A stretch of DNA of 64,000 nt, from contig CAXXHG010000024.1 of the NCBI GenBank assembly GCA_963666315.2, positions 1 to 64,000 of the forward strand, read 5' to 3'. Positions within the stretch are counted from its first letter, which is position 1. Each line of letters opens with the position of its first letter. The notes under the pieces were generated by a model, which saw only the letters and a list, made by a program, of their open reading frames with translations, made no database searches and was not told the origin of the DNA. The position numbers and the translations under genes are program-made. Source of the DNA: Candidatus Binatia bacterium. GTDB lineage: Bacteria > Desulfobacterota > Binatia > Bin18. Positions 1-64,000 of the stretch are shown piece by piece.

Positions 1-390
1 GTGCTCCCTCGGATTCCCATTCCTCGAAGAGAAAGAAGGTATGCTCGGCGGTTGCGGCTGTATGGAATGATAGCTGATGCAGCCGGCCTCTTTGACCGAC
101 GCTGCGACCATTTTGCGACCAAGGCTTTCGCGTCATCCCAACGTTCGGTTTTAATGGGGACTGTTCCGGCAATAACGATCTTGTGTACTCCTTTGCGCTG
201 AGAGATTTGTATCAGGCTGGAATCCTGGCAGACTTGGCTACGAAGGACAAGGATCTGTGTCAATAAAAGTCTACAAGGCAATATCTATTTCAAATGTATA
301 TATAGACTATAGTCAGAAACAAATATTCCGAAAATCTTAACGCAACCCGGCGAACAAGGAAATCGCGAGGTTCACCGCAAGCATGAGTGC

Positions 391-426
391 AAACTTCACA
401 ATAAACTTGACAGTAAACTTCACAGC
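391..426 (+). repeat. Three imperfect 12-bp direct repeats (AAACTTc/gACAnn) upstream of a crotonase gene
   Basis: aaacttcacaat / aaacttgacagt / aaacttcacagc read directly, about 55 bp before the ATG at 480. Confidence 0.7.
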
Positions 427-479
427 AGCCTTCCGCCGGGCTACAGTAGGGCAATTTCATAGAGAAGGAGGGGAAAACA

Positions 480-1330
480 ATGTCGGACTTTGAATCTATT
501 TTATATGAAACACCGGGTGAGCATGTGGCCCGGATCGTGTTGAACCGACCCGACACGCGCAATGCCCAAGACACGCGGCTGCTATACGAGCTGAACTCTG
601 CGTTTGATCGGGCGCCCAAGACGACGAGATCAAAGTCATTATCCTGGCAGCTAACGGCCCACATTTTTCCTCCGGACATGATCTGCGTGAGGTCAACGCC
701 GTTGAGACGATGTCGGAATTCGCGACTGTGGGGAGTGGTGCGGCTTTACCTGCGCGGGGGCGGAAAAGCAGATGGCGCGTGAGAAAGAAATCTACGTCGG
801 CTTTTGTGAGCGTTGGCGCAATATTCCCAAGCCGACGATTGCGGCGGTGCAGGGCAAGGTCATTGCCGGCGGGCTGATGCTGATGTGGCCGTGCGATATC
901 ATTATCGCCAGCGACGATGCGCAGTTTTGCGATCCGGTGGTCAACTTCGGCATCGGCGGGGTGGAGTTCTTCGCCCATCCGTGGGAATTCGGGGCGCGTA
1001 AAGCCAAAGAATTGCTCTTCACCTCGGATTGGCTGTCTGTCGAAGAGGCCAAGCAACTCGGCATGGTCAACCAGATCGTGCCGCGCGAGAAACTGCAGGA
1101 ATCCGTGTTAGCCATGGCCCAGAAGATCGCCAAGAAATCACTCTTTGCGCTCAAGCTCACCAAGGAAGCCGTCAACGTTGCCGAGGATGCCCAGGCAGGG
1201 TGCAAGCCATGCAAACGTCTTTTGCACTGCATCAGCTTGCTCATACCCACTGGCTGGAGCAGTACGGCGTATTATTAGATCCGAGCGGCTGCCGCCCGAA
1301 ACTGCCCGGGCGATGGGGGCGAGCTGAAGA
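480..1330 (+). pseudogene. Enoyl-CoA hydratase/crotonase family protein, multiply frameshifted (3' end approximate)
   Basis: RIVLNRPDTRNA in ORF 480..782 and PKPTIAAVQGKVIAGGLMLMWPCDIIIASDDAQF in ORF 772..1278 lie in different frames. Confidence 0.8.
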
Positions 1331-1377
1331 AGAAAGAGACGTAGGATTAGAGCCCCGAAGCAATAAAGGACCAGCCC

Positions 1378-1692
1378 ATGCTTGAATTGAGACCAAGCTG
1401 CGAGCACTGTAGTGTCACGCTGCCCCCACATTCAACCCAGGCCATGATTTGCACCTTCGAGTGTACGTTCTGTCGCGCCTGCGTTGAAGATGTCCTCACT
1501 AACGTGTGCCCCAACTGTGGCGGCGGCTTCTGCGCCAGACCTGTGCGCCCGTCTACTCATTGGAAAAATGAGAATTACCTGGGCAAGCATCCGGCAAGCA
1601 CGACAGTAGAGCACCACCCCGTAGATGTAGACAAACATCGGCAGTTCTCGCACAGCATCAAAGACATTCGCCGGAGCTACGCTGACTCATAA
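1378..1692 (+). CDS. DUF1272 family Cys-rich protein
   Basis: MLELRPSCEHC...AMICTFECTFCRAC...CPNCGGGF..RP signature. Confidence 0.85.
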   Translation: MLELRPSCEHCSVTLPPHSTQAMICTFECTFCRACVEDVLTNVCPNCGGGFCARPVRPSTHWKNENYLGKHPASTTVEHHPVDVDKHRQFSHSIKDIRRSYADS

Positions 1693-1717
1693 AGTTGGGT
1701 AGTTAGGTGGTCGTATC

Positions 1718-1750
1718 GTAGGGTGGGTGGGAGCAAAGCGTCACCCACCG
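1718..1750 (+). repeat. GTAG-type REP-like palindrome
   Basis: gtagggtgggtgggagcaaagcgtcacccacc; near-copy at 2728. Confidence 0.6.
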
Positions 1751-1957
1751 AAAGCGGGTAAGGCGCCCAGGTCGCCCCATATTGGGGGCTCGCACCGAGG
1801 CCCCGCATCTTGACAAGCCGTCTGGATATTTGTTCTGCTGCGGCTGAGAAACTACGTCGCTTGAAGCGCTATTGATGTAGTGGCCCGTTTACGGCGGACT
1901 ATCGTCGACCCGTGAGGGGGCCTGGGTTCGTCGTTTTGCAGAAAAAGGAGTTGACCC

Positions 1958-2748
1958 ATGCTTGTTCCACAGCTTGAGGATTATGCCAAGAAGTATTCGA
2001 ACATCAAATTTAAGCGTGAGGACGGGATCCTGCACACCAATGATTCGGATCTCATCTGGGGTTTCCCGCCGCACGAAGAACTCGGCTACTGCTTTGCCGA
2101 CATCGGGGCGGACCCAGAGAACAAGGTGATCATCCTGACCGGATCGGGCGACACGTTTATCCACAAGGAAGATCTTGGCAGCGGGGATAAGATCGAGCCT
2201 CGGGTGTGGGGTGAGAAGGTTCTGTACGACGCCAAACGTTTGCTCATGAATCTGCTCGAGATCCAAGCGCGATGATTGCGGCCGTCAACGGTCCGGCATC
2301 GGTGCACGCCGAACTTGCCTTGCTGTGTGACATCGTCCTGGCCGCTGAGCATACGACCTTCCAGGATGCGCCCCATTTCCCCAGCGGCTTGGTCCCCGGC
2401 GACGGGGTGCACATCGTCTGGCCGATGTTGCTCGGACTCAACCGCGGCCGCTATTTTCTCATGACGGGCCAGATACTCTCGGCCCGTGAGGCACTCGACC
2501 TAGGCGTCGTCAACGAGGTGCTGACACGCGAGGAACTCGTGCCGCGCGCCTGGACACTCGCGCGCCAAATCCTTGAGCGGCCGCCCCTGACGGTCCGGCT
2601 GACGCGTGACGCCATGCTGCAACAGGTCAAACGCGCGATGCTTGACTTTCTGCCGTATGGCTTGGCCCTCGAAGGGCTGGCGGCCGTTGACTACTGGCCA
2701 ACGAGTTTAAAAAGAAAGACTAGTATCGTAGAGTGGGTGGGAGCGTAG
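1958..2748 (+). pseudogene. Crotonase-superfamily 6-oxocamphor hydrolase (beta-diketone hydrolase)-like protein, frameshifted near 2270
   Basis: ORFs 1958..2275 and 2272..2748 join into one crotonase; [33 protein letters not shown] resembles the 6-oxocamphor hydrolase His/Asp region. Confidence 0.75.
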
Positions 2749-2793
2749 CGTCAGCCACCGAATAGCTGGTGGGTCTGGGAGGACCCACCCTAC
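2728..2793. repeat. Paired inverted GTAG-REP-like elements between convergent genes
   Basis: gtagagtgggtgggagcgtagcgtcagccacc...ggtgggtctgggaggacccaccctac. Confidence 0.6.
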
Positions 2794-2800
2794 TACTGCT

Positions 2801-3829
2801 TTAGAAGTCTGTCTTCCAGCCTCCCTGCGGCTGTATCTTCTTGGCCGCAGGAATAACGCTTTCACTAAACGCTGCATCTGGTCTTCCAGCTCCGATAACT
2901 CGCCGGACGGACAATCAAAGAAACATACGACTAACGAATAGCCCTCATCCGCAAAGCCTTGGAGGTCTTCGAGGATTTGTTCCGTTGTGCCGGTACAGAT
3001 ACGACGTGGATGCGCTTGGCTGAGTGGATCATCGGCTGCCGTTATGCGGGCGGAACAGACGCCCATCATGATAAACTCGTCATGCGGTCGTCCGATTCCG
3101 TCCAGCTCGGTGCGAATCACAGCTTGTTCTTTTACATAACGATCCGGCCGCGCAAACGGATCGAGAAAATGGGATAAAAGCCGTCACACAATTTTGCCGC
3201 ACGCCGCGCGCCGCCTGTGGTCACGCCGCCATAGATAATAGGCGGGCGTGGCCGTTGCGCCGGCTTGGGGTCCATGGAGAGTGCATCGAATCGATAGAAC
3301 TGGCCGTGGTAGCTGACTTCAGCGTCAGTCCACGAGTGTTTGTATATCTCAATGCACTCGTTCGTCCGCGCCCCGCGTTCGGTATACGGTATGCCTAGCG
3401 CTGTAAACTCCTCTTCCATCCAGCCCGCGCCGACGCCGAATAGCAGCCGTCCATTCGAGAGCTGATCTATGGTCGCAAATTGGCGCGCGTCGCTGAGGGG
3501 GTTGCGGTACGGCGCGATCAATACACTCGTGCCGAGTTTGAGCCGGCTCGTCACGTGGGCCACTGCGCCCATAACGACGGCTGCATCGAACATGGTATGT
3601 CTGGACTCGTAGGCTCTCCCGCCGGAAGCATTGGCCACATGCGCGCTTTCAGAGGCCATGGGCATACACACATGGTCCGGATACCACATGGAGTGAAATC
3701 CCAGCCGTTCGGCGAGCTGGGCCGTCTGTACCGGACGGAGCTGTTCCGCCGCTAAGGAGCGGGCAAGAAAAATTCTCTTGTATCCCGGTAGCCGATGCCG
3801 TGTGTTGTGGCGTAGAGTCCGATTTCCAT
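2801..3829 (-). pseudogene. LLM-class (F420-dependent-type) oxidoreductase, frameshifted
   Basis: MEIGLYATTH start at 3829; WYPDH, LKLGTSVLIAPYRNP, GRLLFGVGAGW, PKPAQRPRPPI motifs split over several frames. Confidence 0.8.
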
Positions 3830-3973
3830 AACGTGCCTTTCGTCTCCTGCAGTGTTGTTGGCTCCTCCTCGTAGCATATTGCCTGGTGTTGTGGTCAAGA
3901 GGAAATATCTTGCTATGAGAAAAGCGGACAAGCTGATAGAAGGTTGAGCGTAAACCACCCAGGAGGGCTGTGT

Positions 3974-4219
3974 ATGGGTATTATCTCATGGATAGTTTTA
4001 GGGCTGATTGTCGGCGTCGTGGCAAAATTGATTATGCCAGGCAGGGATCCAGGCGGGATAGTGATAACGATAGTCTTAGGCATTGCCGGAGCGCTGCTCG
4101 GCGGTTTTTTCAGCTCGGCACTCGGACTTGGCAGTGTGTCCGGATTTAATTTGTGGAGCTTGGCCATTGCGGTCGGCGGCGCGCTGTTACTCCTCATCGG
4201 CTACCGGCGGCTACGCTGA
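3974..4219 (+). CDS. GlsB/YeaQ/YmgE family transglycosylase-associated membrane protein
   Basis: MGIISWIVLGLIVGVVAKLIMPGRDPGG..TIVLGIAGALLGG signature; RBS aggagg. Confidence 0.9.
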   Translation: MGIISWIVLGLIVGVVAKLIMPGRDPGGIVITIVLGIAGALLGGFFSSALGLGSVSGFNLWSLAIAVGGALLLLIGYRRLR

Positions 4220-4265
4220 GCGTAGCGCATAGCGGATAAATAGGGGCACGTCGTACCCTCCACGT

Positions 4266-4502
4266 TTAAGCGGCCTGTTTTTCCAACGCGGCTTGGACCT
4301 GGTCGTTTTCTGGAAATGCGCCGGTTTCCAGCTTTGAATAGATTTTCGTCCCATCAACGATGACCTCGAAGCGGCCGTCATCGTAGGGCACGAGGGTCAG
4401 ATTTTGAATGCGCTGTTTGTAATGGCTGAGCAAATAGCCCGTCAGACTGACGGCTTCTGGCTCATAGCTTCACGCCGCGCAGTATTCTATCCGAATATCC
4501 AT
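4266..4502 (-). CDS. SelW/SelT/SelH (Rdx) family selenoprotein, CxxU motif, 78 aa
   Basis: Manual translation MDIRIEYCAA(UGA)SYEPEAVSL...DGRFEVIVDGTKIYSKLETGAFP; UGA at 4470-4472 sits at the redox position; hairpin CCGTCAGTCTGACGG 16 nt downstream; RBS aagggag. Confidence 0.9.
4439..4453 (-). promoter_or_regulatory. Putative bacterial SECIS hairpin
   Basis: CCGTCA-GTC-TGACGG stem-loop with G in the apical loop just 3' of the in-frame UGA. Confidence 0.75.
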
Positions 4503-4711
4503 ACTCACTCCCTTAAATCAATGCCGGTACTCATTCGCTTCTGGTTAGGATCGGGCCTCTTTCTTTTATCATTACCACAGCCCGGGGCCATGCTCAACGA
4601 AAGGCCTACGAAAGGGTAACAAGAAAGAAATATCCTTTGCTTTCCTGAGACACGTAGTTTATGCTCCGGCCAAAGAACGATGCATCAACCAGATCAAACC
4701 GAGGAGGGTGT

Positions 4712-6019
4712 ATGGATTGGCGTGATCAGTGTGGACAGAAACTTGTCTCTGCCCAGGAGGCCGTAAACATCGTGCAGAATGGCGACTCGGTGCAATTCAA
4801 CTGGCTGCATGCCACTCCGCTTACCTTATGTGAAGCGCTGATGGCGCGCAGGGAAGAGCTGCGCGACGTGAAGGTGGGTACGATAGGTCCGCTATTCGAC
4901 TGGGATCAGCCCGGCGCGGATCAAGCGTTTACCATCCAAACCCCGTATCTTGGCGTGACGACCCGGCCGCTGATGGACAAGGGCAATGTCGACTTTATCC
5001 CGGTTATGTACTACCGGCATGGCGAACTGCCGCCCGGCATCATTAGCGACGTGTATATGACGCCCGTGTCGGCACCCGACAAACACGGATACTGCAGTTT
5101 CGGCCATGGATTATTCATGTCCAAAACGATGGCTGCCGCAGCGCGGACGGTTGTCGCCGAGGTGCATGACGACTTTATTCGGACCGGAGGAGAAAATTAT
5201 ATCCATGTATCCGAGATCGATTATTTCGTAGAACCGACGACGCCGCTTGCAGTGCTGCCGGCCACGCAGCGCAGTGAAGAAGAAGTGGCCGTGACCGAGG
5301 TGATTTGTACCCTCATTGCGACTGAATTAATCCATGACGGCGATACCGTCCAAATCGGCCTGGGCAGTGTCTCTTCTCCGATCGGTATGTATCTCGGGAA
5401 TAAGAATGACCTGGGCATACACACCGAAGTGATTCCGGCCGGCATTGCACGCTTGGTGAAGGAAGGCGTGATCACCGGCAAGTATAAAACAGTCAATCCG
5501 GGCAAGGTGGTGGCCAGCGCCGGCATCGGCCTCTTTCCGGATGAATTGGACATCATCGATGGCAACCCAAACTTTGAGTTTTATGATTTCACTTACACCG
5601 ACGATTTGCGCATCCTGATCAACCAGAAAAATTATGTGGCCATCAATAACGCGCTGGCGGTTGATCTAGGCGGGCAGGCCTGCTCCGAGTCTTTCGGCCC
5701 GTTTATGTACACCGGTACCGGCGGCCAAACTATTTTTACGATTACGGCCGCCTACTGTAATCCTGGCCGGTCTATCATCGTGACGCCGTCGAGTGCCATG
5801 GTGAAAGGCCGGCATATCTCCCGCATCGTTCCCACGCTTGAGCCCGGCAGTGTGGTGACGGCCCAGCGGGCCTTTGTTGATTACGTGGTGACCGAGTACG
5901 GTATCGCCGAGCTGAGAGGCAAGTCGCTCAAACAACGCGCGGCAACCCTGATCGAAGTCGCCCACCCCGATTTTCAGGCCGATCTGAGAAGAGAGGCGAA
6001 GCGCATTTATCATATATAG
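4712..6019 (+). CDS. Acetyl-CoA hydrolase/4-hydroxybutyrate CoA-transferase family protein
   Basis: DGDTVQIGLG, DLGIHTE, INNALAVDLGGQ, GTGGQ, DYVVTEYGIAELRGKSL motifs; ggagg RBS before ATG 4712. Confidence 0.9.
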   Translation: MDWRDQCGQKLVSAQEAVNIVQNGDSVQFNWLHATPLTLCEALMARREELRDVKVGTIGPLFDWDQPGADQAFTIQTPYLGVTTRPLMDKGNVDFIPVMYYRHGELPPGIISDVYMTPVSAPDKHGYCSFGHGLFMSKTMAAAARTVVAEVHDDFIRTGGENYIHVSEIDYFVEPTTPLAVLPATQRSEEEVAVTEVICTLIATELIHDGDTVQIGLGSVSSPIGMYLGNKNDLGIHTEVIPAGIARLVKEGVITGKYKTVNPGKVVASAGIGLFPDELDIIDGNPNFEFYDFTYTDDLRILINQKNYVAINNALAVDLGGQACSESFGPFMYTGTGGQTIFTITAAYCNPGRSIIVTPSSAMVKGRHISRIVPTLEPGSVVTAQRAFVDYVVTEYGIAELRGKSLKQRAATLIEVAHPDFQADLRREAKRIYHI

Positions 6020-6050
6020 ATTGCACATATAGACCCTGAAAGGCGACCTC

Positions 6051-8135
6051 GTGTCGCATACACTAATGTCGCACAAATTCACCAATCGCCTGGCCCAAGA
6101 AACGAGCCCGTATCTGCTCCAACATGCCCACAACCCGGTGGACTGGTTCCCGTGGGGTGAAGAGGCATTTGCTAAGGCAAAAAAAGAGGACAAACCCATT
6201 CTGCTGAGTGTGGGTTATTCTGCCTGCCACTGGTGTCATGTGATGGAGCATGAGTCGTTTGAAAATGAAAAGATCGCGGGACTCATGAATCAACTGGTCG
6301 TCAGCATTAAGGTCGATCGCGAAGAACGTCCTGACGTTGACGAAATCTATATGAGCGCGGTGCAGGTACTCACCGGCCGCGGGGGCTGGCCGATGACGGT
6401 CTTTCTGACACCCGAAGGAAAACCGTTTTATGGTGGGACGTATTTCCCGCCAGTAGATCGACACAATATCCCGGCATTCCCCCGTGTCCTGGCCGGCATA
6501 GCCCAAGCCTACCGCGAGAAACCGGCGGATGTAGAAAAGTCCACAACCGAGATTCTGGGCAATATGGAAAAACTGGCCCACAGCCAGCAGACGACACAGA
6601 CGCTGGATCTGTCGGCTCTCGAAAAAGCTGCACAGAATCTGAGCCAGCCGTATGACGAGACATATGGTGGTATCGGGCAGGCTCCCAAGTTTCCGAATTC
6701 TATGGTTTTCTCGTTGTTTTTGCGCCAAGCGCAGGCGAGCGGTAATCGATCGTATCTGGATATGACCGTCTTTACGCTGCGCAAGATGGCCCAAGGCGGC
6801 ATGTATGATCATCTGGGTGGCGGCTTTCATCGCTACTCCGTTGATGAACGCTGGTTAGTCCCTCATTTTGAAAAGATGCTGTACGACAACGCGCTGCTGA
6901 CGCGGCTGTATCTTGAAGGCTACCAGGCCAGCGGGGATATATTTTTCCGGCAGGTAGCTGAAGAGATACTCTGCTATGTCGAGCGTGAGATGCTGCATCC
7001 GGACGGGGGCTTCTACTCGACTCAAGACGCAGACTCGGAAGGGGTCGAGGGCAAGTTTTTCGTCTGGGAGCAAGACGAAGTCATGCAGCTGCTGGGTGAA
7101 GAAGTGGGCGAAATCTTTTGCCGCTATTACGATGTGACCGATGTCGGCAATTTCGAGCACAAGAACATTCTCCACCCGACGCTCGACATGGAGCAGTTGG
7201 CCAAGTTGTTCCGGCGCGACGTGAATGAGGTGACTCAGCTGATAGCGGCAGCCAAGCACACGCTCTTCCGTATCCGAGAAAAGCGGGTAAAGCCCGGCCG
7301 GGATGAGAAAATCCTCACCGGCTGGAATGGCTTGATGATTTCAGCCTACGCCGAGGCGTATAAGGTCCTGGGCAATCCGCGCTACCTCGAAATTGCCCGT
7401 CAGAGCATCGATTTTATCCTCACCCATCTGAGTCGGGAGGGTCGTTTACTGCGCAGCTATAAAGACGACCAGGCCAAGTTCAACGCGTATCTCGACGACT
7501 ATGCGTGTTTCTCAGCAGCACTACTGGATGTATATGAAGCGACATTTGAACAACAGTATCTTGATCGCGCCATAGCGTTTAGCGAGGTGTTACTGTCCCG
7601 GTTTTGGGATGCGCAAGAGGGCGGATTCTTTTTTACCAGCACGGATCACGAGACATTGATTAGCCGTTCAAAGTCTGCGTCCGATGGGTCTATACCCTCC
7701 GGTAATTCCGTGGCCGCGCAGGTGCTCCTGCGGCTGTTTTATCTGACTGAAAATCAGGACTACCTGACTAAGGCCGAAGCAGTCTTGCGTTTGTTCTACG
7801 ACGGCATGCAGCAGAATCCGTTTGGATTCAGCAATATGCTGTGCGCCCTGGATTTTTATCTGCGTCGACCCCAGGAAATTGTTTTGCTTGGAGAGTCGAC
7901 TGCCCCTGATACGCAAATATTACTACGCCGGGTTCATGGCTTATTTATTCCGAATAAGACGCTGGCCTGTTGTGATCCTGCTGATCCACCACAACGCGGT
8001 ATGCCGTCTGTCCTGAATGGCAAAACACAGCTTGACGGCAAGCTCACTGCCTACGTCTGTCACAATTTCAGATGCTCGCTACCCGTCACAACCTGGGAAG
8101 AAATGCAGCCGCTTATTAGCGCTTCAACACACTAA
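6051..8135 (+). CDS. Thioredoxin-domain protein, YyaL/SPATA20 (DUF255) family
   Basis: [50 protein letters not shown]; start may be ATG 6066. Confidence 0.95.
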
Positions 8136-8152
8136 GGGAAAAGGAGAAGGTC

Positions 8153-8773
8153 ATGCGAATTATGAGCGGGCTACTACAGGTTGTCTTTTTCTTAGTGGTC
8201 GTGTCAGCTGCTTTACTGGTCGCCGGGCTTATAGCCAATAAGTTGCCGTGGACGGATCCACCCGGACTGGGCACGCGGCTGCTGACGTATCTCTCGACAA
8301 ATATCGCTGAGACAGCCGTGGACTCACCTTTCCCAGAACTCAAGCCGCGGGCGTATGCTGCGCCTGCTGCGTTCATGTTTGACGTGGCGCGAAGAGCGGC
8401 GAAGGCACTGAAGTGGGAACTGACTAACATCGATGCAGACGCAAAAAAAATAGAAGCGGTTGTCACCACGCGGGTGATCGGATTCAAAGACGACGTGACA
8501 ATCCGGGTCGAAGCAACCGGCGAGGAAAGCAGCACGCTCTTCGTGCGTTCAGCCTCGCGGGTTGGCAAGGGTGATTTAGGTGCCAATACCCGGCATGTCA
8601 TGAATCTCATAGAAACCGTGAATGTGCTCGCCCCCGTAACGGCCACGATAGTTGAAGGAGCCGGAGTACAAGACTCTGCAGTTGGGTCGGCCGAATCTGA
8701 ACAAGCCGCCGCATCCGCTGTCGCAGCTAACGCGGATGTAAGCGCATCGACTCCTGAGCCTGACAGCCCGTAG
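8153..8773 (+). CDS. DUF1499 domain membrane-anchored protein
   Basis: IEAVVTT..IGFKDDVTIRV..VRSASRVGKGDLGANTRH signature, N-terminal TM. Confidence 0.85.
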   Translation: MRIMSGLLQVVFFLVVVSAALLVAGLIANKLPWTDPPGLGTRLLTYLSTNIAETAVDSPFPELKPRAYAAPAAFMFDVARRAAKALKWELTNIDADAKKIEAVVTTRVIGFKDDVTIRVEATGEESSTLFVRSASRVGKGDLGANTRHVMNLIETVNVLAPVTATIVEGAGVQDSAVGSAESEQAAASAVAANADVSASTPEPDSP

Positions 8774-8838
8774 ACGACGCCACGTCATACGTCATCGTAT
8801 GGGTCTCTGGTGACGGTTCCTTTTTTGTTTTCGGCATT

Positions 8839-9117
8839 ATGAGCAAGCATCCGCGTGTTGAAATCGTTTACTGTACCAAGTGCCGTTGGCTTCTCCGAGC
8901 GGGCTGGATGGCCCAAGAGCTCTTGACTACTTTTCCGACTGAACTTGCTGAAGTGGCCTTAGTGCCTGGAGCCAGCGGTATTTTTGAGGTGTCTGTGGAT
9001 GATACCCTGGTCTGGTCACGACAGGCCGCAGGCCGCTTTCCCGAACTCAAGGAGTTGAAGCAACTCGTGCGGGATGTGATTGCGCCAGATAAGAGCCTCG
9101 GGCATTCGGACAGTTAG
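8839..9117 (+). CDS. SelT/SelW/SelH (Rdx) family protein, Cys form (CxxC)
   Basis: IVYCTKCRWLLRAGWMAQELLTTF...GIFEV...GRFPELKELKQLVRD..PDKSLGHSD. Confidence 0.92.
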   Translation: MSKHPRVEIVYCTKCRWLLRAGWMAQELLTTFPTELAEVALVPGASGIFEVSVDDTLVWSRQAAGRFPELKELKQLVRDVIAPDKSLGHSDS

Positions 9118-9738
9118 AGTTGGTACAGAATATTATGTAAGCGCCGGCTCGGCAACGTCTTCAGCTTCGGCGACTTGCAGGGCTTGAAAGAGGGGCGCCA
9201 GCTCGTCGGGCAAGGCTTCCACGAAGTGGCAATGTATATACGTGCAAGTCTCTAGCTCGCACACATCTTGTATCACGCTGAGTACGCTGAGCTCTCTGGA
9301 ATCTCGCGCTACGTGTCATTTCACCTTCTACCCGTGTGAATTCAAACGCACAACGACCATTAGGCTGCCTAAGGAAGTGGGCAGACACTACAACTTCATG
9401 CCGTTTAACTCGAAATCCCACATAGCTCTTCAATCATAAAAAGTCTCCGAACCGTAGCACCTTTCATGACAAACCTTCAAGTCTCGTATCAAAGGAGTTA
9501 GGCCGCAGCCTCTCGCAGCCAAACTCCTGCGCCATCGTCCAGTTATAACGTCCGCGCTAAAGCCGATCGATTGGACTGGGAACGGCTCTGCCCCCTCGAT
9601 TCAGGATATGTGTACAGATTAGATCATCGTTGTGCTGACATCGCGATGACCTGGAAATTCCCTGTCCGGAGCCTTTCGACTCCGCTCAAGACAGGCTTGC
9701 CAAAGGACTCGGGAGGAATGGCAAGGCACAAACAAAAA

Positions 9739-9763
9739 GGGCGCACCACAGTGCGCCCTCTAC
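9739..9763 (-). repeat. GTAG-type REP-like palindrome
   Basis: Reverse strand gtagagggcgcactgtggtgcgccc. Confidence 0.6.
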
Positions 9764-9790
9764 ATGTTCTCGAAGAGCTAAAAGAAGACT

Positions 9791-11032
9791 TTACTCCAAC
9801 ACCTCAGCAACCACGAGTTCAGTGATCTTGTCCTCGTTATACCCCAGAATATTCTTTAGCACGTTTTGATTCTCGCGACCGAGGGTCGGGGCGGTGCCTC
9901 TGATCTGCGCGGGGGTGCGGGAGAATTTGAAGCGGGACGCTTCGACCGTAGTCTTGCCGAAATCCGGATGGTCCAGGTCAACAAAATGCCCCCGGTGCTG
10001 TAGCTGTTTGTCTTCGTACTGCTCTAGCATGGTCTCGACCGCGCTGGCGGGGACGTGTTGGGCTTGCAGCTTATCTTCAGCGTCATACGGTCCGTGTTGG
10101 CTGGTCCATTCATTGATGGCTTTGTCCAGCTCGTCTTGATTGGCCAGACGGCCTTTGACTGTGGCGAAACGCTCATCACGGCCTAAATCAGATCGATTCA
10201 TGACCTGACACAACGCGCGCCACTGGTCATCGCTTTCCACCCCAATCGCCACCCAGCGGTCGTCGCCCGCAGCTTGGTATACGCCATGCGGCGCGAAGTT
10301 CAGGTCCCGATTGCCCATGCGCGTTTGGGTGCGGCCATTGGCTGATTGGTCCAAAAGAAACGGAGCAAGAAAGTGCAGCGCCGCCTCCGCTTGAGCCAAG
10401 TCGATGTGCTGGCCCTTGCCGGTTTGGTGTTTGTGCTCAAGCGCGGCCAGGATAGACGCGGCGTTATACCAGGGGGCTATGTAGTCGGTATACGCGCCGA
10501 ACGGTCCGGCAGGCGCACGATCCGGCCAGCCGGTTGGATCAAAAAAGCCCGACACCGCAGCCGCCAGATTGCCAAACCCAGCAAAATTGGCGTGCGGGCC
10601 CGTTTGCCCCATGAGGCACGTGCTGAGCATGATGATGTCGGGTTTGATCTTCTTGAGCGACTCGTAGTCAAAACCCCAGGCGCGCATGGCTTTGGGCGAA
10701 AACGATTCCGTCACAACATCCGCCCAGCGCACCAGATCGCGAATCACCTGGCCTGCCTCCGGCTTGGACAGGTTCAAGGTGATCGGCAGTTTGCCGGTGT
10801 TCAGATTATTGAACAAGCCGGAATTATTCGGGCCGGGTTGTTTGTTCTGGAAAGGGCCGACCATGCGCACGGCGTCAAACCGTGTGGTCGATTCGACACG
10901 GACAACGGTCGCCCCGTAGTCGGCCAAAATCCGGGTTGAGCCCGGCCCGGCCATAGCCCACATGAAGTCGAGCACCTTGACCCCAGCAAGGGCTTGATTG
11001 CTTTCCGTGTCGGTGTGTTGTCCGTCTGGCAT
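9791..11032 (-). CDS. Class III CoA-transferase (CaiB/BaiF family), Asp-containing subunit
   Basis: LAGVKVLDF..AGP..RILADYGA.VVRVE, ADVVTESF, YTDY with conserved Asp, APTLG. Confidence 0.92.
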   Translation of the reverse strand: MPDGQHTDTESNQALAGVKVLDFMWAMAGPGSTRILADYGATVVRVESTTRFDAVRMVGPFQNKQPGPNNSGLFNNLNTGKLPITLNLSKPEAGQVIRDLVRWADVVTESFSPKAMRAWGFDYESLKKIKPDIIMLSTCLMGQTGPHANFAGFGNLAAAVSGFFDPTGWPDRAPAGPFGAYTDYIAPWYNAASILAALEHKHQTGKGQHIDLAQAEAALHFLAPFLLDQSANGRTQTRMGNRDLNFAPHGVYQAAGDDRWVAIGVESDDQWRALCQVMNRSDLGRDERFATVKGRLANQDELDKAINEWTSQHGPYDAEDKLQAQHVPASAVETMLEQYEDKQLQHRGHFVDLDHPDFGKTTVEASRFKFSRTPAQIRGTAPTLGRENQNVLKNILGYNEDKITELVVAEVLE

Positions 11033-11054
11033 GGCGTAGCCCTCCTTGGCCCCT

Positions 11055-12296
11055 TCAAATTATACCCTTGTTTTGCAGTTCTGTTACTTCCTGGTCACTC
11101 ATGCCGAGTTCCGTGTACACCTCGGCATTGTGTTCGCCGATCCGAGGTGGACGGCGTCGATAGGTAATCGGCCGTTCGCTAAACTTGGCAAAAGGACCGG
11201 GGTAGCGAAACGCTTTCCCCAGCTCTTCGTGGTTGACGGAGGTCCAATAGTCACGTGACTCCAGCTGTTCACTGTGCGTGACCTCCTCAATTGTTGTCAC
11301 CGGAGCCAAGAGGAGACCGCGCTCCCGGGCATTCCGGAATAACTCTTCTTTGGTGCGACTCTGTGTAAAGTCTTCAACAATGAGCTTGAGGCGTTCGTAA
11401 TCTTCGACTGTTTTTGGGTCGTTGCTAAACAGGAGGCCGCCCATCCCAACCCAGTCCATCTCCTGGACTTCTTTGTCACAGCCGCCTTCCTCGTAGATCC
11501 AGTCCATGAGCCGCTTGGTGAAATGTGCAAACGCCGAGCCAAAAAGAAAGGCAATCGAGACATGGCCGTCCTTGGCTGGCCACAGCAGCCGAATTGCCAG
11601 AGGTCCCATTTTTGCGCCGCCGGCCATGCGGCGGACATCGGCTTCATGCAGCGGGGCGCAAAGAATACTCGACTGTGAGGCCTGGGCCGCGGCTTGCTGG
11701 GCGGAAATGTCGATGTGCTGGCCCTTATTGGAGCGGTGAGATTCGTACAAGGCAATCAAGGCGGCGGGAGCTGCTGCGGCACTCGCATGCAGATATCCCT
11801 GCGGAACACTCAGGCGCACGGGCGGACGGTCTTCGTCTCCGGTAAGCACCAAAGGGCCACTGCAGGCGAGAATGATCAAATCGCTGTCTGCGTAACTCGC
11901 TTTCGGTCCATCTTGCCCAAACGGTGTGATGGATACATAAATCAGGCCGGGATTTTCCTGTGCTAAGTCGCCGTAACTGAGGGCGTATTTGGCGAGGGTA
12001 CCTGGATTTTCAGATTCGACTAGAAAATGTACGCTCTTTGCCAAACGGCGCAGAATCTCTTGGCCCTCGGTTGTGGTGATGTCCAGAGTGATCGCGCGCT
12101 TATTGCGGTTGTAGGCCCACCAATACAGCGAGTTTTCGGCTTCGTCCTGGTCCTGATAGAAAGGCCCTAGCTTTCGAGCCGATGAACCTCCGGGCGGTTC
12201 GACCTTGATCACGTCAGCGCCAAGGTCAGCCAGAATCTGGCCGCATAGCAGCCCGCGTTCAGTAGTCAGGTCAAGGACACGATAGGGACTTAGCAT
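11055..12296 (-). CDS. Class III CoA-transferase (CaiB/BaiF family), partner subunit
   Basis: MLSPYRVLDLT..GQILADLGADVIKVEPPGG, NRNKRAITLD, PPRIGEHN; ATG 12296 preceded by ggggagag. Confidence 0.9.
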   Translation of the reverse strand: MLSPYRVLDLTTERGLLCGQILADLGADVIKVEPPGGSSARKLGPFYQDQDEAENSLYWWAYNRNKRAITLDITTTEGQEILRRLAKSVHFLVESENPGTLAKYALSYGDLAQENPGLIYVSITPFGQDGPKASYADSDLIILACSGPLVLTGDEDRPPVRLSVPQGYLHASAAAAPAALIALYESHRSNKGQHIDISAQQAAAQASQSSILCAPLHEADVRRMAGGAKMGPLAIRLLWPAKDGHVSIAFLFGSAFAHFTKRLMDWIYEEGGCDKEVQEMDWVGMGGLLFSNDPKTVEDYERLKLIVEDFTQSRTKEELFRNARERGLLLAPVTTIEEVTHSEQLESRDYWTSVNHEELGKAFRYPGPFAKFSERPITYRRRPPRIGEHNAEVYTELGMSDQEVTELQNKGII

Positions 12297-12632
12297 CAGA
12301 TCACTCTCCCCGCAGTCTATTGAAACGATTATAGACCAATCTAAATTCTCCAGAATCCTCCCCCCATAGCTGCCCCAATCGGAACAGGCAAGCCCCGAGT
12401 TTGCTGGCAATAGAAGTTGTGCGTATCAGGCTATAGTATTCGTTCGAATTTTTGCTACACCCAGCACACTGCATAATGATCTGTCTACGCTGTCGAACAA
12501 AAATGAAAGTCGACGCCCATCGGCCGCATAAACAGGAAAAATGGCGTTGCCCACAGTGTGGCAAGATTCGGATGAAACCCGCGTCCTATCGCAGACGCCG
12601 ACAACGGGACCGGACAGAATAGGAGGAGAGAG

Positions 12633-13214
12633 GTGCGAGGCACATTGGAGGAGTTCGTACGGCTGAGTCTCGTCATTCTTATGGCGGCTGTGTACGGATG
12701 CTCATCCTATGAGGCTGAGGATGTCGCGAACCTGCAAAAGCAACTTGCCAGCCTGGTACGTCAGGTTGAAGACATGCGCAGAGACGTTGATGGGCTACAG
12801 GGCCAGGAAGCACAGACCATCCAGATTGAGCAGGCATTAGAAGCCCTTGAAGACGAGCTTGATGTTTTACGCTCCCAGCTTGGGCTTCACGAAGATTCAG
12901 CTTCACCGGCGGCTGTGTTATTGCCTACGCCCACCGCGCCTACGCCCACCGCGCAGCCATTAGGGACTGAAGTACTCACCCTTCAACCCTAGCTTGCCAA
13001 GCCTGCTGAGCCTAACGAGCCTGATATGGAGGGCGTGGAGGCGGACACAGCAAAAAGAACTGCAAAAAGAACGAATTGCAGCCCCGTCTGGCACTGGGTC
13101 GGGAAGGGCAAGACTGAAACCGAGATCGCAAAACTCCTTAATATCTCTGTCCAGGCTGTTCAGTTGTGTGATGAGCAGATCGGGAAAAGGAGGCAGAGCG
13201 TAGACCGAAAATGA
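12633..13214 (+). pseudogene. Putative lipoprotein (coiled coil, linker, small C-terminal HTH-like domain) interrupted by an in-frame TAG at 12990-12992
   Basis: Lipobox-like AVYGC; ORF 13026..13214 is in the same frame as 12633..12992 with no other stop between. Confidence 0.5.
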
Positions 13215-13231
13215 AGCGTGGCCCGAAGATG

Positions 13232-13699
13232 CTAGGGAGAGACGGCGGTTGTGCCGTTATTCCTTCGGCTAGCAACATAGGCTGCCATTAATCCCGGCAG
13301 GTCGATGAGCGGCTCGGTTTCCCGCATCATCCCGCCTGGAGGGATAATCTTTTCAGAGCCGCCGAGGGAGATCTGTAAATAGGGCCCGCCCAGCAAGCCT
13401 TTGGTCTTGATCGAGGCAATCGCGTCTTCCTGAATCTCGATACCGTGCTGTACCGTTAGCCTGACTTTTGCTCGGTTGCCGATGAGCTGTACCGTATCGA
13501 CGCGGCCCACCCGGACCCCGGCAATCTCAACCGGCGCGCCTGGGCCCAGACCCGTGGCGCTCTGAAAGTCGGCATACAGGGGATAGCCCCACGCGCTGTA
13601 CAGTGAAGTCTCTCCGAGAGTAGTGAACAGATACAGCAGGCTTGCTCCCCCAAGGAGGAGGAAGCCACCCACGCTCAAGCCTAAACCCAGTCGATTCAT
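13232..13699 (-). CDS. mlaD: MlaD/MCE family protein
   Basis: ADFQSATGLGPGAPVEIAGVRVGRV, ASIKTKGLLGG.YLQISLGGS; N-terminal TM. Confidence 0.85.
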   Translation of the reverse strand: MNRLGLGLSVGGFLLLGGASLLYLFTTLGETSLYSAWGYPLYADFQSATGLGPGAPVEIAGVRVGRVDTVQLIGNRAKVRLTVQHGIEIQEDAIASIKTKGLLGGPYLQISLGGSEKIIPPGGMMRETEPLIDLPGLMAAYVASRRNNGTTAVSP

Positions 13700-13768
13700 G
13701 CTGTGTAAAATAGCAGGCCGTTGCCGTTGTCCCAAGACCCCAAAATCCCAACAGGACTGCTACGCTGC

Positions 13769-14500
13769 CTATAGTGGATCCACTAGTGAATCCTGGGGCT
13801 CCCGAGGTCTTTGGCTCACAATGATATTCGACTCAGACTCGACCCGGGCCGTTCCTGGACGTGGATCGTCCAGATCGAAGTTGACGTCTATATTTTCCAC
13901 ACTGACTTGAGTGTTTGCCGAAATGGATGCGAGCGTAGCATTGGGATCTTGGAAGATGGCGATAGGATCACCGTCAACAATCGTCCCATCTTGATTCACT
14001 CCAACCTCGTCAAGCAGAAACACCAGAGTGAGGTCGCCGGCGGCAAGATTCTCAATCGTGAAGGTCTGGTCTGCCTGAACCAGAGCTATTTCTGTGTCGT
14101 CAAATTCAAGAAAACGAACGGGATCGCGCAGATTTACGTAAGCAAATGCAAATATGGGCCTGGCAGTTGCCGGCCGTACATCAAAAATATTGCCGTGAAT
14201 AACCGTGTCCTCGATCTGTCGTGTTCCGCTGACTCCGCCGCCACTTTCCGATCCCGTGCCGAAGCGCAGTGAGGGTTCATCGGCTCCGATGCGTAGCGGG
14301 CTATCTGTGCGGTCCGGCCCTAGGTCTGCGGCGTCGCCGCAGGCGGCACATATGAGCCATATAACGAGATAGAGAGAGAAACAGAGCAAGGCGTGAGTAT
14401 CGACGTCTCTGTGTGTAAAAGAAATTGAGAGCAGCGTCAAAAGGGAGGCTGCATAATGAGCATAATGGGAGTGCTGGCATTTGGAGTGTGTCCATTCCAC
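13769..14500 (-). CDS. Hypothetical exported/lipoprotein (true start probably later)
   Basis: Long ORF with hydrophobic stretch ending ICAAC and an acidic beta-rich domain. Confidence 0.55.
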   Translation of the reverse strand: MEWTHSKCQHSHYAHYAASLLTLLSISFTHRDVDTHALLCFSLYLVIWLICAACGDAADLGPDRTDSPLRIGADEPSLRFGTGSESGGGVSGTRQIEDTVIHGNIFDVRPATARPIFAFAYVNLRDPVRFLEFDDTEIALVQADQTFTIENLAAGDLTLVFLLDEVGVNQDGTIVDGDPIAIFQDPNATLASISANTQVSVENIDVNFDLDDPRPGTARVESESNIIVSQRPREPQDSLVDPL

Positions 14501-14571
14501 AGACTTTCAAACTGGTGCTTGTTTTTCGTATATGCCGAGTTCCGATGTGGTATACACTGTTCCGTAGGACA

Positions 14572-15539
14572 ATGAGAGATACTGCGGAGATACTGCCCTT
14601 GCTGAGAGCCTGCATCGTTCTTCTGGTCCTTCTCGTCTTTCCGATCTTGCTCTGGTCGGGCCTGAGCCACGCCGCCTGGGCCGAAAGTCCTGACACGGAT
14701 CCCAATATGGATACTAATCTGGATCCTGACTTGCTTGCTCAAGGGCAATACGTGTTTTCTCTTGCGGGTGGGTGTGGCTGCCACACGTCTGCGGGGGGAG
14801 TGGTTAATGCGGGCGGACGTGCGCTGAAGACTCCGTATGGTACGTTTTACGGTACCAATATCACCCCGGACACACGCTATGGCATAGGGGGTTGGACCGA
14901 TCAGGAAATCATTGATTCGATCCGGCTTGGTCTTAAGCCCGACGGGGGACGGTCATGAGCCCGGTCATGCCCTATCCTGCGTTTAACGCTATGACTGATA
15001 CCGATGTGACTGCTCTGGTCGTGTTTCTGCGCAGCCTTGAGCCGGTCGCTCAGCAGAATACTCCCCACGAGGTGAGTATCCCATTGTCCGGACTGGCCAT
15101 GCGCGTCTGGCGCTGGCTCTTCTTTACAGCTGTGGAAGCGGCGGCCGGCCGCTCACCCTCCTCACACGGGCCTATCGAACGTGGACGTTACATCAGTGAG
15201 CACCTGGCGCATTGCCAAGAGTGTCACACCCCCCGGACTGTATTCGGAACATTGGATGACACGCGTGCGCTCGCCGGTAATCCAGATGGCATTGACGGCG
15301 AAGTGACACCCAATATTACGCCCGATCCCGAGACCGGGATTGGGGAGTGGAGCGAGGCAGAGATCATTTCTTTGCTGCGGACCGGCTTTCTGCCCAACTT
15401 TGATAATGTCCAGGGCCTAATGGCACTAGGCATTGAAGGTGTCCCCGCCGGTGGATACAAGGACATGTCGGACGAAGATGTGCGGGCTGTGGCCAAGTAT
15501 CTGAAAAATGTGATCCCACTTGTTCAGCACGTAGAGTGA
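14572..15539 (+). CDS. Diheme c-type cytochrome (alcohol/gluconate dehydrogenase cytochrome subunit-like), split by a frameshift at the G-run 14944-14948
   Basis: GGCGCHT, TPYGTFYGTNITPD..GIGGW, PVMPYPAF, HCQECHTPR, PNITPDPETGIGEW. Confidence 0.8.
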
Positions 15540-15600
15540 ATAGAGGCTGCGACCAAACAGAATACGTGGTGTTTCTCCGAAGTAAGGAGGGAGCGTAGTA

Positions 15601-16068
15601 ATGAAATCAGCTGTTGTGAGTATTGCCGTCATTGTCGTCGGCTTTTTGAGTGGATTGGGGCTTGCGCATGAAAGTCACCCCACGCACCTGCCTGATCCAC
15701 ACGATGTGATCGCGTTTCGCTCTTACCTGATGGAGAATATAGGCTCGAATGCCAAAGAGATGAAGGCCAAGATCGACGCGGGCAAGCGTAAGGAAGCCAA
15801 GCTGAATGCCCAAGTGCTGGCCATCCATGCCACCCGGATTGAAGCGCTCTTTCCCACAGGCAGCACGACGGACTCTTCTCGCGCCAAAGTGGAGATATGG
15901 CAAAACTGGGCTGCCTTTCTTGCGTTGGCCAGCGCGCTGAGTACCGAGGCCGATACCCTGGTGATTGCAGTCGGACAGGGGACAGAGTCCGAAGTGCAGG
16001 CCCAAATGAAAAAAGTTTTTAGCACCTGCAAAAGCTGTCACGATCAATTTCGAAAACCGGAAAAATAA
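15601..16068 (+). CDS. Cytochrome c' / c556 (class II) family
   Basis: Signal peptide, LFP.GS..SRAK.EIWQNW, C-terminal CKSCHDQFR. Confidence 0.9.
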   Translation: MKSAVVSIAVIVVGFLSGLGLAHESHPTHLPDPHDVIAFRSYLMENIGSNAKEMKAKIDAGKRKEAKLNAQVLAIHATRIEALFPTGSTTDSSRAKVEIWQNWAAFLALASALSTEADTLVIAVGQGTESEVQAQMKKVFSTCKSCHDQFRKPEK

Positions 16069-16172
16069 AAAAATGATATTTTCTCGTGACTTACCTTAGA
16101 CTTAGCTTGCGTACCCACAAGAAACGTGAGATAAAAAATTCAACAATCTTCTTGTGAGAAAAGGAGTTTCCA

Positions 16173-17465
16173 GTGTCTGGTGCTGTTGGTTTCCAAGCGC
16201 TGACGAGCCGAAATGCCGTGCTCAGTAGCGCAGAAAATTTCATTCTCTACGTGCTTATGGAGACGAAGCCGCAACAAGGGGCGGGAGTCCGTTTGCCACT
16301 CAATTTGGGCATCGTCCTCGACCGAAGCGGCTCTATGTATGATGAACAGCGGCTCGATAATGTGATCGAAGCCGTGAAATATCTGGTCGATAATCTTGGT
16401 CCGGACGACAAGGCCGCAGTCGTGGCCTTTGCGGATACCGCTGCAGTTGCCGCAACAGCTGACCTTGTGTCGTCTGACAAGGCTCGTGTGAAGAGGGCGA
16501 TAGACGATCTGGACTTATTGGAGATCGGGGGTGGGACGCAGATGGCACTAGGGATGGAAGCAGCCCTAGCCGAGGTGGAGAAGTACTACTCGCCGAACCG
16601 CTTGAATCGGCTCCTGGTGTTAACGGATGGACAGACCTACGAAGAGCGGAAATGCTTAGACTTGGCTCGCCAGCACCGGGACCGTATTTCGTGTAGCACT
16701 TTGGGGGTGGGGGTCGAATTCAACGAAAAGCTGCTCATGGAAATGGCGGAAGCGAGTGGGGCTAATTATCACTTCATTGCTGACCCGGCTTCGATACCCG
16801 ACCTCTTCTCAAAAGAACTCCAGGGCCTGCGGAATGTTGCCCTGACGAATGCGCGTATCGAGCTGCAGTTGAGCGCCGGGGTGCAGGTCAAAGAAGCGTT
16901 TCGGGCGAGTCCTCAGATCTATCCATTTAAAGAAATCACCCCGGATAGCAATCGGACTATTAGTCTTCCGCTCGGGGATATTGAAGCGGGCACACCGAGT
17001 TCGGCGCTGGCTGTCTTAGTCTTGCCGCCCCGCCGACCTGGCCGAGTCCGTTTAGCTCAGGCCGATTTATGTTACGATACGCCCGACGCAAAGAACCAGC
17101 GAGAAAGTCTCGATGTGGTGGTGAACTACACGCTTGATCGAGCCGCGATTGGGAAAGCCAATGGGTATGTCATGAATCTGGTTGATCAAGTCAGCGTGGC
17201 CAAACTCCAAATGCAGGCCGAGGTCGCGATGGCTGCGGGCAATACGGATAAAGCGACGCGGCTGCTGGGTAACGCGATTGCCGGGACCCAGCGACTCGGC
17301 AACTCCAAAGCCACCCAGGCTCTTGAGTCCCTGCAGAGTGAGATGAAAAAGACGCAGAGTCTTGCCAGTGGAGCGGCCAAAACGCAGTTGCTGAATGCTC
17401 AGGCAACCTTACGGAAAACACAACTGCTCGATCCCGACAGTGTGAAAGATGCCCTACGTGACTAG
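16173..17465 (+). CDS. vWA domain protein (YfbK-like) with C-terminal helical tail
   Basis: MIDAS DRSGS, GGT, LTDG; PLNLGIVLD; aaggag RBS. Confidence 0.9.
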   Translation: MSGAVGFQALTSRNAVLSSAENFILYVLMETKPQQGAGVRLPLNLGIVLDRSGSMYDEQRLDNVIEAVKYLVDNLGPDDKAAVVAFADTAAVAATADLVSSDKARVKRAIDDLDLLEIGGGTQMALGMEAALAEVEKYYSPNRLNRLLVLTDGQTYEERKCLDLARQHRDRISCSTLGVGVEFNEKLLMEMAEASGANYHFIADPASIPDLFSKELQGLRNVALTNARIELQLSAGVQVKEAFRASPQIYPFKEITPDSNRTISLPLGDIEAGTPSSALAVLVLPPRRPGRVRLAQADLCYDTPDAKNQRESLDVVVNYTLDRAAIGKANGYVMNLVDQVSVAKLQMQAEVAMAAGNTDKATRLLGNAIAGTQRLGNSKATQALESLQSEMKKTQSLASGAAKTQLLNAQATLRKTQLLDPDSVKDALRD

Positions 17466-17516
17466 CGTCTAGTCCAGCCGGGTATCGACTCTCAGATGCA
17501 TGAAGGAGGCCCTGCT

Positions 17517-18230
17517 ATGATCCGCTGTGCTGAATGTAATGAAGAAAATATGGATGGACTGGAATACTGTGATAGCTGTGGTGCGAAACTTGAAGCAATA
17601 GCCGCAGACGGAGCAGGAGCTGCGGATGCAACCCCTGCTCCCGCAGAAGCTCCTGCTGCACCGGAAGCTGCTGACGCGGATGCGTCAGCAGACGCACCGG
17701 AAACGGCTCCGGAAGCAGCGACTGAGGAAGCCGCAGACGCGCCGGTAGAGGCCTCTACTGCAAGTGAACCCGAGGTAGCGCAAGAGACACCGGCAGATAC
17801 GCCGCAAGAGACACCGGCAGATACGCCGCAAGAGACACCGGCAGATACGCCGCAAGACGCGCCGGTAGAGGCTCCTGCGAGTGAGGGGCCGGGTGCCGGA
17901 ATGACCGCCGCTTTAACGCTTACCCGTGGAGGAACGGTGGGCAAGGTATTTGAACTCCAGGCCGGTGATAATCTGGTTGGCCGCTGGGATCCGGACTCGG
18001 GCTCTTTTCCTGAGGTAGATATGGAGAACGATGATCCCGAAGCGCGGATCTCTCGCAAACATGCGCTGATTAAATTTGGCGACACGCTGACGATTGAAGA
18101 CATCGGTAGCCTGAACGGCACGTTTGTGAACCGGGGACCGCGCCTCGAGCCCGGCTCGCCGGCTACGCTCAAAGATGGGGATGAGATCATCATTGGAAAA
18201 ACCTTCTTTAAAATCTCTGTAACGACATGA
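17517..18230 (+). CDS. Zinc ribbon, acidic linker, FHA domain protein
   Basis: CAEC..CDSC; FHA motifs VGR, ISRKHA, SLNGTFVN; RBS aaggagg. Confidence 0.9.
   Translation: MIRCAECNEENMDGLEYCDSCGAKLEAIAADGAGAADATPAPAEAPAAPEAADADASADAPETAPEAATEEAADAPVEASTASEPEVAQETPADTPQETPADTPQETPADTPQDAPVEAPASEGPGAGMTAALTLTRGGTVGKVFELQAGDNLVGRWDPDSGSFPEVDMENDDPEARISRKHALIKFGDTLTIEDIGSLNGTFVNRGPRLEPGSPATLKDGDEIIIGKTFFKISVTT
17780..17856 (+). repeat. Three perfect 24-bp in-frame tandem repeats (QETPADTP)
   Basis: gcaagagacaccggcagatacgcc x3. Confidence 0.9.
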
Positions 18231-18262
18231 CCTTGCGGCGTTCATACTAGAACTGGTGATGC

Positions 18263-20070
18263 ATGGGTTCTGCACCGCTGTCGGCCGATGCTGTGAGGGT
18301 CGAGGACACCGTTGTCTGCACTGAGTGTGGACAAGCCAATACCGTCGAGGAAACATATTGTAGCGCCTGTGGGGTAACCTTGGAGGAGAGCGATGAGAAT
18401 CTCTCGAATTCCATGCTTGCCCCCCTCACGGTGGGGACGATCCTGGCTGATACCTACCTGATTACGTCGGTCGTCTCGACAGGTCAGGAGAATCGCTATC
18501 AGGCGACACGCCAGGCTGAAGACGAACGGCTCTTTCTGATCTCCGAGCGTCTGCGTGACCGTTCTCATGACTTGCCTAATGACTCAACTCCTGACTTGGC
18601 TGGTCGTGAACGTGACGGCCTATTTGGACTGAACGAACACCTCGTTGACATCCGGCATCCGGCTCTACTTCTGCCTGAAGAGTGTATCGAAACTGAGGAA
18701 CGGATTTATCTGGCCTCGCCGATAATCTCGGGCATTCGTCTCAGTAGCCGCATCGGCCGGACAACCGAACGAGAAGCCGTGGGCTGGGGGGTCCAGTTGT
18801 GTCAAGCGATCAGCGTCTTGCAGCGGCACGGACTGCTCTGCATTGAGTTGCCGCCAGACAGTCTGGTGCTGGACAAAGACGGGCGGTTGCATCTGTCGCA
18901 GCTTGAAGCCCTACGCTTGAGAGATACGACGCATGACAACTATCTTCTGACCGATGGCTATGCCGCGCCTGAAGCCTATAAACCGGGAGCCCTAGGAGAA
19001 ACGGCTGATGTTTTTGCTATCGGGGCCTGTCTATACGCCATCTTGGTCGGGAAACGTTTGCCGGTCGAAGGCTGGGCCGTTCAGCCGGAACCCCCGGTAT
19101 TCTATCCGGAAAAGGTCCTGACTCCCGCTCTCGAGAGGATCTTGGGAAGAGCACTCGCCCTTGAGCCTACGGAGAGGTATGCGGATCCTCAGGCGCTCAA
19201 AACGGCGCTGCTTACCCTCAACCGGTCCGCTTCTATCCGTTCAGCATGGCGGACCGATGTTGGACAGGTGCGCGATCATAACGAGGACGCCGTCCTGGTC
19301 AAAGAAGTGGGGCAGGGCACAATCGCGGGGGACAATTTTAACGGACTGTATATTGTCTCCGACGGTATGGGCGGCGCTGAAGCTGGAGAAGTCGCGAGTC
19401 AAATGGCCATCCAGACGGTTGCTGAGCAGGTTGAAGCAGCCTGGGCAGAGAGCGTGCGCGCAGGGAGCGTAGGCGCAGGGAGCGTAGGCGCAGGGAGCGT
19501 AGGCGCAGGGAGCGTGATGATGATGATAGCGTGGGTGATGATGCCGCCTGGGAGACGCGTCTGCGTGAGGCCGTAGAGGCCGCGAACAATAAGATAGTTC
19601 AATACGGGAAAGATCATCCAGAATCGGCCGGCCTTGGGGCAACTATTGTGGCAGTCTTAGTCCGGGCTGAGCGACTGACCCTGGCCTGGGTGGGTGATAG
19701 TCGTGTGTATCTGTTCGAGCGTGGTGCGCTTTGCCAACTTTCTCAGGACCACTCGTTAGTCAGCCGTCTGGTAGAGATCGGCCAGTTGACACCAGAAGAG
19801 GCCTTGACACACGAACATCGGAATGTGCTCATTCGGTCCTTAGGGAGTAAGAAAGACGTAACGGTGGATACCCTGTCACGCTCGCTCAAGCGTGGCGCTC
19901 GGCTGCTCCTGTGTAGTGATGGGCTCACGGCCCATGTCGATGATTCGGCGCTGGCAGACATCTTGAGCCGCCACCGCACCCCGTACGATGCGGCATTAGA
20001 ACTGACTGTTGCCGCCAATACTGGCGGTGGTAGTGACAATACCTCGGTTGTTGTAGTTTTTCACGAGTAG
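18263..20070 (+). CDS. Zinc ribbon, pseudokinase, PP2C phosphatase fusion, frameshifted in a tandem-repeat tract near 19460-19530
   Basis: CTEC/CSAC; kinase C-lobe motifs [15 protein letters not shown] but no HRD/DFG; PP2C motifs RDHNED, SDGMGG, VGDSRVY, CSDGL, GGSDN across ORFs 18263..19576 and 19531..20070. Confidence 0.85.
19458..19515 (+). repeat. About four 15-bp tandem repeats followed by a GAT run
   Basis: gcgcagggagcgtag x3 plus gcgcagggagcgt, then gatgatgatgat. Confidence 0.9.
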
Positions 20071-22499
20071 TGAGGCCTGCCTCCATGTCTCGGAATGAAA
20101 GTGGTCAGCTTGAACCCGGAACGCTCCTCGCCGGGCGCTATCAAATCGAGCGCTTTCTGGCCGGCGGCGGCATGGGCGTGGTCTATATCGCCCAAGACCA
20201 GCGCCTGACCGACCGTCGTGTGGCCATCAAGGAAATATTTGACCGTTTTACCAACCCGGAAGAGCGCGCCCAGGCCATCGAGTATTTTCATCGAGAAGCG
20301 GACACCCTGGCTCAATTAGCCCACTCGGCTATTCCCGCTATTTTTGACCGGTTCGGTGAGGGCAACTGCCACTATCTGGTGATGGACTTTATCGAGGGGA
20401 AGAACCTCGAAGAGGAAGTCGCGGCCCAGGCTGGGCAACTACCCGAAAGCCGAGTGATCGAGATCGGTCGTGAGCTGTGTGACGTCTTAACGTATTTGCA
20501 CAGCTTTTCCCCGCCGGTCATCTATCGGGATATGAAACCGGGCAATGTGATCATACGACCGGACGGCCGCATTGTGCTGATCGACTTTGGCATAGCCCGA
20601 CTTTTCTCTCCGCAGGGGAAAGCGACGCTGATCGGAACGCCGGGATTTGCACCGCCTGAGCAGTACTCGGGTAAAGTCGATGGACGCTCTGATATTTATA
20701 GTCTCGCTGCTACCCTACACTATATTCTCACCGGACGTGATCCTGAAAAACACCCGCCGTTTTCGTGTCCTCCGGTGCTTTCTGTCAAGCCCGACGCGGC
20801 CCCATTTTTGGCCCAGGCGATAGACCAGGCACTGGCATACAAAGCGGAGGAGCGACCCGCGAGCGCCGCAGTATTCAAAGAAATGTTCCTATACGGTCGG
20901 GGACAGAGGGCCCAGCCCAGTTCCGTAGGCTCTGCCCAGTCCGCGACCCAAATGCTGGAGCCGTTACCTGAGTCGATTGAGCTGCTTGAAGGGATGGAGA
21001 AGATCGAGCCGCTTGCGCCGCCGCGTACGAAGAGGCGCTGGGCGCGCATGCTGGCCGCCGTCTTCTTTGTCATGCTCGTGGCCGGAAGCGCCTATGGGTT
21101 GTACACAAGCCCGGAATTGCTGCAAGGTAACCCGCTGCACCAGCTCGGCGAAAAAATTCCCTGGCAGCAGATTGAGGTTTGGCTACCCGAATCGCGTCGG
21201 GAGGGGTTTCGTTCCTTTGTGGCCAGTTTACCCTGGGAACGCGAGAAACGCCTCCGCGCTTTACGAGCCGACCCACTAGAGCTGGTCACGCTGACCGTGA
21301 CCAACACCTCCCGGGATGGAACCCCACTGGGCGAGGCTCAAGAGAGTTATACGGTCGGTGAGGTGCAATATCTGACCTGGGAAGTGGTGGTCAACAATCG
21401 ACTGAGCGGCATAGAAGGTCGAGACTATCGCTTAGAAGGACGCTTTTTCGATCCCGAGGGTGGGCCGGCCGGCAAAAGTTCTGCCGGCCGATTTGTCCGG
21501 CCAGAAGAAGAACAGCTTGAACTGCGCGGCATCACCCTGCTCGAGGGACTCAAGGAGCGCGCCACAGGTGAGTATCAACTCGATCTGTATCTTGGCGATA
21601 AAAAATTCGCCAGCCGGACTGTTCGGATTGAAAAGGATCCGCAGCAAATGGCAAAAGCCGCAGGCTTGGAGCCGACGCTTACGGATAGAACCGTCGTCCC
21701 CGCAGCCAGTCTTCCTACCCCCTCTGCCGCGACTGTCGAGGCAGAGCACAGGCGACGTGCGGCAGAGGCGCAACGTCTCGCCTTGATTCAAGAGCGGAGT
21801 AAAAAACCGCTGTCTATCCTTGCTATCCGCTTTATCAATACGGCAAAAAATGGGAAACGCCTGTCCAAGGCGAGGACGTCTTTTGGGGCGTCTCAGCTCC
21901 GCTTTGTGGCCTGGGAGGTCGATTTTCGGAATCAGCTGCAGGGTTTGATGTCTTCGTATAATCGCGTCGAGGCCACCTATTATGCGCCGAATGGACAGCC
22001 GCTTGGCACTGTGCAGGACGGCAAGGAAGTTGCCGCAAAAACAAAAAACGTGACCTTTACCGGGCGCATAGGGAATTCGAGCGGTGGCGCCTTTGTGCCT
22101 GGCACGTACCGGGTTGATTTTTACGTGAACGGCTACCCGTTATCGTCCAAAGAATTTCAGGTTGAGGATGATCGAGATTTGACCGCGGTGCTGCATTCGC
22201 ATCGCGGCAGCATGTTGGGACTGGTCTCCGGGCGCGAGGTTCCCTTGGAAGTCCATTTCCGCCCCCAAGGCAACGGTGGGTTGCGGGGGAATCTTGTGAT
22301 TCATGAACGGGGCTATGGTGCGGCTCCCTTAGAGGGGCGCCTGCAAGGCAATCAAGTTGAATTCAAGAGTCCGATTGGGAATAATGTGTATCATTTTCGT
22401 GGCTGGCGAGAGGGCGATCGCCTGAGTGGAACGTATAGTGTTGCCCCATTCGGCATGAGTGGGCAGTGGTCGGTGCAATTGTCCGGTGGGTCGTCCTAG
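20070..22499 (+). CDS. Hanks-type Ser/Thr protein kinase with TM helix and duplicated extracytoplasmic beta domains
   Basis: GGGMGVVY, VAIKE, YRDMKPGN, DFG, GTPGFAPPE; TM MLAAVFFVMLVAGSAYGLY. Confidence 0.95.
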   Translation: MRPASMSRNESGQLEPGTLLAGRYQIERFLAGGGMGVVYIAQDQRLTDRRVAIKEIFDRFTNPEERAQAIEYFHREADTLAQLAHSAIPAIFDRFGEGNCHYLVMDFIEGKNLEEEVAAQAGQLPESRVIEIGRELCDVLTYLHSFSPPVIYRDMKPGNVIIRPDGRIVLIDFGIARLFSPQGKATLIGTPGFAPPEQYSGKVDGRSDIYSLAATLHYILTGRDPEKHPPFSCPPVLSVKPDAAPFLAQAIDQALAYKAEERPASAAVFKEMFLYGRGQRAQPSSVGSAQSATQMLEPLPESIELLEGMEKIEPLAPPRTKRRWARMLAAVFFVMLVAGSAYGLYTSPELLQGNPLHQLGEKIPWQQIEVWLPESRREGFRSFVASLPWEREKRLRALRADPLELVTLTVTNTSRDGTPLGEAQESYTVGEVQYLTWEVVVNNRLSGIEGRDYRLEGRFFDPEGGPAGKSSAGRFVRPEEEQLELRGITLLEGLKERATGEYQLDLYLGDKKFASRTVRIEKDPQQMAKAAGLEPTLTDRTVVPAASLPTPSAATVEAEHRRRAAEAQRLALIQERSKKPLSILAIRFINTAKNGKRLSKARTSFGASQLRFVAWEVDFRNQLQGLMSSYNRVEATYYAPNGQPLGTVQDGKEVAAKTKNVTFTGRIGNSSGGAFVPGTYRVDFYVNGYPLSSKEFQVEDDRDLTAVLHSHRGSMLGLVSGREVPLEVHFRPQGNGGLRGNLVIHERGYGAAPLEGRLQGNQVEFKSPIGNNVYHFRGWREGDRLSGTYSVAPFGMSGQWSVQLSGGSS

Positions 22500-22546
22500 A
22501 GTCTGGGTGCTTCGAAAACCCGAGTAGTGCGTATTGAGTGGTGTGT

Positions 22547-23401
22547 ATGGAACTGTCTCGTGAACGACTCGTACTCTTTAGTGGAGCCGGCCTGCTGGGC
22601 GGCCTGGCTGGCTGGGCAGCGGCCGATCCTTTGGCTGCCGTTGGGAATGTCTATTTTCGGGCCATTGCCCTGGGCGCGATGATAGGCGTGTGTGTCGGGG
22701 CTTTTATCGGCGGGATCGAAGGACTGAGCGCGGGCCATAAAAACCAAGCGTGGCAAGGTGTCAAGCTGGGCGGCCTGGCCGGCCTGGTTGGCGGTGGGGT
22801 GGGGCTGCTCATGGGCGAGGTTGTTTTTGGTGTGTTCGGCGGGCTGGGTGGCCGTATGGTGGGCTGGGGCATCTTCGGGCTTGCGGTTGGTTTGGGCGCG
22901 GGCTGGGTCGGGCATTCCTTAGTGCGTTTGCGCAATGGCGCCATAGGCGGCTGCCTGGGCGGCGCCATAGGCGGAGCGGTGTATCAGATCGTGACCGTAT
23001 TATTGCCACAGACGGCGGGACGCGGGATTGCCCTGGCACTCCTGGGCGCACTCATCGGCCTCGGGATTGGGCTGGTCAGCGAACTGCTTAAACGCGGCTG
23101 GTTCATGGTGATCCGATCGCAAAGCCGCAATGCGCGCGAAGGCCGGGAGTATCATTTGACCAAACCTAGAACGACCATAGGCCGTGCGGAGGAAAGTGAT
23201 GTGGGACTGTTTGGTGACCGCTCAGTCGCAAACCTGCATGCCGTGGTGGAAAAGCACAAGAGTCGTTTTGTCCTGGCTAAAGGTGAAGGCCAAGTCCGTG
23301 TGAATCGTACGCCTGTGGGTCAACCTGTTCAACTCAAGAATGGCGATCGTGTTGAGCTCGGTGGGACGTTGCTGCTATTTCGAGAACGGGCGGGGAAGTA
23401 G
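22547..23401 (+). CDS. Gly-rich multi-pass membrane protein with C-terminal FHA domain
   Basis: Several GxxxG helices, then TTIGRAEESDVGLFGD.SV..LHA...LKNGDRVELG. Confidence 0.85.
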   Translation: MELSRERLVLFSGAGLLGGLAGWAAADPLAAVGNVYFRAIALGAMIGVCVGAFIGGIEGLSAGHKNQAWQGVKLGGLAGLVGGGVGLLMGEVVFGVFGGLGGRMVGWGIFGLAVGLGAGWVGHSLVRLRNGAIGGCLGGAIGGAVYQIVTVLLPQTAGRGIALALLGALIGLGIGLVSELLKRGWFMVIRSQSRNAREGREYHLTKPRTTIGRAEESDVGLFGDRSVANLHAVVEKHKSRFVLAKGEGQVRVNRTPVGQPVQLKNGDRVELGGTLLLFRERAGK

Positions 23402-23448
23402 CACGCTGGCTGAGCCATTCTCCAGGAAGTTTGAGGGGGCGTTTGAGT

Positions 23449-24978
23449 ATGAGATTTCTGAAACCATTGGGGGTCTGCCATGCCTGCTGTCTTTTCGTCT
23501 TCCTCCTTGTGGCGCCTGGTGTCCGAGCAGCTGACTCGGTCGTGGTCTCTGTGACCAACCCACATCTTGAAAATTTTGCGAATGGCGGTGCAGTCGGGCT
23601 GTATTTCAATGCAACCGATATGCGAGGACAGCCGGTTGGACAATTGACGCCTGAAAACGTTGAGGTGCAGGAGGACGGTCAGACTGTTCAGATTATTGAT
23701 TTTCGAGGCGAGCAACAGGGGCGGCCCGTCGATATTGTGGTGGTGTTTGATGTCACTGAAAGCATGGGGCCATTCATTGATGGCATGAAAGAAGCCACGG
23801 TTGCTTTTGCTGAGCGCTTAGCCAAAGCCAACCGTGATTATCGTCTGGGGCTGGTGACGTTTGAAGACTATATCATTCGAGATGACAAGGTCTTTACCCG
23901 CAGCGCCCGCGAGTTTAAAAGCTGGGTCGGATCGTTACGGCCGTCGGGCGGGGGCGATATTCCGGAAAATTCTCTTGACGCCTTGCTGCTGGCGAGCCAT
24001 TTCCCATTTCGTCCGGAGGCCCAGGCTGTGGTTATCCTGATTACGGACGCGCCAAATCACACCCGCGGAGACGGCTCAGAGAAAGACAGCCCCTACGGGC
24101 GGGAGGTCACTCAACTCAGCGGAGCCGAAGTCTTAGTCGAGATCAAAAAGGCCAATCTCAACGTCTTCTCAATCTCTCCACCGCCTTTTATCGCGCCCGA
24201 CCTTTATAAAATAGCCAAGGAGACGTCCGGTCGGCATTATAATATCGTGAGTGAGGGCGAACGTTTTCCCGAGTTAATTGATGGGATCGGACGCTCGTTA
24301 GCCTCGCAATATTTCCTGACCTATCTCAGTCCCCGCCCAATCGAAGATGGAACGGAACGGGAAGTGGCGCTCACGGTGGATCATCCAAACGGGGCGGGCG
24401 AGGCGCGCGTAGAGTATCAGGTGCGTGGGGTCGGGGGGGCTCGGGTTGTGGCGACCAGTACTGTTCCTGGCGCTACAGCGCCGCATGTCTTCGCCGCCTA
24501 TGGCTGGTGGAATGTGGTGATCCCGCTGCTGGCTTGTGGCAGCCTGCTGTTATTGGCGCGCGTTCGGCTCAATGAAATACCAGCCGACGTGCTGAGTATG
24601 ATCAAGACTGCGACGGCTGGAGCAAGCTCCATGAGCCCCGGTTCGTCTGCGCCCGCGGTTGTACCTGAAAAGACTGCACCGTATGCCAGACTCGTCCGTC
24701 AAAGCCCGTTTGAGGAAGTGCCGCGTGAGATCGCCTTTTCTCGGGACGAGTTCATTCTCGGTCGGGGTGAAGAATGTGCAGCCATTATCCCTCACTCGTC
24801 CATATCGCGTGAACATGCCCGGGTAAAAAAGGTTAAACAGGGCTATGTGCTGCTCGATCTACACAGCAAAAACGGGATTCATGTCAACGGTAAGCAGACC
24901 TCCGAGAATCTGCTCAGGAGTGGGATGAACGTGCGCATTGGGGATGTCGAGTTCGTCTTCTACGCTGCGAACGAGTAG
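23449..24978 (+). CDS. Exported vWA domain, TM, cytoplasmic FHA domain protein
   Basis: Signal peptide, DVTES MIDAS-like motif, GGGDIPE, ITDA; TM; LGRG..SISREHA..SKNG. Confidence 0.88.
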   Translation: MRFLKPLGVCHACCLFVFLLVAPGVRAADSVVVSVTNPHLENFANGGAVGLYFNATDMRGQPVGQLTPENVEVQEDGQTVQIIDFRGEQQGRPVDIVVVFDVTESMGPFIDGMKEATVAFAERLAKANRDYRLGLVTFEDYIIRDDKVFTRSAREFKSWVGSLRPSGGGDIPENSLDALLLASHFPFRPEAQAVVILITDAPNHTRGDGSEKDSPYGREVTQLSGAEVLVEIKKANLNVFSISPPPFIAPDLYKIAKETSGRHYNIVSEGERFPELIDGIGRSLASQYFLTYLSPRPIEDGTEREVALTVDHPNGAGEARVEYQVRGVGGARVVATSTVPGATAPHVFAAYGWWNVVIPLLACGSLLLLARVRLNEIPADVLSMIKTATAGASSMSPGSSAPAVVPEKTAPYARLVRQSPFEEVPREIAFSRDEFILGRGEECAAIIPHSSISREHARVKKVKQGYVLLDLHSKNGIHVNGKQTSENLLRSGMNVRIGDVEFVFYAANE

Positions 24979-25012
24979 CTGGAATCCCTTGCGTAGCTCT
25001 CTCCTCCGCACC

Positions 25013-27061
25013 TTACCGATAGAGATTTTCGTCCTTGAGGTCTTGGTTTGGCAAACGAATGCGTGGGTAGAGCGAGGGCAAACCGTTACGCCCTAGCAGG
25101 AGAAAATCAATCGGAATAAGCGGCATGGGGACTTCGACACCTACATAGCTGCTGTACTGATCGTTGCCAAAGGCAACGCGGGTGCCCAACACGTGTTTGG
25201 GCAGGATGCCGCGTACGTCAAACCCTTCTCCGATACTGCCGGTGAGTTGAGGCAACACCCGCCAGCCGTCTTCCTCATTTTTCTCAAACTCGCTTTTGAG
25301 CGCCACGTCTGCCGGCTCCGCACCCTGTACGAGTCGGGCAATCTTTTGATCGCCGCGATATACGGCATCCTCATACCCCTTTTCCCGAAACCGGCGCCAA
25401 AACTGCTGCCAGGACGCGGTGGGGACGGCGTAGACCTTGGTCCGGGGACCGCTATCGCTTTCCAGCAAGAGCGTGACCTCACCGTGCGCTGAGACGACGA
25501 TGCCGTCGTCCGTGAGCTCGACATTACGCCAATTGCCGTCGTATAGTTCCCGCTTGAGGCCCAACCCCTGCGGACCAAACAAGTCGGGATTTTCGCGCAG
25601 AAACAGTTTGCTCAATTGCAGTCCTTGGTTCTCTGGACGGCTGACCTCGCGCAGTTGCTCAGCGGCCTCCTGGGCGGCTTCGGTTTTGGGATAGCGTTCA
25701 ATAAGGGAGCGCAGAGAGGCTTCTTTTTCGGTCTGATGCGTACTAGTCTTGGCGTGTTCGAGCAGCGCGGTTGCCGCATTTTCTTGGAGTTCCGGCACCT
25801 GTTCCAGCATACCGGCTAAGGTATAATACTGGATGGCTTTTTCGACCTTACCGTCTTTTTTATACGCCTTGGCCAAAATGGCATAGATCTCAGGTGCGCG
25901 TTTTTCCGGAGGCGTATCGTGCAGATATTTCTCCCCCTCAGTAATAATCCCTTGGCGGGAAACGGCCTGACCCATGATGACCTGCCACACTTTGCCTAAC
26001 GTTTGGACCAGGGTGAGAGCACCGAAGGTAGCCGCACCCACAAGCCCCTCGGTGCCAAGCTGGAGACCCGCGACAACAACGTTGTCTTTGACAAAGGCAC
26101 CGCCAGGCAGCAGATAGGCCAGCGTATCTTTGCTATGTTCCCACTCGGCCTGTTTGACCCCCGCAAGTGGGTCCTGAGGTTCCTGGTTATCGAGTACATC
26201 GTATTGCTGAAGCTGAACTTCAACCTGTCGGATACCGGTCCGTGCTTCTTCAGCGTTTTCATCAACAAGCAGTGCGAGCTGGTAGTGAAAGTTGGCTTTC
26301 CAGTAGTCTTCTTGTTCCAAGGCGTGCTCGGCTTGGTCTAACTCGGCCTGGACGAGCGCAGTCTTTCGTTTTTCTTCAAGCTGGGCGACCTTCGTCTCGA
26401 CTTCCGGGGTACGCGGATCCTCGGGCGCTTGGTCGAGGAAGCGCTGGTAGAGGACTAAGGCTTTGCGCTCGCGCGGGCTTGGTCCGGAGGTGCGGCCTAC
26501 CTCAGACACGACGCCTTGGGCTGCGTACGGGCTCGGGCTGGCTGGTGCGCCGAGAAAGAGACGGGCCACATCAAAGGTCGATAATACCCAGTTGAATAAT
26601 CGCGCCACCCGATAGCGTTTTTCGGCAGCATAGAGTTGATCCGCCCTGGACAGCAGCTCGTCCGGGGAGGCATCCAGTTCTACTAGAGGTAGGTCTTGAT
26701 CCCCGTCTGTCTCTATTGAGCGGTATAAGAGGGCAGACACGAGAGGCGTAACGCCAGTGGCCGACTCTCCCTGGGCTTCGAGGCTGCGATCATGCTGAGA
26801 CAGCTTCTCAATACGCTGACGCAGCGCAGTCGGGTCGTGGAGGTAGCCGTCAATGATCGCCTCGGCTACTTCTTTTCCGACTGTATCCGGGAAATATCGC
26901 TCTGGCGGTAGCGGCGGAACAAATGGGCTATACGTCGGCAGAAACGCCGTCACACGCTGGCTTAAGGGATCAGCAAAATCGCGCGCTTCAATACGTGCTC
27001 GCAGCGGAATGGTCAGGAGCAGCAAGACCCACACACAAAACATGAATCGACGCCACAGCAT
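25013..27061 (-). CDS. Exported TPR-rich protein with beta-rich C-terminus
   Basis: Signal peptide MLWRRFMFCVWVLLLLTIPLRA; TPR-like helices (ALVLYQRFLDQAPEDP, LIERYPKTEAA). Confidence 0.75.
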   Translation of the reverse strand: MLWRRFMFCVWVLLLLTIPLRARIEARDFADPLSQRVTAFLPTYSPFVPPLPPERYFPDTVGKEVAEAIIDGYLHDPTALRQRIEKLSQHDRSLEAQGESATGVTPLVSALLYRSIETDGDQDLPLVELDASPDELLSRADQLYAAEKRYRVARLFNWVLSTFDVARLFLGAPASPSPYAAQGVVSEVGRTSGPSPRERKALVLYQRFLDQAPEDPRTPEVETKVAQLEEKRKTALVQAELDQAEHALEQEDYWKANFHYQLALLVDENAEEARTGIRQVEVQLQQYDVLDNQEPQDPLAGVKQAEWEHSKDTLAYLLPGGAFVKDNVVVAGLQLGTEGLVGAATFGALTLVQTLGKVWQVIMGQAVSRQGIITEGEKYLHDTPPEKRAPEIYAILAKAYKKDGKVEKAIQYYTLAGMLEQVPELQENAATALLEHAKTSTHQTEKEASLRSLIERYPKTEAAQEAAEQLREVSRPENQGLQLSKLFLRENPDLFGPQGLGLKRELYDGNWRNVELTDDGIVVSAHGEVTLLLESDSGPRTKVYAVPTASWQQFWRRFREKGYEDAVYRGDQKIARLVQGAEPADVALKSEFEKNEEDGWRVLPQLTGSIGEGFDVRGILPKHVLGTRVAFGNDQYSSYVGVEVPMPLIPIDFLLLGRNGLPSLYPRIRLPNQDLKDENLYR

Positions 27062-27083
27062 ACTGTTGTTCGTTCCGGAATGT

Positions 27084-28412
27084 TTAGCGTCCCAATCGTC
27101 CGATTTTCGCCATATAGGCTTCCAGCGCTTCGAGTTTTCCTTTCGCTTCGAGCTTTTCAACAATACCGTCCTCTTGCGCGACTGCTGCATAATGACGCAG
27201 GGCAGCTTGGCCGAGTGCCTCAAATATTGCAGTCTCAAAGCGTAAACTCTCAGGATCATTCTGGGCAGTATACTCATGGGCTAACATAAAGTAGAAGTCG
27301 CCCAGCGCAATCTTGTAACTGTAGCGATTTTTACTCTCTTGGTGTTTATCAATTAATTGTTGATAGGCCAAGATCACGCTCTCATTGCCATCTTCAATCC
27401 GGTAGCGGTTGATTGCAAGAAAGGTGACCTTGGCGCGGTCGAGACGCTCCTCTTCTTCAAGAGCCAGTGCGGCATAGGGAGTATCCGCGTATTGCTGGGC
27501 CAGAGCACGCCACTGTCGCGCTTGCGTGTCGAGCGCTTCGACGTATTCCACCGCGTTTGTCGCCTGTGGCGTTTGTCGCCTGAGAGTTTGAAACGCGGTC
27601 AGGGATTGGATCGCCTGGATAGCTTGGGGTTTGAGCCGGCTCTTGCCCTGGCTCACCAGCCGATACTGGGCCAAGGCTTCCTTATAGGCGTGCAAGCCCT
27701 CATAGGCCCGGCCGCGAGTAAAGGCAATAATAGCAGCATAGGCACCGGGATGCTTGGTCTCAAAGTCTTGGAAGCGCCTTAATGTTGCCTTATGGACATT
27801 CGCCCCAGTCACATCTTTGGGCAGCGGAAAGCGATAGGTGTCTTTTGTAGCCACGCGTTGAAACTCGGAGACCGCTTTTAAGAGATCTTGTTCTGTCCGG
27901 TACTGAGCGTTGCCATTGCTTGACGTGTCGCTTCTGGAGACACCGGGTACCCAGGCGAGCCATCCCGAGGACTCCTTGTACTGGGGTTTGCGCAGGGGGG
28001 GCAGAGGCACAGCCTCAGCTCCTTCCTGTTCTTCCTTTTCTTGCTGCGCTGCTGGGGTAGAGGGCTGGGGCTGAGAAGAGACTGGCGGTGGTACCCGGTG
28101 TAGTTCCCCTTGGTCGTTTACCTGGGCCAAAAATTCCCAGGCTAACTCGGTCTCGGGATCGCTGAGAGCGCTTGTTGCACGTGTTTGCGGAAGAGGGGTG
28201 TCCGTTTGGGCGACAGAGAGTGCGGCGGCGTCTTGCGTCTTGACGACAGCCTGTTTTGCACTGCAGCCGGCGAAGAGGATAAGGACTGCGAGTCCGAAGC
28301 CGGAGAAGAGACTCTGGATAGTGTAACCGACTCCATTACTGCGGGAAAAAGATGCCAACATGTTACGGAGTACCGTGGTGGATGGGCAGAGGCTAACAGC
28401 GAGAGAATCCAC
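27084..28412 (-). CDS. TPR-containing lipoprotein
   Basis: Lipobox LFAGC; TPR-like GRAYEGLHAYKEALAQY; start uncertain. Confidence 0.75.
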   Translation of the reverse strand: MDSLAVSLCPSTTVLRNMLASFSRSNGVGYTIQSLFSGFGLAVLILFAGCSAKQAVVKTQDAAALSVAQTDTPLPQTRATSALSDPETELAWEFLAQVNDQGELHRVPPPVSSQPQPSTPAAQQEKEEQEGAEAVPLPPLRKPQYKESSGWLAWVPGVSRSDTSSNGNAQYRTEQDLLKAVSEFQRVATKDTYRFPLPKDVTGANVHKATLRRFQDFETKHPGAYAAIIAFTRGRAYEGLHAYKEALAQYRLVSQGKSRLKPQAIQAIQSLTAFQTLRRQTPQATNAVEYVEALDTQARQWRALAQQYADTPYAALALEEEERLDRAKVTFLAINRYRIEDGNESVILAYQQLIDKHQESKNRYSYKIALGDFYFMLAHEYTAQNDPESLRFETAIFEALGQAALRHYAAVAQEDGIVEKLEAKGKLEALEAYMAKIGRLGR

Positions 28413-28618
28413 ATTCTCTCGCAGTATACGCGTACGTCTCTCAGTTAAATGCGCCGTCTTTTACCTAGCTTAAAATGAGATGGGAGAGGAGTCAAATCAT
28501 ACCCGCCATAGTCGCCGTACTTATGGGGTGGGTAGGGTGCGGAGCGTACGTGGGTAGTGTGATTACTCCGGACTGATAATATGGAGACCGTCCGATTGAG
28601 AAAACAAGGAGGAGAATT

Positions 28619-29698
28619 ATGCAATTCAGCATTACTGCGCACACCAAAATCGACAATTGGGATGTCTTTAAATATGTCGAAGACCTCGGCTTCGATGCCG
28701 CCTGGGTCCCTGACTCCCAGATGATTTGGTCTGACTGCTATGCCACTTTGGCCATAGCTGCTCACAATACCTCGCGCATACGCCTGGGTACCGGAGTTGC
28801 CATTCCAGGCACACGGATTGCTCCAGTCACTGCGCATTCGATTGCAACAATTAACCGGCTTGCTCCGGGGCGTGTCTTTCTCGGCATAGGGACCGGCCAT
28901 ACCGCAATGCGGGTGATGGGCATGCAACCAATGAAGATCAAAGATTTCCGCGAATATCTTCGTGTCGTACGTACCCTTCTAAGAGGAGAAGAGGTTGAAT
29001 ACACGCTAAATGATAAAACGCGGACGATTCAGTTCCTCCACCAGGACCTCGGATTTTTGGACCTGGAACATCCCATTCCCATCTATGTGGCGGCAAACGG
29101 ACCGCTCGCCCTGCGGACTGCGGGTGAGTTCGGTGATGGGCTGGTTTCCCTCTTTAACGAACAGGAAGAAGTCCTGCAGGCCAATATGGATCGAGTCAAG
29201 GCCGGCGCTGAGCGAGCCGGACGGACGCTGCCCGGTAATTTCCATACCACCGCGCTGACAACAGCCGTTGTGCTCAAACCGGGGGAATCCCTAACCTCTG
29301 ATCGCGTCATTGAGGCGTGTGGTTCATGGGTGACCTGTGCTCTGCATTTTGTATACGAGATATACGAGCAAACGGGTCGGGAAGACGGCGTTCCCGAAGC
29401 GTTTCAAGAGGTGTGGGAAGAATATCGGGATCAGGTTGCAAGTATGCAGACGCCTAAGGAAAAGCGATACCTTCAGATTCACGATGGGCACTGCACCTAC
29501 CATGTGCCCGAGGAGCGGCGCTTCATCACCCCCAAGACGATCAAGGGATCGTGCATGGTCGGCGAACCGGACGAGCTGATCGCGGCGGTTCGTCAAGCTG
29601 AGCAAGCGGGTCTTGAGGAAATCTCACTCCTGCCGCCGCTTAAAACAAGCCGGGAGGTGTACAAAGATTTCGCCCAGCAGGTCATTCGGAAATACTAA
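28619..29698 (+). CDS. LLM-class flavin/F420-dependent oxidoreductase (Mer-like)
   Basis: GFDAAWVPDSQ, TSRIRLGTGVA, APGRVFLGIGTG, IPIYVAANGP. Confidence 0.92.
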   Translation: MQFSITAHTKIDNWDVFKYVEDLGFDAAWVPDSQMIWSDCYATLAIAAHNTSRIRLGTGVAIPGTRIAPVTAHSIATINRLAPGRVFLGIGTGHTAMRVMGMQPMKIKDFREYLRVVRTLLRGEEVEYTLNDKTRTIQFLHQDLGFLDLEHPIPIYVAANGPLALRTAGEFGDGLVSLFNEQEEVLQANMDRVKAGAERAGRTLPGNFHTTALTTAVVLKPGESLTSDRVIEACGSWVTCALHFVYEIYEQTGREDGVPEAFQEVWEEYRDQVASMQTPKEKRYLQIHDGHCTYHVPEERRFITPKTIKGSCMVGEPDELIAAVRQAEQAGLEEISLLPPLKTSREVYKDFAQQVIRKY

Positions 29699-29719
29699 CG
29701 GAGAAGGTCGGGCACGTCC

Positions 29720-30391
29720 TCAGCCGGTCTTCTCGCTGTCCGCAGTCGTTGGGGGAAGATGGAGCGGGAGCGGCTGTTGTCCTCTTTCAGACAGCGGAGC
29801 TAGGTCGTTTCCATTGAATATCAAGCGGAATCCCTCTGGCTTGTCTACACTGACCACAAAATCTGTTTTCGCTACCCACATGACCTGGTCTCCAGGTTTT
29901 AAGAAGGCTTCTTTTATTTTAGTCTGATCAATTATAACGGACAGCCAGACTTCCTGTGTGGCCCGTATGTTAAGTGTATGCGGACCTTGAACCCGAGTCA
30001 GAGGAGGCGGCAGGCGTGGGTCGGAGACAGGGCCTGGTGTATCGGCAGGGATACGGACAGGCGGAGCCGCCTGCGCCGTTTGGCGGTCTTCGACATACGC
30101 CGATGCGAGGAGACCGGGCGCGGGCATGTGTGTGGAGGGAACGGAAGGCTCAGCGGGTCGTGGGGTCCGAGATATCGTGGATACGGACTGCTGTCTTTCC
30201 GGCTGAACTGGCCGCTGTGGTGATAGTTGTCGCCTCAGGAAAGGAAGGACCAACAACAGTCCGAGCGTGAAAATCGCAAACAGCATCCAGCGCGGGACGA
30301 TGCGTGACGAGGCCGGTCTCTCTTGTTGTGATGAATCATGGGTGTGGACAACGGTGACTGGGGTGCGCGTGGGGTTTGAGATGGTGCCCAC
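29720..30391 (-). CDS. Membrane protein with DUF4115 (RodZ C-terminal-like) domain
   Basis: TM, Pro-rich linker, LNIRATQEVWLSVIID..EAFLKPGD..VSVDKPEGFRLIFNG. Confidence 0.7.
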   Translation of the reverse strand: MGTISNPTRTPVTVVHTHDSSQQERPASSRIVPRWMLFAIFTLGLLLVLPFLRRQLSPQRPVQPERQQSVSTISRTPRPAEPSVPSTHMPAPGLLASAYVEDRQTAQAAPPVRIPADTPGPVSDPRLPPPLTRVQGPHTLNIRATQEVWLSVIIDQTKIKEAFLKPGDQVMWVAKTDFVVSVDKPEGFRLIFNGNDLAPLSERGQQPLPLHLPPTTADSEKTG

Positions 30392-30395
30392 GGAG

Positions 30396-30698
30396 GATTA
30401 CGAGCCGGGGAGCAGACCGCAGGACCGAAGCTGGGCGCTCGTGCCGTCGATCAGGCCGGAAGACCGAAGAAAATTACCCCTGACTGAGGCGTTTACATTC
30501 GAACTGCACGTAACGTTCTGCCAGGCGGATCTTTCCAGGCTCAGGGACTGTAAGGAAAACTGCAAGATCGACAGAGAAGGAAAGCCCACGTCTCGATGGT
30601 TCTACGCTGAGCACGGAAACCAGCAGTATTGTTCTGCGCGATGTGGGAATCGCGCAGAACAATCGACGGTATCGCGAGCAGAAGAACTTGGCACGTGA
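30396..30698 (+). pseudogene. CGNR zinc-finger domain gene remnant upstream of integrase
   Basis: RLRDCKENC...RWFYA...QQYCSARCGNR; no convincing start. Confidence 0.55.
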
Positions 30699-30760
30699 GA
30701 ATCTGTGAAAGTGGCCCTGTCGAAGCGGCGACGAAAATAACGGGGAACAGAGGGCTAACG

Positions 30761-31867
30761 ATGCCGAAATATAAACATGGCTCAGGGACTGTGTATCTAC
30801 GCGGTCATACGTGGTGGATCAGTTACTCTGTGAAGGGCACGCAGGTCTGGGAATCGGCGCGGACGAGGGACAAGGCGGAAGCCAGAAGAGTATTGCGGGC
30901 GAAGCTCGGAAAGATCGCAGAGGGGCACTATGCAGGCCCAGCGATGGAACGGGTCACATTTGACGAACTGGCGGAGGGTATTCTCACTGACTATCGAATC
31001 AATGGCCGCAAAACGGCCAAATGGGTGGAGCAGCGCACCCGGCTGCATCTCCGCCCGTTCTTCGGCGCGCAAAAGGCCCAGGAGATAACCTCACAGGATG
31101 TGCAGGCGTTCATCCTGCATCGGCACGACCTTGGGGCGAGCAATGGGGAAATAGGGCGCGAATTGGCATGTCTCAAGCGCATGTTTAATCTCGCGTTGCA
31201 GGCAGAGAAGATAATCCGAAAGCCATACATCCCGACCCTCACTGAGGACAATGTGAGAAAAGGATTTTTTGAGCGTATCGAGTTTGATGCAGTGCTTGCC
31301 AAGCTACCAGAATATTTGCGTCCACCTATGACGTTTGCCTACCAAGTCGGCTGGCGCGTCATGAGTGAGGTACTACCGCTGACGTGGGAGCAAGTGGATT
31401 TGGAGGTGGGAACCGTCAGACTGGAAGTTGGGACGACAAAAACGAAGAAAGGTCGTCTCGTATATCTGCCCAACCTTTTGCGTGGCGTTCTTGAGAATCA
31501 GTGGCGCGAACACCTTGCGTACTATCCTGACTGCCCATACGTGTTTCACCGGAGTGGCAATGAAATCCGTTACCCATATGTGGCCTGGAGAAGGGCTTGC
31601 AAGGAGGCCGCGCTGGCGGGTAAGATTCCCCACGACTTCAGGCGAACCGCCGTAAGAAATAGGGTGAGGGCAGGTATCCCGGAGCGTGTGGCAATGGAAA
31701 TAGCAGGCCATAAGACAAGAAGCATTTTTGACCGCTGCCACATTGTTTCTGAGGGAGACCTGAAAGAGGCGGCTGAGCGCCTCGATGCAGCTTTTGAAGC
31801 GCAAACAATGACAAAAACAATGACAATCGACTGTTGTGAGGTGACTGCGCCTAGTCTAAGGCGTTGA
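30761..31867 (+). mobile_element. Tyrosine recombinase/phage integrase, probably inactive (catalytic Tyr read as Cys)
   Basis: GWR..EV, TKTKKGR, PHDFRRT, AGHKT motifs; SIFDRCHIV where DRY is expected. Confidence 0.88.
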
Positions 31868-31879
31868 TTTTGTTACTGT

Positions 31880-31964
31880 GCCGGAGTGGTGGAATAGGCA
31901 GACACATGGGACTTAAAATCCCATGAAGCATAGCTTCGTGCGGGTTCAAGTCCCGCCTCCGGCA
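31880..31964 (+). tRNA. tRNA-Leu (anticodon TAA), CCA not encoded
   Basis: GCCGGAG/CTCCGGC acceptor stem, TGGGA-CTTAAAA-TCCCA anticodon arm, long variable arm, GGGTTCAAGTCCC T-arm. Confidence 0.95.
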
Positions 31965-31981
31965 TCAATAAAATCAGTAGG

Positions 31982-33213
31982 TTACGAGGTTTCTGCCGCG
32001 CTCTGTTTTGGCGCGGTGTTCTTTTTCGTGGTACCCTCGTTGTAACTTTTTCGCGATGAATCGTTTGATTTGCCCGTTATAAGGTCTTTGAAGCTTCTTG
32101 GGGCATCGTCGCCTTGGACACTGCGCAGATGGTCGAGCTGCGCACGGAGATAGGACTCGGCTGAGGCACGGCTGTTGCCGCTGATCGCCCGTACTGCGTC
32201 AAGCGGCTGGTTTTCCACGATTACTTTCTGGGTCATTCACGTGCCCTTCAAATCGTGGAGCCAGAGCCCGACGATGCCTGTTTTTTTCCGGGCCTGGCGG
32301 AAGGGCCACTCGACTTTGCTGTATGCGACCGGTTGCCCGGCGGGCGCCAGAAATAGGCGGTTGCTCAGGGATCTTATTTTTTTGCCTTTGCGCGCCTCCC
32401 AGAGGGTGAGCAAGGTCTCGGCCGCATATTGGCTCAACGGCACGAGACGCGGCTTTTTGGTTTTGGTGTGGGTGGAGGTGACGCGGATAAGCGCCTGGTC
32501 AAAGTCGATGGTCGGTGGCATGGGGTCGTTCCACTCACCTGTTGGCCATTCGAGCTGTATCACCTCGTTGGCCCGCATACCTGTCTGACGTTGCAGGATG
32601 AGGGGCGGGCGCGCATAGTCGGCATGGCGTCCAATATCTGGGCGAGCTCTTCTGGTGACGCGATACGCGTCCGCTTGTTGTTCTCTTGCTCTAAATGGAT
32701 CACTGGGCGTCGGTCGATCTTCCCGCCTTGTTCGGCCAGGATGAACATGGAGCGTAGGAGTGCCAGCTCCCTGTTCATCCTGGCGATGGAAGGGGGGCGT
32801 TTGTGACGTGTGATCTGCTGTCCGCGCCACAGTTTGTATTCTGCGACACGACTCGTTGTGACGTCTTCGAGTCGATCTTCTCCGAAGAAGTCTGTGAGTG
32901 ATCGTGCGGAATAATGGTCTCTCCTGATGCTGCGTTTGTTGGCGTGGAGGGTCAGCCAGGTCTGCGCCCACTCTGCAAAGGTCAGGTGGTTGCGCTCCTG
33001 CTCTTGTTGCTCACGGTCGAAGTCGAAGCGCTGGGCATTTTGGACCAAGCGGCGGTCACGTTCCTTGAGCGCGAATCTGAGATTGTCGCCGCAGGGAAAG
33101 CGCCGCCGGACTTGTTTCCAGTCACGGAAGGCCACGTAGTACTGGAGGCGCTGCTTGGCGTCTTGAGTTGTGTATTCCTGGGTCGCGATGTGATGGTGTT
33201 TTTTGCGTGGCAT
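31982..33213 (-). pseudogene. Second tyrosine integrase, frameshift near 32620 and in-frame TGA at 32237-32239
   Basis: N-terminal TFAEWA..SIARMNRELALL; then TGMRANEV, TKTKKPRLVPL, WLHDLKGT*, then AISGNS..AESYL in ORF 31982..32236. Confidence 0.85.
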
Positions 33214-33222
33214 GGGCTACTC

Positions 33223-33528
33223 TCACGACAGCAGAGATTTCAGGTCTTCCGCTGGTTCCCACGGCTCTATGAGGATGCTGTCCATGAGCTGTTCGCGCAC
33301 GGGCTTTGAAACATAGCCGTCGACATCCATGCAGCGGACCAAGAGTTCGCTACCATACAGATAGTCGTGTAGCCCATGGTCAAAGGCACCGTCACGGGCA
33401 CGGACACGGTCAAGGTTAAGGTCAAGGGCAACGTCACGGTCACCGGCACGGTCAAAGGCAAGCTCAAGAATATAGAAAAGAGCGAGTAAGCGTGACGCCG
33501 AAGGTGACAGGGGGGTAGCAGGTTTCAC
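33223..33528 (-). CDS. Hypothetical protein with DLxLDR-type low-complexity tract, upstream of the integrase pseudogene
   Basis: ORF directly 5' of the integrase on the same strand. Confidence 0.4.
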   Translation of the reverse strand: MKPATPLSPSASRLLALFYILELAFDRAGDRDVALDLNLDRVRARDGAFDHGLHDYLYGSELLVRCMDVDGYVSKPVREQLMDSILIEPWEPAEDLKSLLS

Positions 33529-33664
33529 GCACTCAGCGGCTTGCTGCCACCTAGGGGACCGCCCTGAGCCAAGACCTATGTTTCTAGAAATCGGGGCTAT
33601 CCCTAAAAGGTAATGAGGACGTATCCCTAGAGGAAGCGTCTTTTTGAAGTCTACCGGCTCCCAA

Positions 33665-33780
33665 ACACGGGATTATGATTCCGAGACAGGGCGATGGACG
33701 GCGAAAGATCCGATTCGGTTTGGTGGGAGTGATATTAATCTCTACGAATATGTCTTCAATGATCCGGTAAATGAAGTAGA
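33665..33780 (+). pseudogene. Rhs repeat-associated core fragment
   Basis: [35 protein letters not shown] is the conserved Rhs core-end motif; the rest of the gene is absent. Confidence 0.8.
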
Positions 33781-33798
33781 GTATAAGCCAACCAACGA

Positions 33799-34644
33799 TT
33801 GTCCATGTCGAGCATCTTTTTTATCTTTTTCATTTGGGTCTCAGCCTGTGCCCTTGCTGGCTGCCTGGAATTCAAGGGCGACCCGCCTGAACTGGGTCAC
33901 TATGCCTATGGCCCCGATCAATCTGTAACAAGGTGTGTCTTAAACGAACGACAGGGCAGGGGTGGCGTGACGAATGACGAGCAATCAGAAAGCGGAATTA
34001 CATTCTCCGTCCGAACGCCGGTCAATTATGACCCCACGCTCTCTCATCCGCTCCTCATGGTATACGCCCCTGCTGGATCGAGCCGTTTTCGCTCCGAGCG
34101 TTTTACTGGTCTGACTTTTGCAGCCACTGCGGCTGGGTTTGTGGTCGCCTACGCGGATGCGCGCCGACTCTCGCTCGACGGTATTCCGGACCTGGGGACT
34201 ATCCCTCAGCTCATTGCAAAAAAATGGTGTATCGATGAAAAGCGCATCTATCTGACTGGCCATTCCGATGGCGGCACGGTTGCGCTTGCTCTCGCGCTCT
34301 TAGACGAGACGCGCCATATCCCGGCTGCTATTGCTCCGAGCGCGGCTGGATTCACGGAGGCGGATTTAGAAACGTTTATGTGTCCAGACGCGCTGCCCGC
34401 TATGATTTTGCACAGTGCCGATGATCAGCTTTTCCCTGGGTACGGAGCGGAAATCGCTTCTTGGTTGGCCGCTTGTAATGGATGTCAGGCGCATCCCGGT
34501 GAAAAGGACGAAAACGGGTGTATGACCTACTCCGGCTGCGAGGAGGGAAGGCAGACTGTGTATTGTGAAGGAACAGGCGCGCATAGTGTATGGCCCACTC
34601 TCGATACCGTACTCCTTTCTTTTTTCGCGGGCAAACCTCAGTAG
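33799..34644 (+). CDS. PHB depolymerase/LpqC-like alpha/beta-hydrolase lipoprotein
   Basis: Lipobox ALAGC; [15 protein letters not shown] nucleophile elbow, HSADD, GAHSVWP. Confidence 0.85.
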
Positions 34645-34800
34645 TGGCGGGGGCAGGGGCACGGCATGCTGCGTACGGGCGGGTGCTGGGCGGGTGCTGG
34701 GTGTGTGCTGGGTGTGTGAGGAGTTGTCTGTATAGCTTCAGCCTGCTATCAGAATGCTGTTTATGTAGCTGATACTGTTGGTGAATGGTTGAAATTTCAG

Positions 34801-34862
34801 AATTATTCTGAGAATAATTCTCAGAATAATTCTCAGAATAGTTGCTATAATAGTTACTATAG
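34801..34862. promoter_or_regulatory. AT-rich nested palindromes/12-bp repeats directly before the monooxygenase cluster
   Basis: aattattct-g-agaataatt, ttctgagaat-a-attctcagaa, atagttgctat, atagttactat. Confidence 0.5.
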
Positions 34863-35450
34863 ATGAGTAGTGCCAGCCGTATCTTCTTTTCTCTCTTGTT
34901 GCTGACAGTGATTGGTTGCTTAGGCTCCCCTGTCGCGTGGGCGCATCGAGACAGAGGACCGGATGACCCCTGTCGACGGGAAATCGGAACTTCGCTCCTC
35001 CATATCACCGTCTACCAGACCCAGTTTGACCCCGTGGCTGAATATTGTGAAGAAGTCCCACACGCGGGGAAGGCCTTCTTAGTTGTAGATGTGACCCCGG
35101 ATCTGTGGGGGATGCCCATCGGGGTGGAACTCGTTGCGACAAATGAAGTCGGCCAGACGCGTACTATCCTCTCGCTGCCTACACAAGTGTATGAGCGCGG
35201 GGTGGCCAATACGGAAGTGGTTTTGAACCCTGAGGTCAGCTATGAGGTGCGCGTTGTCTTAGAGCTGGGATCCGACCGAGAACCGCAGGAATTTTCATTT
35301 CCCTTTCAGGTTGCAGCATGGTATAAGGCCCTGATCATCCCAGCCCTGATTGTGCTCGGGCTGATCGTTATCATGGCCGTATCCGTAGTTCGGTATAATG
35401 TAGTCTCGCGGCGGGAAGAAGCGCTAGCGGAACAAATGGATGCAGTATAA
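34863..35450 (+). CDS. pmoD: PmoD/AmoD-like periplasmic copper protein
   Basis: Signal AWA|H; DPC-x7-LLHITVYQ...EYCEEVP..G..LVVD; C-terminal TM. Confidence 0.75.
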   Translation: MSSASRIFFSLLLLTVIGCLGSPVAWAHRDRGPDDPCRREIGTSLLHITVYQTQFDPVAEYCEEVPHAGKAFLVVDVTPDLWGMPIGVELVATNEVGQTRTILSLPTQVYERGVANTEVVLNPEVSYEVRVVLELGSDREPQEFSFPFQVAAWYKALIIPALIVLGLIVIMAVSVVRYNVVSRREEALAEQMDAV

Positions 35451-35513
35451 GGTGATAGCATCACAAAGTGACAACGTCACCAACACAGGCGCGAATATAG
35501 AGGAGGGACACTT

Positions 35514-36362
35514 ATGGCTCAGGCACAAGCTGTGCAAAAGGCACCAAAGGGTTCTGGCGACGGCTCGATGACGAGTGGTAGCCCTGTCAATCCGATGGAC
35601 TGGTCGGTTGGATGGCATCCGTTGTTCTGGGGCTGCGGGCTCATCATGTTAGCCAACGTCTTTTTCTGGTACTGGAATTACGCCTTCATGTTAACGGCTG
35701 GACTCAACTCGGCCAGTCCGGAATTCAGCACGTATTACATGACGCTGTTCTGGGGCGAGCTCATCGTCTTAGGCATCTTTAGTGGCGTATGGTTTGGCTG
35801 GTTGATACGGACCGGCCGTGCCATTCAAGGCCAAGAGTGCTCGCCTGCCGAAGAGGTACGCCGGATCGCAATTTTGTGGAGCCTCATTGGCGCGCTGAGT
35901 CTGTCCGTTTATATGGAAGCGAGCTTCTGGCCCAACTGGGATGGATCTTGGCATCAAACCATGGTGCGGGACACCGCGCTCACGCCGACCCATATTCCGA
36001 TGTTTTATTTCTTCTTCCCCCTGTCGGCCATTCTGGCCATCGGCACCTATGTCTACGGGCGGTATTACATTCCCGCTCTGTACGGTAAAGACAAGGGCTT
36101 TCCGTGGTCGTTCTTCTTGTTGATTAGTGCGTGTGCGCTCGAAGTTATGGGTGTTGCGTTCAACGAATGGGGCCATAGTCTGTGGATCTCGGAGGAGATT
36201 TTCTCCGTGCCCTTTCACTGGCCGTTCGTCATCTATGGCTGGCTTGCCGCCGGCATGTTCGCCGTGTGGGGTGAGACTGCCCTGCGTCTATACGAGGTTG
36301 AGAAGATTGAGGAGGACGCCAATTTAGAATCCTCGCTTGAGCCGAACATGGTCGCTGACTGA
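35514..36362 (+). CDS. pmoC: Copper membrane monooxygenase subunit C (PmoC/AmoC family, divergent; substrate unknown)
   Basis: GLNSASPEF, EEVRR, DGSWHQTMVRDTALTPTH, NEWGHSLWISEEIFSVPFHWPFVIYGW. Confidence 0.93.
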   Translation: MAQAQAVQKAPKGSGDGSMTSGSPVNPMDWSVGWHPLFWGCGLIMLANVFFWYWNYAFMLTAGLNSASPEFSTYYMTLFWGELIVLGIFSGVWFGWLIRTGRAIQGQECSPAEEVRRIAILWSLIGALSLSVYMEASFWPNWDGSWHQTMVRDTALTPTHIPMFYFFFPLSAILAIGTYVYGRYYIPALYGKDKGFPWSFFLLISACALEVMGVAFNEWGHSLWISEEIFSVPFHWPFVIYGWLAAGMFAVWGETALRLYEVEKIEEDANLESSLEPNMVAD

Positions 36363-36442
36363 TACTGGTACAGGTTTGCGTTCGATTGAACACGGATAAC
36401 CTCAGATAACCTCGGGGATCCTGGTACAGAGAGGCAGCACGC

Positions 36443-37246
36443 ATGGCGGCAGGCACGACAACGGTAACGGACCTTGCAGACGCAGCCGAACGGCAAAAAC
36501 GGCTCGAACTCAAGGAACTGCTCAACAAAAAATACAAATGGCTAGACTGGAAGTGGGACCTCGTCTTCTGGACCACGGCCATCTTCGTGGTTGCCGGCGC
36601 TGGCGATATTACCAAGCAGTTGTTCGCCGGCGATTGGGACTTCTGGACTGACTGGAAAGATCAGCAGTGGTGGCCGGTTATCACGGCCTTTGCCACCATC
36701 ATCATCCCGTCCGCGCTCCAATACATTCAGTGGGCAGCCTGGCGGTTTCCGACCGGCGCGACCTACACCGCCTGCTGCATGTTTATGGCGGCCTGGGTGG
36801 GGCGTTATTTTCAGTGGGATTTGGCAACCCACTACCCGCTGAACTTTGTGTGGCCCATCTCCTTGGTGTGCGCTGGGATCTTGATGGACTGGACCCTGAT
36901 GAAGACGAAGAGCTTCATCCTGACATCACTCGTTGGCGCGCATGTCTGGGCGATCGCGGTGTGGGCGTATAATTATGTTCCGTTGGCTGCCTTTCTGCAG
37001 CCGGCCCATTTTATGGACCATGTAATCACGATCGCGGATGTCCAAGGAATCGCGTATATCCGGTCACAGACGCCGGAATACCTGCGCATGATCGAGCGCG
37101 GTGCGTTGCGCAGTTTCCTGGGTGAGACCCAGTATGTCTCGCTGGTGTTCGGTGGTACTGTCGCGTTTCTCGGATACTGGGTGGGTCAGTTCATTGGCCG
37201 CTACTTGGCAATTTGGCCGATTCGACGCTACTTGAAAACCTTGTGA
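36443..37246 (+). CDS. pmoA: Copper membrane monooxygenase subunit A (PmoA/AmoA family, divergent)
   Basis: AGDWDFWTDWKDQQWWP, PTGAT, YPLNFVWP, TIADVQG..YIRSQTPEYLRMIERGALRSF. Confidence 0.93.
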   Translation: MAAGTTTVTDLADAAERQKRLELKELLNKKYKWLDWKWDLVFWTTAIFVVAGAGDITKQLFAGDWDFWTDWKDQQWWPVITAFATIIIPSALQYIQWAAWRFPTGATYTACCMFMAAWVGRYFQWDLATHYPLNFVWPISLVCAGILMDWTLMKTKSFILTSLVGAHVWAIAVWAYNYVPLAAFLQPAHFMDHVITIADVQGIAYIRSQTPEYLRMIERGALRSFLGETQYVSLVFGGTVAFLGYWVGQFIGRYLAIWPIRRYLKTL

Positions 37247-37253
37247 GACGGCT

Positions 37254-37589
37254 ATGATGAGCGTAGCGAAATCGGTCAGAAATTGCATAGTGCCGTTTGT
37301 GTTCATGTGTATTGCGCCCTCGCTGGCGCATGCGCACGGGATGGACGCGGCGGCGATGGCGCCACCTCTTATTACCTCCGGGCTGCTGGCGTTTGTGTGT
37401 TATTGGTTGGTGATGTTGTGGCCTGCGTCAAAAAGAGAAGGCGCCTGGATGAATGGGTCTGGGGCTGCGCAGCCCTCGGAAAAGTTTCAGACCATACGCA
37501 TTAAGCGCAAGCCGCGCCTGCGTGTCATAGAGACGAGCAGGCAGCGCGAGGACGACCAGCCGGCGACAAGGAGAGCGGCCGATGGCTAG
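37254..37589 (+). CDS. Small exported single-TM protein of unknown function between pmoA-like and pmoB-like genes
   Basis: Signal AHA|HGMD, hydrophobic helix LITSGLLAFVCYWLVMLW, basic tail; starts 8 nt after the pmoA stop and its stop overlaps the pmoB start region. Confidence 0.7.
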   Translation: MMSVAKSVRNCIVPFVFMCIAPSLAHAHGMDAAAMAPPLITSGLLAFVCYWLVMLWPASKREGAWMNGSGAAQPSEKFQTIRIKRKPRLRVIETSRQREDDQPATRRAADG

Positions 37590-38829
37590 GCGATTCGTCA
37601 TCAGCGTCTGCACGCTGGCTCTTGCCGGACTTATCAGTGTCCCCAGGGTGTTCGCTCATGGTGAAGCCGCTGACGAGCCTTTTCTCAAGAACATGACCAC
37701 GGCGTTTTTCAATGTATCGATTTCTCCCACCGAAATCGAAGTCGGAGAGCCTATTCGCATTACTGGTTCCGTGAAGATCTTGGAGATCTGGCCGCATACC
37801 TTAGATACACCGGAAATGGCCTCCATTATTCCCGTCGTGCCTGGTCCGGTGTTTGTCTTGAGGGAACGGCTGGTCAATGGGCAGGCCTCGATAGGTTCGT
37901 TCTTCGCGCAAAAAGGCGGCATTTATGAGTTCGACATGGAGCTCTTGGGCAAAGAACCCGGAGACTGGCACGTCCATCCCGGTATAGCCATCCAGGGGAC
38001 GGGCACGCTGCTGGGACCAGGTGAATGGGTCCGAGTCAAACCCAGCGCTACGCCGCTTGAATTTCCGGTGACCTTGCTGTCCGGGGAGACGATCGAACTC
38101 AGCACGTATGGCGGTCAATTCGTCTGGTGGTGGTCATTTGCCGGATTCTTGCTCGGTGTCGTCTGGATATTGTACTGGACGCTGAACAAAAGGACGGTGG
38201 CAACCCTTGCCGTAACTATCCAGCTTCCGGTCAATGATGATGCGCCCGACATTGGCTTGATCACCCCGCGTGACCACATGTGGATGAATGTCATTGCCGG
38301 CGTCACCTTGGTGATGCTCGTTGTCGGCTGGACCTATGCCACAACAAATGCACCGGTCCGGTGGCCGCAGCAGACCGACTGGTTTACGCCCCGCTTTATT
38401 TCTTCGGGCGAAAAGATGGCCGAGGTGCATACCAACGGAGCAACCTTTGATGAGGCGTCCGACACCCTGGAAATGAAGCTCCAGGTTACGAATGTGCTAG
38501 ACAGCGAAATCCAGCTCAAGCAACTCATCGTGGCCATGGCGACGTTTGTGAACGGCGGCGAGCAGGAGCAAGCCCAAGCCGGGCCGAGTGATTTCGTTGG
38601 CGCTCTGGAAGTGTCGCCGAATGGAACCGTTGCCCCTGGAGAAACCAAAGATCTCACGTTGACGGTAACGAGCACGCTGTTCAGTCAAGAACGGCTGATA
38701 CCTCAGAACGCCCCGCAGCAATTTCTTGGTGGAGTCCTCCGGTTCGAGAATGCGCAGGGCGAGCATGAATTAGTGACGGTTCGTTCGGGTGTCATATCAA
38801 CACAGTTCCGTTCGACCTACCGCCCGTAA
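37582..38829 (+). CDS. pmoB: Copper membrane monooxygenase subunit B (PmoB/AmoB family, divergent)
   Basis: Signal VFA|HGE, PGPVF, PGDWHVHP..QGTGTLLGPGEWV, VTLLSGETIEL, two TM helices, second domain with VAPGETK and GGVLRF. Confidence 0.93.
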   Translation: MARRFVISVCTLALAGLISVPRVFAHGEAADEPFLKNMTTAFFNVSISPTEIEVGEPIRITGSVKILEIWPHTLDTPEMASIIPVVPGPVFVLRERLVNGQASIGSFFAQKGGIYEFDMELLGKEPGDWHVHPGIAIQGTGTLLGPGEWVRVKPSATPLEFPVTLLSGETIELSTYGGQFVWWWSFAGFLLGVVWILYWTLNKRTVATLAVTIQLPVNDDAPDIGLITPRDHMWMNVIAGVTLVMLVVGWTYATTNAPVRWPQQTDWFTPRFISSGEKMAEVHTNGATFDEASDTLEMKLQVTNVLDSEIQLKQLIVAMATFVNGGEQEQAQAGPSDFVGALEVSPNGTVAPGETKDLTLTVTSTLFSQERLIPQNAPQQFLGGVLRFENAQGEHELVTVRSGVISTQFRSTYRP

Positions 38830-38882
38830 ACGGTCTTGCCGGCAGCCCGACTCCCCCTGTTGGATGGAATCCAGGAATCAAA

Positions 38883-39464
38883 TTGGTGGGCAGTATCTTG
38901 TCAGTGTTCTCTCTCGTCGCTATCTTCCTCGTGCCAATATCGGCCTGGGCGCACGGTGGCGTCGCGATCGACATGGACCCGTGCGTGCAGCGTGCCGGCG
39001 CCTATCTGGTCCATTTTTCTGCGTACCAACCGCAAGTGAATGCAATCGAGGAATTCTGTAGTAGCGTTCCGCAAACGGGCAATGTGATCCTCGTTTTCGA
39101 TCTGATTGATCCCGAACTGCGCAAGAAATCGGCTGCCGTTCGCATTGTTGAAGAGACCGGGGCGGCTGAACCTCGTCTGCTGCTCGATATCCCGCCAAAA
39201 ATCTATCCCAATGGGGTCGTGAATGCTGAGGTTAGGCTTGATACGCCGGGCCGGTATACGGCCATTCTGACGATTGATGATGTCGACGACTCGATCGAAT
39301 TTCCTATCCGCGTGGCGGTGCTCTCGACCACGATGATGGTGCTGATCGGTGGCATCGTGGTCGGCAGTGGTGTGGGCTATTATGCGGTCAGTCGGAAACA
39401 GGGTTGGCCTCCATTCAAAGCAAAAAACGAGTCGTCACTCCGGTTGGTGAAAGGGGAAGGATGA
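38883..39464 (+). CDS. pmoD: Second PmoD/AmoD-like protein
   Basis: AWA|HGGV..DPC-x7-LVHFSAYQP...EFCSSVPQTGNVILVFDLIDPELR; C-terminal TM. Confidence 0.85.
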   Translation: MVGSILSVFSLVAIFLVPISAWAHGGVAIDMDPCVQRAGAYLVHFSAYQPQVNAIEEFCSSVPQTGNVILVFDLIDPELRKKSAAVRIVEETGAAEPRLLLDIPPKIYPNGVVNAEVRLDTPGRYTAILTIDDVDDSIEFPIRVAVLSTTMMVLIGGIVVGSGVGYYAVSRKQGWPPFKAKNESSLRLVKGEG

Positions 39465-39493
39465 GCGGAAAACGCCCTGCCGGCGGGAGAGGC

Positions 39494-39526
39494 CCCGTTC
39501 GTGCTGAGCTTGTCGAAGCAGGAACG
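39494..39526. repeat. CTTCGACAAGCTCAG-family palindromic repeat
   Basis: cccgttcgtgctgagcttgtcgaagcaggaacg; related copies near 9673 and at 52720-52806. Confidence 0.65.
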
Positions 39527-39679
39527 CGAAGGGATAATGATCAAATGGAAACAATATCGGAGCGCCAAACGAAGCGCGTGGCGGACTATGCGGCAGGCCG
39601 TGCAGATGCTCAAGCAGTTTTGAAGGACCTTGAGATGCTGCAGTTAGAGTTGCTGAAAAACTGAGACCACGACTATCCT

Positions 39680-41425
39680 TTGTCCCTTCCCCCCTTTCCC
39701 TTACGCGTTCCTCACAGTACATGGTGGACGATGCTGGTGCGTCGTTTGCTCTTTGTTTTTCTCTTGTGTGGCCTCGTCGCGGGTAGTGCGATCTTTGTCG
39801 TGCCGCGCTCCTGGCTGCCCGCTCCACTCAAAAACCTGGCGTATCGCTATATTGGTGAAACAGCCTATCGAGCCCCCCCGGAAAGTCGTCACATTGATCC
39901 GGTGCCAGTCGAGCCGTTTTGTCTGGATAAGCATCCGGACTGGCGTAAACGCCAGACGGTTGAAGGCGTAAGCATAGAAGAATCGCCTGTGTGTGATCCG
40001 GATAATCCAGCCGAAGTCGCCGCTTTTGTCAAAGGCACGAACAATATTTCTGTGCATACATTGATGCAGACACGGCTGACGCCGACTACGGTGCTGAAAG
40101 AGAACGACGTGGACGGTGATGGCGATCCGGATGAGATCCATATCCGGTTCGAGGTAGTGGAGTTAAACGGGTACTCGCCGGATGATCCTGCTCCCTTTCC
40201 GGCGTATGCCATCGCTCCCGGAGTACAGCCCGGCCTGTGGGTATTTGCTCCGAAATCGCGCGGCATGGCGACCGAAAATTTTGCAAGCGAGGACGCCCAC
40301 GCCACTCTCCGCGCCCCGTCGCCGGTTATCCGCATTGAACAGGGCGACACGCTACGCGTGACGTTGGAAAATACCCACTATCTGCCGCATACGATACATT
40401 TCCACGGAGTTGACCATCCCTTCGTCGATGCCGCCGGGGAGGGCAATGACGGTGTCCCTATTACGAGTGAAATGCCGGTCGCGCCGGGTGAGAGCCGAAT
40501 ATATGAAATGACTCCACGTCAGACCGGGACCATGTTTTATCACTGCCATGTCCAACCCCAGGTGCATATTCTCATGGGACTGCAAGGCATGTTTGTGGTT
40601 GAGGAGAATCGGCCGAATAATTGGCTACAGACCTTAAACGTCGGCGCTGGTCGGGTCCGGCATTCGTCGGTAGCTATCCGTGAGACTTTTGATCGCGAGT
40701 TTGATCTGCACTATCAGGATATCGATCGTTCGCTGAATAATATGATTCAGACTGCCAATGATCCGCGTCTGATCGCGCAAGCAACGAATCGGCGGTACGA
40801 TATCACGGATCACAGTCCGGACTACTTCTTACTGAACGGGCGCTCGTTTCCGTACACGATGCGTGAATCCCTTATTGTGGTTGTGCCTGATGAAGATATC
40901 AAACTGCGCGTATTGAACGGTGGTGCCGAAGGGCTGTCGCTCCATACGCACGGACATAAAGTCACGATTACCCACTATGACGGCGTCGAGCATAATCCGG
41001 CTGCGCAAATCACGCGCGATGTCGTCTGGGTCAGCCCCGCCCAGCGGGTGGACCTGCACCTCAAAACAATAAACGACGGGCTGCATAATTACGGCGCAGG
41101 TATCTGGCTCCTACACGACCACAAGGAAAAGGCGATTACGACCGACGGCATCAACCCTGGTGGGAATATCAGCGCCATTGTGTACAAAGCGTTTCTGGGC
41201 GAAGCCGGCCGGCCTCAAACCCAGGGCATGGATTGGGCGCCGTTTTTTACCGAAGAGTATTACCAGAAGAAAATTCCGATCTGGGCCGGATTGGATGAGA
41301 GAGGACTGCTTGGAGAGGCCGGTGGTGAGCCTTTCCCTTTCAGCTATGCGCTCTTGTGGGGCCTGGGCATAGGGCTCTTACTCAGCGGTGCGTTTGCGCT
41401 CGGTCGGTCCGTGCGGCGAGCGTGA
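39680..41425 (+). CDS. Membrane-anchored two-domain multicopper oxidase (T1 site in domain 1 only)
   Basis: HTIHFHG, MFYHCHVQPQVHILMGL, LHTHGH, WLLHDH; TM at both ends; start may be ATG 39731. Confidence 0.88.
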   Translation: MSLPPFPLRVPHSTWWTMLVRRLLFVFLLCGLVAGSAIFVVPRSWLPAPLKNLAYRYIGETAYRAPPESRHIDPVPVEPFCLDKHPDWRKRQTVEGVSIEESPVCDPDNPAEVAAFVKGTNNISVHTLMQTRLTPTTVLKENDVDGDGDPDEIHIRFEVVELNGYSPDDPAPFPAYAIAPGVQPGLWVFAPKSRGMATENFASEDAHATLRAPSPVIRIEQGDTLRVTLENTHYLPHTIHFHGVDHPFVDAAGEGNDGVPITSEMPVAPGESRIYEMTPRQTGTMFYHCHVQPQVHILMGLQGMFVVEENRPNNWLQTLNVGAGRVRHSSVAIRETFDREFDLHYQDIDRSLNNMIQTANDPRLIAQATNRRYDITDHSPDYFLLNGRSFPYTMRESLIVVVPDEDIKLRVLNGGAEGLSLHTHGHKVTITHYDGVEHNPAAQITRDVVWVSPAQRVDLHLKTINDGLHNYGAGIWLLHDHKEKAITTDGINPGGNISAIVYKAFLGEAGRPQTQGMDWAPFFTEEYYQKKIPIWAGLDERGLLGEAGGEPFPFSYALLWGLGIGLLLSGAFALGRSVRRA

Positions 41426-41438
41426 AGGGAAGCGTAGT

Positions 41439-42155
41439 ATGGGGGTACATTTTCAAAAGATCGTGCGGAAAATCATGAGAGTACGAAAAGGGCAGCCACA
41501 TAGGGCTGCCCCTACACTGCTTGTGCTCATTATCTCGGTGCTTCTTTCAAGTCTAGTCAGTTCGGCCCAAGAGCATCAGCACCACCCGATGCAGCATAAT
41601 ATGCAGCTAGATGAGACCGGCATGGTCATGAACGAAAACACCGACCAGTTGCCGCGTGGCTGTCCTCGTATTGCGGGCGAGCAATCAATTACTGTCCGCG
41701 CAGGGAAAGAATTTGCCTCTCCAGGCAGCATGTTTTCTTATGATCAGCATGAATGGCATGTCGAGCCGTGTACCAAACTCACCGTGACGCTTGAGAATAC
41801 GGACAACGTCCGCCATCAGTGGATGCTGCACGGCCTGCCGCGCTATGTGTATCTGCAGGGCATGTTCACTTTAGAGGTGGCCGGCCGAGGGCAACGCACG
41901 GGTACGTTTATCCTCCCCGCAGGCAACAAAACCTATCTGGTTCACTGCGACGTGTCCCAGCATATGGAAAAAGGCATGAAAGCGCAGCTGAAGGTCGGCA
42001 CTGGGGACGGCGATTTGCCGAGTATTCCCGGCATAACCGGCCCACGTGTGTATGATACGTATCCCCTGGTCTGGAACTGGTGGACGCATGGGGCTTTGCT
42101 ACTGACGGGGATAGTCAGTGTGGTTTTTGTCGGCAGGCACTTGCATATTTTCTGA
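41439..42155 (+). CDS. Membrane-anchored cupredoxin (type 1 copper) with His/Met-rich N-terminus
   Basis: QEHQHHPMQHNM, VRHQWMLHG, HCDVSQHMEKGM (C-x4-H-x4-M), C-terminal TM. Confidence 0.85.
   Translation: MGVHFQKIVRKIMRVRKGQPHRAAPTLLVLIISVLLSSLVSSAQEHQHHPMQHNMQLDETGMVMNENTDQLPRGCPRIAGEQSITVRAGKEFASPGSMFSYDQHEWHVEPCTKLTVTLENTDNVRHQWMLHGLPRYVYLQGMFTLEVAGRGQRTGTFILPAGNKTYLVHCDVSQHMEKGMKAQLKVGTGDGDLPSIPGITGPRVYDTYPLVWNWWTHGALLLTGIVSVVFVGRHLHIF
41490..41515 (-). repeat. GTAG REP-like palindrome inside the cupredoxin 5' coding region
   Basis: Reverse strand gtaggggcagccctatgtggctgccc; encodes GQPHRAAPT. Confidence 0.7.
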
Positions 42156-42189
42156 GAGATCTGAAGCTCGCGAGCTTGACTGCCTTCCC

Positions 42190-42270
42190 TTGACCTTCAA
42201 AATAAAAATGAGTAGGGTTCGACCACATTCGTGTAATAAGACATCGCAGTAAGACATCACAGTAAGACAT
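42190..42270 (+). promoter_or_regulatory. Putative sigma70 promoter followed by 13-bp direct repeats
   Basis: TTGACC-17 nt-TAGGGT; taagacatcgcag taagacatcacag taagacat at 42237-42270. Confidence 0.55.
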
Positions 42271-42290
42271 GATTTGGGGAGGAATAACCC

Positions 42291-44003
42291 ATGCGAGATT
42301 TCTGGTTGCGGGGATTGCTATATTTTACCCTCGCTCTCGTCCTTGTATCGCCCTCGACTCTGTATGCCGATCATCATGGACAGAGTGACCATGCCCTCAA
42401 GCCGGTCACGCATGAGCGCTTGGTTAATAGTGCCGCCAATTATGCTGACTGGCTGATGTACGGCGGGAATTATGAAGGCTGGCGTTTCAGCGCACTCGCC
42501 GACATCGACCGTCAAAATGTAAAGAAGCTCCAGGCTGCGTGGATTTTTCAGACCGGCGTGCCTGCCCAAATGCAGGCTTCGCCCGTGGTGGCCGATGGCG
42601 TGATGTATGTGACTGCGGCGTATAACAAAATTTTCGCCTTAGACGCGGCGACGGGCAAGCCGCTGTGGAAATACGACCATTCATTGCCGGATGATATGCG
42701 CATATGCTGTGGTCCCGGCAACCGTGGCGTCGCGCTTGCCGGGGATAAAGTCATCATGGCCACCCTGGATGCGCGTGTTGTGGCGCTGGATCGCAAAACC
42801 GGCGAGGTGGTGTGGAATACAGAGGCCGACAACTACGCCCGAGGCTTCAGCTTCACGCTCGCGCCGCTGATTGTCAAAGACAAAGTCATCGTCGGCATTG
42901 CCGGTGGTGAATACGGCATACGCGGTTATATCGACGCGTATGATGTTGAGACCGGAGAGCGTCAGTGGCGGCGTTACACTGTCCCCGACGAGGGTGAGCC
43001 CGGAGTCGAAACCTGGGCGGGCGACTCATATAAAAACGGCGGGGCCCCGGCTTGGGTGACCGGTTCGTATGACGCTGACCTGGACCTTGTATATTGGGCT
43101 ACCGGAAACCCTGCGCCGGACTGGAACGGTGATGGACGTGAAGGGGATAACCTGTACTCCAACTCCGTTCTGGCACTTGATCCGGAGACGGGCGAGGTCA
43201 AATGGTATTTCCAGTTCACCCCGCACGATGTCTGGGATTATGACGGCAATACCGGCCTGTTCCTGCTTGACGTTATGCGTAGTGGTCAATCTGTCAAAGC
43301 CTTGGCCCAGCCGAATCGTAATGGCTTCATGTATGTGCTGGATCGCACCGATGGAAAATTCCTGCACGGCGCGCAATATGTCGAACAGCTGAACTGGGCG
43401 AAGGGGCTAGATGAAAAGGGCCGCCCACTGGTTGACCCCAAATATGTTCCCATGAAAGGCGGCAATCTGGAACTGATCTGTCCGGGCAATGCGGGCGGCC
43501 AAAATGGGTCGTACGCTGCGGCCTATAGTCCGCGTGTTAACCTCATTTTTGTGCCGACGATTGAGAGCTGCGCCAAAATGGAAAAAGCGAAGTCTATTTT
43601 CATCAAAGGCATTCCGTTCTGGGGCGGCGGTCCTGGCCAAACGCAAGGCGACCTGGGGGTCGCGTATGGCCATGTCTCAGCTATTGATCCTACCAGCGGC
43701 GAAGTAAAATGGCGCTATAAGGACGAGTGGCCCATGATGGGTGGTGCACTTGCGACCGCAGGCGGATTAGTTTTTACCGGGAACCAACAGGGCTATGCGC
43801 TCGCGCTAGACGAGGCGACTGGAAAAGTCTTATGGAAGTTCCAAACCGGCTCGGCTGTCCGCGGGCAACCGATTACGTATAAAGTTGGTGGCAAGCAATA
43901 TGTGGCCGTGCCGAGTGGGGCCGGCGGCTTGGTCGTCGATATTGTGGGAAAATACCCGCACACGACACTCGGCAGTTCGGTTGCCGTGTTTGCGCTGCCT
44001 TAG
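42291..44003 (+). CDS. PQQ-dependent alcohol dehydrogenase (methanol/ethanol family), lanthanide-type DxD motif
   Basis: Signal peptide, vicinal ICCG, NRGVA, GGEYGIRG, GNPAP, PHDVWDYDG, Trp-docking repeats; no CXXCH. Confidence 0.92.
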   Translation: MRDFWLRGLLYFTLALVLVSPSTLYADHHGQSDHALKPVTHERLVNSAANYADWLMYGGNYEGWRFSALADIDRQNVKKLQAAWIFQTGVPAQMQASPVVADGVMYVTAAYNKIFALDAATGKPLWKYDHSLPDDMRICCGPGNRGVALAGDKVIMATLDARVVALDRKTGEVVWNTEADNYARGFSFTLAPLIVKDKVIVGIAGGEYGIRGYIDAYDVETGERQWRRYTVPDEGEPGVETWAGDSYKNGGAPAWVTGSYDADLDLVYWATGNPAPDWNGDGREGDNLYSNSVLALDPETGEVKWYFQFTPHDVWDYDGNTGLFLLDVMRSGQSVKALAQPNRNGFMYVLDRTDGKFLHGAQYVEQLNWAKGLDEKGRPLVDPKYVPMKGGNLELICPGNAGGQNGSYAAAYSPRVNLIFVPTIESCAKMEKAKSIFIKGIPFWGGGPGQTQGDLGVAYGHVSAIDPTSGEVKWRYKDEWPMMGGALATAGGLVFTGNQQGYALALDEATGKVLWKFQTGSAVRGQPITYKVGGKQYVAVPSGAGGLVVDIVGKYPHTTLGSSVAVFALP

Positions 44004-44093
44004 AAACACTAACGAAACCCCGTCTTATGCCGTAGGCCTAGTGGGCCTGGATACCTGCTTGCGCAGGTATGACACATAAAGGACTGTCGTTTT

Positions 44094-44119
44094 GTAGGGG
44101 CGGCCGACCGGTCGCCCCT
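44094..44119 (+). repeat. GTAG REP-like hairpin between convergent genes
   Basis: gtaggggcggccgaccggtcgcccct. Confidence 0.6.
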
Positions 44120-44127
44120 CCTTTGTT

Positions 44128-44754
44128 TTACCGCAACACCTGCATAATCTGCCGGCTGACCTCGTTAGGGGCCGCGTCGCCGTCGACGCGTTTGAGAACG
44201 CCTTTCTCTTTATAGAATGGAATGATAGGCGCGGTTTCTGAGTGATATTTTTCTAATCGAGTGCGGCAGGCTGCTTCCGTGTCGTCTTTCCGCTGAATGA
44301 CGCGCGAGACAATATCTGCGGGTGGTGGTTTGAATTTGATGTGATAAATATCGCCCGTCTCGGGGTCCATGCGACGGCCGGTAATCCGCTCTACAATCAA
44401 TGCATCCGGCACTTCAATTTGCAGCACTACATCGAGCGCGACTCCGGCTTTCTCAAGTTCGGCATCCAGGGCCTCAGCTTGGGGCCGGGTACGGGGAAAA
44501 CCATCCAGCATAAAGCCCTCGGAACAGTCCGGCTTGCCTATGCGCTCGATAACCATGGCAATCACCAGGTCATCCGGAACCAGTCCGCCAGCCTTCATGA
44601 ACCCGTCTGCCCGTTTGCCTAAATCCGTGCCTGCACTCACCGCAGCACGCAACATATCGCCTGTTGATATATGAGAAATCTTAAATTTCTCGACCAGATG
44701 AACGGCCTGAGTACCTTTGCCTGCCCCTGGGGGACCGACTAAAATCATGTGCAT
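44128..44754 (-). CDS. adk: Adenylate kinase
   Basis: GPPGAGKGTQA, HISTGDMLR, LDGFPRT, QRKDD. Confidence 0.97.
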   Translation of the reverse strand: MHMILVGPPGAGKGTQAVHLVEKFKISHISTGDMLRAAVSAGTDLGKRADGFMKAGGLVPDDLVIAMVIERIGKPDCSEGFMLDGFPRTRPQAEALDAELEKAGVALDVVLQIEVPDALIVERITGRRMDPETGDIYHIKFKPPPADIVSRVIQRKDDTEAACRTRLEKYHSETAPIIPFYKEKGVLKRVDGDAAPNEVSRQIMQVLR

Positions 44755-44945
44755 ATGCTCAATTCTCCCTCCCTTGCCACAGACTCTGTGTCGCCTGAAA
44801 TCGTATTAGTGACTAAAATCTTATCGAAGAATACCACAAAATGACACCGGCACTTCTAGGCGGGTCTGGGGGCGCATGCTAGGGTTACGCGCACGGCATC
44901 TGAACGTGGCATCTGGGGCGGAATAAGAGACAAAAGGAGGGAAGT

Positions 44946-45803
44946 ATGAAAATTGGCGTCTTTGAGTTTGTTATTGATACATCGGTTGATCCCGCTGTGA
45001 TCGCAAAGCGAGCCGAGGAGTTGGGTTTTGGCTCGTATTGGGTGCCTGAGCATGCTGTTATTCCGATTAAAACGAGTACGCCCTATCCAGGCTCGGACGA
45101 CGGAATAATTCCAGATGCATATGGGCGTATCACCGATCCGTTTGTCTCCCTCGCTCGTGCGTCTGCGGTGACCAAGACTATTGAGCTCGGCACCGGTATT
45201 TGTCTGATTCCAGAACATAATCCGCTCGTACTGGCTAAGGCCGTGGCGACTTTAGACCATTTTTCAGGTGGCCGTTTTATCTTCGGCATTGGGGCCGGCT
45301 GGCTTAGAGAAGAAACCGAAATCATGGGTGGTGATTTTGACCACCGCTGGGGCCAGACCAAGGATGCCGTCCTGGCCATGAAGGAATTGTGGACCCAGGA
45401 AGAGGCCGAGTATCACGGCAAGTATTACAACTTCCCGGCTGTCCGCTCTTTCCCCAAACCTGCCAGGAAACCACATCCCCCTATTTTCATGGGCGGATCG
45501 TCCAAATATGTCTTCAAACGTGTGGTCGAATGGGGCGACGGCTGGATGCCTGTTCTCTCGCCGGTCGAATATATCAAAGAAGGGCGGCAACGCCTCAATG
45601 AGCTGGCTGAGCAAGCCGGCCGCGACCCCAAGGAAATCGCTGTCATGGCCTTCGGCTGGCCTGGAAAATTCCGTACCGGAGACGAAATCAAAGAACTTGA
45701 ATCAGCCGGTGTCGATCATGTCACTATTTGGTTGCAGCAAAGCGAAAGCGGAGAAGAGGCTGTCGTGGCGGAATTGGAGTCGTTAGCGAAGTCAGTTCTA
45801 TAG
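44946..45803 (+). CDS. LLM-class F420-dependent-type oxidoreductase
   Basis: AEELGFGSYWVPEH, LGTGICL, GRFIFGIGAGWLREE, PKP..KPHPPI. Confidence 0.92.
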   Translation: MKIGVFEFVIDTSVDPAVIAKRAEELGFGSYWVPEHAVIPIKTSTPYPGSDDGIIPDAYGRITDPFVSLARASAVTKTIELGTGICLIPEHNPLVLAKAVATLDHFSGGRFIFGIGAGWLREETEIMGGDFDHRWGQTKDAVLAMKELWTQEEAEYHGKYYNFPAVRSFPKPARKPHPPIFMGGSSKYVFKRVVEWGDGWMPVLSPVEYIKEGRQRLNELAEQAGRDPKEIAVMAFGWPGKFRTGDEIKELESAGVDHVTIWLQQSESGEEAVVAELESLAKSVL

Positions 45804-45901
45804 GTGCGGGAGGGGCGCCGCATTTTTCTATGATTTTGCTTGGTCGTTTCTCGTCTTGCAAAAAATGCTGCGCCCTTACGGTGTGAGAGGAGGCCGCTGT
45901 C

Positions 45902-46909
45902 TTGATAAAATTCGGCATCATGGTGATGCCTCAGCATCCGCGAACGGATTCGCCGGTAAAGCGGTTCCGAGAGGCGGTTGCGTTGACGCGTATAGCACGT
46001 GACGCCGGGCTGGACTCGATTGCGTGTGGCCAGCACTTCCTCGCTCCGCCGTATCAGAACATCCAAAGTCTGCCCCTTCTTGCGCGGCTTGCGGCCGAGA
46101 GTGGTGCGATGTCACTCGTGCTGTCTGTCATTCTTCTGCCGCTCTACAGTCCAGTCGGCATCGCCGAAGATGTTGCCTCGCTTGACGTCATCAGTGAAGG
46201 CCGCGTTGTCTTTGGTGTCGGGCTGGGCTACCGGGATATCGAGTATCAAGCTTTTAATACGCGCCGACGTGAGCGCATTCCGCGTTTTGAGGAATCTTTG
46301 GCACTCATCCGGCGCTTGTGGACAGAAGAGGCGGTCTCGTTTCAGGGCAAGCATTTCAGTATCGAAAGCGCGACCTGCACGATACGGCCCGTCCAGCAGC
46401 CGCATCCGCCTATCTGGATTGCCGCGAATAACGATAGTGCCATTGAACGGGCAGGGCGGCTGGGCTGCTCTTGGCTCGTAAATCCGCATGCCACAATGGA
46501 AACGCTACAACGCCAGATGAAGCTATATACAGATACCCTGGTTGCATCCGGTCATCATGCTCCTGCAGAAATCCCCGTTATTAAAGAGATGCATGTCGCC
46601 AAGACGCGCGAAGAGGCGATTGCGGTTGCCCAGCCCTATTTAGAGAAAAAATATCAAGCGTATGCAGACTGGGGACAGGATAAGGAACTCCCTGGCGGGG
46701 AGTCCTTTCGCATGTCGTTTGAAGCCTTAGCTAAAGACCGCTTCATCCTGGGTAGTATTGAAGAGGTTATTCAACAGATTGAGGTCCATCACCGGCAGCT
46801 TGGGATTAACCATTTCATCTTTCGCATCTGGTGGCCGGGCATGGAGGCCTACCACGCCTACCGCGTGGTCGAGCTGATGGCTGAATACATCATCCCGTAT
46901 TTCCGATAG
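45902..46909 (+). CDS. LLM-class flavin-dependent oxidoreductase
   Basis: GQH, AEDVASLDVISEGR..GVGLGYR..E, RPVQQPHPPIWIAAN. Confidence 0.9.
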   Translation: MIKFGIMVMPQHPRTDSPVKRFREAVALTRIARDAGLDSIACGQHFLAPPYQNIQSLPLLARLAAESGAMSLVLSVILLPLYSPVGIAEDVASLDVISEGRVVFGVGLGYRDIEYQAFNTRRRERIPRFEESLALIRRLWTEEAVSFQGKHFSIESATCTIRPVQQPHPPIWIAANNDSAIERAGRLGCSWLVNPHATMETLQRQMKLYTDTLVASGHHAPAEIPVIKEMHVAKTREEAIAVAQPYLEKKYQAYADWGQDKELPGGESFRMSFEALAKDRFILGSIEEVIQQIEVHHRQLGINHFIFRIWWPGMEAYHAYRVVELMAEYIIPYFR

Positions 46910-46983
46910 GGCACAGGGCAAGAGAAGAATACGAGGCGTTCGTAGCGCTGTCCCGGTGAGCGTCTCCACGTATAGACACGCGC

Positions 46984-47496
46984 CTAATTGGCTGCCAGCT
47001 GATCTATCAGTTCCTGTGTAGGTAAGACCTCGGCAAACATGGATGCTTCGGTAATCAGGGTAGAACGGTGTAATTCGCCGTGATCCACCTTCCCCCATGT
47101 CGGGTGCTCACCGTCCCGCGTGGCTGTGGCATCGTTCAGGAATAGGACACGAAAGTCGCGCCGAAAATCTTCGCGCGCAGTGGCGTCGCAACACATATGC
47201 GTCATATAGCCCGAGATGACTAAGGTCTCGATGCCGTCTTTTCGTAGTATTTCTCCTAGACCGGTTTTCATAAAAGAACCTGGGTAATTTTTGACGATGC
47301 CCCGGTCGTCGGAACGAGGGTTGAGACGCGGGTGCAGTTCAAATCCTTTCGTCCCCCGAATGAAAATTCTACGCTCTGGGTTGAGCACTTCGTGTTGGAC
47401 ATAGGTGACCTTTGCGCCTGCTTGTTGACTCGCCTCAATCGTCTCTTCAATCTTGTCCAGGGCGGCAGTGCCATCCGGAATGGGCCACTTCCCCAC
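46984..47496 (-). pseudogene. Isochorismatase/cysteine hydrolase, N-terminally truncated
   Basis: VKNYPGSF..T, SGYMTHMCCDATAR, DATAT; the N-terminal IDxQ motif is missing. Confidence 0.7.
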
Positions 47497-47580
47497 GTAT
47501 TATTTGTCTGTCCCCTCTTCTTATTTTTCCGTTTACATGACTGCACTCTTGTTGTAAAATATTACAACGCTGGGGACGTG

Positions 47581-47868
47581 ATGACCGATGTAATCATTAT
47601 CTGGGATTTGGAGGATGACCCGGATGGCAATATACAGCACATTGCCGAGCACGGTATCACTATCGAAGAGTTGGAAGAAGTTCTGCATGACCGAGACGCC
47701 GAAGACACCACAAGTAGGTCTTCAGGCCGACCGATCACCTTCGGATACACCTGAAGCGGACGTTATCTTGCTGTGGTGTGGGAGCATGTTGATGACGATC
47801 CGCTAACGATCTACCCAATTACCGCCTAGGATGCCCCAGAACGAAGAAGAAGGAGACAACGTTCATGA
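47581..47868 (+). pseudogene. BrnT/RelE-like toxin with two premature stops
   Basis: WD...NIQHIAEHGITIEELEEVL...SRSSGRPITFGYT*SGRYLAVVWE...IYPITA*. Confidence 0.7.
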
Positions 47869-48263
47869 AACGAGTGTATCGCAAAACAAGTCGTACCGCC
47901 GAAGAAAAGAGGCGCTTGAAGGTGGTCCGAGGCAAGTTTCAAGTCGAGCGTCCGTCATCGGACGACCTGGTTGAATCAGGGGACTACACCGAACCCGTAA
48001 AGCACGGAGTTACGCTGGACGCTCTGCATCTCGCCGCGTTATTGAAACAAGCACGGAAAGAGGCCCACTTAAGTCTCGCGGACGTTTCCGAGCGTTGCGG
48101 CCTCGACCGTTCCGCGATCAGCCGGCTTGAGAACGGTATGTACGAGAATACAACTCTTCATACGCTGCATCGTTTGGCGGAAGCCTACGGAAAACGATTC
48201 ATTGCCCAACTTGTGGATGACAGTCCTGATGCCTCTGTCATCCCTCCCGTTGTGGCCCCATAA
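47865..48263 (+). CDS. XRE-family HTH antitoxin/regulator
   Basis: LKQARKEAHLSLADVSERCGLDRSAISRLENG..NTTL.TL.RLAEAYGK. Confidence 0.88.
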   Translation: MKRVYRKTSRTAEEKRRLKVVRGKFQVERPSSDDLVESGDYTEPVKHGVTLDALHLAALLKQARKEAHLSLADVSERCGLDRSAISRLENGMYENTTLHTLHRLAEAYGKRFIAQLVDDSPDASVIPPVVAP

Positions 48264-48722
48264 CTCCCGCAAAGCGAGGCCCAGCCTGTTACCTCGTAAA
48301 GTTTCAAAGTTTGATAATCCTAAAGCAGGGATGGCGCGAGCGTATTTGACTGGCGATTGCACCATGAAGAAGCTTACCGGTCACTTGGGGGGGGGCATGA
48401 CGCGACAGGGAGCAGAGCGGTGAAAAGGGGAGAGCAAGGGGGATGATGGTCAGAAATGTGGGGTTGTGTGATTGCAAGACCTGACCCTAAAGCGATTCAG
48501 GGACTGAGCGCGATAGCCCGGATGTGTGTGGAAGGTGCTGTCAAGTTATTAAATCAATGAGTCTGACTCTCCCCCGTGAGGCCAGGTTCGTGACTTGTCG
48601 TTGGCTGTATATTCCACGGCAAACCGAAAGAACGCTTGTGGACGAGATGTTCCCCACTTCGTGTGCGCATTATGCGCGACTACGCGCGATTTTATACAGT
48701 GCGATCCGCTGAGTTGTTGAGT

Positions 48723-48940
48723 TTATTGAGGGAGTGGTGCTTCTTGCCTAGCTCCCATTCTTTCCGCAAATTCCTGTGTCGATAATACCTCGGCAAACAT
48801 CGAAGCTTGGGTAATCAGGGTGGAACGGTGTAATTCGCCGTGATCCACCTTGCCCAATGTCGGATGCTCACCGTCCCGCGTGGCTGTGGCGTCGTTCAGG
48901 AATAGGACACGAAAGTCGCGCTGAAAGCCTTCGCGTGCTG
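48723..48940 (-). pseudogene. Duplicate 3' fragment of the isochorismatase gene
   Basis: About 150 bp closely matching 47027-47176 (AREGFQRDFRVLFLNDATATRDGEHP...). Confidence 0.8.
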
Positions 48941-49144
48941 TGGGCGCGCTGGGCCAAGGACCCACGCCGTGTCGAGGTTGCGAAACGCCTGCGGGGTGTT
49001 ATTTTGAGCCAGACCAATAAGATTCTGGCTCCGACTGAGTTTTCAGCCATACAATGAGCGCGCAATGAGCGCGTAATAGAGGCATGTGGCGTCAGCACTG
49101 AATACTCGATATCCCGTCTGATTCCGCATCAAAAGTGTATCCAC

Positions 49145-49558
49145 GTGAAATACTGTATTGCCCTTTGTCTCATCCTGCTCATCTTGCCCCTCCTCTCGTG
49201 CGGTCCGCCGCCGTCTCCAGAGATCTTGCTTGGGGAAGGCACGGTCAAAAAAGTGGTTGTTCCGGACAGGCGGGTTGTCATCGCGCATGAAGATATTCCA
49301 GGCTTTATGCATGCCATGACCATGAGTTTCGAGGTCAATAAGCCGAGCTTGCTGCATAATCTCGAGCCTGGGGACCGAGTACGATTTACGCTGGAGATGA
49401 CCAAGCTCACACTCTACTTGGTCGCTGTGGAGAAAATCGCAGCACTGAAGAGCGTGACTTCACGAGCTGAATCCGAGACCAAGCAGGGGGAGGCGGGTGC
49501 AGACCTGACAAAAACGGACGATCATTCAAACTCTTCGTCCTTCTTCGGCCAGAAATAG
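49145..49558 (+). CDS. CusF-like copper-binding lipoprotein
   Basis: Lipobox LLSC; VVIAHEDIPGFMHAMTMSF..LEPGDRVRFTL. Confidence 0.85.
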   Translation: MKYCIALCLILLILPLLSCGPPPSPEILLGEGTVKKVVVPDRRVVIAHEDIPGFMHAMTMSFEVNKPSLLHNLEPGDRVRFTLEMTKLTLYLVAVEKIAALKSVTSRAESETKQGEAGADLTKTDDHSNSSSFFGQK

Positions 49559-49833
49559 CGCCAGATTTTGGCTGGAGCGTTCAGCAGAGAAAAAGGGTCA
49601 GCCTCGTCTTCTTCTTGTAATTCCTGTTCGTATAATCGATCCTCATACATCTGCTCCCACGACGTGCCTGCATAATCGTCGTCTTCAACATCGTCCGCTG
49701 GTCGTGGTGATGACGTGCCCCACTGCCACGTACCAAGATTACCCCCCGCATCGCGATAACGCGACGGTTGGGCTGCGACTGACGCGCTTAATAAGAGGCC
49801 TATACAAACGCAAGTGACCTGTAGTATGCGCAT
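49522..49833 (-). CDS. Hypothetical exported acidic protein
   Basis: Signal peptide ending SVAA; convergent 3' overlap with the CusF-like gene. Confidence 0.5.
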   Translation of the reverse strand: MRILQVTCVCIGLLLSASVAAQPSRYRDAGGNLGTWQWGTSSPRPADDVEDDDYAGTSWEQMYEDRLYEQELQEEDEADPFSLLNAPAKIWRYFWPKKDEEFE

Positions 49834-50155
49834 TTTCCTACGCGCATTGTACCATAATCACACGTGAGGACCAATGTAAAATAGGCGGTCTAAGACGACG
49901 CGGATGGTTGTGAGGTGATCGCTACATGACATGGCGAAACAGCAGGTTTCATGCTACGAAGGCCGCGGCCTGAAGAGGAGACAGAGGAGGCAGGCCGTGG
50001 AGCCACTCTCGAGCCTGACCACTGGATTCCTCCTTGGCGTATAGCTTGCCTTTGCTGCTGACCGTCTCGTGAGGGGGGTGAGTCTGACGATGGGGCTCTG
50101 GATTATTTTTGAACTCAGTTTTATGAACGGCCTCTTTCTGACGTAACGAGTCCTC

Positions 50156-50953
50156 ATGCTGCTTGCTCCTGCTCCTGTATGGGCCGCCCTCCTTTCGGGT
50201 GTCATTCATATACTTGTCCTGGGATGGATTACCACGCTGTCGGTGGCAACTCCAGCACCGCGACAGAAGCTCCTGAAAGTTGCCTTGATACAACCGGCGA
50301 CACCCCTCCCAGTCGGAGAACCTCAAGGAGAGAGAGGGGAAGCTCCAGCCCCCCCGGTGAAAAAGCCGGCTCGACCAGTCCGGCCACGACAACAACCCCA
50401 GGTCAAAAAAACTCAGCCCAAGCCAAAAAGAACGGCAAAACTATCTCTCCCTGCTCCGCCTGTGACCGAAAAGCCAAGACCCCCTGTCGCAGCGCTCCCG
50501 CTTGAGAAGATGGAGGCTGATCCCCAGGCAGAAGACGCCGGCAGCGGAAGTGTTGGAGACCGCGGCCTCACCGCTCCGAACGCGATTACCAGCAGGGGAC
50601 TCGAGGGTCCCATTTCAGGCAACGGAGTTCATGCTGGAGACGGGCAGGGATCAGGTCGCGGGGGAGGCGGTAGGGCAGCCCGGCCGAATTATGATGTGAA
50701 TCCAAAACCGCCCTATCCGAGAATTGCGCGTCGATTAGGAGCCCAAGGGGTGGTGACGCTGCGCGTCTTTGTCCTCAAGGACGGCAGTGTGGGGCAAGCG
50801 GCCGTCCTGCGTTCGTCGGGGTTTCGTATGCTTGATGATTCAGCCCTGCGGACCGTTCGGTCGGCCTGGCGCTTTCTCCCTGCGCGGCGGGATGGGATGG
50901 CAATTGAGAGTTGGGTTGAGATCCCCATCAAGTTTGTGCTTGAAGTATCCTGA
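50156..50953 (+). CDS. tonB: TonB family energy transducer
   Basis: TM S-x3-H motif, Pro/Lys linker, NPKPPYP..ARRLG.QGVV.LRV..SSGF..LD. Confidence 0.88.
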   Translation: MLLAPAPVWAALLSGVIHILVLGWITTLSVATPAPRQKLLKVALIQPATPLPVGEPQGERGEAPAPPVKKPARPVRPRQQPQVKKTQPKPKRTAKLSLPAPPVTEKPRPPVAALPLEKMEADPQAEDAGSGSVGDRGLTAPNAITSRGLEGPISGNGVHAGDGQGSGRGGGGRAARPNYDVNPKPPYPRIARRLGAQGVVTLRVFVLKDGSVGQAAVLRSSGFRMLDDSALRTVRSAWRFLPARRDGMAIESWVEIPIKFVLEVS

Positions 50954-50961
50954 GTCGCCCC

Positions 50962-52140
50962 ATGAGGATAGCCTATTTCGACACTTTTTCCGGCATTAGC
51001 GGCGATATGGTCATAGGCGCGCTCCTTGATCTGGGGGTGCCGCTTGAGCTGCTGAAGACCGAATTCGCCAAGCTGCCCAATCTTGCCTTAGACGGCTATA
51101 CGCTGAGCCAATCCGAGCGTGTCCAGAGTGGCATACGTGCGGTCAAGTTCAACGTTGAGGTGACTGCTAAACAATTTGAGCGCAGCTTTCATTCTATTGC
51201 GGACATGCTCGGCCGGAGTACGCTGAGTCTGACGGTGAAAGAGACCGCGCTGAAGATTTTTACTCGCTTAGCCGAGGCAGAGGCGCACGTGCACAACGTT
51301 GCGCTGGAAGACGTGCACTTTCATGAGGTCGGCGCGGTTGACTCTATTCTGGATATTGTTGGTGCAGCGATTGGTTTTGAAGCGCTTGGTATTCAAACGA
51401 TCTATACGAGTCCTTTGCCGCTGGGCAGTGGTTTTGTGTCGACCCGTCACGGGACGTTGCCGGTGCCAGGCCCGGCGACTGTGGAACTCTTGAAGGGCCT
51501 GCCGGTTCGTTTTGAGGACGGCCAGTCTGAGCTTGTGACGCCCACTGGCGCGGCTATTCTGTCCGCCTTGGCAAAGCCCGGACCCCCACCGCTTTCGATA
51601 ACAAAGATTGGCTATGGGGCAGGCGAGCGCACGCTTCCTGATCGGCCGAATTTGCTGCGAGTCTGTCTCGGTCAGGCTGTACCTGAAATGCAACACGAAC
51701 AACTGCTGGTTTTGGAAACCAATATCGATGATCTCAACCCGGAATGGTATGAGCACGTCATGGAGCAGCTTTTTGCCGCAGGCGCACGCGACGTGTTTCT
51801 GACGCCGATTCAAATGAAGAAAAACCGACCCGGCATATTGCTGTGGGTTTTGTGTAGTCCAAAAGACCAGGGACAACTCTCAATAATTATTTTTAATGAG
51901 ACCTCGACGCTGGGCATACGGTCGTATCTTGTTGAGCGGTTAGCCCTGCGCCGCGAGCAGAAAGAAGTCCGGACCGAGTATGGTGCCGTCACGGTCAAAA
52001 TCGCCTATCAGCCTAACGGGCAGATGAATATCGCCCCGGAATACGACGACTGTAAACGGATCGCCCAAGAAAAAAATATTCCGCTCAAGTTGGTGTATGA
52101 GGCGGCAATACGGGGGGTGCACGGTCTGAGGGATGCCTGA
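50962..52140 (+). CDS. larC: Nickel pincer cofactor biosynthesis protein LarC
   Basis: YFD.FSGISGDM, VHFHEVGAVDSILDI, ELVTPTG, ETNIDD, MKKNRPG, PEYDDC. Confidence 0.95.
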   Translation: MRIAYFDTFSGISGDMVIGALLDLGVPLELLKTEFAKLPNLALDGYTLSQSERVQSGIRAVKFNVEVTAKQFERSFHSIADMLGRSTLSLTVKETALKIFTRLAEAEAHVHNVALEDVHFHEVGAVDSILDIVGAAIGFEALGIQTIYTSPLPLGSGFVSTRHGTLPVPGPATVELLKGLPVRFEDGQSELVTPTGAAILSALAKPGPPPLSITKIGYGAGERTLPDRPNLLRVCLGQAVPEMQHEQLLVLETNIDDLNPEWYEHVMEQLFAAGARDVFLTPIQMKKNRPGILLWVLCSPKDQGQLSIIIFNETSTLGIRSYLVERLALRREQKEVRTEYGAVTVKIAYQPNGQMNIAPEYDDCKRIAQEKNIPLKLVYEAAIRGVHGLRDA

Positions 52141-52193
52141 GGAAAAAGAGAGGGGCGAAGCAGAGTATGCTCCGCCCCGAAAGAAGAGTAGTC

Positions 52194-52637
52194 TCACGAA
52201 ATAAGATCAGCCAGTACTTCGGCTGGATGGGACCTGGTATTCACCGATGCATAGGCTTTTTGGATCTTGCCATATTCATCTATGAGATAACTGATCCGCT
52301 TCGCATAACCAGCGCCGGCATCATCGCACGCGTCATACGCCAGGCCCAGGCTCCGGGTGGTGTCGCACAGAGGCAGGAAAGGAAGGTCGAATTTTTTGGC
52401 AAAATCGGCGTTTTCTTCAACCGTGTCAAAACTGACACCAAGAACTTCAACATTTTGTGATTTAAAATCTTCGATTTGGTCACGGAACCCGCGACCTTCT
52501 GTCGTTCAACCAGGCGTATCGGCCTTGGGGTAAAACCACATGAGCGTTTTCTTGCCGCGCAGATTCGTGAGGGACAGGTCGTTGCCCTGGTGGGTTTTGA
52601 CCGTGAAGTCGGGTGCTATGTCTCCGGGTTGTAACAT
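52194..52637 (-). CDS. bcp: BCP/PrxQ peroxiredoxin, selenocysteine form, 147 aa
   Basis: Manual translation MLQPGDIAPDF...WFYPKADTPG(UGA)TTEGRGFRD...VLGVSFD...KRISYLID; UGA at 52506-52508; RBS aaggag. Confidence 0.92.
52478..52496 (-). promoter_or_regulatory. Putative bacterial SECIS hairpin
   Basis: GGTCGCGG-GTT-CCGTGACC starting 9 nt after the UGA. Confidence 0.75.
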
Positions 52638-52719
52638 TGATTTTTGCTCCTTCCTTGTCAATTCTGAAACGGTCGTTCAGGCTACTGCCCTGTCTACCTT
52701 GAAACTATGAGTGTTGTCG

Positions 52720-52806
52720 CCGTTCCCCTTCGACAAGCTCAGGCCGAACGGGAAGAGGCCGTGGAGAACGGACCCGTTCGTGCTGAGCCCCGTCGAAGCA
52801 TGAACG
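52720..52806. repeat. Inverted pair of CTTCGACAAGCTCAG-family repeats
   Basis: cttcgacaagctcaggccgaacggg ... cccgttcgtgctgagccccgtcgaag. Confidence 0.7.
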
Positions 52807-52840
52807 CGCGGACATGCACAATTTTAGCCTGGATACTCTA

Positions 52841-54757
52841 CTACGACGCGCCTAGCAGCGCTCGTTGGTTGTATTCTATGCTGGATTGCTCCTTTAAATG
52901 GCGGATGAACTCGCGGTTAGCCGCTGTCTGCTTGCGTTGCAGCAGGGATTTGCGCAGATCGTCACGCTTTTTCTCAAGTTCTTCGGAATCGGCAGGGATA
53001 TGCTCTTTGAGCACCGCAATAAACGCATTCCCCCCCCAGGCGTAACTCTTCGGCACGACCGGATCTTCCGGGGTCAATCGAAACGCCGCTGTTTTGAGAT
53101 CCGGAATATTTCCGATTTTCGGAATATAGTTTCCGCGCCGTGCGAAGGGACCGGTTTCTTCAACCGTGAGACCTTCGGCCTTGGCTAAGCTATTAATATC
53201 TTTGGTTTTTTTGAGATGGGCGTACAGCTTCTGGGCTTTTTCCTCTGCCAATTGTTCGGCCTGCTCACCCCGATAGCGTTCTTCTACTTCTTCTCGAACC
53301 TGCGCAAGTTCGGGAATATGGGACTCGACACGTTCATGCAGAGACACAATATACCAACTTTCGTCAATGCGGACAGGTTCACTTATTCCTTGCAGCGCAA
53401 GATCCGAGGCTGTCTGGATGAGTTTCGGACGACTGCCGAGGCCGGGGATCGTTTCGTTTTTGGCGACAAGAGGAGTTTCGTCAACGCTCACTTCTACGGA
53501 TGCTGCGAACTGACGCAGTGTCATGTTGTCTGCAATCTTGGCTCTGTCCTTGCGCGCTCGATTTTCTGCAACCTCACGGCTGCCCTGAGTTCTGAGTGTT
53601 TCAGTGACTTCCTGTGCAACTTCATCCAGAGGTTGCACCCGCTCGGGGTGTATTGCTTCGACCTTGATGATGTGGAACCCGTAGGTGGTCTCCACAAGAT
53701 CGCTAATCTCTTCTGCCGCTAGACTAAAGGCTGCCTCTTCAAACGGCTTGACCATACGCCCTCGGGCGAAGAGACCCAAATCTCCTCCATTCTCCGCAGT
53801 CGCGGTATCTTCGGAGTATTCCTCGGCCAAGGCCGCAAAATCCTCTCCAGACTGTGCGCGTTTCAGAATCCTTGCTGCGCTGGCTCGAATCTGACTTTTT
53901 TCTTCTTCTGAGACGTAGTCTGCAACAAGGAATAAAATGTGACGTACCTGCACTTGTTGTTCTTCCGTAAATTGAGCCGCTTTGTTCGTATCGTAAAACT
54001 TTTGCAGATCTTGTTCTGATACGACCACCTCCGCATCGTACTCTTCGGCCGCATAGGTCACATAGGTAAAACGGATGCGCTCAGGCTCGCGGAATGACTC
54101 CTTGTTTGTGTCGTAAAAATCCTGCACTTGTTGTTCGTCTACCGTGACTTTATCGACTAAGTCGACGGAGGCGATTTTAATAAATGCCAGATCAATCTGT
54201 TCCTGCTCAAAGTGAAACAGCTCCTCTACCTCGTGGTCGGTGGCCCGGGCTGAGGCATCGATGAACTTCTGGAGCTTGGTCACCACAAGTCGATCGCGCT
54301 GCCGCTCCTCGAATTCGCGTGGGGTCATCCGCAAATAGCGTAAAACGCGCCGGTAACGGTCGGAGCTGAAAGAGCCATAACCCTGAAAGGCTGGATACGC
54401 GGAAATGTCATCGCGCACTTCTTCATCCGTGGCACGGAAGCCGATCCGGCGCGCCTCCTTGGCCAGCAGTTTGGCATCGATAAGCTGGTCGAGCGTTTGC
54501 TGCCGCAAATTCAGCTGCTGCACCAGCTCGGGGGTAAAGCGCTCTTTATATAACTCCTGGTAGTGCGACCGTACATTCCGATAGGCTTGCTGGAACTCCT
54601 TAAGCGAAATGGGATCTTCGTTCACGGTGGCTACCGTCTGTACTTGGGCGTTATCATCAAAGCTATCCACACCCCAAAAAACAAATACCAGGACAATGAT
54701 CGAAAAGAGGATTTTCGTCCAGACTGACTGGACCCTGCGACGCATAAAATCAAGCAT
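52841..54757 (-). CDS. ppiD: PpiD/SurA-family peptidyl-prolyl isomerase chaperone
   Basis: MLDFMR..FVFWGV, VRHILF, GEDFAALAEEYSED..GGDLG.F.RG.MVKPFEEAAF, YGFHIIKV. Confidence 0.92.
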   Translation of the reverse strand: MLDFMRRRVQSVWTKILFSIIVLVFVFWGVDSFDDNAQVQTVATVNEDPISLKEFQQAYRNVRSHYQELYKERFTPELVQQLNLRQQTLDQLIDAKLLAKEARRIGFRATDEEVRDDISAYPAFQGYGSFSSDRYRRVLRYLRMTPREFEERQRDRLVVTKLQKFIDASARATDHEVEELFHFEQEQIDLAFIKIASVDLVDKVTVDEQQVQDFYDTNKESFREPERIRFTYVTYAAEEYDAEVVVSEQDLQKFYDTNKAAQFTEEQQVQVRHILFLVADYVSEEEKSQIRASAARILKRAQSGEDFAALAEEYSEDTATAENGGDLGLFARGRMVKPFEEAAFSLAAEEISDLVETTYGFHIIKVEAIHPERVQPLDEVAQEVTETLRTQGSREVAENRARKDRAKIADNMTLRQFAASVEVSVDETPLVAKNETIPGLGSRPKLIQTASDLALQGISEPVRIDESWYIVSLHERVESHIPELAQVREEVEERYRGEQAEQLAEEKAQKLYAHLKKTKDINSLAKAEGLTVEETGPFARRGNYIPKIGNIPDLKTAAFRLTPEDPVVPKSYAWGGNAFIAVLKEHIPADSEELEKKRDDLRKSLLQRKQTAANREFIRHLKEQSSIEYNQRALLGAS

Positions 54758-54895
54758 AGATTTGAACCTCCCGCGTACTGATGGCATAGTAGATGTGTGA
54801 AGAAAAAGCAACAGCATTCCAAGGACTTGCCCTCATATTGGAATTTTGATAGAAACCATTTTTGCGGGTACGAGCAGAGGGGCTGGGAGAAATAA

Positions 54896-55933
<1,038 letters not shown>

Positions 55934-55971
55934 GAAAGCAGCGATTTTTCGCAACACCCTGAGTGTGGATC

Positions 55972-56823
55972 ATGTTCGAGGTTCTGCATAGATACCGAAT
56001 ACTCTTATCCTGTGGGTTCATTCTCTTCATCTCGTTATTATTAGCGACGGTAAACGCACGCTTTCCCTATCGGATGGATCCGGTCGGCGTGCTTTTTCTT
56101 GAAGTGATGCAACCCCTCCAGGGCGGCTTGACCGCGTTGACCCAGGGCTCGGTGCAGATCTGGGATCAATATCGAGATCTGCTCTCTGTGCATCAAACCA
56201 ACGAAGTCCTGCGTACGCGCCTGGCTGCTCTTGAGCGTATGCACGAGCAGTTGATTGAACTCGAACTGGATAATCAGCGCTTGGAGCTCTTATTAGGTCT
56301 GGGGGCGCAGGCGCCCGGCTCGCCTATTGCCGCTCGTGTTATTGGACGGAACCCTGGTGTATGGACGCATAGCGCCGTTCTGGATAAAGGCGAACGACAC
56401 GGTATTCGTAAGGGCATGGCTGTCTTGTCCCCGGCCGGTGTGGTTGGCCAGGTTGTTTCTGCTGGACCGCACGCTGCCCACATCTTGTTTATATCCGCCC
56501 CGAACAGCGGAATCGATGCGTTAGTGCAGCGTTCGCGTGTTCCTGGTATTGTGTCTGGAACGCTGGCTGGACACTGTCATCTCAAATATGTCCAACGCGG
56601 CAGTGATGTGCAGGTCGGCGATGTGGTTATTGCGTCTGGTCTGGATGGAATTTTCCCAAAAGGACAACAGATTGGGCGTGTGATACGAATCGCTACACGC
56701 GACGACGGGATGTTCCAAGACATAGAGGTCAGGCTGAGTGCCGAGCTTGCAAAAATTGAAGAAGTCTTGGTGGTTGCCCCAGCGGTCGTCCGAGCAGGAG
56801 CCGCGCAACTCGGAGGTGGGTAG
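55972..56823 (+). CDS. mreC: Rod shape-determining protein MreC
   Basis: TM, coiled coil, ARVIGR, LDKG, GVVGQV, SGLDGIFPKG; position after mreB. Confidence 0.95.
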   Translation: MFEVLHRYRILLSCGFILFISLLLATVNARFPYRMDPVGVLFLEVMQPLQGGLTALTQGSVQIWDQYRDLLSVHQTNEVLRTRLAALERMHEQLIELELDNQRLELLLGLGAQAPGSPIAARVIGRNPGVWTHSAVLDKGERHGIRKGMAVLSPAGVVGQVVSAGPHAAHILFISAPNSGIDALVQRSRVPGIVSGTLAGHCHLKYVQRGSDVQVGDVVIASGLDGIFPKGQQIGRVIRIATRDDGMFQDIEVRLSAELAKIEEVLVVAPAVVRAGAAQLGGG

Positions 56824-57307
56824 GCTCCGTACGTTTGGACTCATTGGAGGCTGCGGGGCTGTCGCCATTCTGTTGCAAACCAGCGTGCTGCCGGCTCTCC
56901 CGTTTGCGCCCGATCTCTTGCTCATTGTGTGTGTGTATCTTGGCATCTACCACCGATCTGTGGGCGGCGCGGCGTGGGCTTTTTTCCTGGGCTATGCCCT
57001 CGATAGCTGTTCGGGTTTACCGGTGGGCGCGCATACGCTTGCGATGAGTCTCGTTTTCTCTGCTGCGGCACTCATGTCGCAAAGCTTGTGGATGAACAAT
57101 CCTGTATCGGTTTGTGGACTCATCGCCATGGCCGTCCTCCTCAAAATGGTGACTTTTCTTTTTCTGCATGGAGTAGAGTGGGCGTCAGTTCTGTTCTTGC
57201 CCCTCGTTGCGCGCTACGTATTATGGGATGTGCTGTTTTCCATTCTCCTCACCCCGCTGATCTTTGCTCTGCTGGCAATGGGCGAGCGGGCGCCTTCCCG
57301 AGCGTAA
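56816..57307 (+). CDS. mreD: Rod shape-determining protein MreD
   Basis: PDLLLI.CVYLG, AFFLGYALD..SG.P.G; synteny. Confidence 0.9.
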   Translation: MGRLRTFGLIGGCGAVAILLQTSVLPALPFAPDLLLIVCVYLGIYHRSVGGAAWAFFLGYALDSCSGLPVGAHTLAMSLVFSAAALMSQSLWMNNPVSVCGLIAMAVLLKMVTFLFLHGVEWASVLFLPLVARYVLWDVLFSILLTPLIFALLAMGERAPSRA

Positions 57308-59182
57308 ATGAACGAGACGCCTGAAGTTTTTACGTCGCAAGAGACGCTCGCCGCGTGTTATCGTCGAGTCGGGGTGATGAGTCTCATTATCCTGCTCGTC
57401 TTGTGCGTCCTTGGGTTTCGCTTGTGGCAGCTCCAGATTGTCGACGGAAGTCGCTTGCGGACCTTGTCGGAAAAAAATCGGCTACGCCTCAGACGCTTGC
57501 CACCTATGCGCGGACTGATGCATGATCGAACCGGGCGGGTGGTGGTTGCTAATCGTCCTTCGTTTGATGTGGTTATTGTCCCCGCAGATGTGCAAGAAAT
57601 GTCGCTGCTGTTGCACAAGCTTGCACGGTATGTACCGGATGTGAAGGATCTGGGGAACGGCAATCTGCCGCGCAATCTTCGGCGTCCTGCGTACGAAGAT
57701 ATTGTCGTGGCTCGGGATGTCTCACGGCAGACCTTAGTTGCCATCGAAGCCCATCAAATGGACCTGCCTGGGGTCCGTATTGACGTGAGCTCAAAACGGT
57801 ATTATCCCGCAGAGAGCGTTGCGGCGCATCTGCTCGGACATGTTGGAGAAGTGAATAATACCGAAATGGAGCTATTTTCGGGTTACCGTCTTGGTGATCT
57901 GACGGGAAAGGTGGGACTTGAGAAAGCCTGGGAAGAAGCGCTGCGGGGGCATAGTGGGGGCCAACAAGTTGAGATTGACGCGTCCGGAAGAACGCTCAGA
58001 GTCTTGGATGAAGTGCGGGCGCAACCCGGACGAAATTTGATACTCACGCTAGACCTTGAACTCCAAGAAGAAGCCGAGCGTGCGCTCGCAGAGGTCGAAG
58101 GTGCACTAGTCGTCCTCAGCGTGCATACCGGGGAAGTCTTGGTCATGGTGAACCGCCCCGCCTTTAACCCGAATTTGTTTGCGCGCGGCATTCGCCGGAG
58201 TGAATGGCGTCAACTGCTTGAGAACCCGTTGCACCCGCTCACAAATAGGGTGATCCAAGGCCAATACCCGCCCGGTTCGACGTTTAAACCCATCATGGCA
58301 GCAGCAGCATTAGAAGAGGGTGTCATTACTCCGGAGACGCAATTTCGATGTCAGGGCGGGCTGCCGTTTGGTGGGCGGGTGTTTCGCTGTTGGAAACGGT
58401 CCGGCCACGGCAGGGTTGATCTGAAACAAGCCTTGGCCCAGTCGTGCGATGTGTATTTCTACCAAATCGGCCAGCTGCTTGGAATCGAGAAAATTGCCGA
58501 ATATGCGCGTCGATTTGGGTTAGGGCGGGATATGCATATTGCCCTGGGTCATGCTGCTGCGGGCATTATCCCGGATGCGGCATGGAAAAAAGACCGCTTC
58601 GGTATACCCTGGTACGCGGGCGAGACCTTGTCGGTTGTCATTGGGCAGGGCTACGTCACGGCAACGCCTTTGCAGATGGCCGTCGCGATCGCTGCCATAG
58701 CCAATGGAGGCACCGTATACCGCCCCGCATTCGTTACACAGGTGCTAGGAGCCGACAATACGCCCATCCAGACCTATCCGCCTGAGATCGTTACTCAGGT
58801 TGATATCCGAGCCGAGCATTTGCAGACCGTACGGGAAGGGATGTGGGAGGTAGTCCACGGCAAAGCGGGGACGGGAAGGAAAGCCCGACTGATGGATATT
58901 GAGGTGGCGGGAAAGACAGGCACGGCTCAGGTCATTAGTGGAGCGCGGGGGAGCGCGGCTGACGCACCGCGCCGGTACCGTGACCATGCCTGGTTTGTGG
59001 CTTTTGCACCGGCGTCTGATCCGGAAGTTGTTGTTGTCTGTCTGATTGAGCACTCCGGCAAGGGCGGCGGAAAGGTTGCGGCTCCCGTTGTGCGTGCGGT
59101 CTTAGAGGCATATTTCCGAATCACCCAGCATTCAAGCGAGGAGAGCCATGGGATTCGACAGGCGACTCATCGAGCATTTTGA
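57308..59182 (+). CDS. mrdA: Penicillin-binding protein 2
   Basis: YPPGSTFK (SxxK), SCDVYFY, KTGTAQ, DHAWF. Confidence 0.96.
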   Translation: MNETPEVFTSQETLAACYRRVGVMSLIILLVLCVLGFRLWQLQIVDGSRLRTLSEKNRLRLRRLPPMRGLMHDRTGRVVVANRPSFDVVIVPADVQEMSLLLHKLARYVPDVKDLGNGNLPRNLRRPAYEDIVVARDVSRQTLVAIEAHQMDLPGVRIDVSSKRYYPAESVAAHLLGHVGEVNNTEMELFSGYRLGDLTGKVGLEKAWEEALRGHSGGQQVEIDASGRTLRVLDEVRAQPGRNLILTLDLELQEEAERALAEVEGALVVLSVHTGEVLVMVNRPAFNPNLFARGIRRSEWRQLLENPLHPLTNRVIQGQYPPGSTFKPIMAAAALEEGVITPETQFRCQGGLPFGGRVFRCWKRSGHGRVDLKQALAQSCDVYFYQIGQLLGIEKIAEYARRFGLGRDMHIALGHAAAGIIPDAAWKKDRFGIPWYAGETLSVVIGQGYVTATPLQMAVAIAAIANGGTVYRPAFVTQVLGADNTPIQTYPPEIVTQVDIRAEHLQTVREGMWEVVHGKAGTGRKARLMDIEVAGKTGTAQVISGARGSAADAPRRYRDHAWFVAFAPASDPEVVVVCLIEHSGKGGGKVAAPVVRAVLEAYFRITQHSSEESHGIRQATHRAF

Positions 59183-60248
59183 CTGGGTGTTGTTCTTCTT
59201 GACTGCGGGACTCCTCAGCGTTGGCATCCTCGGTATCTATAGTGCAACGTATGAAGGTGCGGGGTACGCGAGTCCCTGGGTGACCCGCCAGATTGTCTGG
59301 GTAGCGGTTGGGCTGGCAGGTATGGCGCTTGCCTTCGCCATAGATTATCGCCACTTTGAGCAGTGGGCCTATGTGTTTTACGCTGCGGCGCTGTTCCTCC
59401 TTATTCTTGTTCCCCTCATCGGCTCTTTTGGCGGCGGCGCGCGGCGCTGGATCCACCTCGGACCGTTTTCCCTGCAGCCAGCTGAGTTCATGAAAATCGG
59501 TTTGCTACTCGTCATTGCGCGGTTTGTTAATCGCTATGTGCCGATTGAAGGCTATGGTATCCGCGAGATCCTCATCCCCGCACTCTTTGTCGCACTCCCC
59601 GCCGGCTTGATTCTCCTCCAACCCAATTTGGGAACTGCGGTAACATTAGGACTGCTCTTTTTAACCCTCACGTTTGTCTCCGGCCTGCGTCTGCGTTCTC
59701 TCGCGGTGCTGGGACTGATAGGGAGTGGGATCCTGCCCTTTGTGTGGGCGCACCTCGAACCGTACCAACGGCAGCGGATCACGTCGTTTCTGCATCCCGA
59801 CCTTGATCCTCTTGGTGCGGGATATCACATGATCCAAGCAAAAGTGACCGTGGGGTCGGGTATGCTGTGGGGCAAAGGCTTTCTCCTGGGTACCCAAAAT
59901 CGCCTTGACTTTTTGCCTGAAAAGCACACCGACTTTGTTTTTGCGGTATTGGCTGAAGAGTGGGGATTTGTCGGAATGATCGGGCTATTGCTCCTCTACG
60001 GCGCGCTTTTAGCGCGTCTGATCGTTATTGCACTGCGGGCACGTGAACGATTCGGCCTCCTGATCGCTGTCGGCGTTGCGGGGATGGTATTCTGGCAGCT
60101 CATTATCAATATCGGGATGAATGTTGGGGTTTTACCGGTCGTTGGCGTCCCTTTGCCGTTATTAAGTTACGGCGGTTCATCCCTGTTAACGATGATGCTG
60201 GCCCTTGGCCTGGCGCTTAACGTCAGCACCAGGCGTTTTCTGTTTTGA
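59148..60248 (+). CDS. rodA: Rod shape-determining protein RodA
   Basis: GARRWI, LQPAEFMK, LPEKHTDF.F..EEWG, P.VGVPLPLLSYGGSS. Confidence 0.96.
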   Translation: MGFDRRLIEHFDWVLFFLTAGLLSVGILGIYSATYEGAGYASPWVTRQIVWVAVGLAGMALAFAIDYRHFEQWAYVFYAAALFLLILVPLIGSFGGGARRWIHLGPFSLQPAEFMKIGLLLVIARFVNRYVPIEGYGIREILIPALFVALPAGLILLQPNLGTAVTLGLLFLTLTFVSGLRLRSLAVLGLIGSGILPFVWAHLEPYQRQRITSFLHPDLDPLGAGYHMIQAKVTVGSGMLWGKGFLLGTQNRLDFLPEKHTDFVFAVLAEEWGFVGMIGLLLLYGALLARLIVIALRARERFGLLIAVGVAGMVFWQLIINIGMNVGVLPVVGVPLPLLSYGGSSLLTMMLALGLALNVSTRRFLF

Positions 60249-60572
60249 TCAGACCACGTTGTCTATGGCTTTGACAAGCTGGGCTTTGGGAACAGCTCCG
60301 ACGATCTGTTCCTTGACCTCGCCACCCTTAAATAATATGAGATTCGGAATGCCCCGGACCCCGTATTGAGACGGCGTGCGCGGATTATCGTCGACATTCA
60401 TCTTCACGATTTTCAACTTGCCCTCATACTCTGCGGCGAGTTCTTCCACGATCGGCGCAATGGCCTTGCAGGGACCGCACCATGGAGCCCAGAAATCAAT
60501 CAGAACGGGAACCTCAGCCTTGAGCACATCTCCGTCAAAACTGTCATCCGAAATCTGTAGAATATCAGCCAT
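60249..60572 (-). CDS. trxA: Thioredoxin
   Basis: DFWAPWCGPCK, GVRGIP; ATG at 60572 after gaggagg. Confidence 0.97.
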   Translation of the reverse strand: MADILQISDDSFDGDVLKAEVPVLIDFWAPWCGPCKAIAPIVEELAAEYEGKLKIVKMNVDDNPRTPSQYGVRGIPNLILFKGGEVKEQIVGAVPKAQLVKAIDNVV

Positions 60573-60670
60573 AACCTGCCTCCTCACAGCATGATCTTTT
60601 TTCTTCTCATAGCAGAGAAGGCGGGCTGAACCTATCCCCTTGACACTAGCGAGCAAGCACTTTACGGGGG

Positions 60671-61693
60671 ATGCCTATGCGCGTGTTAGTTACCGGTGCG
60701 TCGGGGTTTGTTGGCGGCGCTGTGGCACGCGCATTGGTGCAAGCCGGCTTCGAGGTCCGGGTGCTGATACGACACGGTGCCGACGGCCATTTGTTGCAGG
60801 ATCTGCCGGTCGAGGTGGCTAGGGGCGATATCCGTGACTACGCATCCGTACTCCAGGCTAGCCGAGGTTGTAGCCAAGTCTATCATGTCGCAGCGCTGTA
60901 CAGATTATGGGTGCGCCGCAAGCAAGACATGTACACAAGCAATGTGACCGGCACAGAAAATATACTCCAGGCCGCACGCGAAGCTGAGGTTGAGAAAATC
61001 GTATACACCAGTTCGGTGGCAACTCTGGGGTTGCCTCGCGACGGGACCCTCGGCTCAGAAGTCACACCAGTTTCTCTTGCCGACATGGTGGGCCATTATA
61101 AACGGAGTAAATTTTTGGCTGAACAAGTCGTCCTTCGCTACGCAGGCCAAGGGCTGCCGGTAGTGATTGTCAATCCGAGTACGCCGGTCGGCGTGGGTGA
61201 TCTGAAGCCGACGCCAACCGGAAAACTCATCGTTGACTTTCTGAATGGCAATATGCCCGGCTATGTGGATACCGGACTCAATCTGATTGATGTTGAGGAT
61301 GTTGCCCAAGGGCACATCCTTGCGGCACAGCGAGGAGAAACTGGAGAGAAATACATCCTTGGGCATGAAAACCTGACCCTACAACAGATCCTGATGCTCT
61401 TATCCGAGTTGACGGGCCGTCCGGCTCCGCGTTTCAAAGTTCCTTATGCCCTGGCCTTAGCGGTTGCCTACGGGGACGCCGCTCTGGCGCGCTTGATTCC
61501 CGGTCGCGAGCCGTTTGCTCCCCCAGTGGGTGTCAAACTGAGCAAGAAAAAAATGTTCTTTAGTCCGGACAAAGCCGTTCGCGAGTTAGGATTGCCGCAA
61601 ACTCCAGTGCGTACGGCGTTGGGCAAGGCAACTGCCTGGTTCCAGGAGTACGGCTACGTCAAAAGGGCGAAAGGGGTAGGGGATGAGGGCTGA
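60671..61693 (+). CDS. hpnA: Hopanoid-associated sugar epimerase/dihydroflavonol reductase-like
   Basis: VTGASGFVG, HVAALYRLW, YKRSK, VNPSTPVG.GD.KPTPTG. Confidence 0.9.
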   Translation: MPMRVLVTGASGFVGGAVARALVQAGFEVRVLIRHGADGHLLQDLPVEVARGDIRDYASVLQASRGCSQVYHVAALYRLWVRRKQDMYTSNVTGTENILQAAREAEVEKIVYTSSVATLGLPRDGTLGSEVTPVSLADMVGHYKRSKFLAEQVVLRYAGQGLPVVIVNPSTPVGVGDLKPTPTGKLIVDFLNGNMPGYVDTGLNLIDVEDVAQGHILAAQRGETGEKYILGHENLTLQQILMLLSELTGRPAPRFKVPYALALAVAYGDAALARLIPGREPFAPPVGVKLSKKKMFFSPDKAVRELGLPQTPVRTALGKATAWFQEYGYVKRAKGVGDEG

Positions 61694-61726
61694 GTCACGG
61701 CTACATCAGAAGCATACGAGGGACCA

Positions 61727-62953
61727 TTGATCTTTTTAGCTCTTCTTGGCGGAATCTCCATTCTCGTTTGGCTTGGTATTTTTTTTCATCCGGCCCGCCC
61801 ATGGGATTTTCAACTTGTTGAAGAAGACCTCCCTGCCGCGCCCTCTCCCGCTTCTCCTGCCTCTCTTGAAAGATGGCCGACTGTTTGCGCGCTCATTCCT
61901 GCCCGAAATGAAGCGCTCTCGTTGCCGGCTACTCTGCCGGCTTTGCTGCAACAAGAATATCCAGGCGCTTTTTCCGTCATCGTGATTGATGACCGTTCCG
62001 CCGATGAGACTGCTGCTGTGGCGCGCAGGCTTGCAGAACGAACCGGTGCGACTGACCGATTGACCGTAGTGGCCGGCACTGCGCTTCCTGCCGGCTGGGT
62101 GGGGAAAATGTGGGCTCTTGAACAAGGTGCTCGCAGGTGCGGTTTGGAGGACCCTACCGATTCTTCACGTCCCGATTATCTCTTATTGACTGATGCCGAC
62201 ATTTGGCACGCCCCTGACTCAGTCCAACGTTTGGTCGTGGAAAGTGAGGCCTCTCAGCTTGGACTCAACAGCCGTATGGCCCATCTGCGGTGTGTTTCTC
62301 GTCCGGAGCACTTCCTTATTCCCCCGTTTGTGTTCTTTTTTAACTTGCTCTATCCCCTGCGTTGGGTGAACGATCCTCACAAGACTGTTGCCGCGGCTGC
62401 AGGCGGGTGTGTCCTGCTGTCTGCAGCCGCCCTTGTTCGCAGCGGTGGTTTTCAGGCATTACGCGCGCACCTTATTGACGATGTGAATCTCGGACGGCGT
62501 GTCAAGCAGGCCGGCTTCGCTATCCGGCTCTCACTGAGCCATTCTGTTGTGAAGAGTGTGCGTGCGTATGAGACCGCGCGCGCTATCTGGAGTATGGTCC
62601 GTCGAACGGCATTTACCGAACTCAACTACTCCTGGCTGCGGCTTGCCGGAACCCTGTTCGGCATGGGGATCACCTTTGCCGTGCCTCCGCTGTGGTTCAT
62701 CAGCGGTGCCGTTACCTGCCTGGGGATATGGATAGCCGGGGCGGGTGTCTCGTACCAGCCGGCTCTTGTGCTGATGGCAGAAGGCGCTTTTGCCTGGGCG
62801 CTTATGGCTCGTATCTATCTCCCCGCGGTTCGTTTTTTTGGCCTGCCTCTACCCTGGGCATGGACCCTACCGTTCGCGGCTGTTTTGTACGAAGCGATGA
62901 CGCTTGATTCCGCGTGGCGCTACGCAACCAAGAAGCAAATCGACTGGCGCTAG
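61727..62953 (+). CDS. hpnB: Hopene-associated GT2 glycosyltransferase
   Basis: IPARNEA, DDRS.D.T, LPAGW.GKMWAL, TDAD, AAAGGC, LIDD, MV.RTAF. Confidence 0.9.
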   Translation: MIFLALLGGISILVWLGIFFHPARPWDFQLVEEDLPAAPSPASPASLERWPTVCALIPARNEALSLPATLPALLQQEYPGAFSVIVIDDRSADETAAVARRLAERTGATDRLTVVAGTALPAGWVGKMWALEQGARRCGLEDPTDSSRPDYLLLTDADIWHAPDSVQRLVVESEASQLGLNSRMAHLRCVSRPEHFLIPPFVFFFNLLYPLRWVNDPHKTVAAAAGGCVLLSAAALVRSGGFQALRAHLIDDVNLGRRVKQAGFAIRLSLSHSVVKSVRAYETARAIWSMVRRTAFTELNYSWLRLAGTLFGMGITFAVPPLWFISGAVTCLGIWIAGAGVSYQPALVLMAEGAFAWALMARIYLPAVRFFGLPLPWAWTLPFAAVLYEAMTLDSAWRYATKKQIDWR

Positions 62954-62963
62954 AGATGGGATC

Positions 62964-63725
62964 ATGAGACCGCCTATCGGCGTCTTTACTGCGCTTGCCT
63001 GGGAGAGTGCGGCCGTCCGCTCTGTCCTGCGTCAGGTGCGGCGTGAAGGGGCAGAGGTGTGGAAAGGATCAACCGGTCGGTCCGACGTTATCATTGTCAC
63101 TGGTGGGATCGGTCCGCGCCGAACCCGGCAGACCGTTGAGCAATTTGTAGCAACTCCTCTGACAGCTGTGTTCTCTGTCGGTTGTGCCGGGGCGCTTATC
63201 CCTGGTCCAACCACCGGCCAGCTTATTCTTGCGCCGACTGTGCGGATGTATGCTGCGGAGCAAGAAGAGCGCCTCGACACGTTCCCGGTGCATCCCGACC
63301 TCCTTGATGCCGCTCGAACTGCAGCGACTCACGCCGGCGTGGGAACGGCTGAGGGGGCAATTTTTACTAGTCGGCGGGTGCTATTGAGCCCTGAAGAGAA
63401 ACACAAGCGCGGACGTGAGACGGACTGTATTGCGGTTGAGATGGAGAGTGGGGTATATGCCGAATTTGCTGCCAAACGGAAGCTTCCTTTTTTAGTCCTC
63501 CGAGTCATCCTCGATGCTGTTGATATGACGATTCCGCCTTTGAAAGGTGTCACAATGCCAGATGGAAAGATCCATCTGACACGAGCGCTTACCCACGTGC
63601 TGACCCACCCGCAGCACCTGCCTGGCTTGCTCCGGCTCAAGCGCTGTCGCGCCGGAGCAGCCGAAGCCATCGCGCGTATATGTCGGGCGTTGTTTCCGTT
63701 GCTTAATGATCGAGATTTTACCTAA
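62964..63725 (+). CDS. hpnG: Nucleoside phosphorylase family (hopanoid-associated HpnG-like)
   Basis: GIG, SVGCAGAL, AVEMES, LRVILD; follows hpnA-hpnB. Confidence 0.7.
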   Translation: MRPPIGVFTALAWESAAVRSVLRQVRREGAEVWKGSTGRSDVIIVTGGIGPRRTRQTVEQFVATPLTAVFSVGCAGALIPGPTTGQLILAPTVRMYAAEQEERLDTFPVHPDLLDAARTAATHAGVGTAEGAIFTSRRVLLSPEEKHKRGRETDCIAVEMESGVYAEFAAKRKLPFLVLRVILDAVDMTIPPLKGVTMPDGKIHLTRALTHVLTHPQHLPGLLRLKRCRAGAAEAIARICRALFPLLNDRDFT

Positions 63726-63832
63726 TAGGAGAGTGTAAGGGTGTATTTGATCCACACCAGGATGGCCCTCGAAGAGGGATATTTTAAGAGTCCGGACGGC
63801 TCGCCGATGTTTCTTCTGAGGCACGACACAAT

Positions 63833-63859
63833 CCGCGCCAAAAGGAAAAATTGGCGCGG
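63833..63859. terminator. Stem-loop, possible terminator
   Basis: ccgcgccaa-aaggaaaaa-ttggcgcgg. Confidence 0.4.
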
Positions 63860-64000
63860 TTGTCCTGCTCTGACTCTGCTTCTACTCACACTGACAACGG
63901 AACCCTGACCGACATGTGTCGTGCCTTGGTGTGCCGACTGCGGCTGCCGCCCGCTCGTCGCGTCTTTCCCCGATAGGGTCCCTATTACTTTTTGGTCACG

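Follow-up and report, generated by a model that had tools for sequence, protein, structure and literature searches.

Gene content of the locus

The window (the whole stretch of DNA analysed, 64,000 nucleotides) contains a locus that encodes an intact CuMMO; the host is an uncultured marine Candidatus Binatia bacterium, from a lineage already represented in metagenomes. The ORF coordinates were verified against the sequence, and subunits C, A, orfX and B are all encoded on the plus strand. The features of the locus are as follows.

33799..34644, + strand, alpha/beta-hydrolase-like gene; weak Pfam hydrolase matches, all under cut-off
34863..35450, + strand, PmoD-like protein 1; a signal peptide ending WA↓H precedes the periplasmic domain, with a TM helix at the C-terminus
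35514..36362, + strand, CuMMO subunit C, 282 aa; PF04896, 152 bits
36443..37246, + strand, CuMMO subunit A, 267 aa; PF02461, 189.8 bits
37254..37589, + strand, orfX, 111 aa; signal peptide (AHA↓HG), one TM helix, basic tail
37582..38829, + strand, CuMMO subunit B, 415 aa; PF04744, 240.9 bits
38883..39464, + strand, PmoD-like protein 2; paralogue of 34863–35450, mature N-terminal His
39680..41425, + strand, multicopper oxidase; Cu-oxidase_3, Cu-oxidase_2 and Cu-oxidase domains
41388..42155, + strand, cupredoxin-like protein with C-terminal TM; PF07731, 25 bits
42291..44003, + strand, PQQ-dependent alcohol dehydrogenase (PQQ-ADH), ethanol type; TIGR03075, 608.9 bits (cut-off 480)

Subunits C, A and B all exceed the cut-offs of the Pfam families AmoC, AMO and Monooxygenase_B, and the three contiguous same-strand subunit genes together with the CuB, CuC and CuD ligands place the enzyme in the CuMMO superfamily. 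The orfX gene starts 8 nt past the stop of A and overlaps the start of B by 8 nt, and 76 of the best 80 Binatia loci have a homologue in the same place between these two genes (73 of 80 by tblastn). The alpha/beta-hydrolase-like gene also lies 5' of the CuMMO cluster in the closest Binatia loci, and the multicopper oxidase, with which the cupredoxin-like gene is syntenic, is found 3' of B in 25 of the 80 loci, each of these among the closest relatives; many loci stop sooner. An orthologue of the PQQ-ADH directly follows the cluster on its 3' side in four of the five related genomes checked.

Contigs with 90–100% identity to C, A and B occur in RNA libraries of three studies; two are identical to the window, and one contig of 1778 nt covers positions 35468–37243. 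The orfX and PmoD-like genes have no cover among the matching RNA-library contigs. Such contigs are no proof of transcription because DNA carry-over is possible. Those at 90–95% identity derive from relatives.

Copper ligands and the tricopper and bis-His positions

Alignment of subunit C shows both the CuC ligands (D143-x3-H147-x12-H160) and the CuD ligands (N217-x3-H221-x13-H235). Subunit B was aligned to 3rgb_A and 6cxh_A, gap-free over residues 9–111 in the former case, and keeps the CuB His-brace, with H33 of Methylococcus capsulatus Bath corresponding to H26 (after AFA↓H) and H137/H139 to H130/H132. The bis-His site is absent from this subunit, since H48 is replaced by A41 and H72 by K65.

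The window PmoA aligns with Bath PmoA (1yew_B) in phmmer, gap-free from the TM1 segment to G-D-W-D-F-W, and a MAFFT alignment with NBB4 HmoA, a PxmA and the second CuMMO copy of the genome gives the same columns. In the TM1 motif GDITKQLFAGDWD (36602–36640), Bath H38, H40, M42 and M45 become D55, T57, Q59 and A62, and D47/W48/D49 are retained as D64/W65/D66; no substitute His, Met or Cys occurs in residues 42–68. E100 becomes A117 and N103 becomes G120, the 'GEWINRY' of Bath reading 'AAWVGRY' (within 'MAAWVGRY', 36785–36808). Of the five PmoA residues described as highly conserved in methanotrophs only (H38, M42, D47, D49 and E100; PMC9145241), just D47 and D49 are kept. In subunit C, P140-N141-W142-D143 (35931–35942) stands in place of the A-E-Q-D of other CuMMOs, so that N141 lies two residues before the CuC Asp, where Methylocystis, NBB4, Pxm and the second copy have Glu; this Glu, which we take to be E154 in Bath numbering, was located by that motif position. 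An alignment shift that would restore His, Met or Glu is ruled out by the G-D-W-D-F-W, W-x-x-R and D-x3-H anchors and by the agreement of phmmer with MAFFT.

A first-pass annotation, made by eye, had reported that the CuB, CuC and CuD ligands are intact, that PmoA H38, M42 and E100 read D, Q and A and PmoC E154 reads N, and that the bis-His site seems absent. Both alignment methods, the motif position and the clade counts below bear it out on each of these points; it had also named proper alignment as a route to refutation, and neither phmmer nor MAFFT brought the missing residues back.

Among 121 PmoC homologues, P140 and N141 are each found in all 121 and W142 in 117, alongside D143, H147 and H160 (121 each) and N217, H221 and H235 (119, 120 and 120). 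In 121 PmoA homologues, position 55 is Asp in 96 and Asn in 20 (either in 116 of 121), T57 occurs in 119, A62 in 118 and D64, W65 and D66 in 120 each; position 117 is Ser (56), Ala (39), Thr (18), Val (6) or Gln (2) and never Glu. No His, Cys or Met is invariant in 25 PmoA sequences of the clade, and only M191 attains 90%. In PmoB (13 clade sequences), H26, H130, H132 and A41 are invariant and K65 is present in at least 90%. Residues of the tricopper positions and the bis-His site are thus absent across the clade and are swapped for other conserved residues: D/N55, T57, K/R58 and A62 in TM1 of PmoA, A/S/T117 and G120 further on, and P140-N141-W142 in PmoC. Conservation over 121 homologues of each subunit puts these replacements above chance, and private degeneration of the window gene is rejected because the pattern is fixed in this clade. 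Position 58 covaries with position 55, with K/R58 accompanying D55 in 92 of 96 sequences and N55 in none of 20, and Y58 accompanying F55 in three of three; spaced one helical turn apart, D55 and K/R58 would fit a salt bridge. The D55–K58 covariation may stem from one or a few subclades and not from repeated events.

Phylogenetic placement and accessory genes

In a PmoA tree, the window clade comprises 13 rows (support 100/100) and is nested in a group of 22 rows (99/99) with NBB4 HmoA and the second copy of the genome, Pxm and 'GEWINRY'-type representatives falling in the other group; the pMMO/AMO rows of this tree were recognised solely by motif and by a named PxmA. All NCBIfam pMMO/AMO equivalog cut-offs are missed, with scores (cut-offs) of 165.6 (319) and 148 (280.6) for C, 198.1 (290) and 172.1 (318.15) for A and 259.9 (336) and 183.5 (394.9) for B. 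As judged from sequence, the window enzyme is not a pMMO and belongs to the hydrocarbon-monooxygenase side of the CuMMO family. It shares with the pMMOs of M. capsulatus Bath and of Methylocystis sp. M/Rockwell the three-subunit architecture and the CuB, CuC and CuD ligands (phmmer E-values against PDB chains of 1e-40 to 1e-54), but differs in the loss of H38, H40, M42, M45, E100, N103, the Glu before the CuC Asp and both bis-His ligands.

The best 80 genome loci are nearly all labelled Binatia, Binataceae, 'delta proteobacterium' or Deltaproteobacteria MAGs, with PmoA identities of 96% for the first (L001) and 81–91% for L002–L032, and the clade extends to Acidobacteriota, Dormibacteraeota, Caldinitratiruptor, Carbonactinospora and Lentzea. 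In the parts of the literature available it appears as 'Actinobacteria/SAR324-type', 'bmoA-like' or 'putative pmoA Binatales'. The accessible text of Murphy et al. (2021; mBio, PMC8262859) already describes this CuMMO type and the C-A-x-B gene order in Binatota, and the window enzyme is a member of it, sharing the taxon, the gene order and the conserved PmoB H33/H137/H139. The accessible portions of that paper and of bioRxiv 10.64898/2026.02.02.703227 do not take up the subunit C ligands, the tricopper positions, the features of orfX or the PmoD-like pair.

The nearest tested enzyme is HmoCAB of Mycolicibacterium chubuense NBB4 (plasmid NC_018022.1), described in excerpts of papers citing Liew 2014 (e.g. 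PMC13058606) as a C2–C4 alkane oxidiser that has been mutagenised. Like the window enzyme it lies in the hydrocarbon-type half of the tree, has its subunit genes in the order C, A, B, carries the CuB, CuC and CuD ligand columns and has no Glu in the E100 column (Gln instead). It differs in retaining H38, M42 and the Glu that precedes the CuC Asp, and in having no orfX annotated between A and B. The window PmoA is about equidistant from Bath PmoA and NBB4 HmoA (43% identity), and this identity and the separate clade argue against close kinship with the latter. At 43% identity and with H38, M42 and the Glu retained, the properties of NBB4 HMO may not carry over.

The orfX product has invariant A27, H28, P38, Y50, W56 and P57 among 18 sequences, a TM region of the form …CYW…LWP, and no match in Pfam, NCBIfam or the PDB, including profile searches of the PDB and NCBIfam. 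It is small and has a single TM helix, as do the supernumerary single-helix subunits of pMMO/AMO and archaeal AmoX/Y/Z, which makes it a candidate subunit of this kind. The example from Methylocystis sp. Rockwell pMMO is 23 residues long and that from N. europaea AMO is an ORF of 46 residues (both in the available part of PMC11725843), and N. halophila AMO contains single-TM subunits. Unlike these, orfX is operon-encoded, carries a signal peptide that can be cleaved off and a conserved His at its N-terminus, and matches no PDB chain in sequence. A complex prediction of C (29–265), A (30–267) and B (26–415) with orfX (28–80), run without controls, gave ipSAE values of 0.01 and 0.00 and is uninformative on binding.

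The two PmoD-like proteins are 28% identical. Protein 1 has no Pfam or NCBIfam match and a protein atlas search returned unnamed clusters only, but a profile of the family matches PmoD (6cpd) with an E-value of 3.4e-15. The pair shares with PmoD/AmoD (6CPD; Fisher et al. 2018, PMC6189053) the signal peptide, the periplasmic domain (cupredoxin-like in PmoD/AmoD), the C-terminal TM helix, both invariant Cys and the motif His. H28, C37, H47 and C62 are invariant, as is L45 in nine sequences, and the resulting motif C37-x7-L45-x-H47...C62 departs from the PmoD CuA motif C-x7-M-x-H-xn-C in having Leu for Met; the pair also has an extra invariant N-terminal His. Formation of CuA in PmoD requires this Met; a multicopper oxidase and a second pmoD are typical neighbours of the family. 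Handling of copper or electrons would fall to the PmoD-like pair together with the multicopper oxidase and the cupredoxin. The nearest PDB entries to the PQQ-ADH are the quinoprotein ethanol dehydrogenases 6zcv and 6zcw (427 and 426 bits), ahead of XoxF 6dam (350 bits) and MxaF types (331 bits and below); ethanol-type enzymes are broad in substrate and may accept methanol.

Substrate and bearing on active-site models

The most probable reading, at a probability of about 0.7, is an intact Binatia CuMMO of a clade on the hydrocarbon-monooxygenase side that carries out CuC/CuD chemistry on a small substrate other than methane. The CuC/CuD pocket of subunit C would be where oxygen is activated and the substrate hydroxylated, in line with the current view of pMMO/AMO, and the altered A/C interface would serve as a polar patch or a channel wall that has been remodelled and is no metal site. 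The substrate would most likely be a C2–C4 hydrocarbon, the alcohol product passing to the adjacent ethanol-type PQQ dehydrogenase. Fae and Mch have no match in the 92%-complete genome, which is weak evidence against methylotrophy. The literature behind this reading comprises the accessible portions of PMC8262859, bioRxiv 10.64898/2026.02.02.703227, PMC12533140, PMC13058606 and PMC11725843.

The locus had been put forward in the first-pass annotation as a natural test of pMMO active-site models that would support a PmoC-centred mononuclear site and a reshaped substrate pocket. The pMMO framing does not hold for an enzyme that misses the pMMO/AMO cut-offs and groups with hydrocarbon-type CuMMOs. 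As to the PmoC-centred site, the residues are truly absent, but the inference is much weaker than claimed because an entire clade, and not one natural mutant, shows the pattern, because the H38 and E100 columns already vary among CuMMO representatives (21 of 40 rows have His in the former and 10 of 40 have Glu in the latter) and because the conclusion is already in print. It has been argued from the absence of CuB in Verrucomicrobia, from HMO mutagenesis, from spectroscopy and from cryo-EM (available parts of PMC13058606 and PMC11725843, among other sources), and quantum refinement, in the part of that work available, detected no copper at the trinuclear site. The window enzyme is probably not a methane enzyme and its whole lineage lacks the tricopper residues, so that it tests models of methane monooxygenase only weakly; with its activity and substrate both putative, it cannot locate the site of methane oxidation. 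A reshaped pocket is plausible, since P140-N141-W142 and D55/T57/K58 are conserved and differ from pMMO; in AMO, TM1 of subunit A helps to wall the channel beneath CuC/CuD.

Some other small substrate (for instance acetone or a different C3 oxygenate, ethylene or ammonia), in a role unrelated to alkane growth, is unlikely; the promiscuity of CuMMOs and the spread of the clade over many phyla would suit such a role, but the ORFs annotated beside the cluster include no GMC/acetol dehydrogenase-like gene and the syntenic partner is a PQQ alcohol dehydrogenase. It is rather unlikely that marine or sponge-associated Binatia have in this enzyme a genuine methane monooxygenase; the natural test would then hold after all. 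Binatota pmoA transcripts occur in sponge metatranscriptomes, from which the authors inferred a methane sink (accessible part of PMC9999580), and the accessible text of Murphy et al. (2021; PMC8262859) does not settle whether this CuMMO type acts on methane and reports methanol dehydrogenase in five of nine Binatota genomes that carry it. The intact CuB, CuC and CuD ligands and the several PQQ dehydrogenases of the methanol/ethanol family in the genome point the same way. Against this stand the tree position apart from the pMMO/AMO/Pxm half, scores under every equivalog cut-off, a linked PQQ-ADH that resembles ethanol dehydrogenases more closely than it does XoxF or MxaF, the lack of Fae and Mch in the genome and, according to the available text of bioRxiv 10.64898/2026.02.02.703227, the lack of methanotrophy modules in Binatia MAGs with such genes. 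The further combination of methane oxidation with orfX as a genuine fourth subunit, its copper-binding N-terminus at the periplasmic face, is doubtful; if methane were oxidised, a CuMMO lacking His, Met and Glu at the tricopper positions and lacking the bis-His site would be direct evidence from nature that neither site is required. A decaying or non-functional copy is very improbable, since C, A, orfX and B are all open, closely packed and overlapping, all copper ligands are intact with strong conservation across 121 homologues and matching contigs occur in RNA libraries, even though the B gene of the second CuMMO operon in the genome is broken by a 31-bp tandem duplication and integrase genes and a tRNA-Leu lie immediately upstream of the window cluster.

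If the preferred reading of a CuC/CuD enzyme acting on a small non-methane substrate is followed and activity is shown, this would be one more CuMMO lineage that conserves only the CuB, CuC and CuD ligands. Such activity would agree with the view that catalysis occurs in subunit C; it would leave methane unsettled, the substrate probably being different. Members of the clade occur widely, among them in Binatia, Acidobacteriota, Actinomycetota and Dormibacteraeota, and its genes are routinely tallied as 'pmoA' in methane-cycle surveys. The less explored features are the His-first orfX between A and B, the two PmoD-like genes and the P-N-W-D motif. Targets for the study of substrate choice are P-N-W-D at the CuC Asp, the D-I-T-K turn in TM1 of PmoA, orfX and the Met-less PmoD pair.

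Operon layout and copper-site residues

The CuMMO operon consists of four tightly packed open reading frames on the + strand, with orfX starting 8 nt past the stop of A and overlapping the start of B by 8 nt.

35514–36362, +, subunit C (282 aa; Pfam AmoC, 152 bits)
36443–37246, +, subunit A (267 aa; Pfam AMO, 189.8 bits)
37254–37589, +, orfX (111 aa)
37582–38829, +, subunit B (415 aa; Pfam Monooxygenase_B, 240.9 bits)

Since the Pfam families match while C, A and B stay well under the cut-offs of all six NCBIfam pMMO/AMO equivalog models, the enzyme is a real but divergent CuMMO.

Alignment with PmoA of Methylococcus capsulatus Bath pMMO (phmmer on PDB chains) is gap-free from TM1 through G-D-W-D-F-W and places D55, Q59 and A117 at the positions of the proposed tricopper-site residues H38, M42 and E100. 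In window PmoC the CuC (D143-x3-H147-x12-H160) and CuD (N217-x3-H221-x13-H235) patterns are intact, and N141 lies two residues ahead of the CuC Asp, where Methylocystis PmoC has a Glu that is presumably E154 in Bath PmoC numbering. Window PmoB aligns with 3rgb_A without gaps over residues 9–111; the CuB ligands are kept (H33 as H26, directly after A-F-A, and H137/H139 as H130/H132) and the bis-His pair is replaced (H48 by A41, H72 by K65). MAFFT alignment with HmoCAB, the hydrocarbon monooxygenase (HMO) of Mycolicibacterium chubuense NBB4, with Methylomagnum PxmABC and with the second CuMMO of the genome gives the same columns. The first-pass annotation had read CuB, CuC and CuD as intact, PmoA H38, M42 and E100 as D, Q and A, PmoC E154 as N and the bis-His site as absent; each reading is borne out, that of E154 by motif position, and proper alignment, run as the refutation test, did not restore the lost residues with either phmmer or MAFFT.

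Bath PmoA residues, window equivalents and residue counts at the window position (n = 121, among the matches listed)
H38, D55: D 96, N 20, F 3, gap 2
H40, T57: T 119
M42, Q59: L 96, Q 17
M45, A62: A 118
D47/W48/D49, D64/W65/D66 (kept): D/W/D 120 each
E100, A117 ('GEWINRY' versus 'AAWVGRY'): S 56, A 39, T 18, V 6, Q 2, Glu 0
N103, G120 (same motif)
R104, R121 (same motif; kept)

Window PmoC positions and residue counts (n = 121, among the matches listed)
140: P 121
141: N 121
142: W 117, Q 4
143, 147, 160: D, H, H 121 each
217: N 119
221: H 120
235: H 120

Conservation and placement of the clade

The clade alignments contain the window and 120 listed matches, of 211 with E ≤ 0.001 for PmoA and of 342 for PmoC. 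The residue pattern is a property of the clade, and the counts indicate that the 'lost' residues have been replaced by others under strong constraint. All of 13 clade PmoB sequences have H26, H130, H132 and A41, and at least 90% of them have K65; 25 clade PmoA sequences contain no invariant His, Cys or Met. Among the matches listed, D55 of PmoA is paired with K/R58 in 92 of 96 sequences (window 36605–36616), N55 with K/R58 in 0 of 20 and with M/L/H/N58 in all 20, and F55 with Y58 in 3 of 3. This covariation points to i/i+3 pairing on TM1 where H38 formerly stood and is more consistent with a one-turn salt bridge than with a metal ligand; this is a hint only, because the D, N and F groups may each represent a single subclade.

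A genome scan (one genome per species) gave 80 best loci, almost all labelled Candidatus Binatia, Binataceae or the older 'delta proteobacterium'. PmoA identity to the window is 96% for the first-ranked locus (L001) and 81–91% for the next (L002–L032); remoter clade members (58–78%) carry, among the matches listed, Acidobacteria, Dormibacteraeota, Caldinitratiruptor, Carbonactinospora, Lentzea and Egibacteraceae names. In a 35-row PmoA tree the window clade (13 rows, 100/100 support) is nested in a 22-row group (99/99) that also contains NBB4 HmoA and the second copy of the genome, the other group comprising PxmA and 'GEWINRY'-type representatives. However, NBB4 HmoA is only 43% identical to window PmoA, and NBB4 HMO has kept H38, M42 and the Glu ahead of the CuC Asp, all three of which the window enzyme lacks; the window clade is therefore a lineage separate from NBB4 HMO. 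NBB4 HMO has reportedly been expressed in Mycobacterium smegmatis.

The second operon (locus L084) retains His/Met/Met at the H38/M42/M45 columns and, ahead of the CuC Asp, the Glu. A 31 bp tandem duplication at 8514–8579, possibly an assembly artefact, divides its B gene in two.

Contig C43, 6284–9325, second CuMMO operon
6284–7126, C
7198–7941, A
7981–8583 and 8738–9325, the two B open reading frames

Accessory and neighbouring genes

In 76 of the 80 best loci (73 by tblastn at 1e-4) A and B have an orfX homologue (77–135 aa) between them. The protein begins with a signal peptide ending A-x-A|H-G (AHA|HG), so that the mature form is predicted to start with His; a single TM helix containing C-Y-W…L-W-P and a basic tail come next. 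A27, H28, P38, Y50, W56 and P57 show no variation among 18 sequences, and no match was found in Pfam, NCBIfam or the PDB. That orfX is a candidate fourth, supernumerary CuMMO subunit is a fair hypothesis, because the literature, as far as covered, reports supernumerary single-helix subunits for pMMO and AMO.

Two PmoD-like paralogues, 28% identical to each other, flank the operon.

34863–35450, +, PmoD-like (195 aa)
38883–39464, +, PmoD-like (193 aa)

Their profile matches PmoD (6cpd; E 3.4e-15), and they share its architecture and both invariant Cys residues, but their motif C-x7-L-x-H-xn-C has Leu where PmoD has Met; in the parts of the PmoD literature covered, CuA formation requires that Met. 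The N-terminal residue of both is an invariant His, and the cluster thus encodes four predicted secreted His-first proteins (PmoB, orfX and the PmoD-like pair).

Other genes lie to either side of the cluster; with two integrase genes and a tRNA gene just upstream, its location could be an integration hotspot or the edge of an island.

30629–31867, +, and 32237–32971, −, phage-integrase-family genes just upstream
31879–31966, tRNA-Leu(taa), just upstream
28619–29698, 44946–45803 and 45902–46909, luciferase-like (F420/FMN-type) oxidoreductases
25013–28412, −, two large overlapping open reading frames (754 and 442 aa) that match nothing in Pfam or NCBIfam

Contigs from four RNA libraries in three studies match window C, A and B at 90–100% identity; one (1778 nt) covers 35468–37243 and two are identical to the window, the less similar ones deriving from relatives. 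They may reflect either use of the operon or DNA carry-over.

Active-site models and substrate

In a family-wide set of 40 CuMMO rows, a few poorly aligned (36 representatives of at least 200 aa from a 50%-identity library, the window and three named references), the H38 column holds His in 21, another residue in 15 and a gap in four, and the E100 column holds Glu in ten. Passages of PMC9145241 term these residues conserved in methanotrophs, not family-wide, and the quantum refinement of 7ev9, as excerpted, finds copper at H38/M42/E100 unsupported (PMC12576850). The reviews and structure papers, in the portions covered, already locate the active site in subunit C (Verrucomicrobia without CuB, HMO mutagenesis, cryo-EM) and term the bis-His site non-conserved. 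A literature search on tricopper, CuMMO and Glu100, with supplements outside its scope, found no paper tabulating these columns for the Binatia clade, and such a table may be an unpublished detail; the supplements of Murphy 2021 (Fig. S1) and of the 2026 preprint might contain some of the columns.

Genes for a multicopper oxidase and a cupredoxin-like protein follow downstream of the operon, as does one for a PQQ alcohol dehydrogenase whose best PDB matches are quinoprotein ethanol dehydrogenases (6zcv, 427 bits; 6zcw, 426 bits), compared with 350 bits for XoxF. Its orthologue is directly downstream in four of five related genomes checked, the exception being a soil Binataceae genome, and Fae and Mch were not found in the 92%-complete genome. 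Dehydrogenase type, synteny and Fae/Mch absence lean towards a C2+ substrate, although they prove nothing. Murphy 2021 (PMC8262859), in the text available, describes Binatota CuMMO genes in CAB, CAxB or CAxxB order, recognises two clades among them, TUSC and the bmoA-like 'Actinobacteria/SAR324', finds PmoB H33/H137/H139 conserved and leaves methane versus short alkanes undecided. The portion available of a 2026 preprint (bioRxiv 10.64898/2026.02.02.703227) groups 'Putative pmoA Binatales' with hydrocarbon monooxygenases and states that methanotrophy modules were not found.

The first-pass annotation saw in this operon a natural test of pMMO models; its residue observation is right and its interpretation is borne out only in part: the pattern, as read from sequence, agrees with the accepted subunit C active site and does not test it. 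The window enzyme is an ordinary member of an already described CuMMO clade, and methane is probably not its substrate.

Follow-up and report, generated by a model that had tools for sequence, protein, structure and literature searches.

The window, by which we mean the whole analysed stretch of 64,000 nucleotides, carries a cluster of genes for a copper monooxygenase (CuMMO), in which a small open reading frame, here called gene X, is situated between the genes for subunits A and B (Table 1). CuMMOs oxidise methane, ammonia and short alkanes, and their active composition is still under revision. The original prediction described X as an ORF of 111 aa coupled to both of its neighbours, and this holds: X starts 7 nt after the stop codon of pmoA, and the ATG of pmoB (37582) overlaps the 3' end of X by 8 nt (ATGGCTAG). 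A Shine-Dalgarno-like AGGAGA (37569-37574) lies within the last codons of X, 8 nt upstream of this ATG. The 8-nt overlap is found in 22 of 31 loci, and in two loci (L030 and L032) X has an earlier stop, yet the letters downstream of it are kept. Two loci, L036 and L125, as well as the predicted protein P0095, even have X and PmoB in one open frame with no stop; such a frame may or may not yield a fusion protein, and at the level of the letters it shows how tightly X and pmoB are tied to each other. These in-frame forms belong to a more distant subclade than the X of the window, and a word-based search, which is weak evidence in this respect, gave no longer fused relatives of the window's X among 182 candidates.

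Table 1. Genes of the CuMMO cluster and predicted parts of gene X, with positions in the window.
Feature	Position	Strand	Remarks
Alpha/beta-hydrolase-like gene, start of cluster	33799-34644	+	
PmoD-like protein 1 (D1), C-terminal TM anchor	34863..35450	+	Match to chain 6CPD, E 2e-4; syntenic
pmoC-like, CuMMO subunit C	35514..36362	+	Pfam PF04896, E 2.3e-44
pmoA-like, CuMMO subunit A	36443..37246	+	Pfam AMO PF02461, E 1e-55
Gene X, small membrane protein	37254..37589	+	111-aa ORF, ATG start, between pmoA and pmoB
X, predicted Sec signal peptide, residues 1-27	37254..37334	+	AxA end ...A-H-A; weakly constrained
X, predicted mature N-terminus, residues 28-37	37335..37364	+	Acidic, Gly/Pro/Ala-rich periplasmic segment; family consensus HGGMAGPDELGPP
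X, transmembrane helix, residues 38-57	37365..37424	+	Flanked by Pro38/Pro57; T41, S42, G43, C49, Y50, W51, L55 and W56 conserved
X, basic membrane-proximal stretch and variable linker, residues 58-80	37425..37493	+	
X, conserved cytoplasmic tail motif, residues 81-95	37494..37538	+	IRIKRKPRLRVIE
X, C-terminal end	37539..37589	+	Doubles as pmoB ribosome-binding site; overlap with pmoB ATG
pmoB-like, CuMMO subunit B	37582..38829	+	Pfam Monooxygenase_B PF04744, E 3.4e-71; signal peptide end ...VFA/HGE
PmoD-like protein 2 (D2), C-terminal TM anchor	38883..39464	+	Match to chain 6CPD, E 2.1e-7; syntenic
Multicopper oxidase (MCO)	39680-41425	+	Pfam Cu-oxidase domains; same syntenic block
Cupredoxin-type protein	41388-42155	+	Pfam Cu-oxidase domains; same syntenic block
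PQQ-dependent methanol/ethanol-family dehydrogenase	42291..44003	+	NCBIfam TIGR03075, E 7.5e-183; end of syntenic block

A site scan found no promoter-like or terminator-like site at either of the two X junctions, and a Rfam scan of 34500-39700 gave no family above threshold; a MIR8001 hit at 34796-34838 was taken as chance, as it reached 33.9 bits where the gathering score is 90. D1, D2 and PmoB of this cluster are all predicted to begin with a His behind a signal peptide ending in Ala. In some relatives the upstream PmoD-like gene has a C-terminal extension that by eye is thioredoxin/SCO-like.

The length of X is no argument for a gene, because 68 ORFs of at least 50 aa, most of them spurious, are found within 9 kb around it. 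It is the conservation, the position and the dN/dS that make X more than a product of chance. Among 5.8 billion proteins, a word-based search picked out 73 homologues at E<=0.01, all of them lacking both a Pfam domain and an informative name. When 1.84 billion representative proteins were searched with a profile, no more than 93 came up at E<=0.001, which makes it a small family. Within the genus of the window's genome 22 of the 24 other genomes have an X match, and over the whole draw 25 of 41; a phylum-wide draw, in which the relevant genera were sampled too thinly for the figure to be informative, had matches in 3 of 401 genomes. The median dN/dS of X is 0.187 (pairwise Nei-Gojobori, 210 pairs from 22 close orthologues), and by the same measure A has 0.036, C 0.056 and B 0.082, while the two PmoD-like genes have 0.155 and 0.126; the pairs are related, so all these figures are descriptive and not independent tests.

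Selection is unevenly distributed along the gene. Pooled by region, pN/pS comes to 0.72 for the signal peptide and 0.89 for the linker (61-80), as against 0.22 for residues 28-60, 0.14 for the tail motif (81-95) and 0.37 for the final 16 codons, with pS at 0.37-0.53 throughout. Since the tail motif combines a pN/pS of 0.14 with a pS of 0.53, the constraint acts on the protein. For the helix codons pN/pS is 0.17, compared with 0.34 and 0.39 for the anchors of the PmoD-like proteins and 0.12 and 0.08 for transmembrane helices of PmoB. The helix of X is thus constrained about twice as strongly as the PmoD anchors, which lends modest support to the idea that it may pack specifically against something rather than merely serve as an anchor. 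There is also a weak hint of transcription in RNA-library contigs of relatives, a kind of library that can hold DNA: contigs of run X17 tile 37179-37689 and those of run X16 cover 37447-37626, while X is uncovered in the other two of the four runs (X15 and X19), where gaps prove nothing.

The strings on which the original prediction was built are all present, namely the border of signal peptide and mature protein (...PSLAHA/HGMDAAAM..., the slash marking the predicted cleavage), the hydrophobic stretch PPLITSGLLAFVCYWLVMLWP and the tail IRIKRKPRLRVIE. An alignment of 81 of the 93 representatives puts them in the context of the family. His28, Pro38, Trp56 and Pro57 are invariant, and Ala27, Gly29, Tyr50, Trp51 and Leu55 nearly so. 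Ala occupies position -1 in 80 of the 81 members; at position -3 it is found in 61, the others having Val (11), Leu (4), Thr (3) or Gly (2). The n-region contains a Lys or Arg in 79. X has the positively charged n-region, the hydrophobic h-region and the small residues at -3 and -1 that are looked for in substrates of type I signal peptidase, and it is predicted to carry a Sec signal peptide that would be cut by this enzyme. The N-terminal His that was predicted for the mature protein turns out to be invariant, as it stands at +1 in 81 of 81 members, and it is followed by Gly at +2 in 78. From this His to Pro38 there is a stretch of, in the median, 12 residues with a mean charge of -1.3 and with Asp or Glu in 80 of 81 members; a Met falls within the first five mature residues in 62 of them, and the commonest mature start is HGGM (27 members). 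No second conserved His is seen in the mature part of the 81 members.

The 15 residues that follow the helix have a mean net charge of +1.9, and the shift from -1.3 before the helix to +1.9 after it fits a topology with the N-terminus outside and the C-terminus inside. Long-tailed members from several families of the class carry the tail motif in a form that is roughly [KR]x[VIP]P[RH]L[RK]x[IV][ED], and one family (f9) has short forms of X, of 77-95 aa, in which it is lacking. AlphaFold2, run on X alone with the family alignment, gave a model with a mean pLDDT of 63 (74-86 in the transmembrane part, below 50 at residues 70-80), in which residues 2-26, 32-54 and 56-66 are predicted to be helical and the tail disordered, and we take this model as informative for the secondary structure only. 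A search of the ESM Atlas for look-alikes of X gave no usable match. It had also been pointed out that PRLRVI in the tail of X resembles SLRLVK at the end of the second PmoD-like protein. Both strings are there, and the C-terminus of D2 reads ...ESSLRLVKGEG; the match covers about five residues, what the orthologues of D2 retain is no more than a loose ...L(x)L[VL]KG, and the resemblance, too short to weigh, is at most a lead.

Every one of the 29 loci from species genomes has its X between A and B, within a block that has the order hydrolase, D1, C, A, X, B, D2, MCO, cupredoxin and PQQ dehydrogenase. Metagenomes, scanned with an 18-row alignment, gave 80 loci, at least one of which is the same contig as a genome locus. 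X adjoins A and/or B in 78 of them, and has A upstream and B downstream in 68. Contig ends account for some of the rest, with four loci that are cut upstream and have B and five that are cut downstream and have A; one more locus has A and no B match within 518 nt, and the two loci with neither A nor B are of the stand-alone type that is described below. A Pfam AMO search found PmoA in 53 of 251 genomes of the class, and 29 further operons were taken from these. X is matched in all 24 of them in which PmoA is 70-88% identical to that of the window, and in none of the five in which the identity is 38-40%. The original prediction had made itself dependent on a conserved position and on purifying selection, and both are found: X is kept in every homologous operon examined (29/29 and 24/24), and the dN/dS given above is well below one. 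The conserved position, the dN/dS and the invariant His support a real and operon-specific extra gene product.

Outside this lineage the picture is another one. There is no X match in 29 operons of other CuMMO lineages, with PmoA 30-41% identical to the window's, and in the 16 of these that have callable gene ends the A-B gap is -55 to +86 nt and therefore leaves no room for X. The second CuMMO operon of the window's own genome (contig C43) is among the X-free ones. In the plasmid operon of Mycolicibacterium chubuense NBB4, which is the experimentally studied type of actinobacterial CuMMO operon, C, A and B are adjacent with a gap of 26 nt. X is thus fixed in one CuMMO lineage, and it was not found in the others examined; public data contain about 130 X-bearing operons when the genome, metagenome and class sets are taken together with some overlap. 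That X is a real, selected and lineage-specific gene is, in our judgement, practically certain.

Most genomes of the genus contain a second, weaker match to X. In the four sister genomes examined it is in all cases an ORF of 66-100 aa, away from any CuMMO gene, with the same signal peptide, a start of the form AHA/HRGFGPAELG... and a helix with ...CYW[IV]VMLWP..., and without the tail motif. In three of the four it lies between a FadB-like gene and a gene that by eye encodes a putative aminopeptidase; for L039 the comparison gave no similarity on the aminopeptidase side. The window's own genome, which is 92% complete, gave no match to this stand-alone paralogue. The existence of the paralogue means that the core of X can act, or at least persist, outside the operon.

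The bare observation of a gene between A and B is not new. Murphy et al. (2021, mBio) printed the gene orders CAxB and CAxxB for Binatota, with x as a hypothetical protein, in 8 genomes (PMC8262859, in excerpt), and this x is very probably the same gene as X. In the excerpts of that paper x is labelled as hypothetical only, and they neither define a family or a motif nor analyse selection or a restriction to one lineage (PMC8262859). The searched full-text literature, by which subscription journals are mostly uncovered, held no analysis of x, including what was available of PMC9999580, PMC6215863 and 10.64898/2026.02.02.703227. For the Binatia enzyme the literature leaves it unsettled whether methane or short alkanes are the substrate (PMC8262859; bioRxiv 10.64898/2026.02.02.703227; both in excerpt).

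X matches no Pfam or NCBIfam model, and the profile of the family (81 sequences) found 0 PDB chains at E<=10 in a copy of the PDB that presumably includes the recent pMMO and AMO helices. There are nevertheless several known systems with which it can be compared. Archaeal AmoX was proposed from synteny, and its membership of the complex was then supported by BN-PAGE/complexome analysis and cross-linking (PMC10030591, in excerpt). Like AmoX, AmoY and AmoZ, X is a small membrane protein that came under suspicion through synteny and has its gene among those of the core subunits. No sequence relation to AmoX was however found by Pfam or NCBIfam, and X is bacterial and limited to a single CuMMO lineage; furthermore, its signal peptide looks cleavable and its N-terminal His is invariant, whereas the term "N-terminal histidine" does not occur in the AmoX paper (PMC10030591).

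The extra helices of pMMO and AMO were identified only in 2024-2025 (PMC11725843, in excerpt; PMC12804982). They include a 23-residue protein in the pMMO of Methylocystis sp. Rockwell and a helix of the N. europaea AMO, both identified in native membranes (PMC11725843, in excerpt), and a single-pass "AmoD" with a cytoplasmic N-terminus that was modelled in the AMO of N. halophila (PMC12804982). These supernumerary helices are single-pass and sit at the edge of the CuMMO core beside the C subunit (PMC11725843, in excerpt; PMC12804982), and a single-pass peptide at the edge is the role that we propose for X. The likeness does not extend to the sequence, as homology is not detectable, and the N. 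halophila AmoD has its N-terminus on the inside whereas that of X is predicted to be outside. X is also encoded between A and B and has a predicted exposed His, while the material available from these papers does not state that the known helices are encoded between A and B, and no copper role is proposed for them. Besides physical presence in the enzyme complex, supernumerary subunits are recognised by one to three transmembrane helices, by linkage to the core genes and by homology to a known member, and of these three X has the first two and shows no homology to a known member.

PmoD/AmoD (6CPD) is similar to X in that both occur in CuMMO operons, are exported (in the case of X by prediction) and are anchored by one helix, and PmoD has been implicated in copper handling. 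X has however no cupredoxin domain and does not match 6CPD, while D1 and D2, which flank the subunit genes, both do; and the helix of X comes after an N-terminal segment of 10 residues, whereas that of PmoD is the C-terminal anchor of a folded domain. In histidine-brace proteins, cleavage of a signal peptide exposes a His that chelates copper with its amine and its imidazole (PMC10952591; PMC11725843; both in excerpt), and in pMMO the N-terminal His of PmoB binds CuB through its amino group and side chain (PMC11725843, in excerpt). Compared with such sites (PmoB CuB, LPMOs, CopC, YcnI), X shares the ...A/H-G... junction with the PmoB of its own operon, but a brace needs a second His, and X has neither another conserved His nor a folded domain around the site. 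It follows that X cannot form a classical histidine brace alone, and that a brace with X in it would need a partner protein. Common descent of X and the N-terminus of PmoB was considered and rejected, for hhalign aligned only 27 columns (71% probability), which cover the signal peptide and the AHG junction; we read the likeness of the two ...A/HG... borders as probably the same type of processing site.

X does not appear to make up for a copper site that has been lost. H26, H130 and H132 of PmoB and D143, H147, H160, N217, H221 and H235 of PmoC are invariant in alignments of X-bearing and X-free operons. By M. capsulatus numbering we take these residues to be the ligands of CuB, CuC and CuD, and as they are all kept, with or without X, it replaces no lost ligand. 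A prediction of four chains together (PmoC 28-270, PmoA 12-267, PmoB 26-415 and X 28-111), each with its own alignment, gave an ipSAE of 0.00 in both of two runs, which were made without controls and speak neither for nor against binding.

The original prediction had suggested a new subunit or a copper-delivery peptide. Our own reading, to which we give a probability of about one half, is that X is a supernumerary single-pass subunit of the CuMMO of these uncultured Binatia, and that its exposed His handles copper at the periplasmic surface of the membrane. Translational coupling would tie the synthesis of X to that of PmoA and PmoB, its N-terminus would be exported by the Sec pathway, and signal peptidase I would cut after Ala27. 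The mature protein would then have 84 residues and present His28-Gly29 first, on the periplasmic face, with one conserved helix spanning the membrane and packing against the PmoCAB core, and with the basic tail and its PRLRxIE remaining in the cytoplasm. The acidic N-terminal segment and its free-amine His may hold or present copper at the membrane surface, and this copper could either load a copper site of the enzyme or complete one. Signal-peptide cleavage, association with the enzyme and binding of copper are three separate things that we infer here, and for the last of these, copper binding in whatever role, we would put the chances slightly below even. A more far-reaching version, in which X is a fourth and ligand-donating subunit whose N-terminal His, with nearby Met and Asp/Glu, completes a copper site of the core as a split histidine brace, seems to us quite improbable. 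Some observations go against a subunit. The helix of X is less constrained than the PmoB helices that are known to be inside the complex, the tail is predicted to be disordered, the f9 members are short-tailed, and the core also exists as a stand-alone paralogue.

It is not difficult to imagine X as a helper instead, that is, as a membrane-tethered copper chaperone or assembly factor that would deliver copper or assist the insertion of PmoB or PmoC, leave afterwards and not be a stoichiometric part of the enzyme. The operon is rich in genes for copper handling, with its two PmoD homologues, the multicopper oxidase and the cupredoxin-type protein, and the thioredoxin/SCO-like extension seen by eye in some relatives fits into the same picture. 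An invariant N-terminal His together with Met and acidic residues is what could be expected of a protein that handles metal, and the paralogue indicates that a core of His plus helix works outside the operon. On the other hand, the coupling to both neighbours and the forms with X and PmoB in one frame point to equal amounts, which suits a subunit better than a catalytic helper, and fixed contacts with other proteins are suggested by the constraint on the helix and by the conserved cytoplasmic motif; on balance we find a helper of this kind rather unlikely. X could also have no role in copper and be a structural or organising peptide that acts on the stability of the trimer, on lipids, on arrays or on a cytoplasmic partner bound through PRLRxIE, with the N-terminal His conserved for another reason. 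The known supernumerary helices of pMMO and AMO have been discussed as factors of array formation and stability and not as copper ligands (PMC11725843, in excerpt; PMC12804982), and no other part of X is as strongly constrained as the tail motif. Outside the helix, however, it is only the His at +1 that is invariant in all 81 members, and this includes the short-tailed and stand-alone forms that have no tail motif, which makes a purely structural role unlikely in our opinion.

The most sceptical explanation is that X has no function as a protein, and that its frame has stayed open only for the sake of the ribosome-binding site and start of pmoB, or to open the mRNA for pmoB. The AGGAG in the last codons of X and the frequent overlap with the pmoB ATG (22/31 loci) would be expected from this, as would L030 and L032, where the frame stops early and the letters of the ribosome-binding site and start persist. 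It does not explain why the codons of the N-terminal part, the helix and the tail motif are constrained, since these are located some 45-90 nt or further upstream of where pmoB starts, nor why synonymous sites vary freely in these same parts (pS 0.48-0.53). The same pattern in the protein is moreover retained at 25-40% identity across the 81 members and in the stand-alone paralogues, and the scans for Rfam families and for promoter-like or terminator-like sites at the junctions came out empty, so that this explanation has hardly anything left to recommend it.

X is a candidate for an extra component of a CuMMO that can be named from the sequence alone, coupled as it is to A and B, and it carries the same predicted exposed N-terminal His as the copper-binding PmoB. 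Were X needed for activity or for copper loading, heterologous expression of CAB alone could fail, and a split brace, if true, would set this lineage, which oxidises hydrocarbons or methane, apart from pMMO and AMO in its copper chemistry. The X-bearing operons now in public data are numerous enough for modelling with paired alignments, and an X-free operon in the same genomes provides a natural control. Sister lineages outside Binatia, with PmoA proteins that are 60-71% identical to that of the window, are found under the names Caldinitratiruptor microaerophilus, Carbonactinospora thermoautotrophica, Lentzea and Dormibacteraeota.

A paralogue of X, the small membrane protein encoded between pmoA and pmoB, occurs as a stand-alone gene in sister genomes. 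It is 66-100 aa long and has a signal peptide, a His start and a helix as in X, and the tail motif is absent. Its neighbourhood is conserved in sister genomes: a FadB-like gene stands on one side and a putative aminopeptidase gene, identified by eye, on the other. In one subclade (fetched loci L036:5860-7497 and L125:208-1506; predicted protein P0095) no stop codon lies between the X frame and pmoB, and the tail motif is immediately followed by the start Met of pmoB. It is possible that X and PmoB are there encoded by a single fusion ORF.

In three relatives (L033, L034 and L035) a PmoD-like gene of about double length (391-436 aa) lies 5' of pmoC, and the C-terminal part of its product looks, by eye, like a thioredoxin-fold copper chaperone of the SCO/SenC type. 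In another X-type operon (L179, G638:C26), pmoA and pmoB are each divided into two ORFs while X is intact, which may reflect operon decay or assembly errors.

The genome of the window also carries a second CuMMO operon of a different lineage (contig C43:125230-125898, locus L055), in which A and B are adjacent, without X, and the PmoA of which has 33% identity to that of the window. Its PmoB match comes in two pieces (L055:2287-2805 and 2816-3457), and this may be a frameshift or a mere alignment gap.

Two ORFs of the phage integrase family sit just upstream of the CuMMO block of the window. The region of the second is spanned by two overlapping ORFs, and it may be frameshifted. Together with an RHS-like fragment, these ORFs suggest that in this genome the DNA adjoining the CuMMO block is mobile or has been rearranged. 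A 12-nt tandem repeat overlaps the promoter-like match at 34789-34818, the only strong one in the region.

Stand-alone X paralogues in fetched loci, and features of the window on either side of the CuMMO block
Feature	Location	Strand	Remarks
Stand-alone X paralogue	L038:4908-5210	-	
Stand-alone X paralogue	L039:4968-5186		
Stand-alone X paralogue	L040:4962-5162		
Stand-alone X paralogue	L041:4968-5207		
Stand-alone X paralogue	L142, L148		further loci
Phage-integrase-family ORF	window 30629-31867	+	Pfam PF00589, E 1.9e-12
Phage-integrase-family ORF	window 32237-33213	-	Pfam PF00589, E 2.3e-10
RHS-like fragment	window 33644-33928		after integrase ORFs; by eye, no Pfam match
G-rich 11-nt repeat	window 34677-34718		
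12-nt tandem repeat AATTCTCAGAAT	window 34793-34840		4.1 copies; directly upstream of first PmoD-like gene
Adenylate kinase gene	window 44128-44754	-	after PQQ dehydrogenase
Two luciferase-like monooxygenase genes	window 44946-46909		Pfam PF00296; after PQQ dehydrogenase
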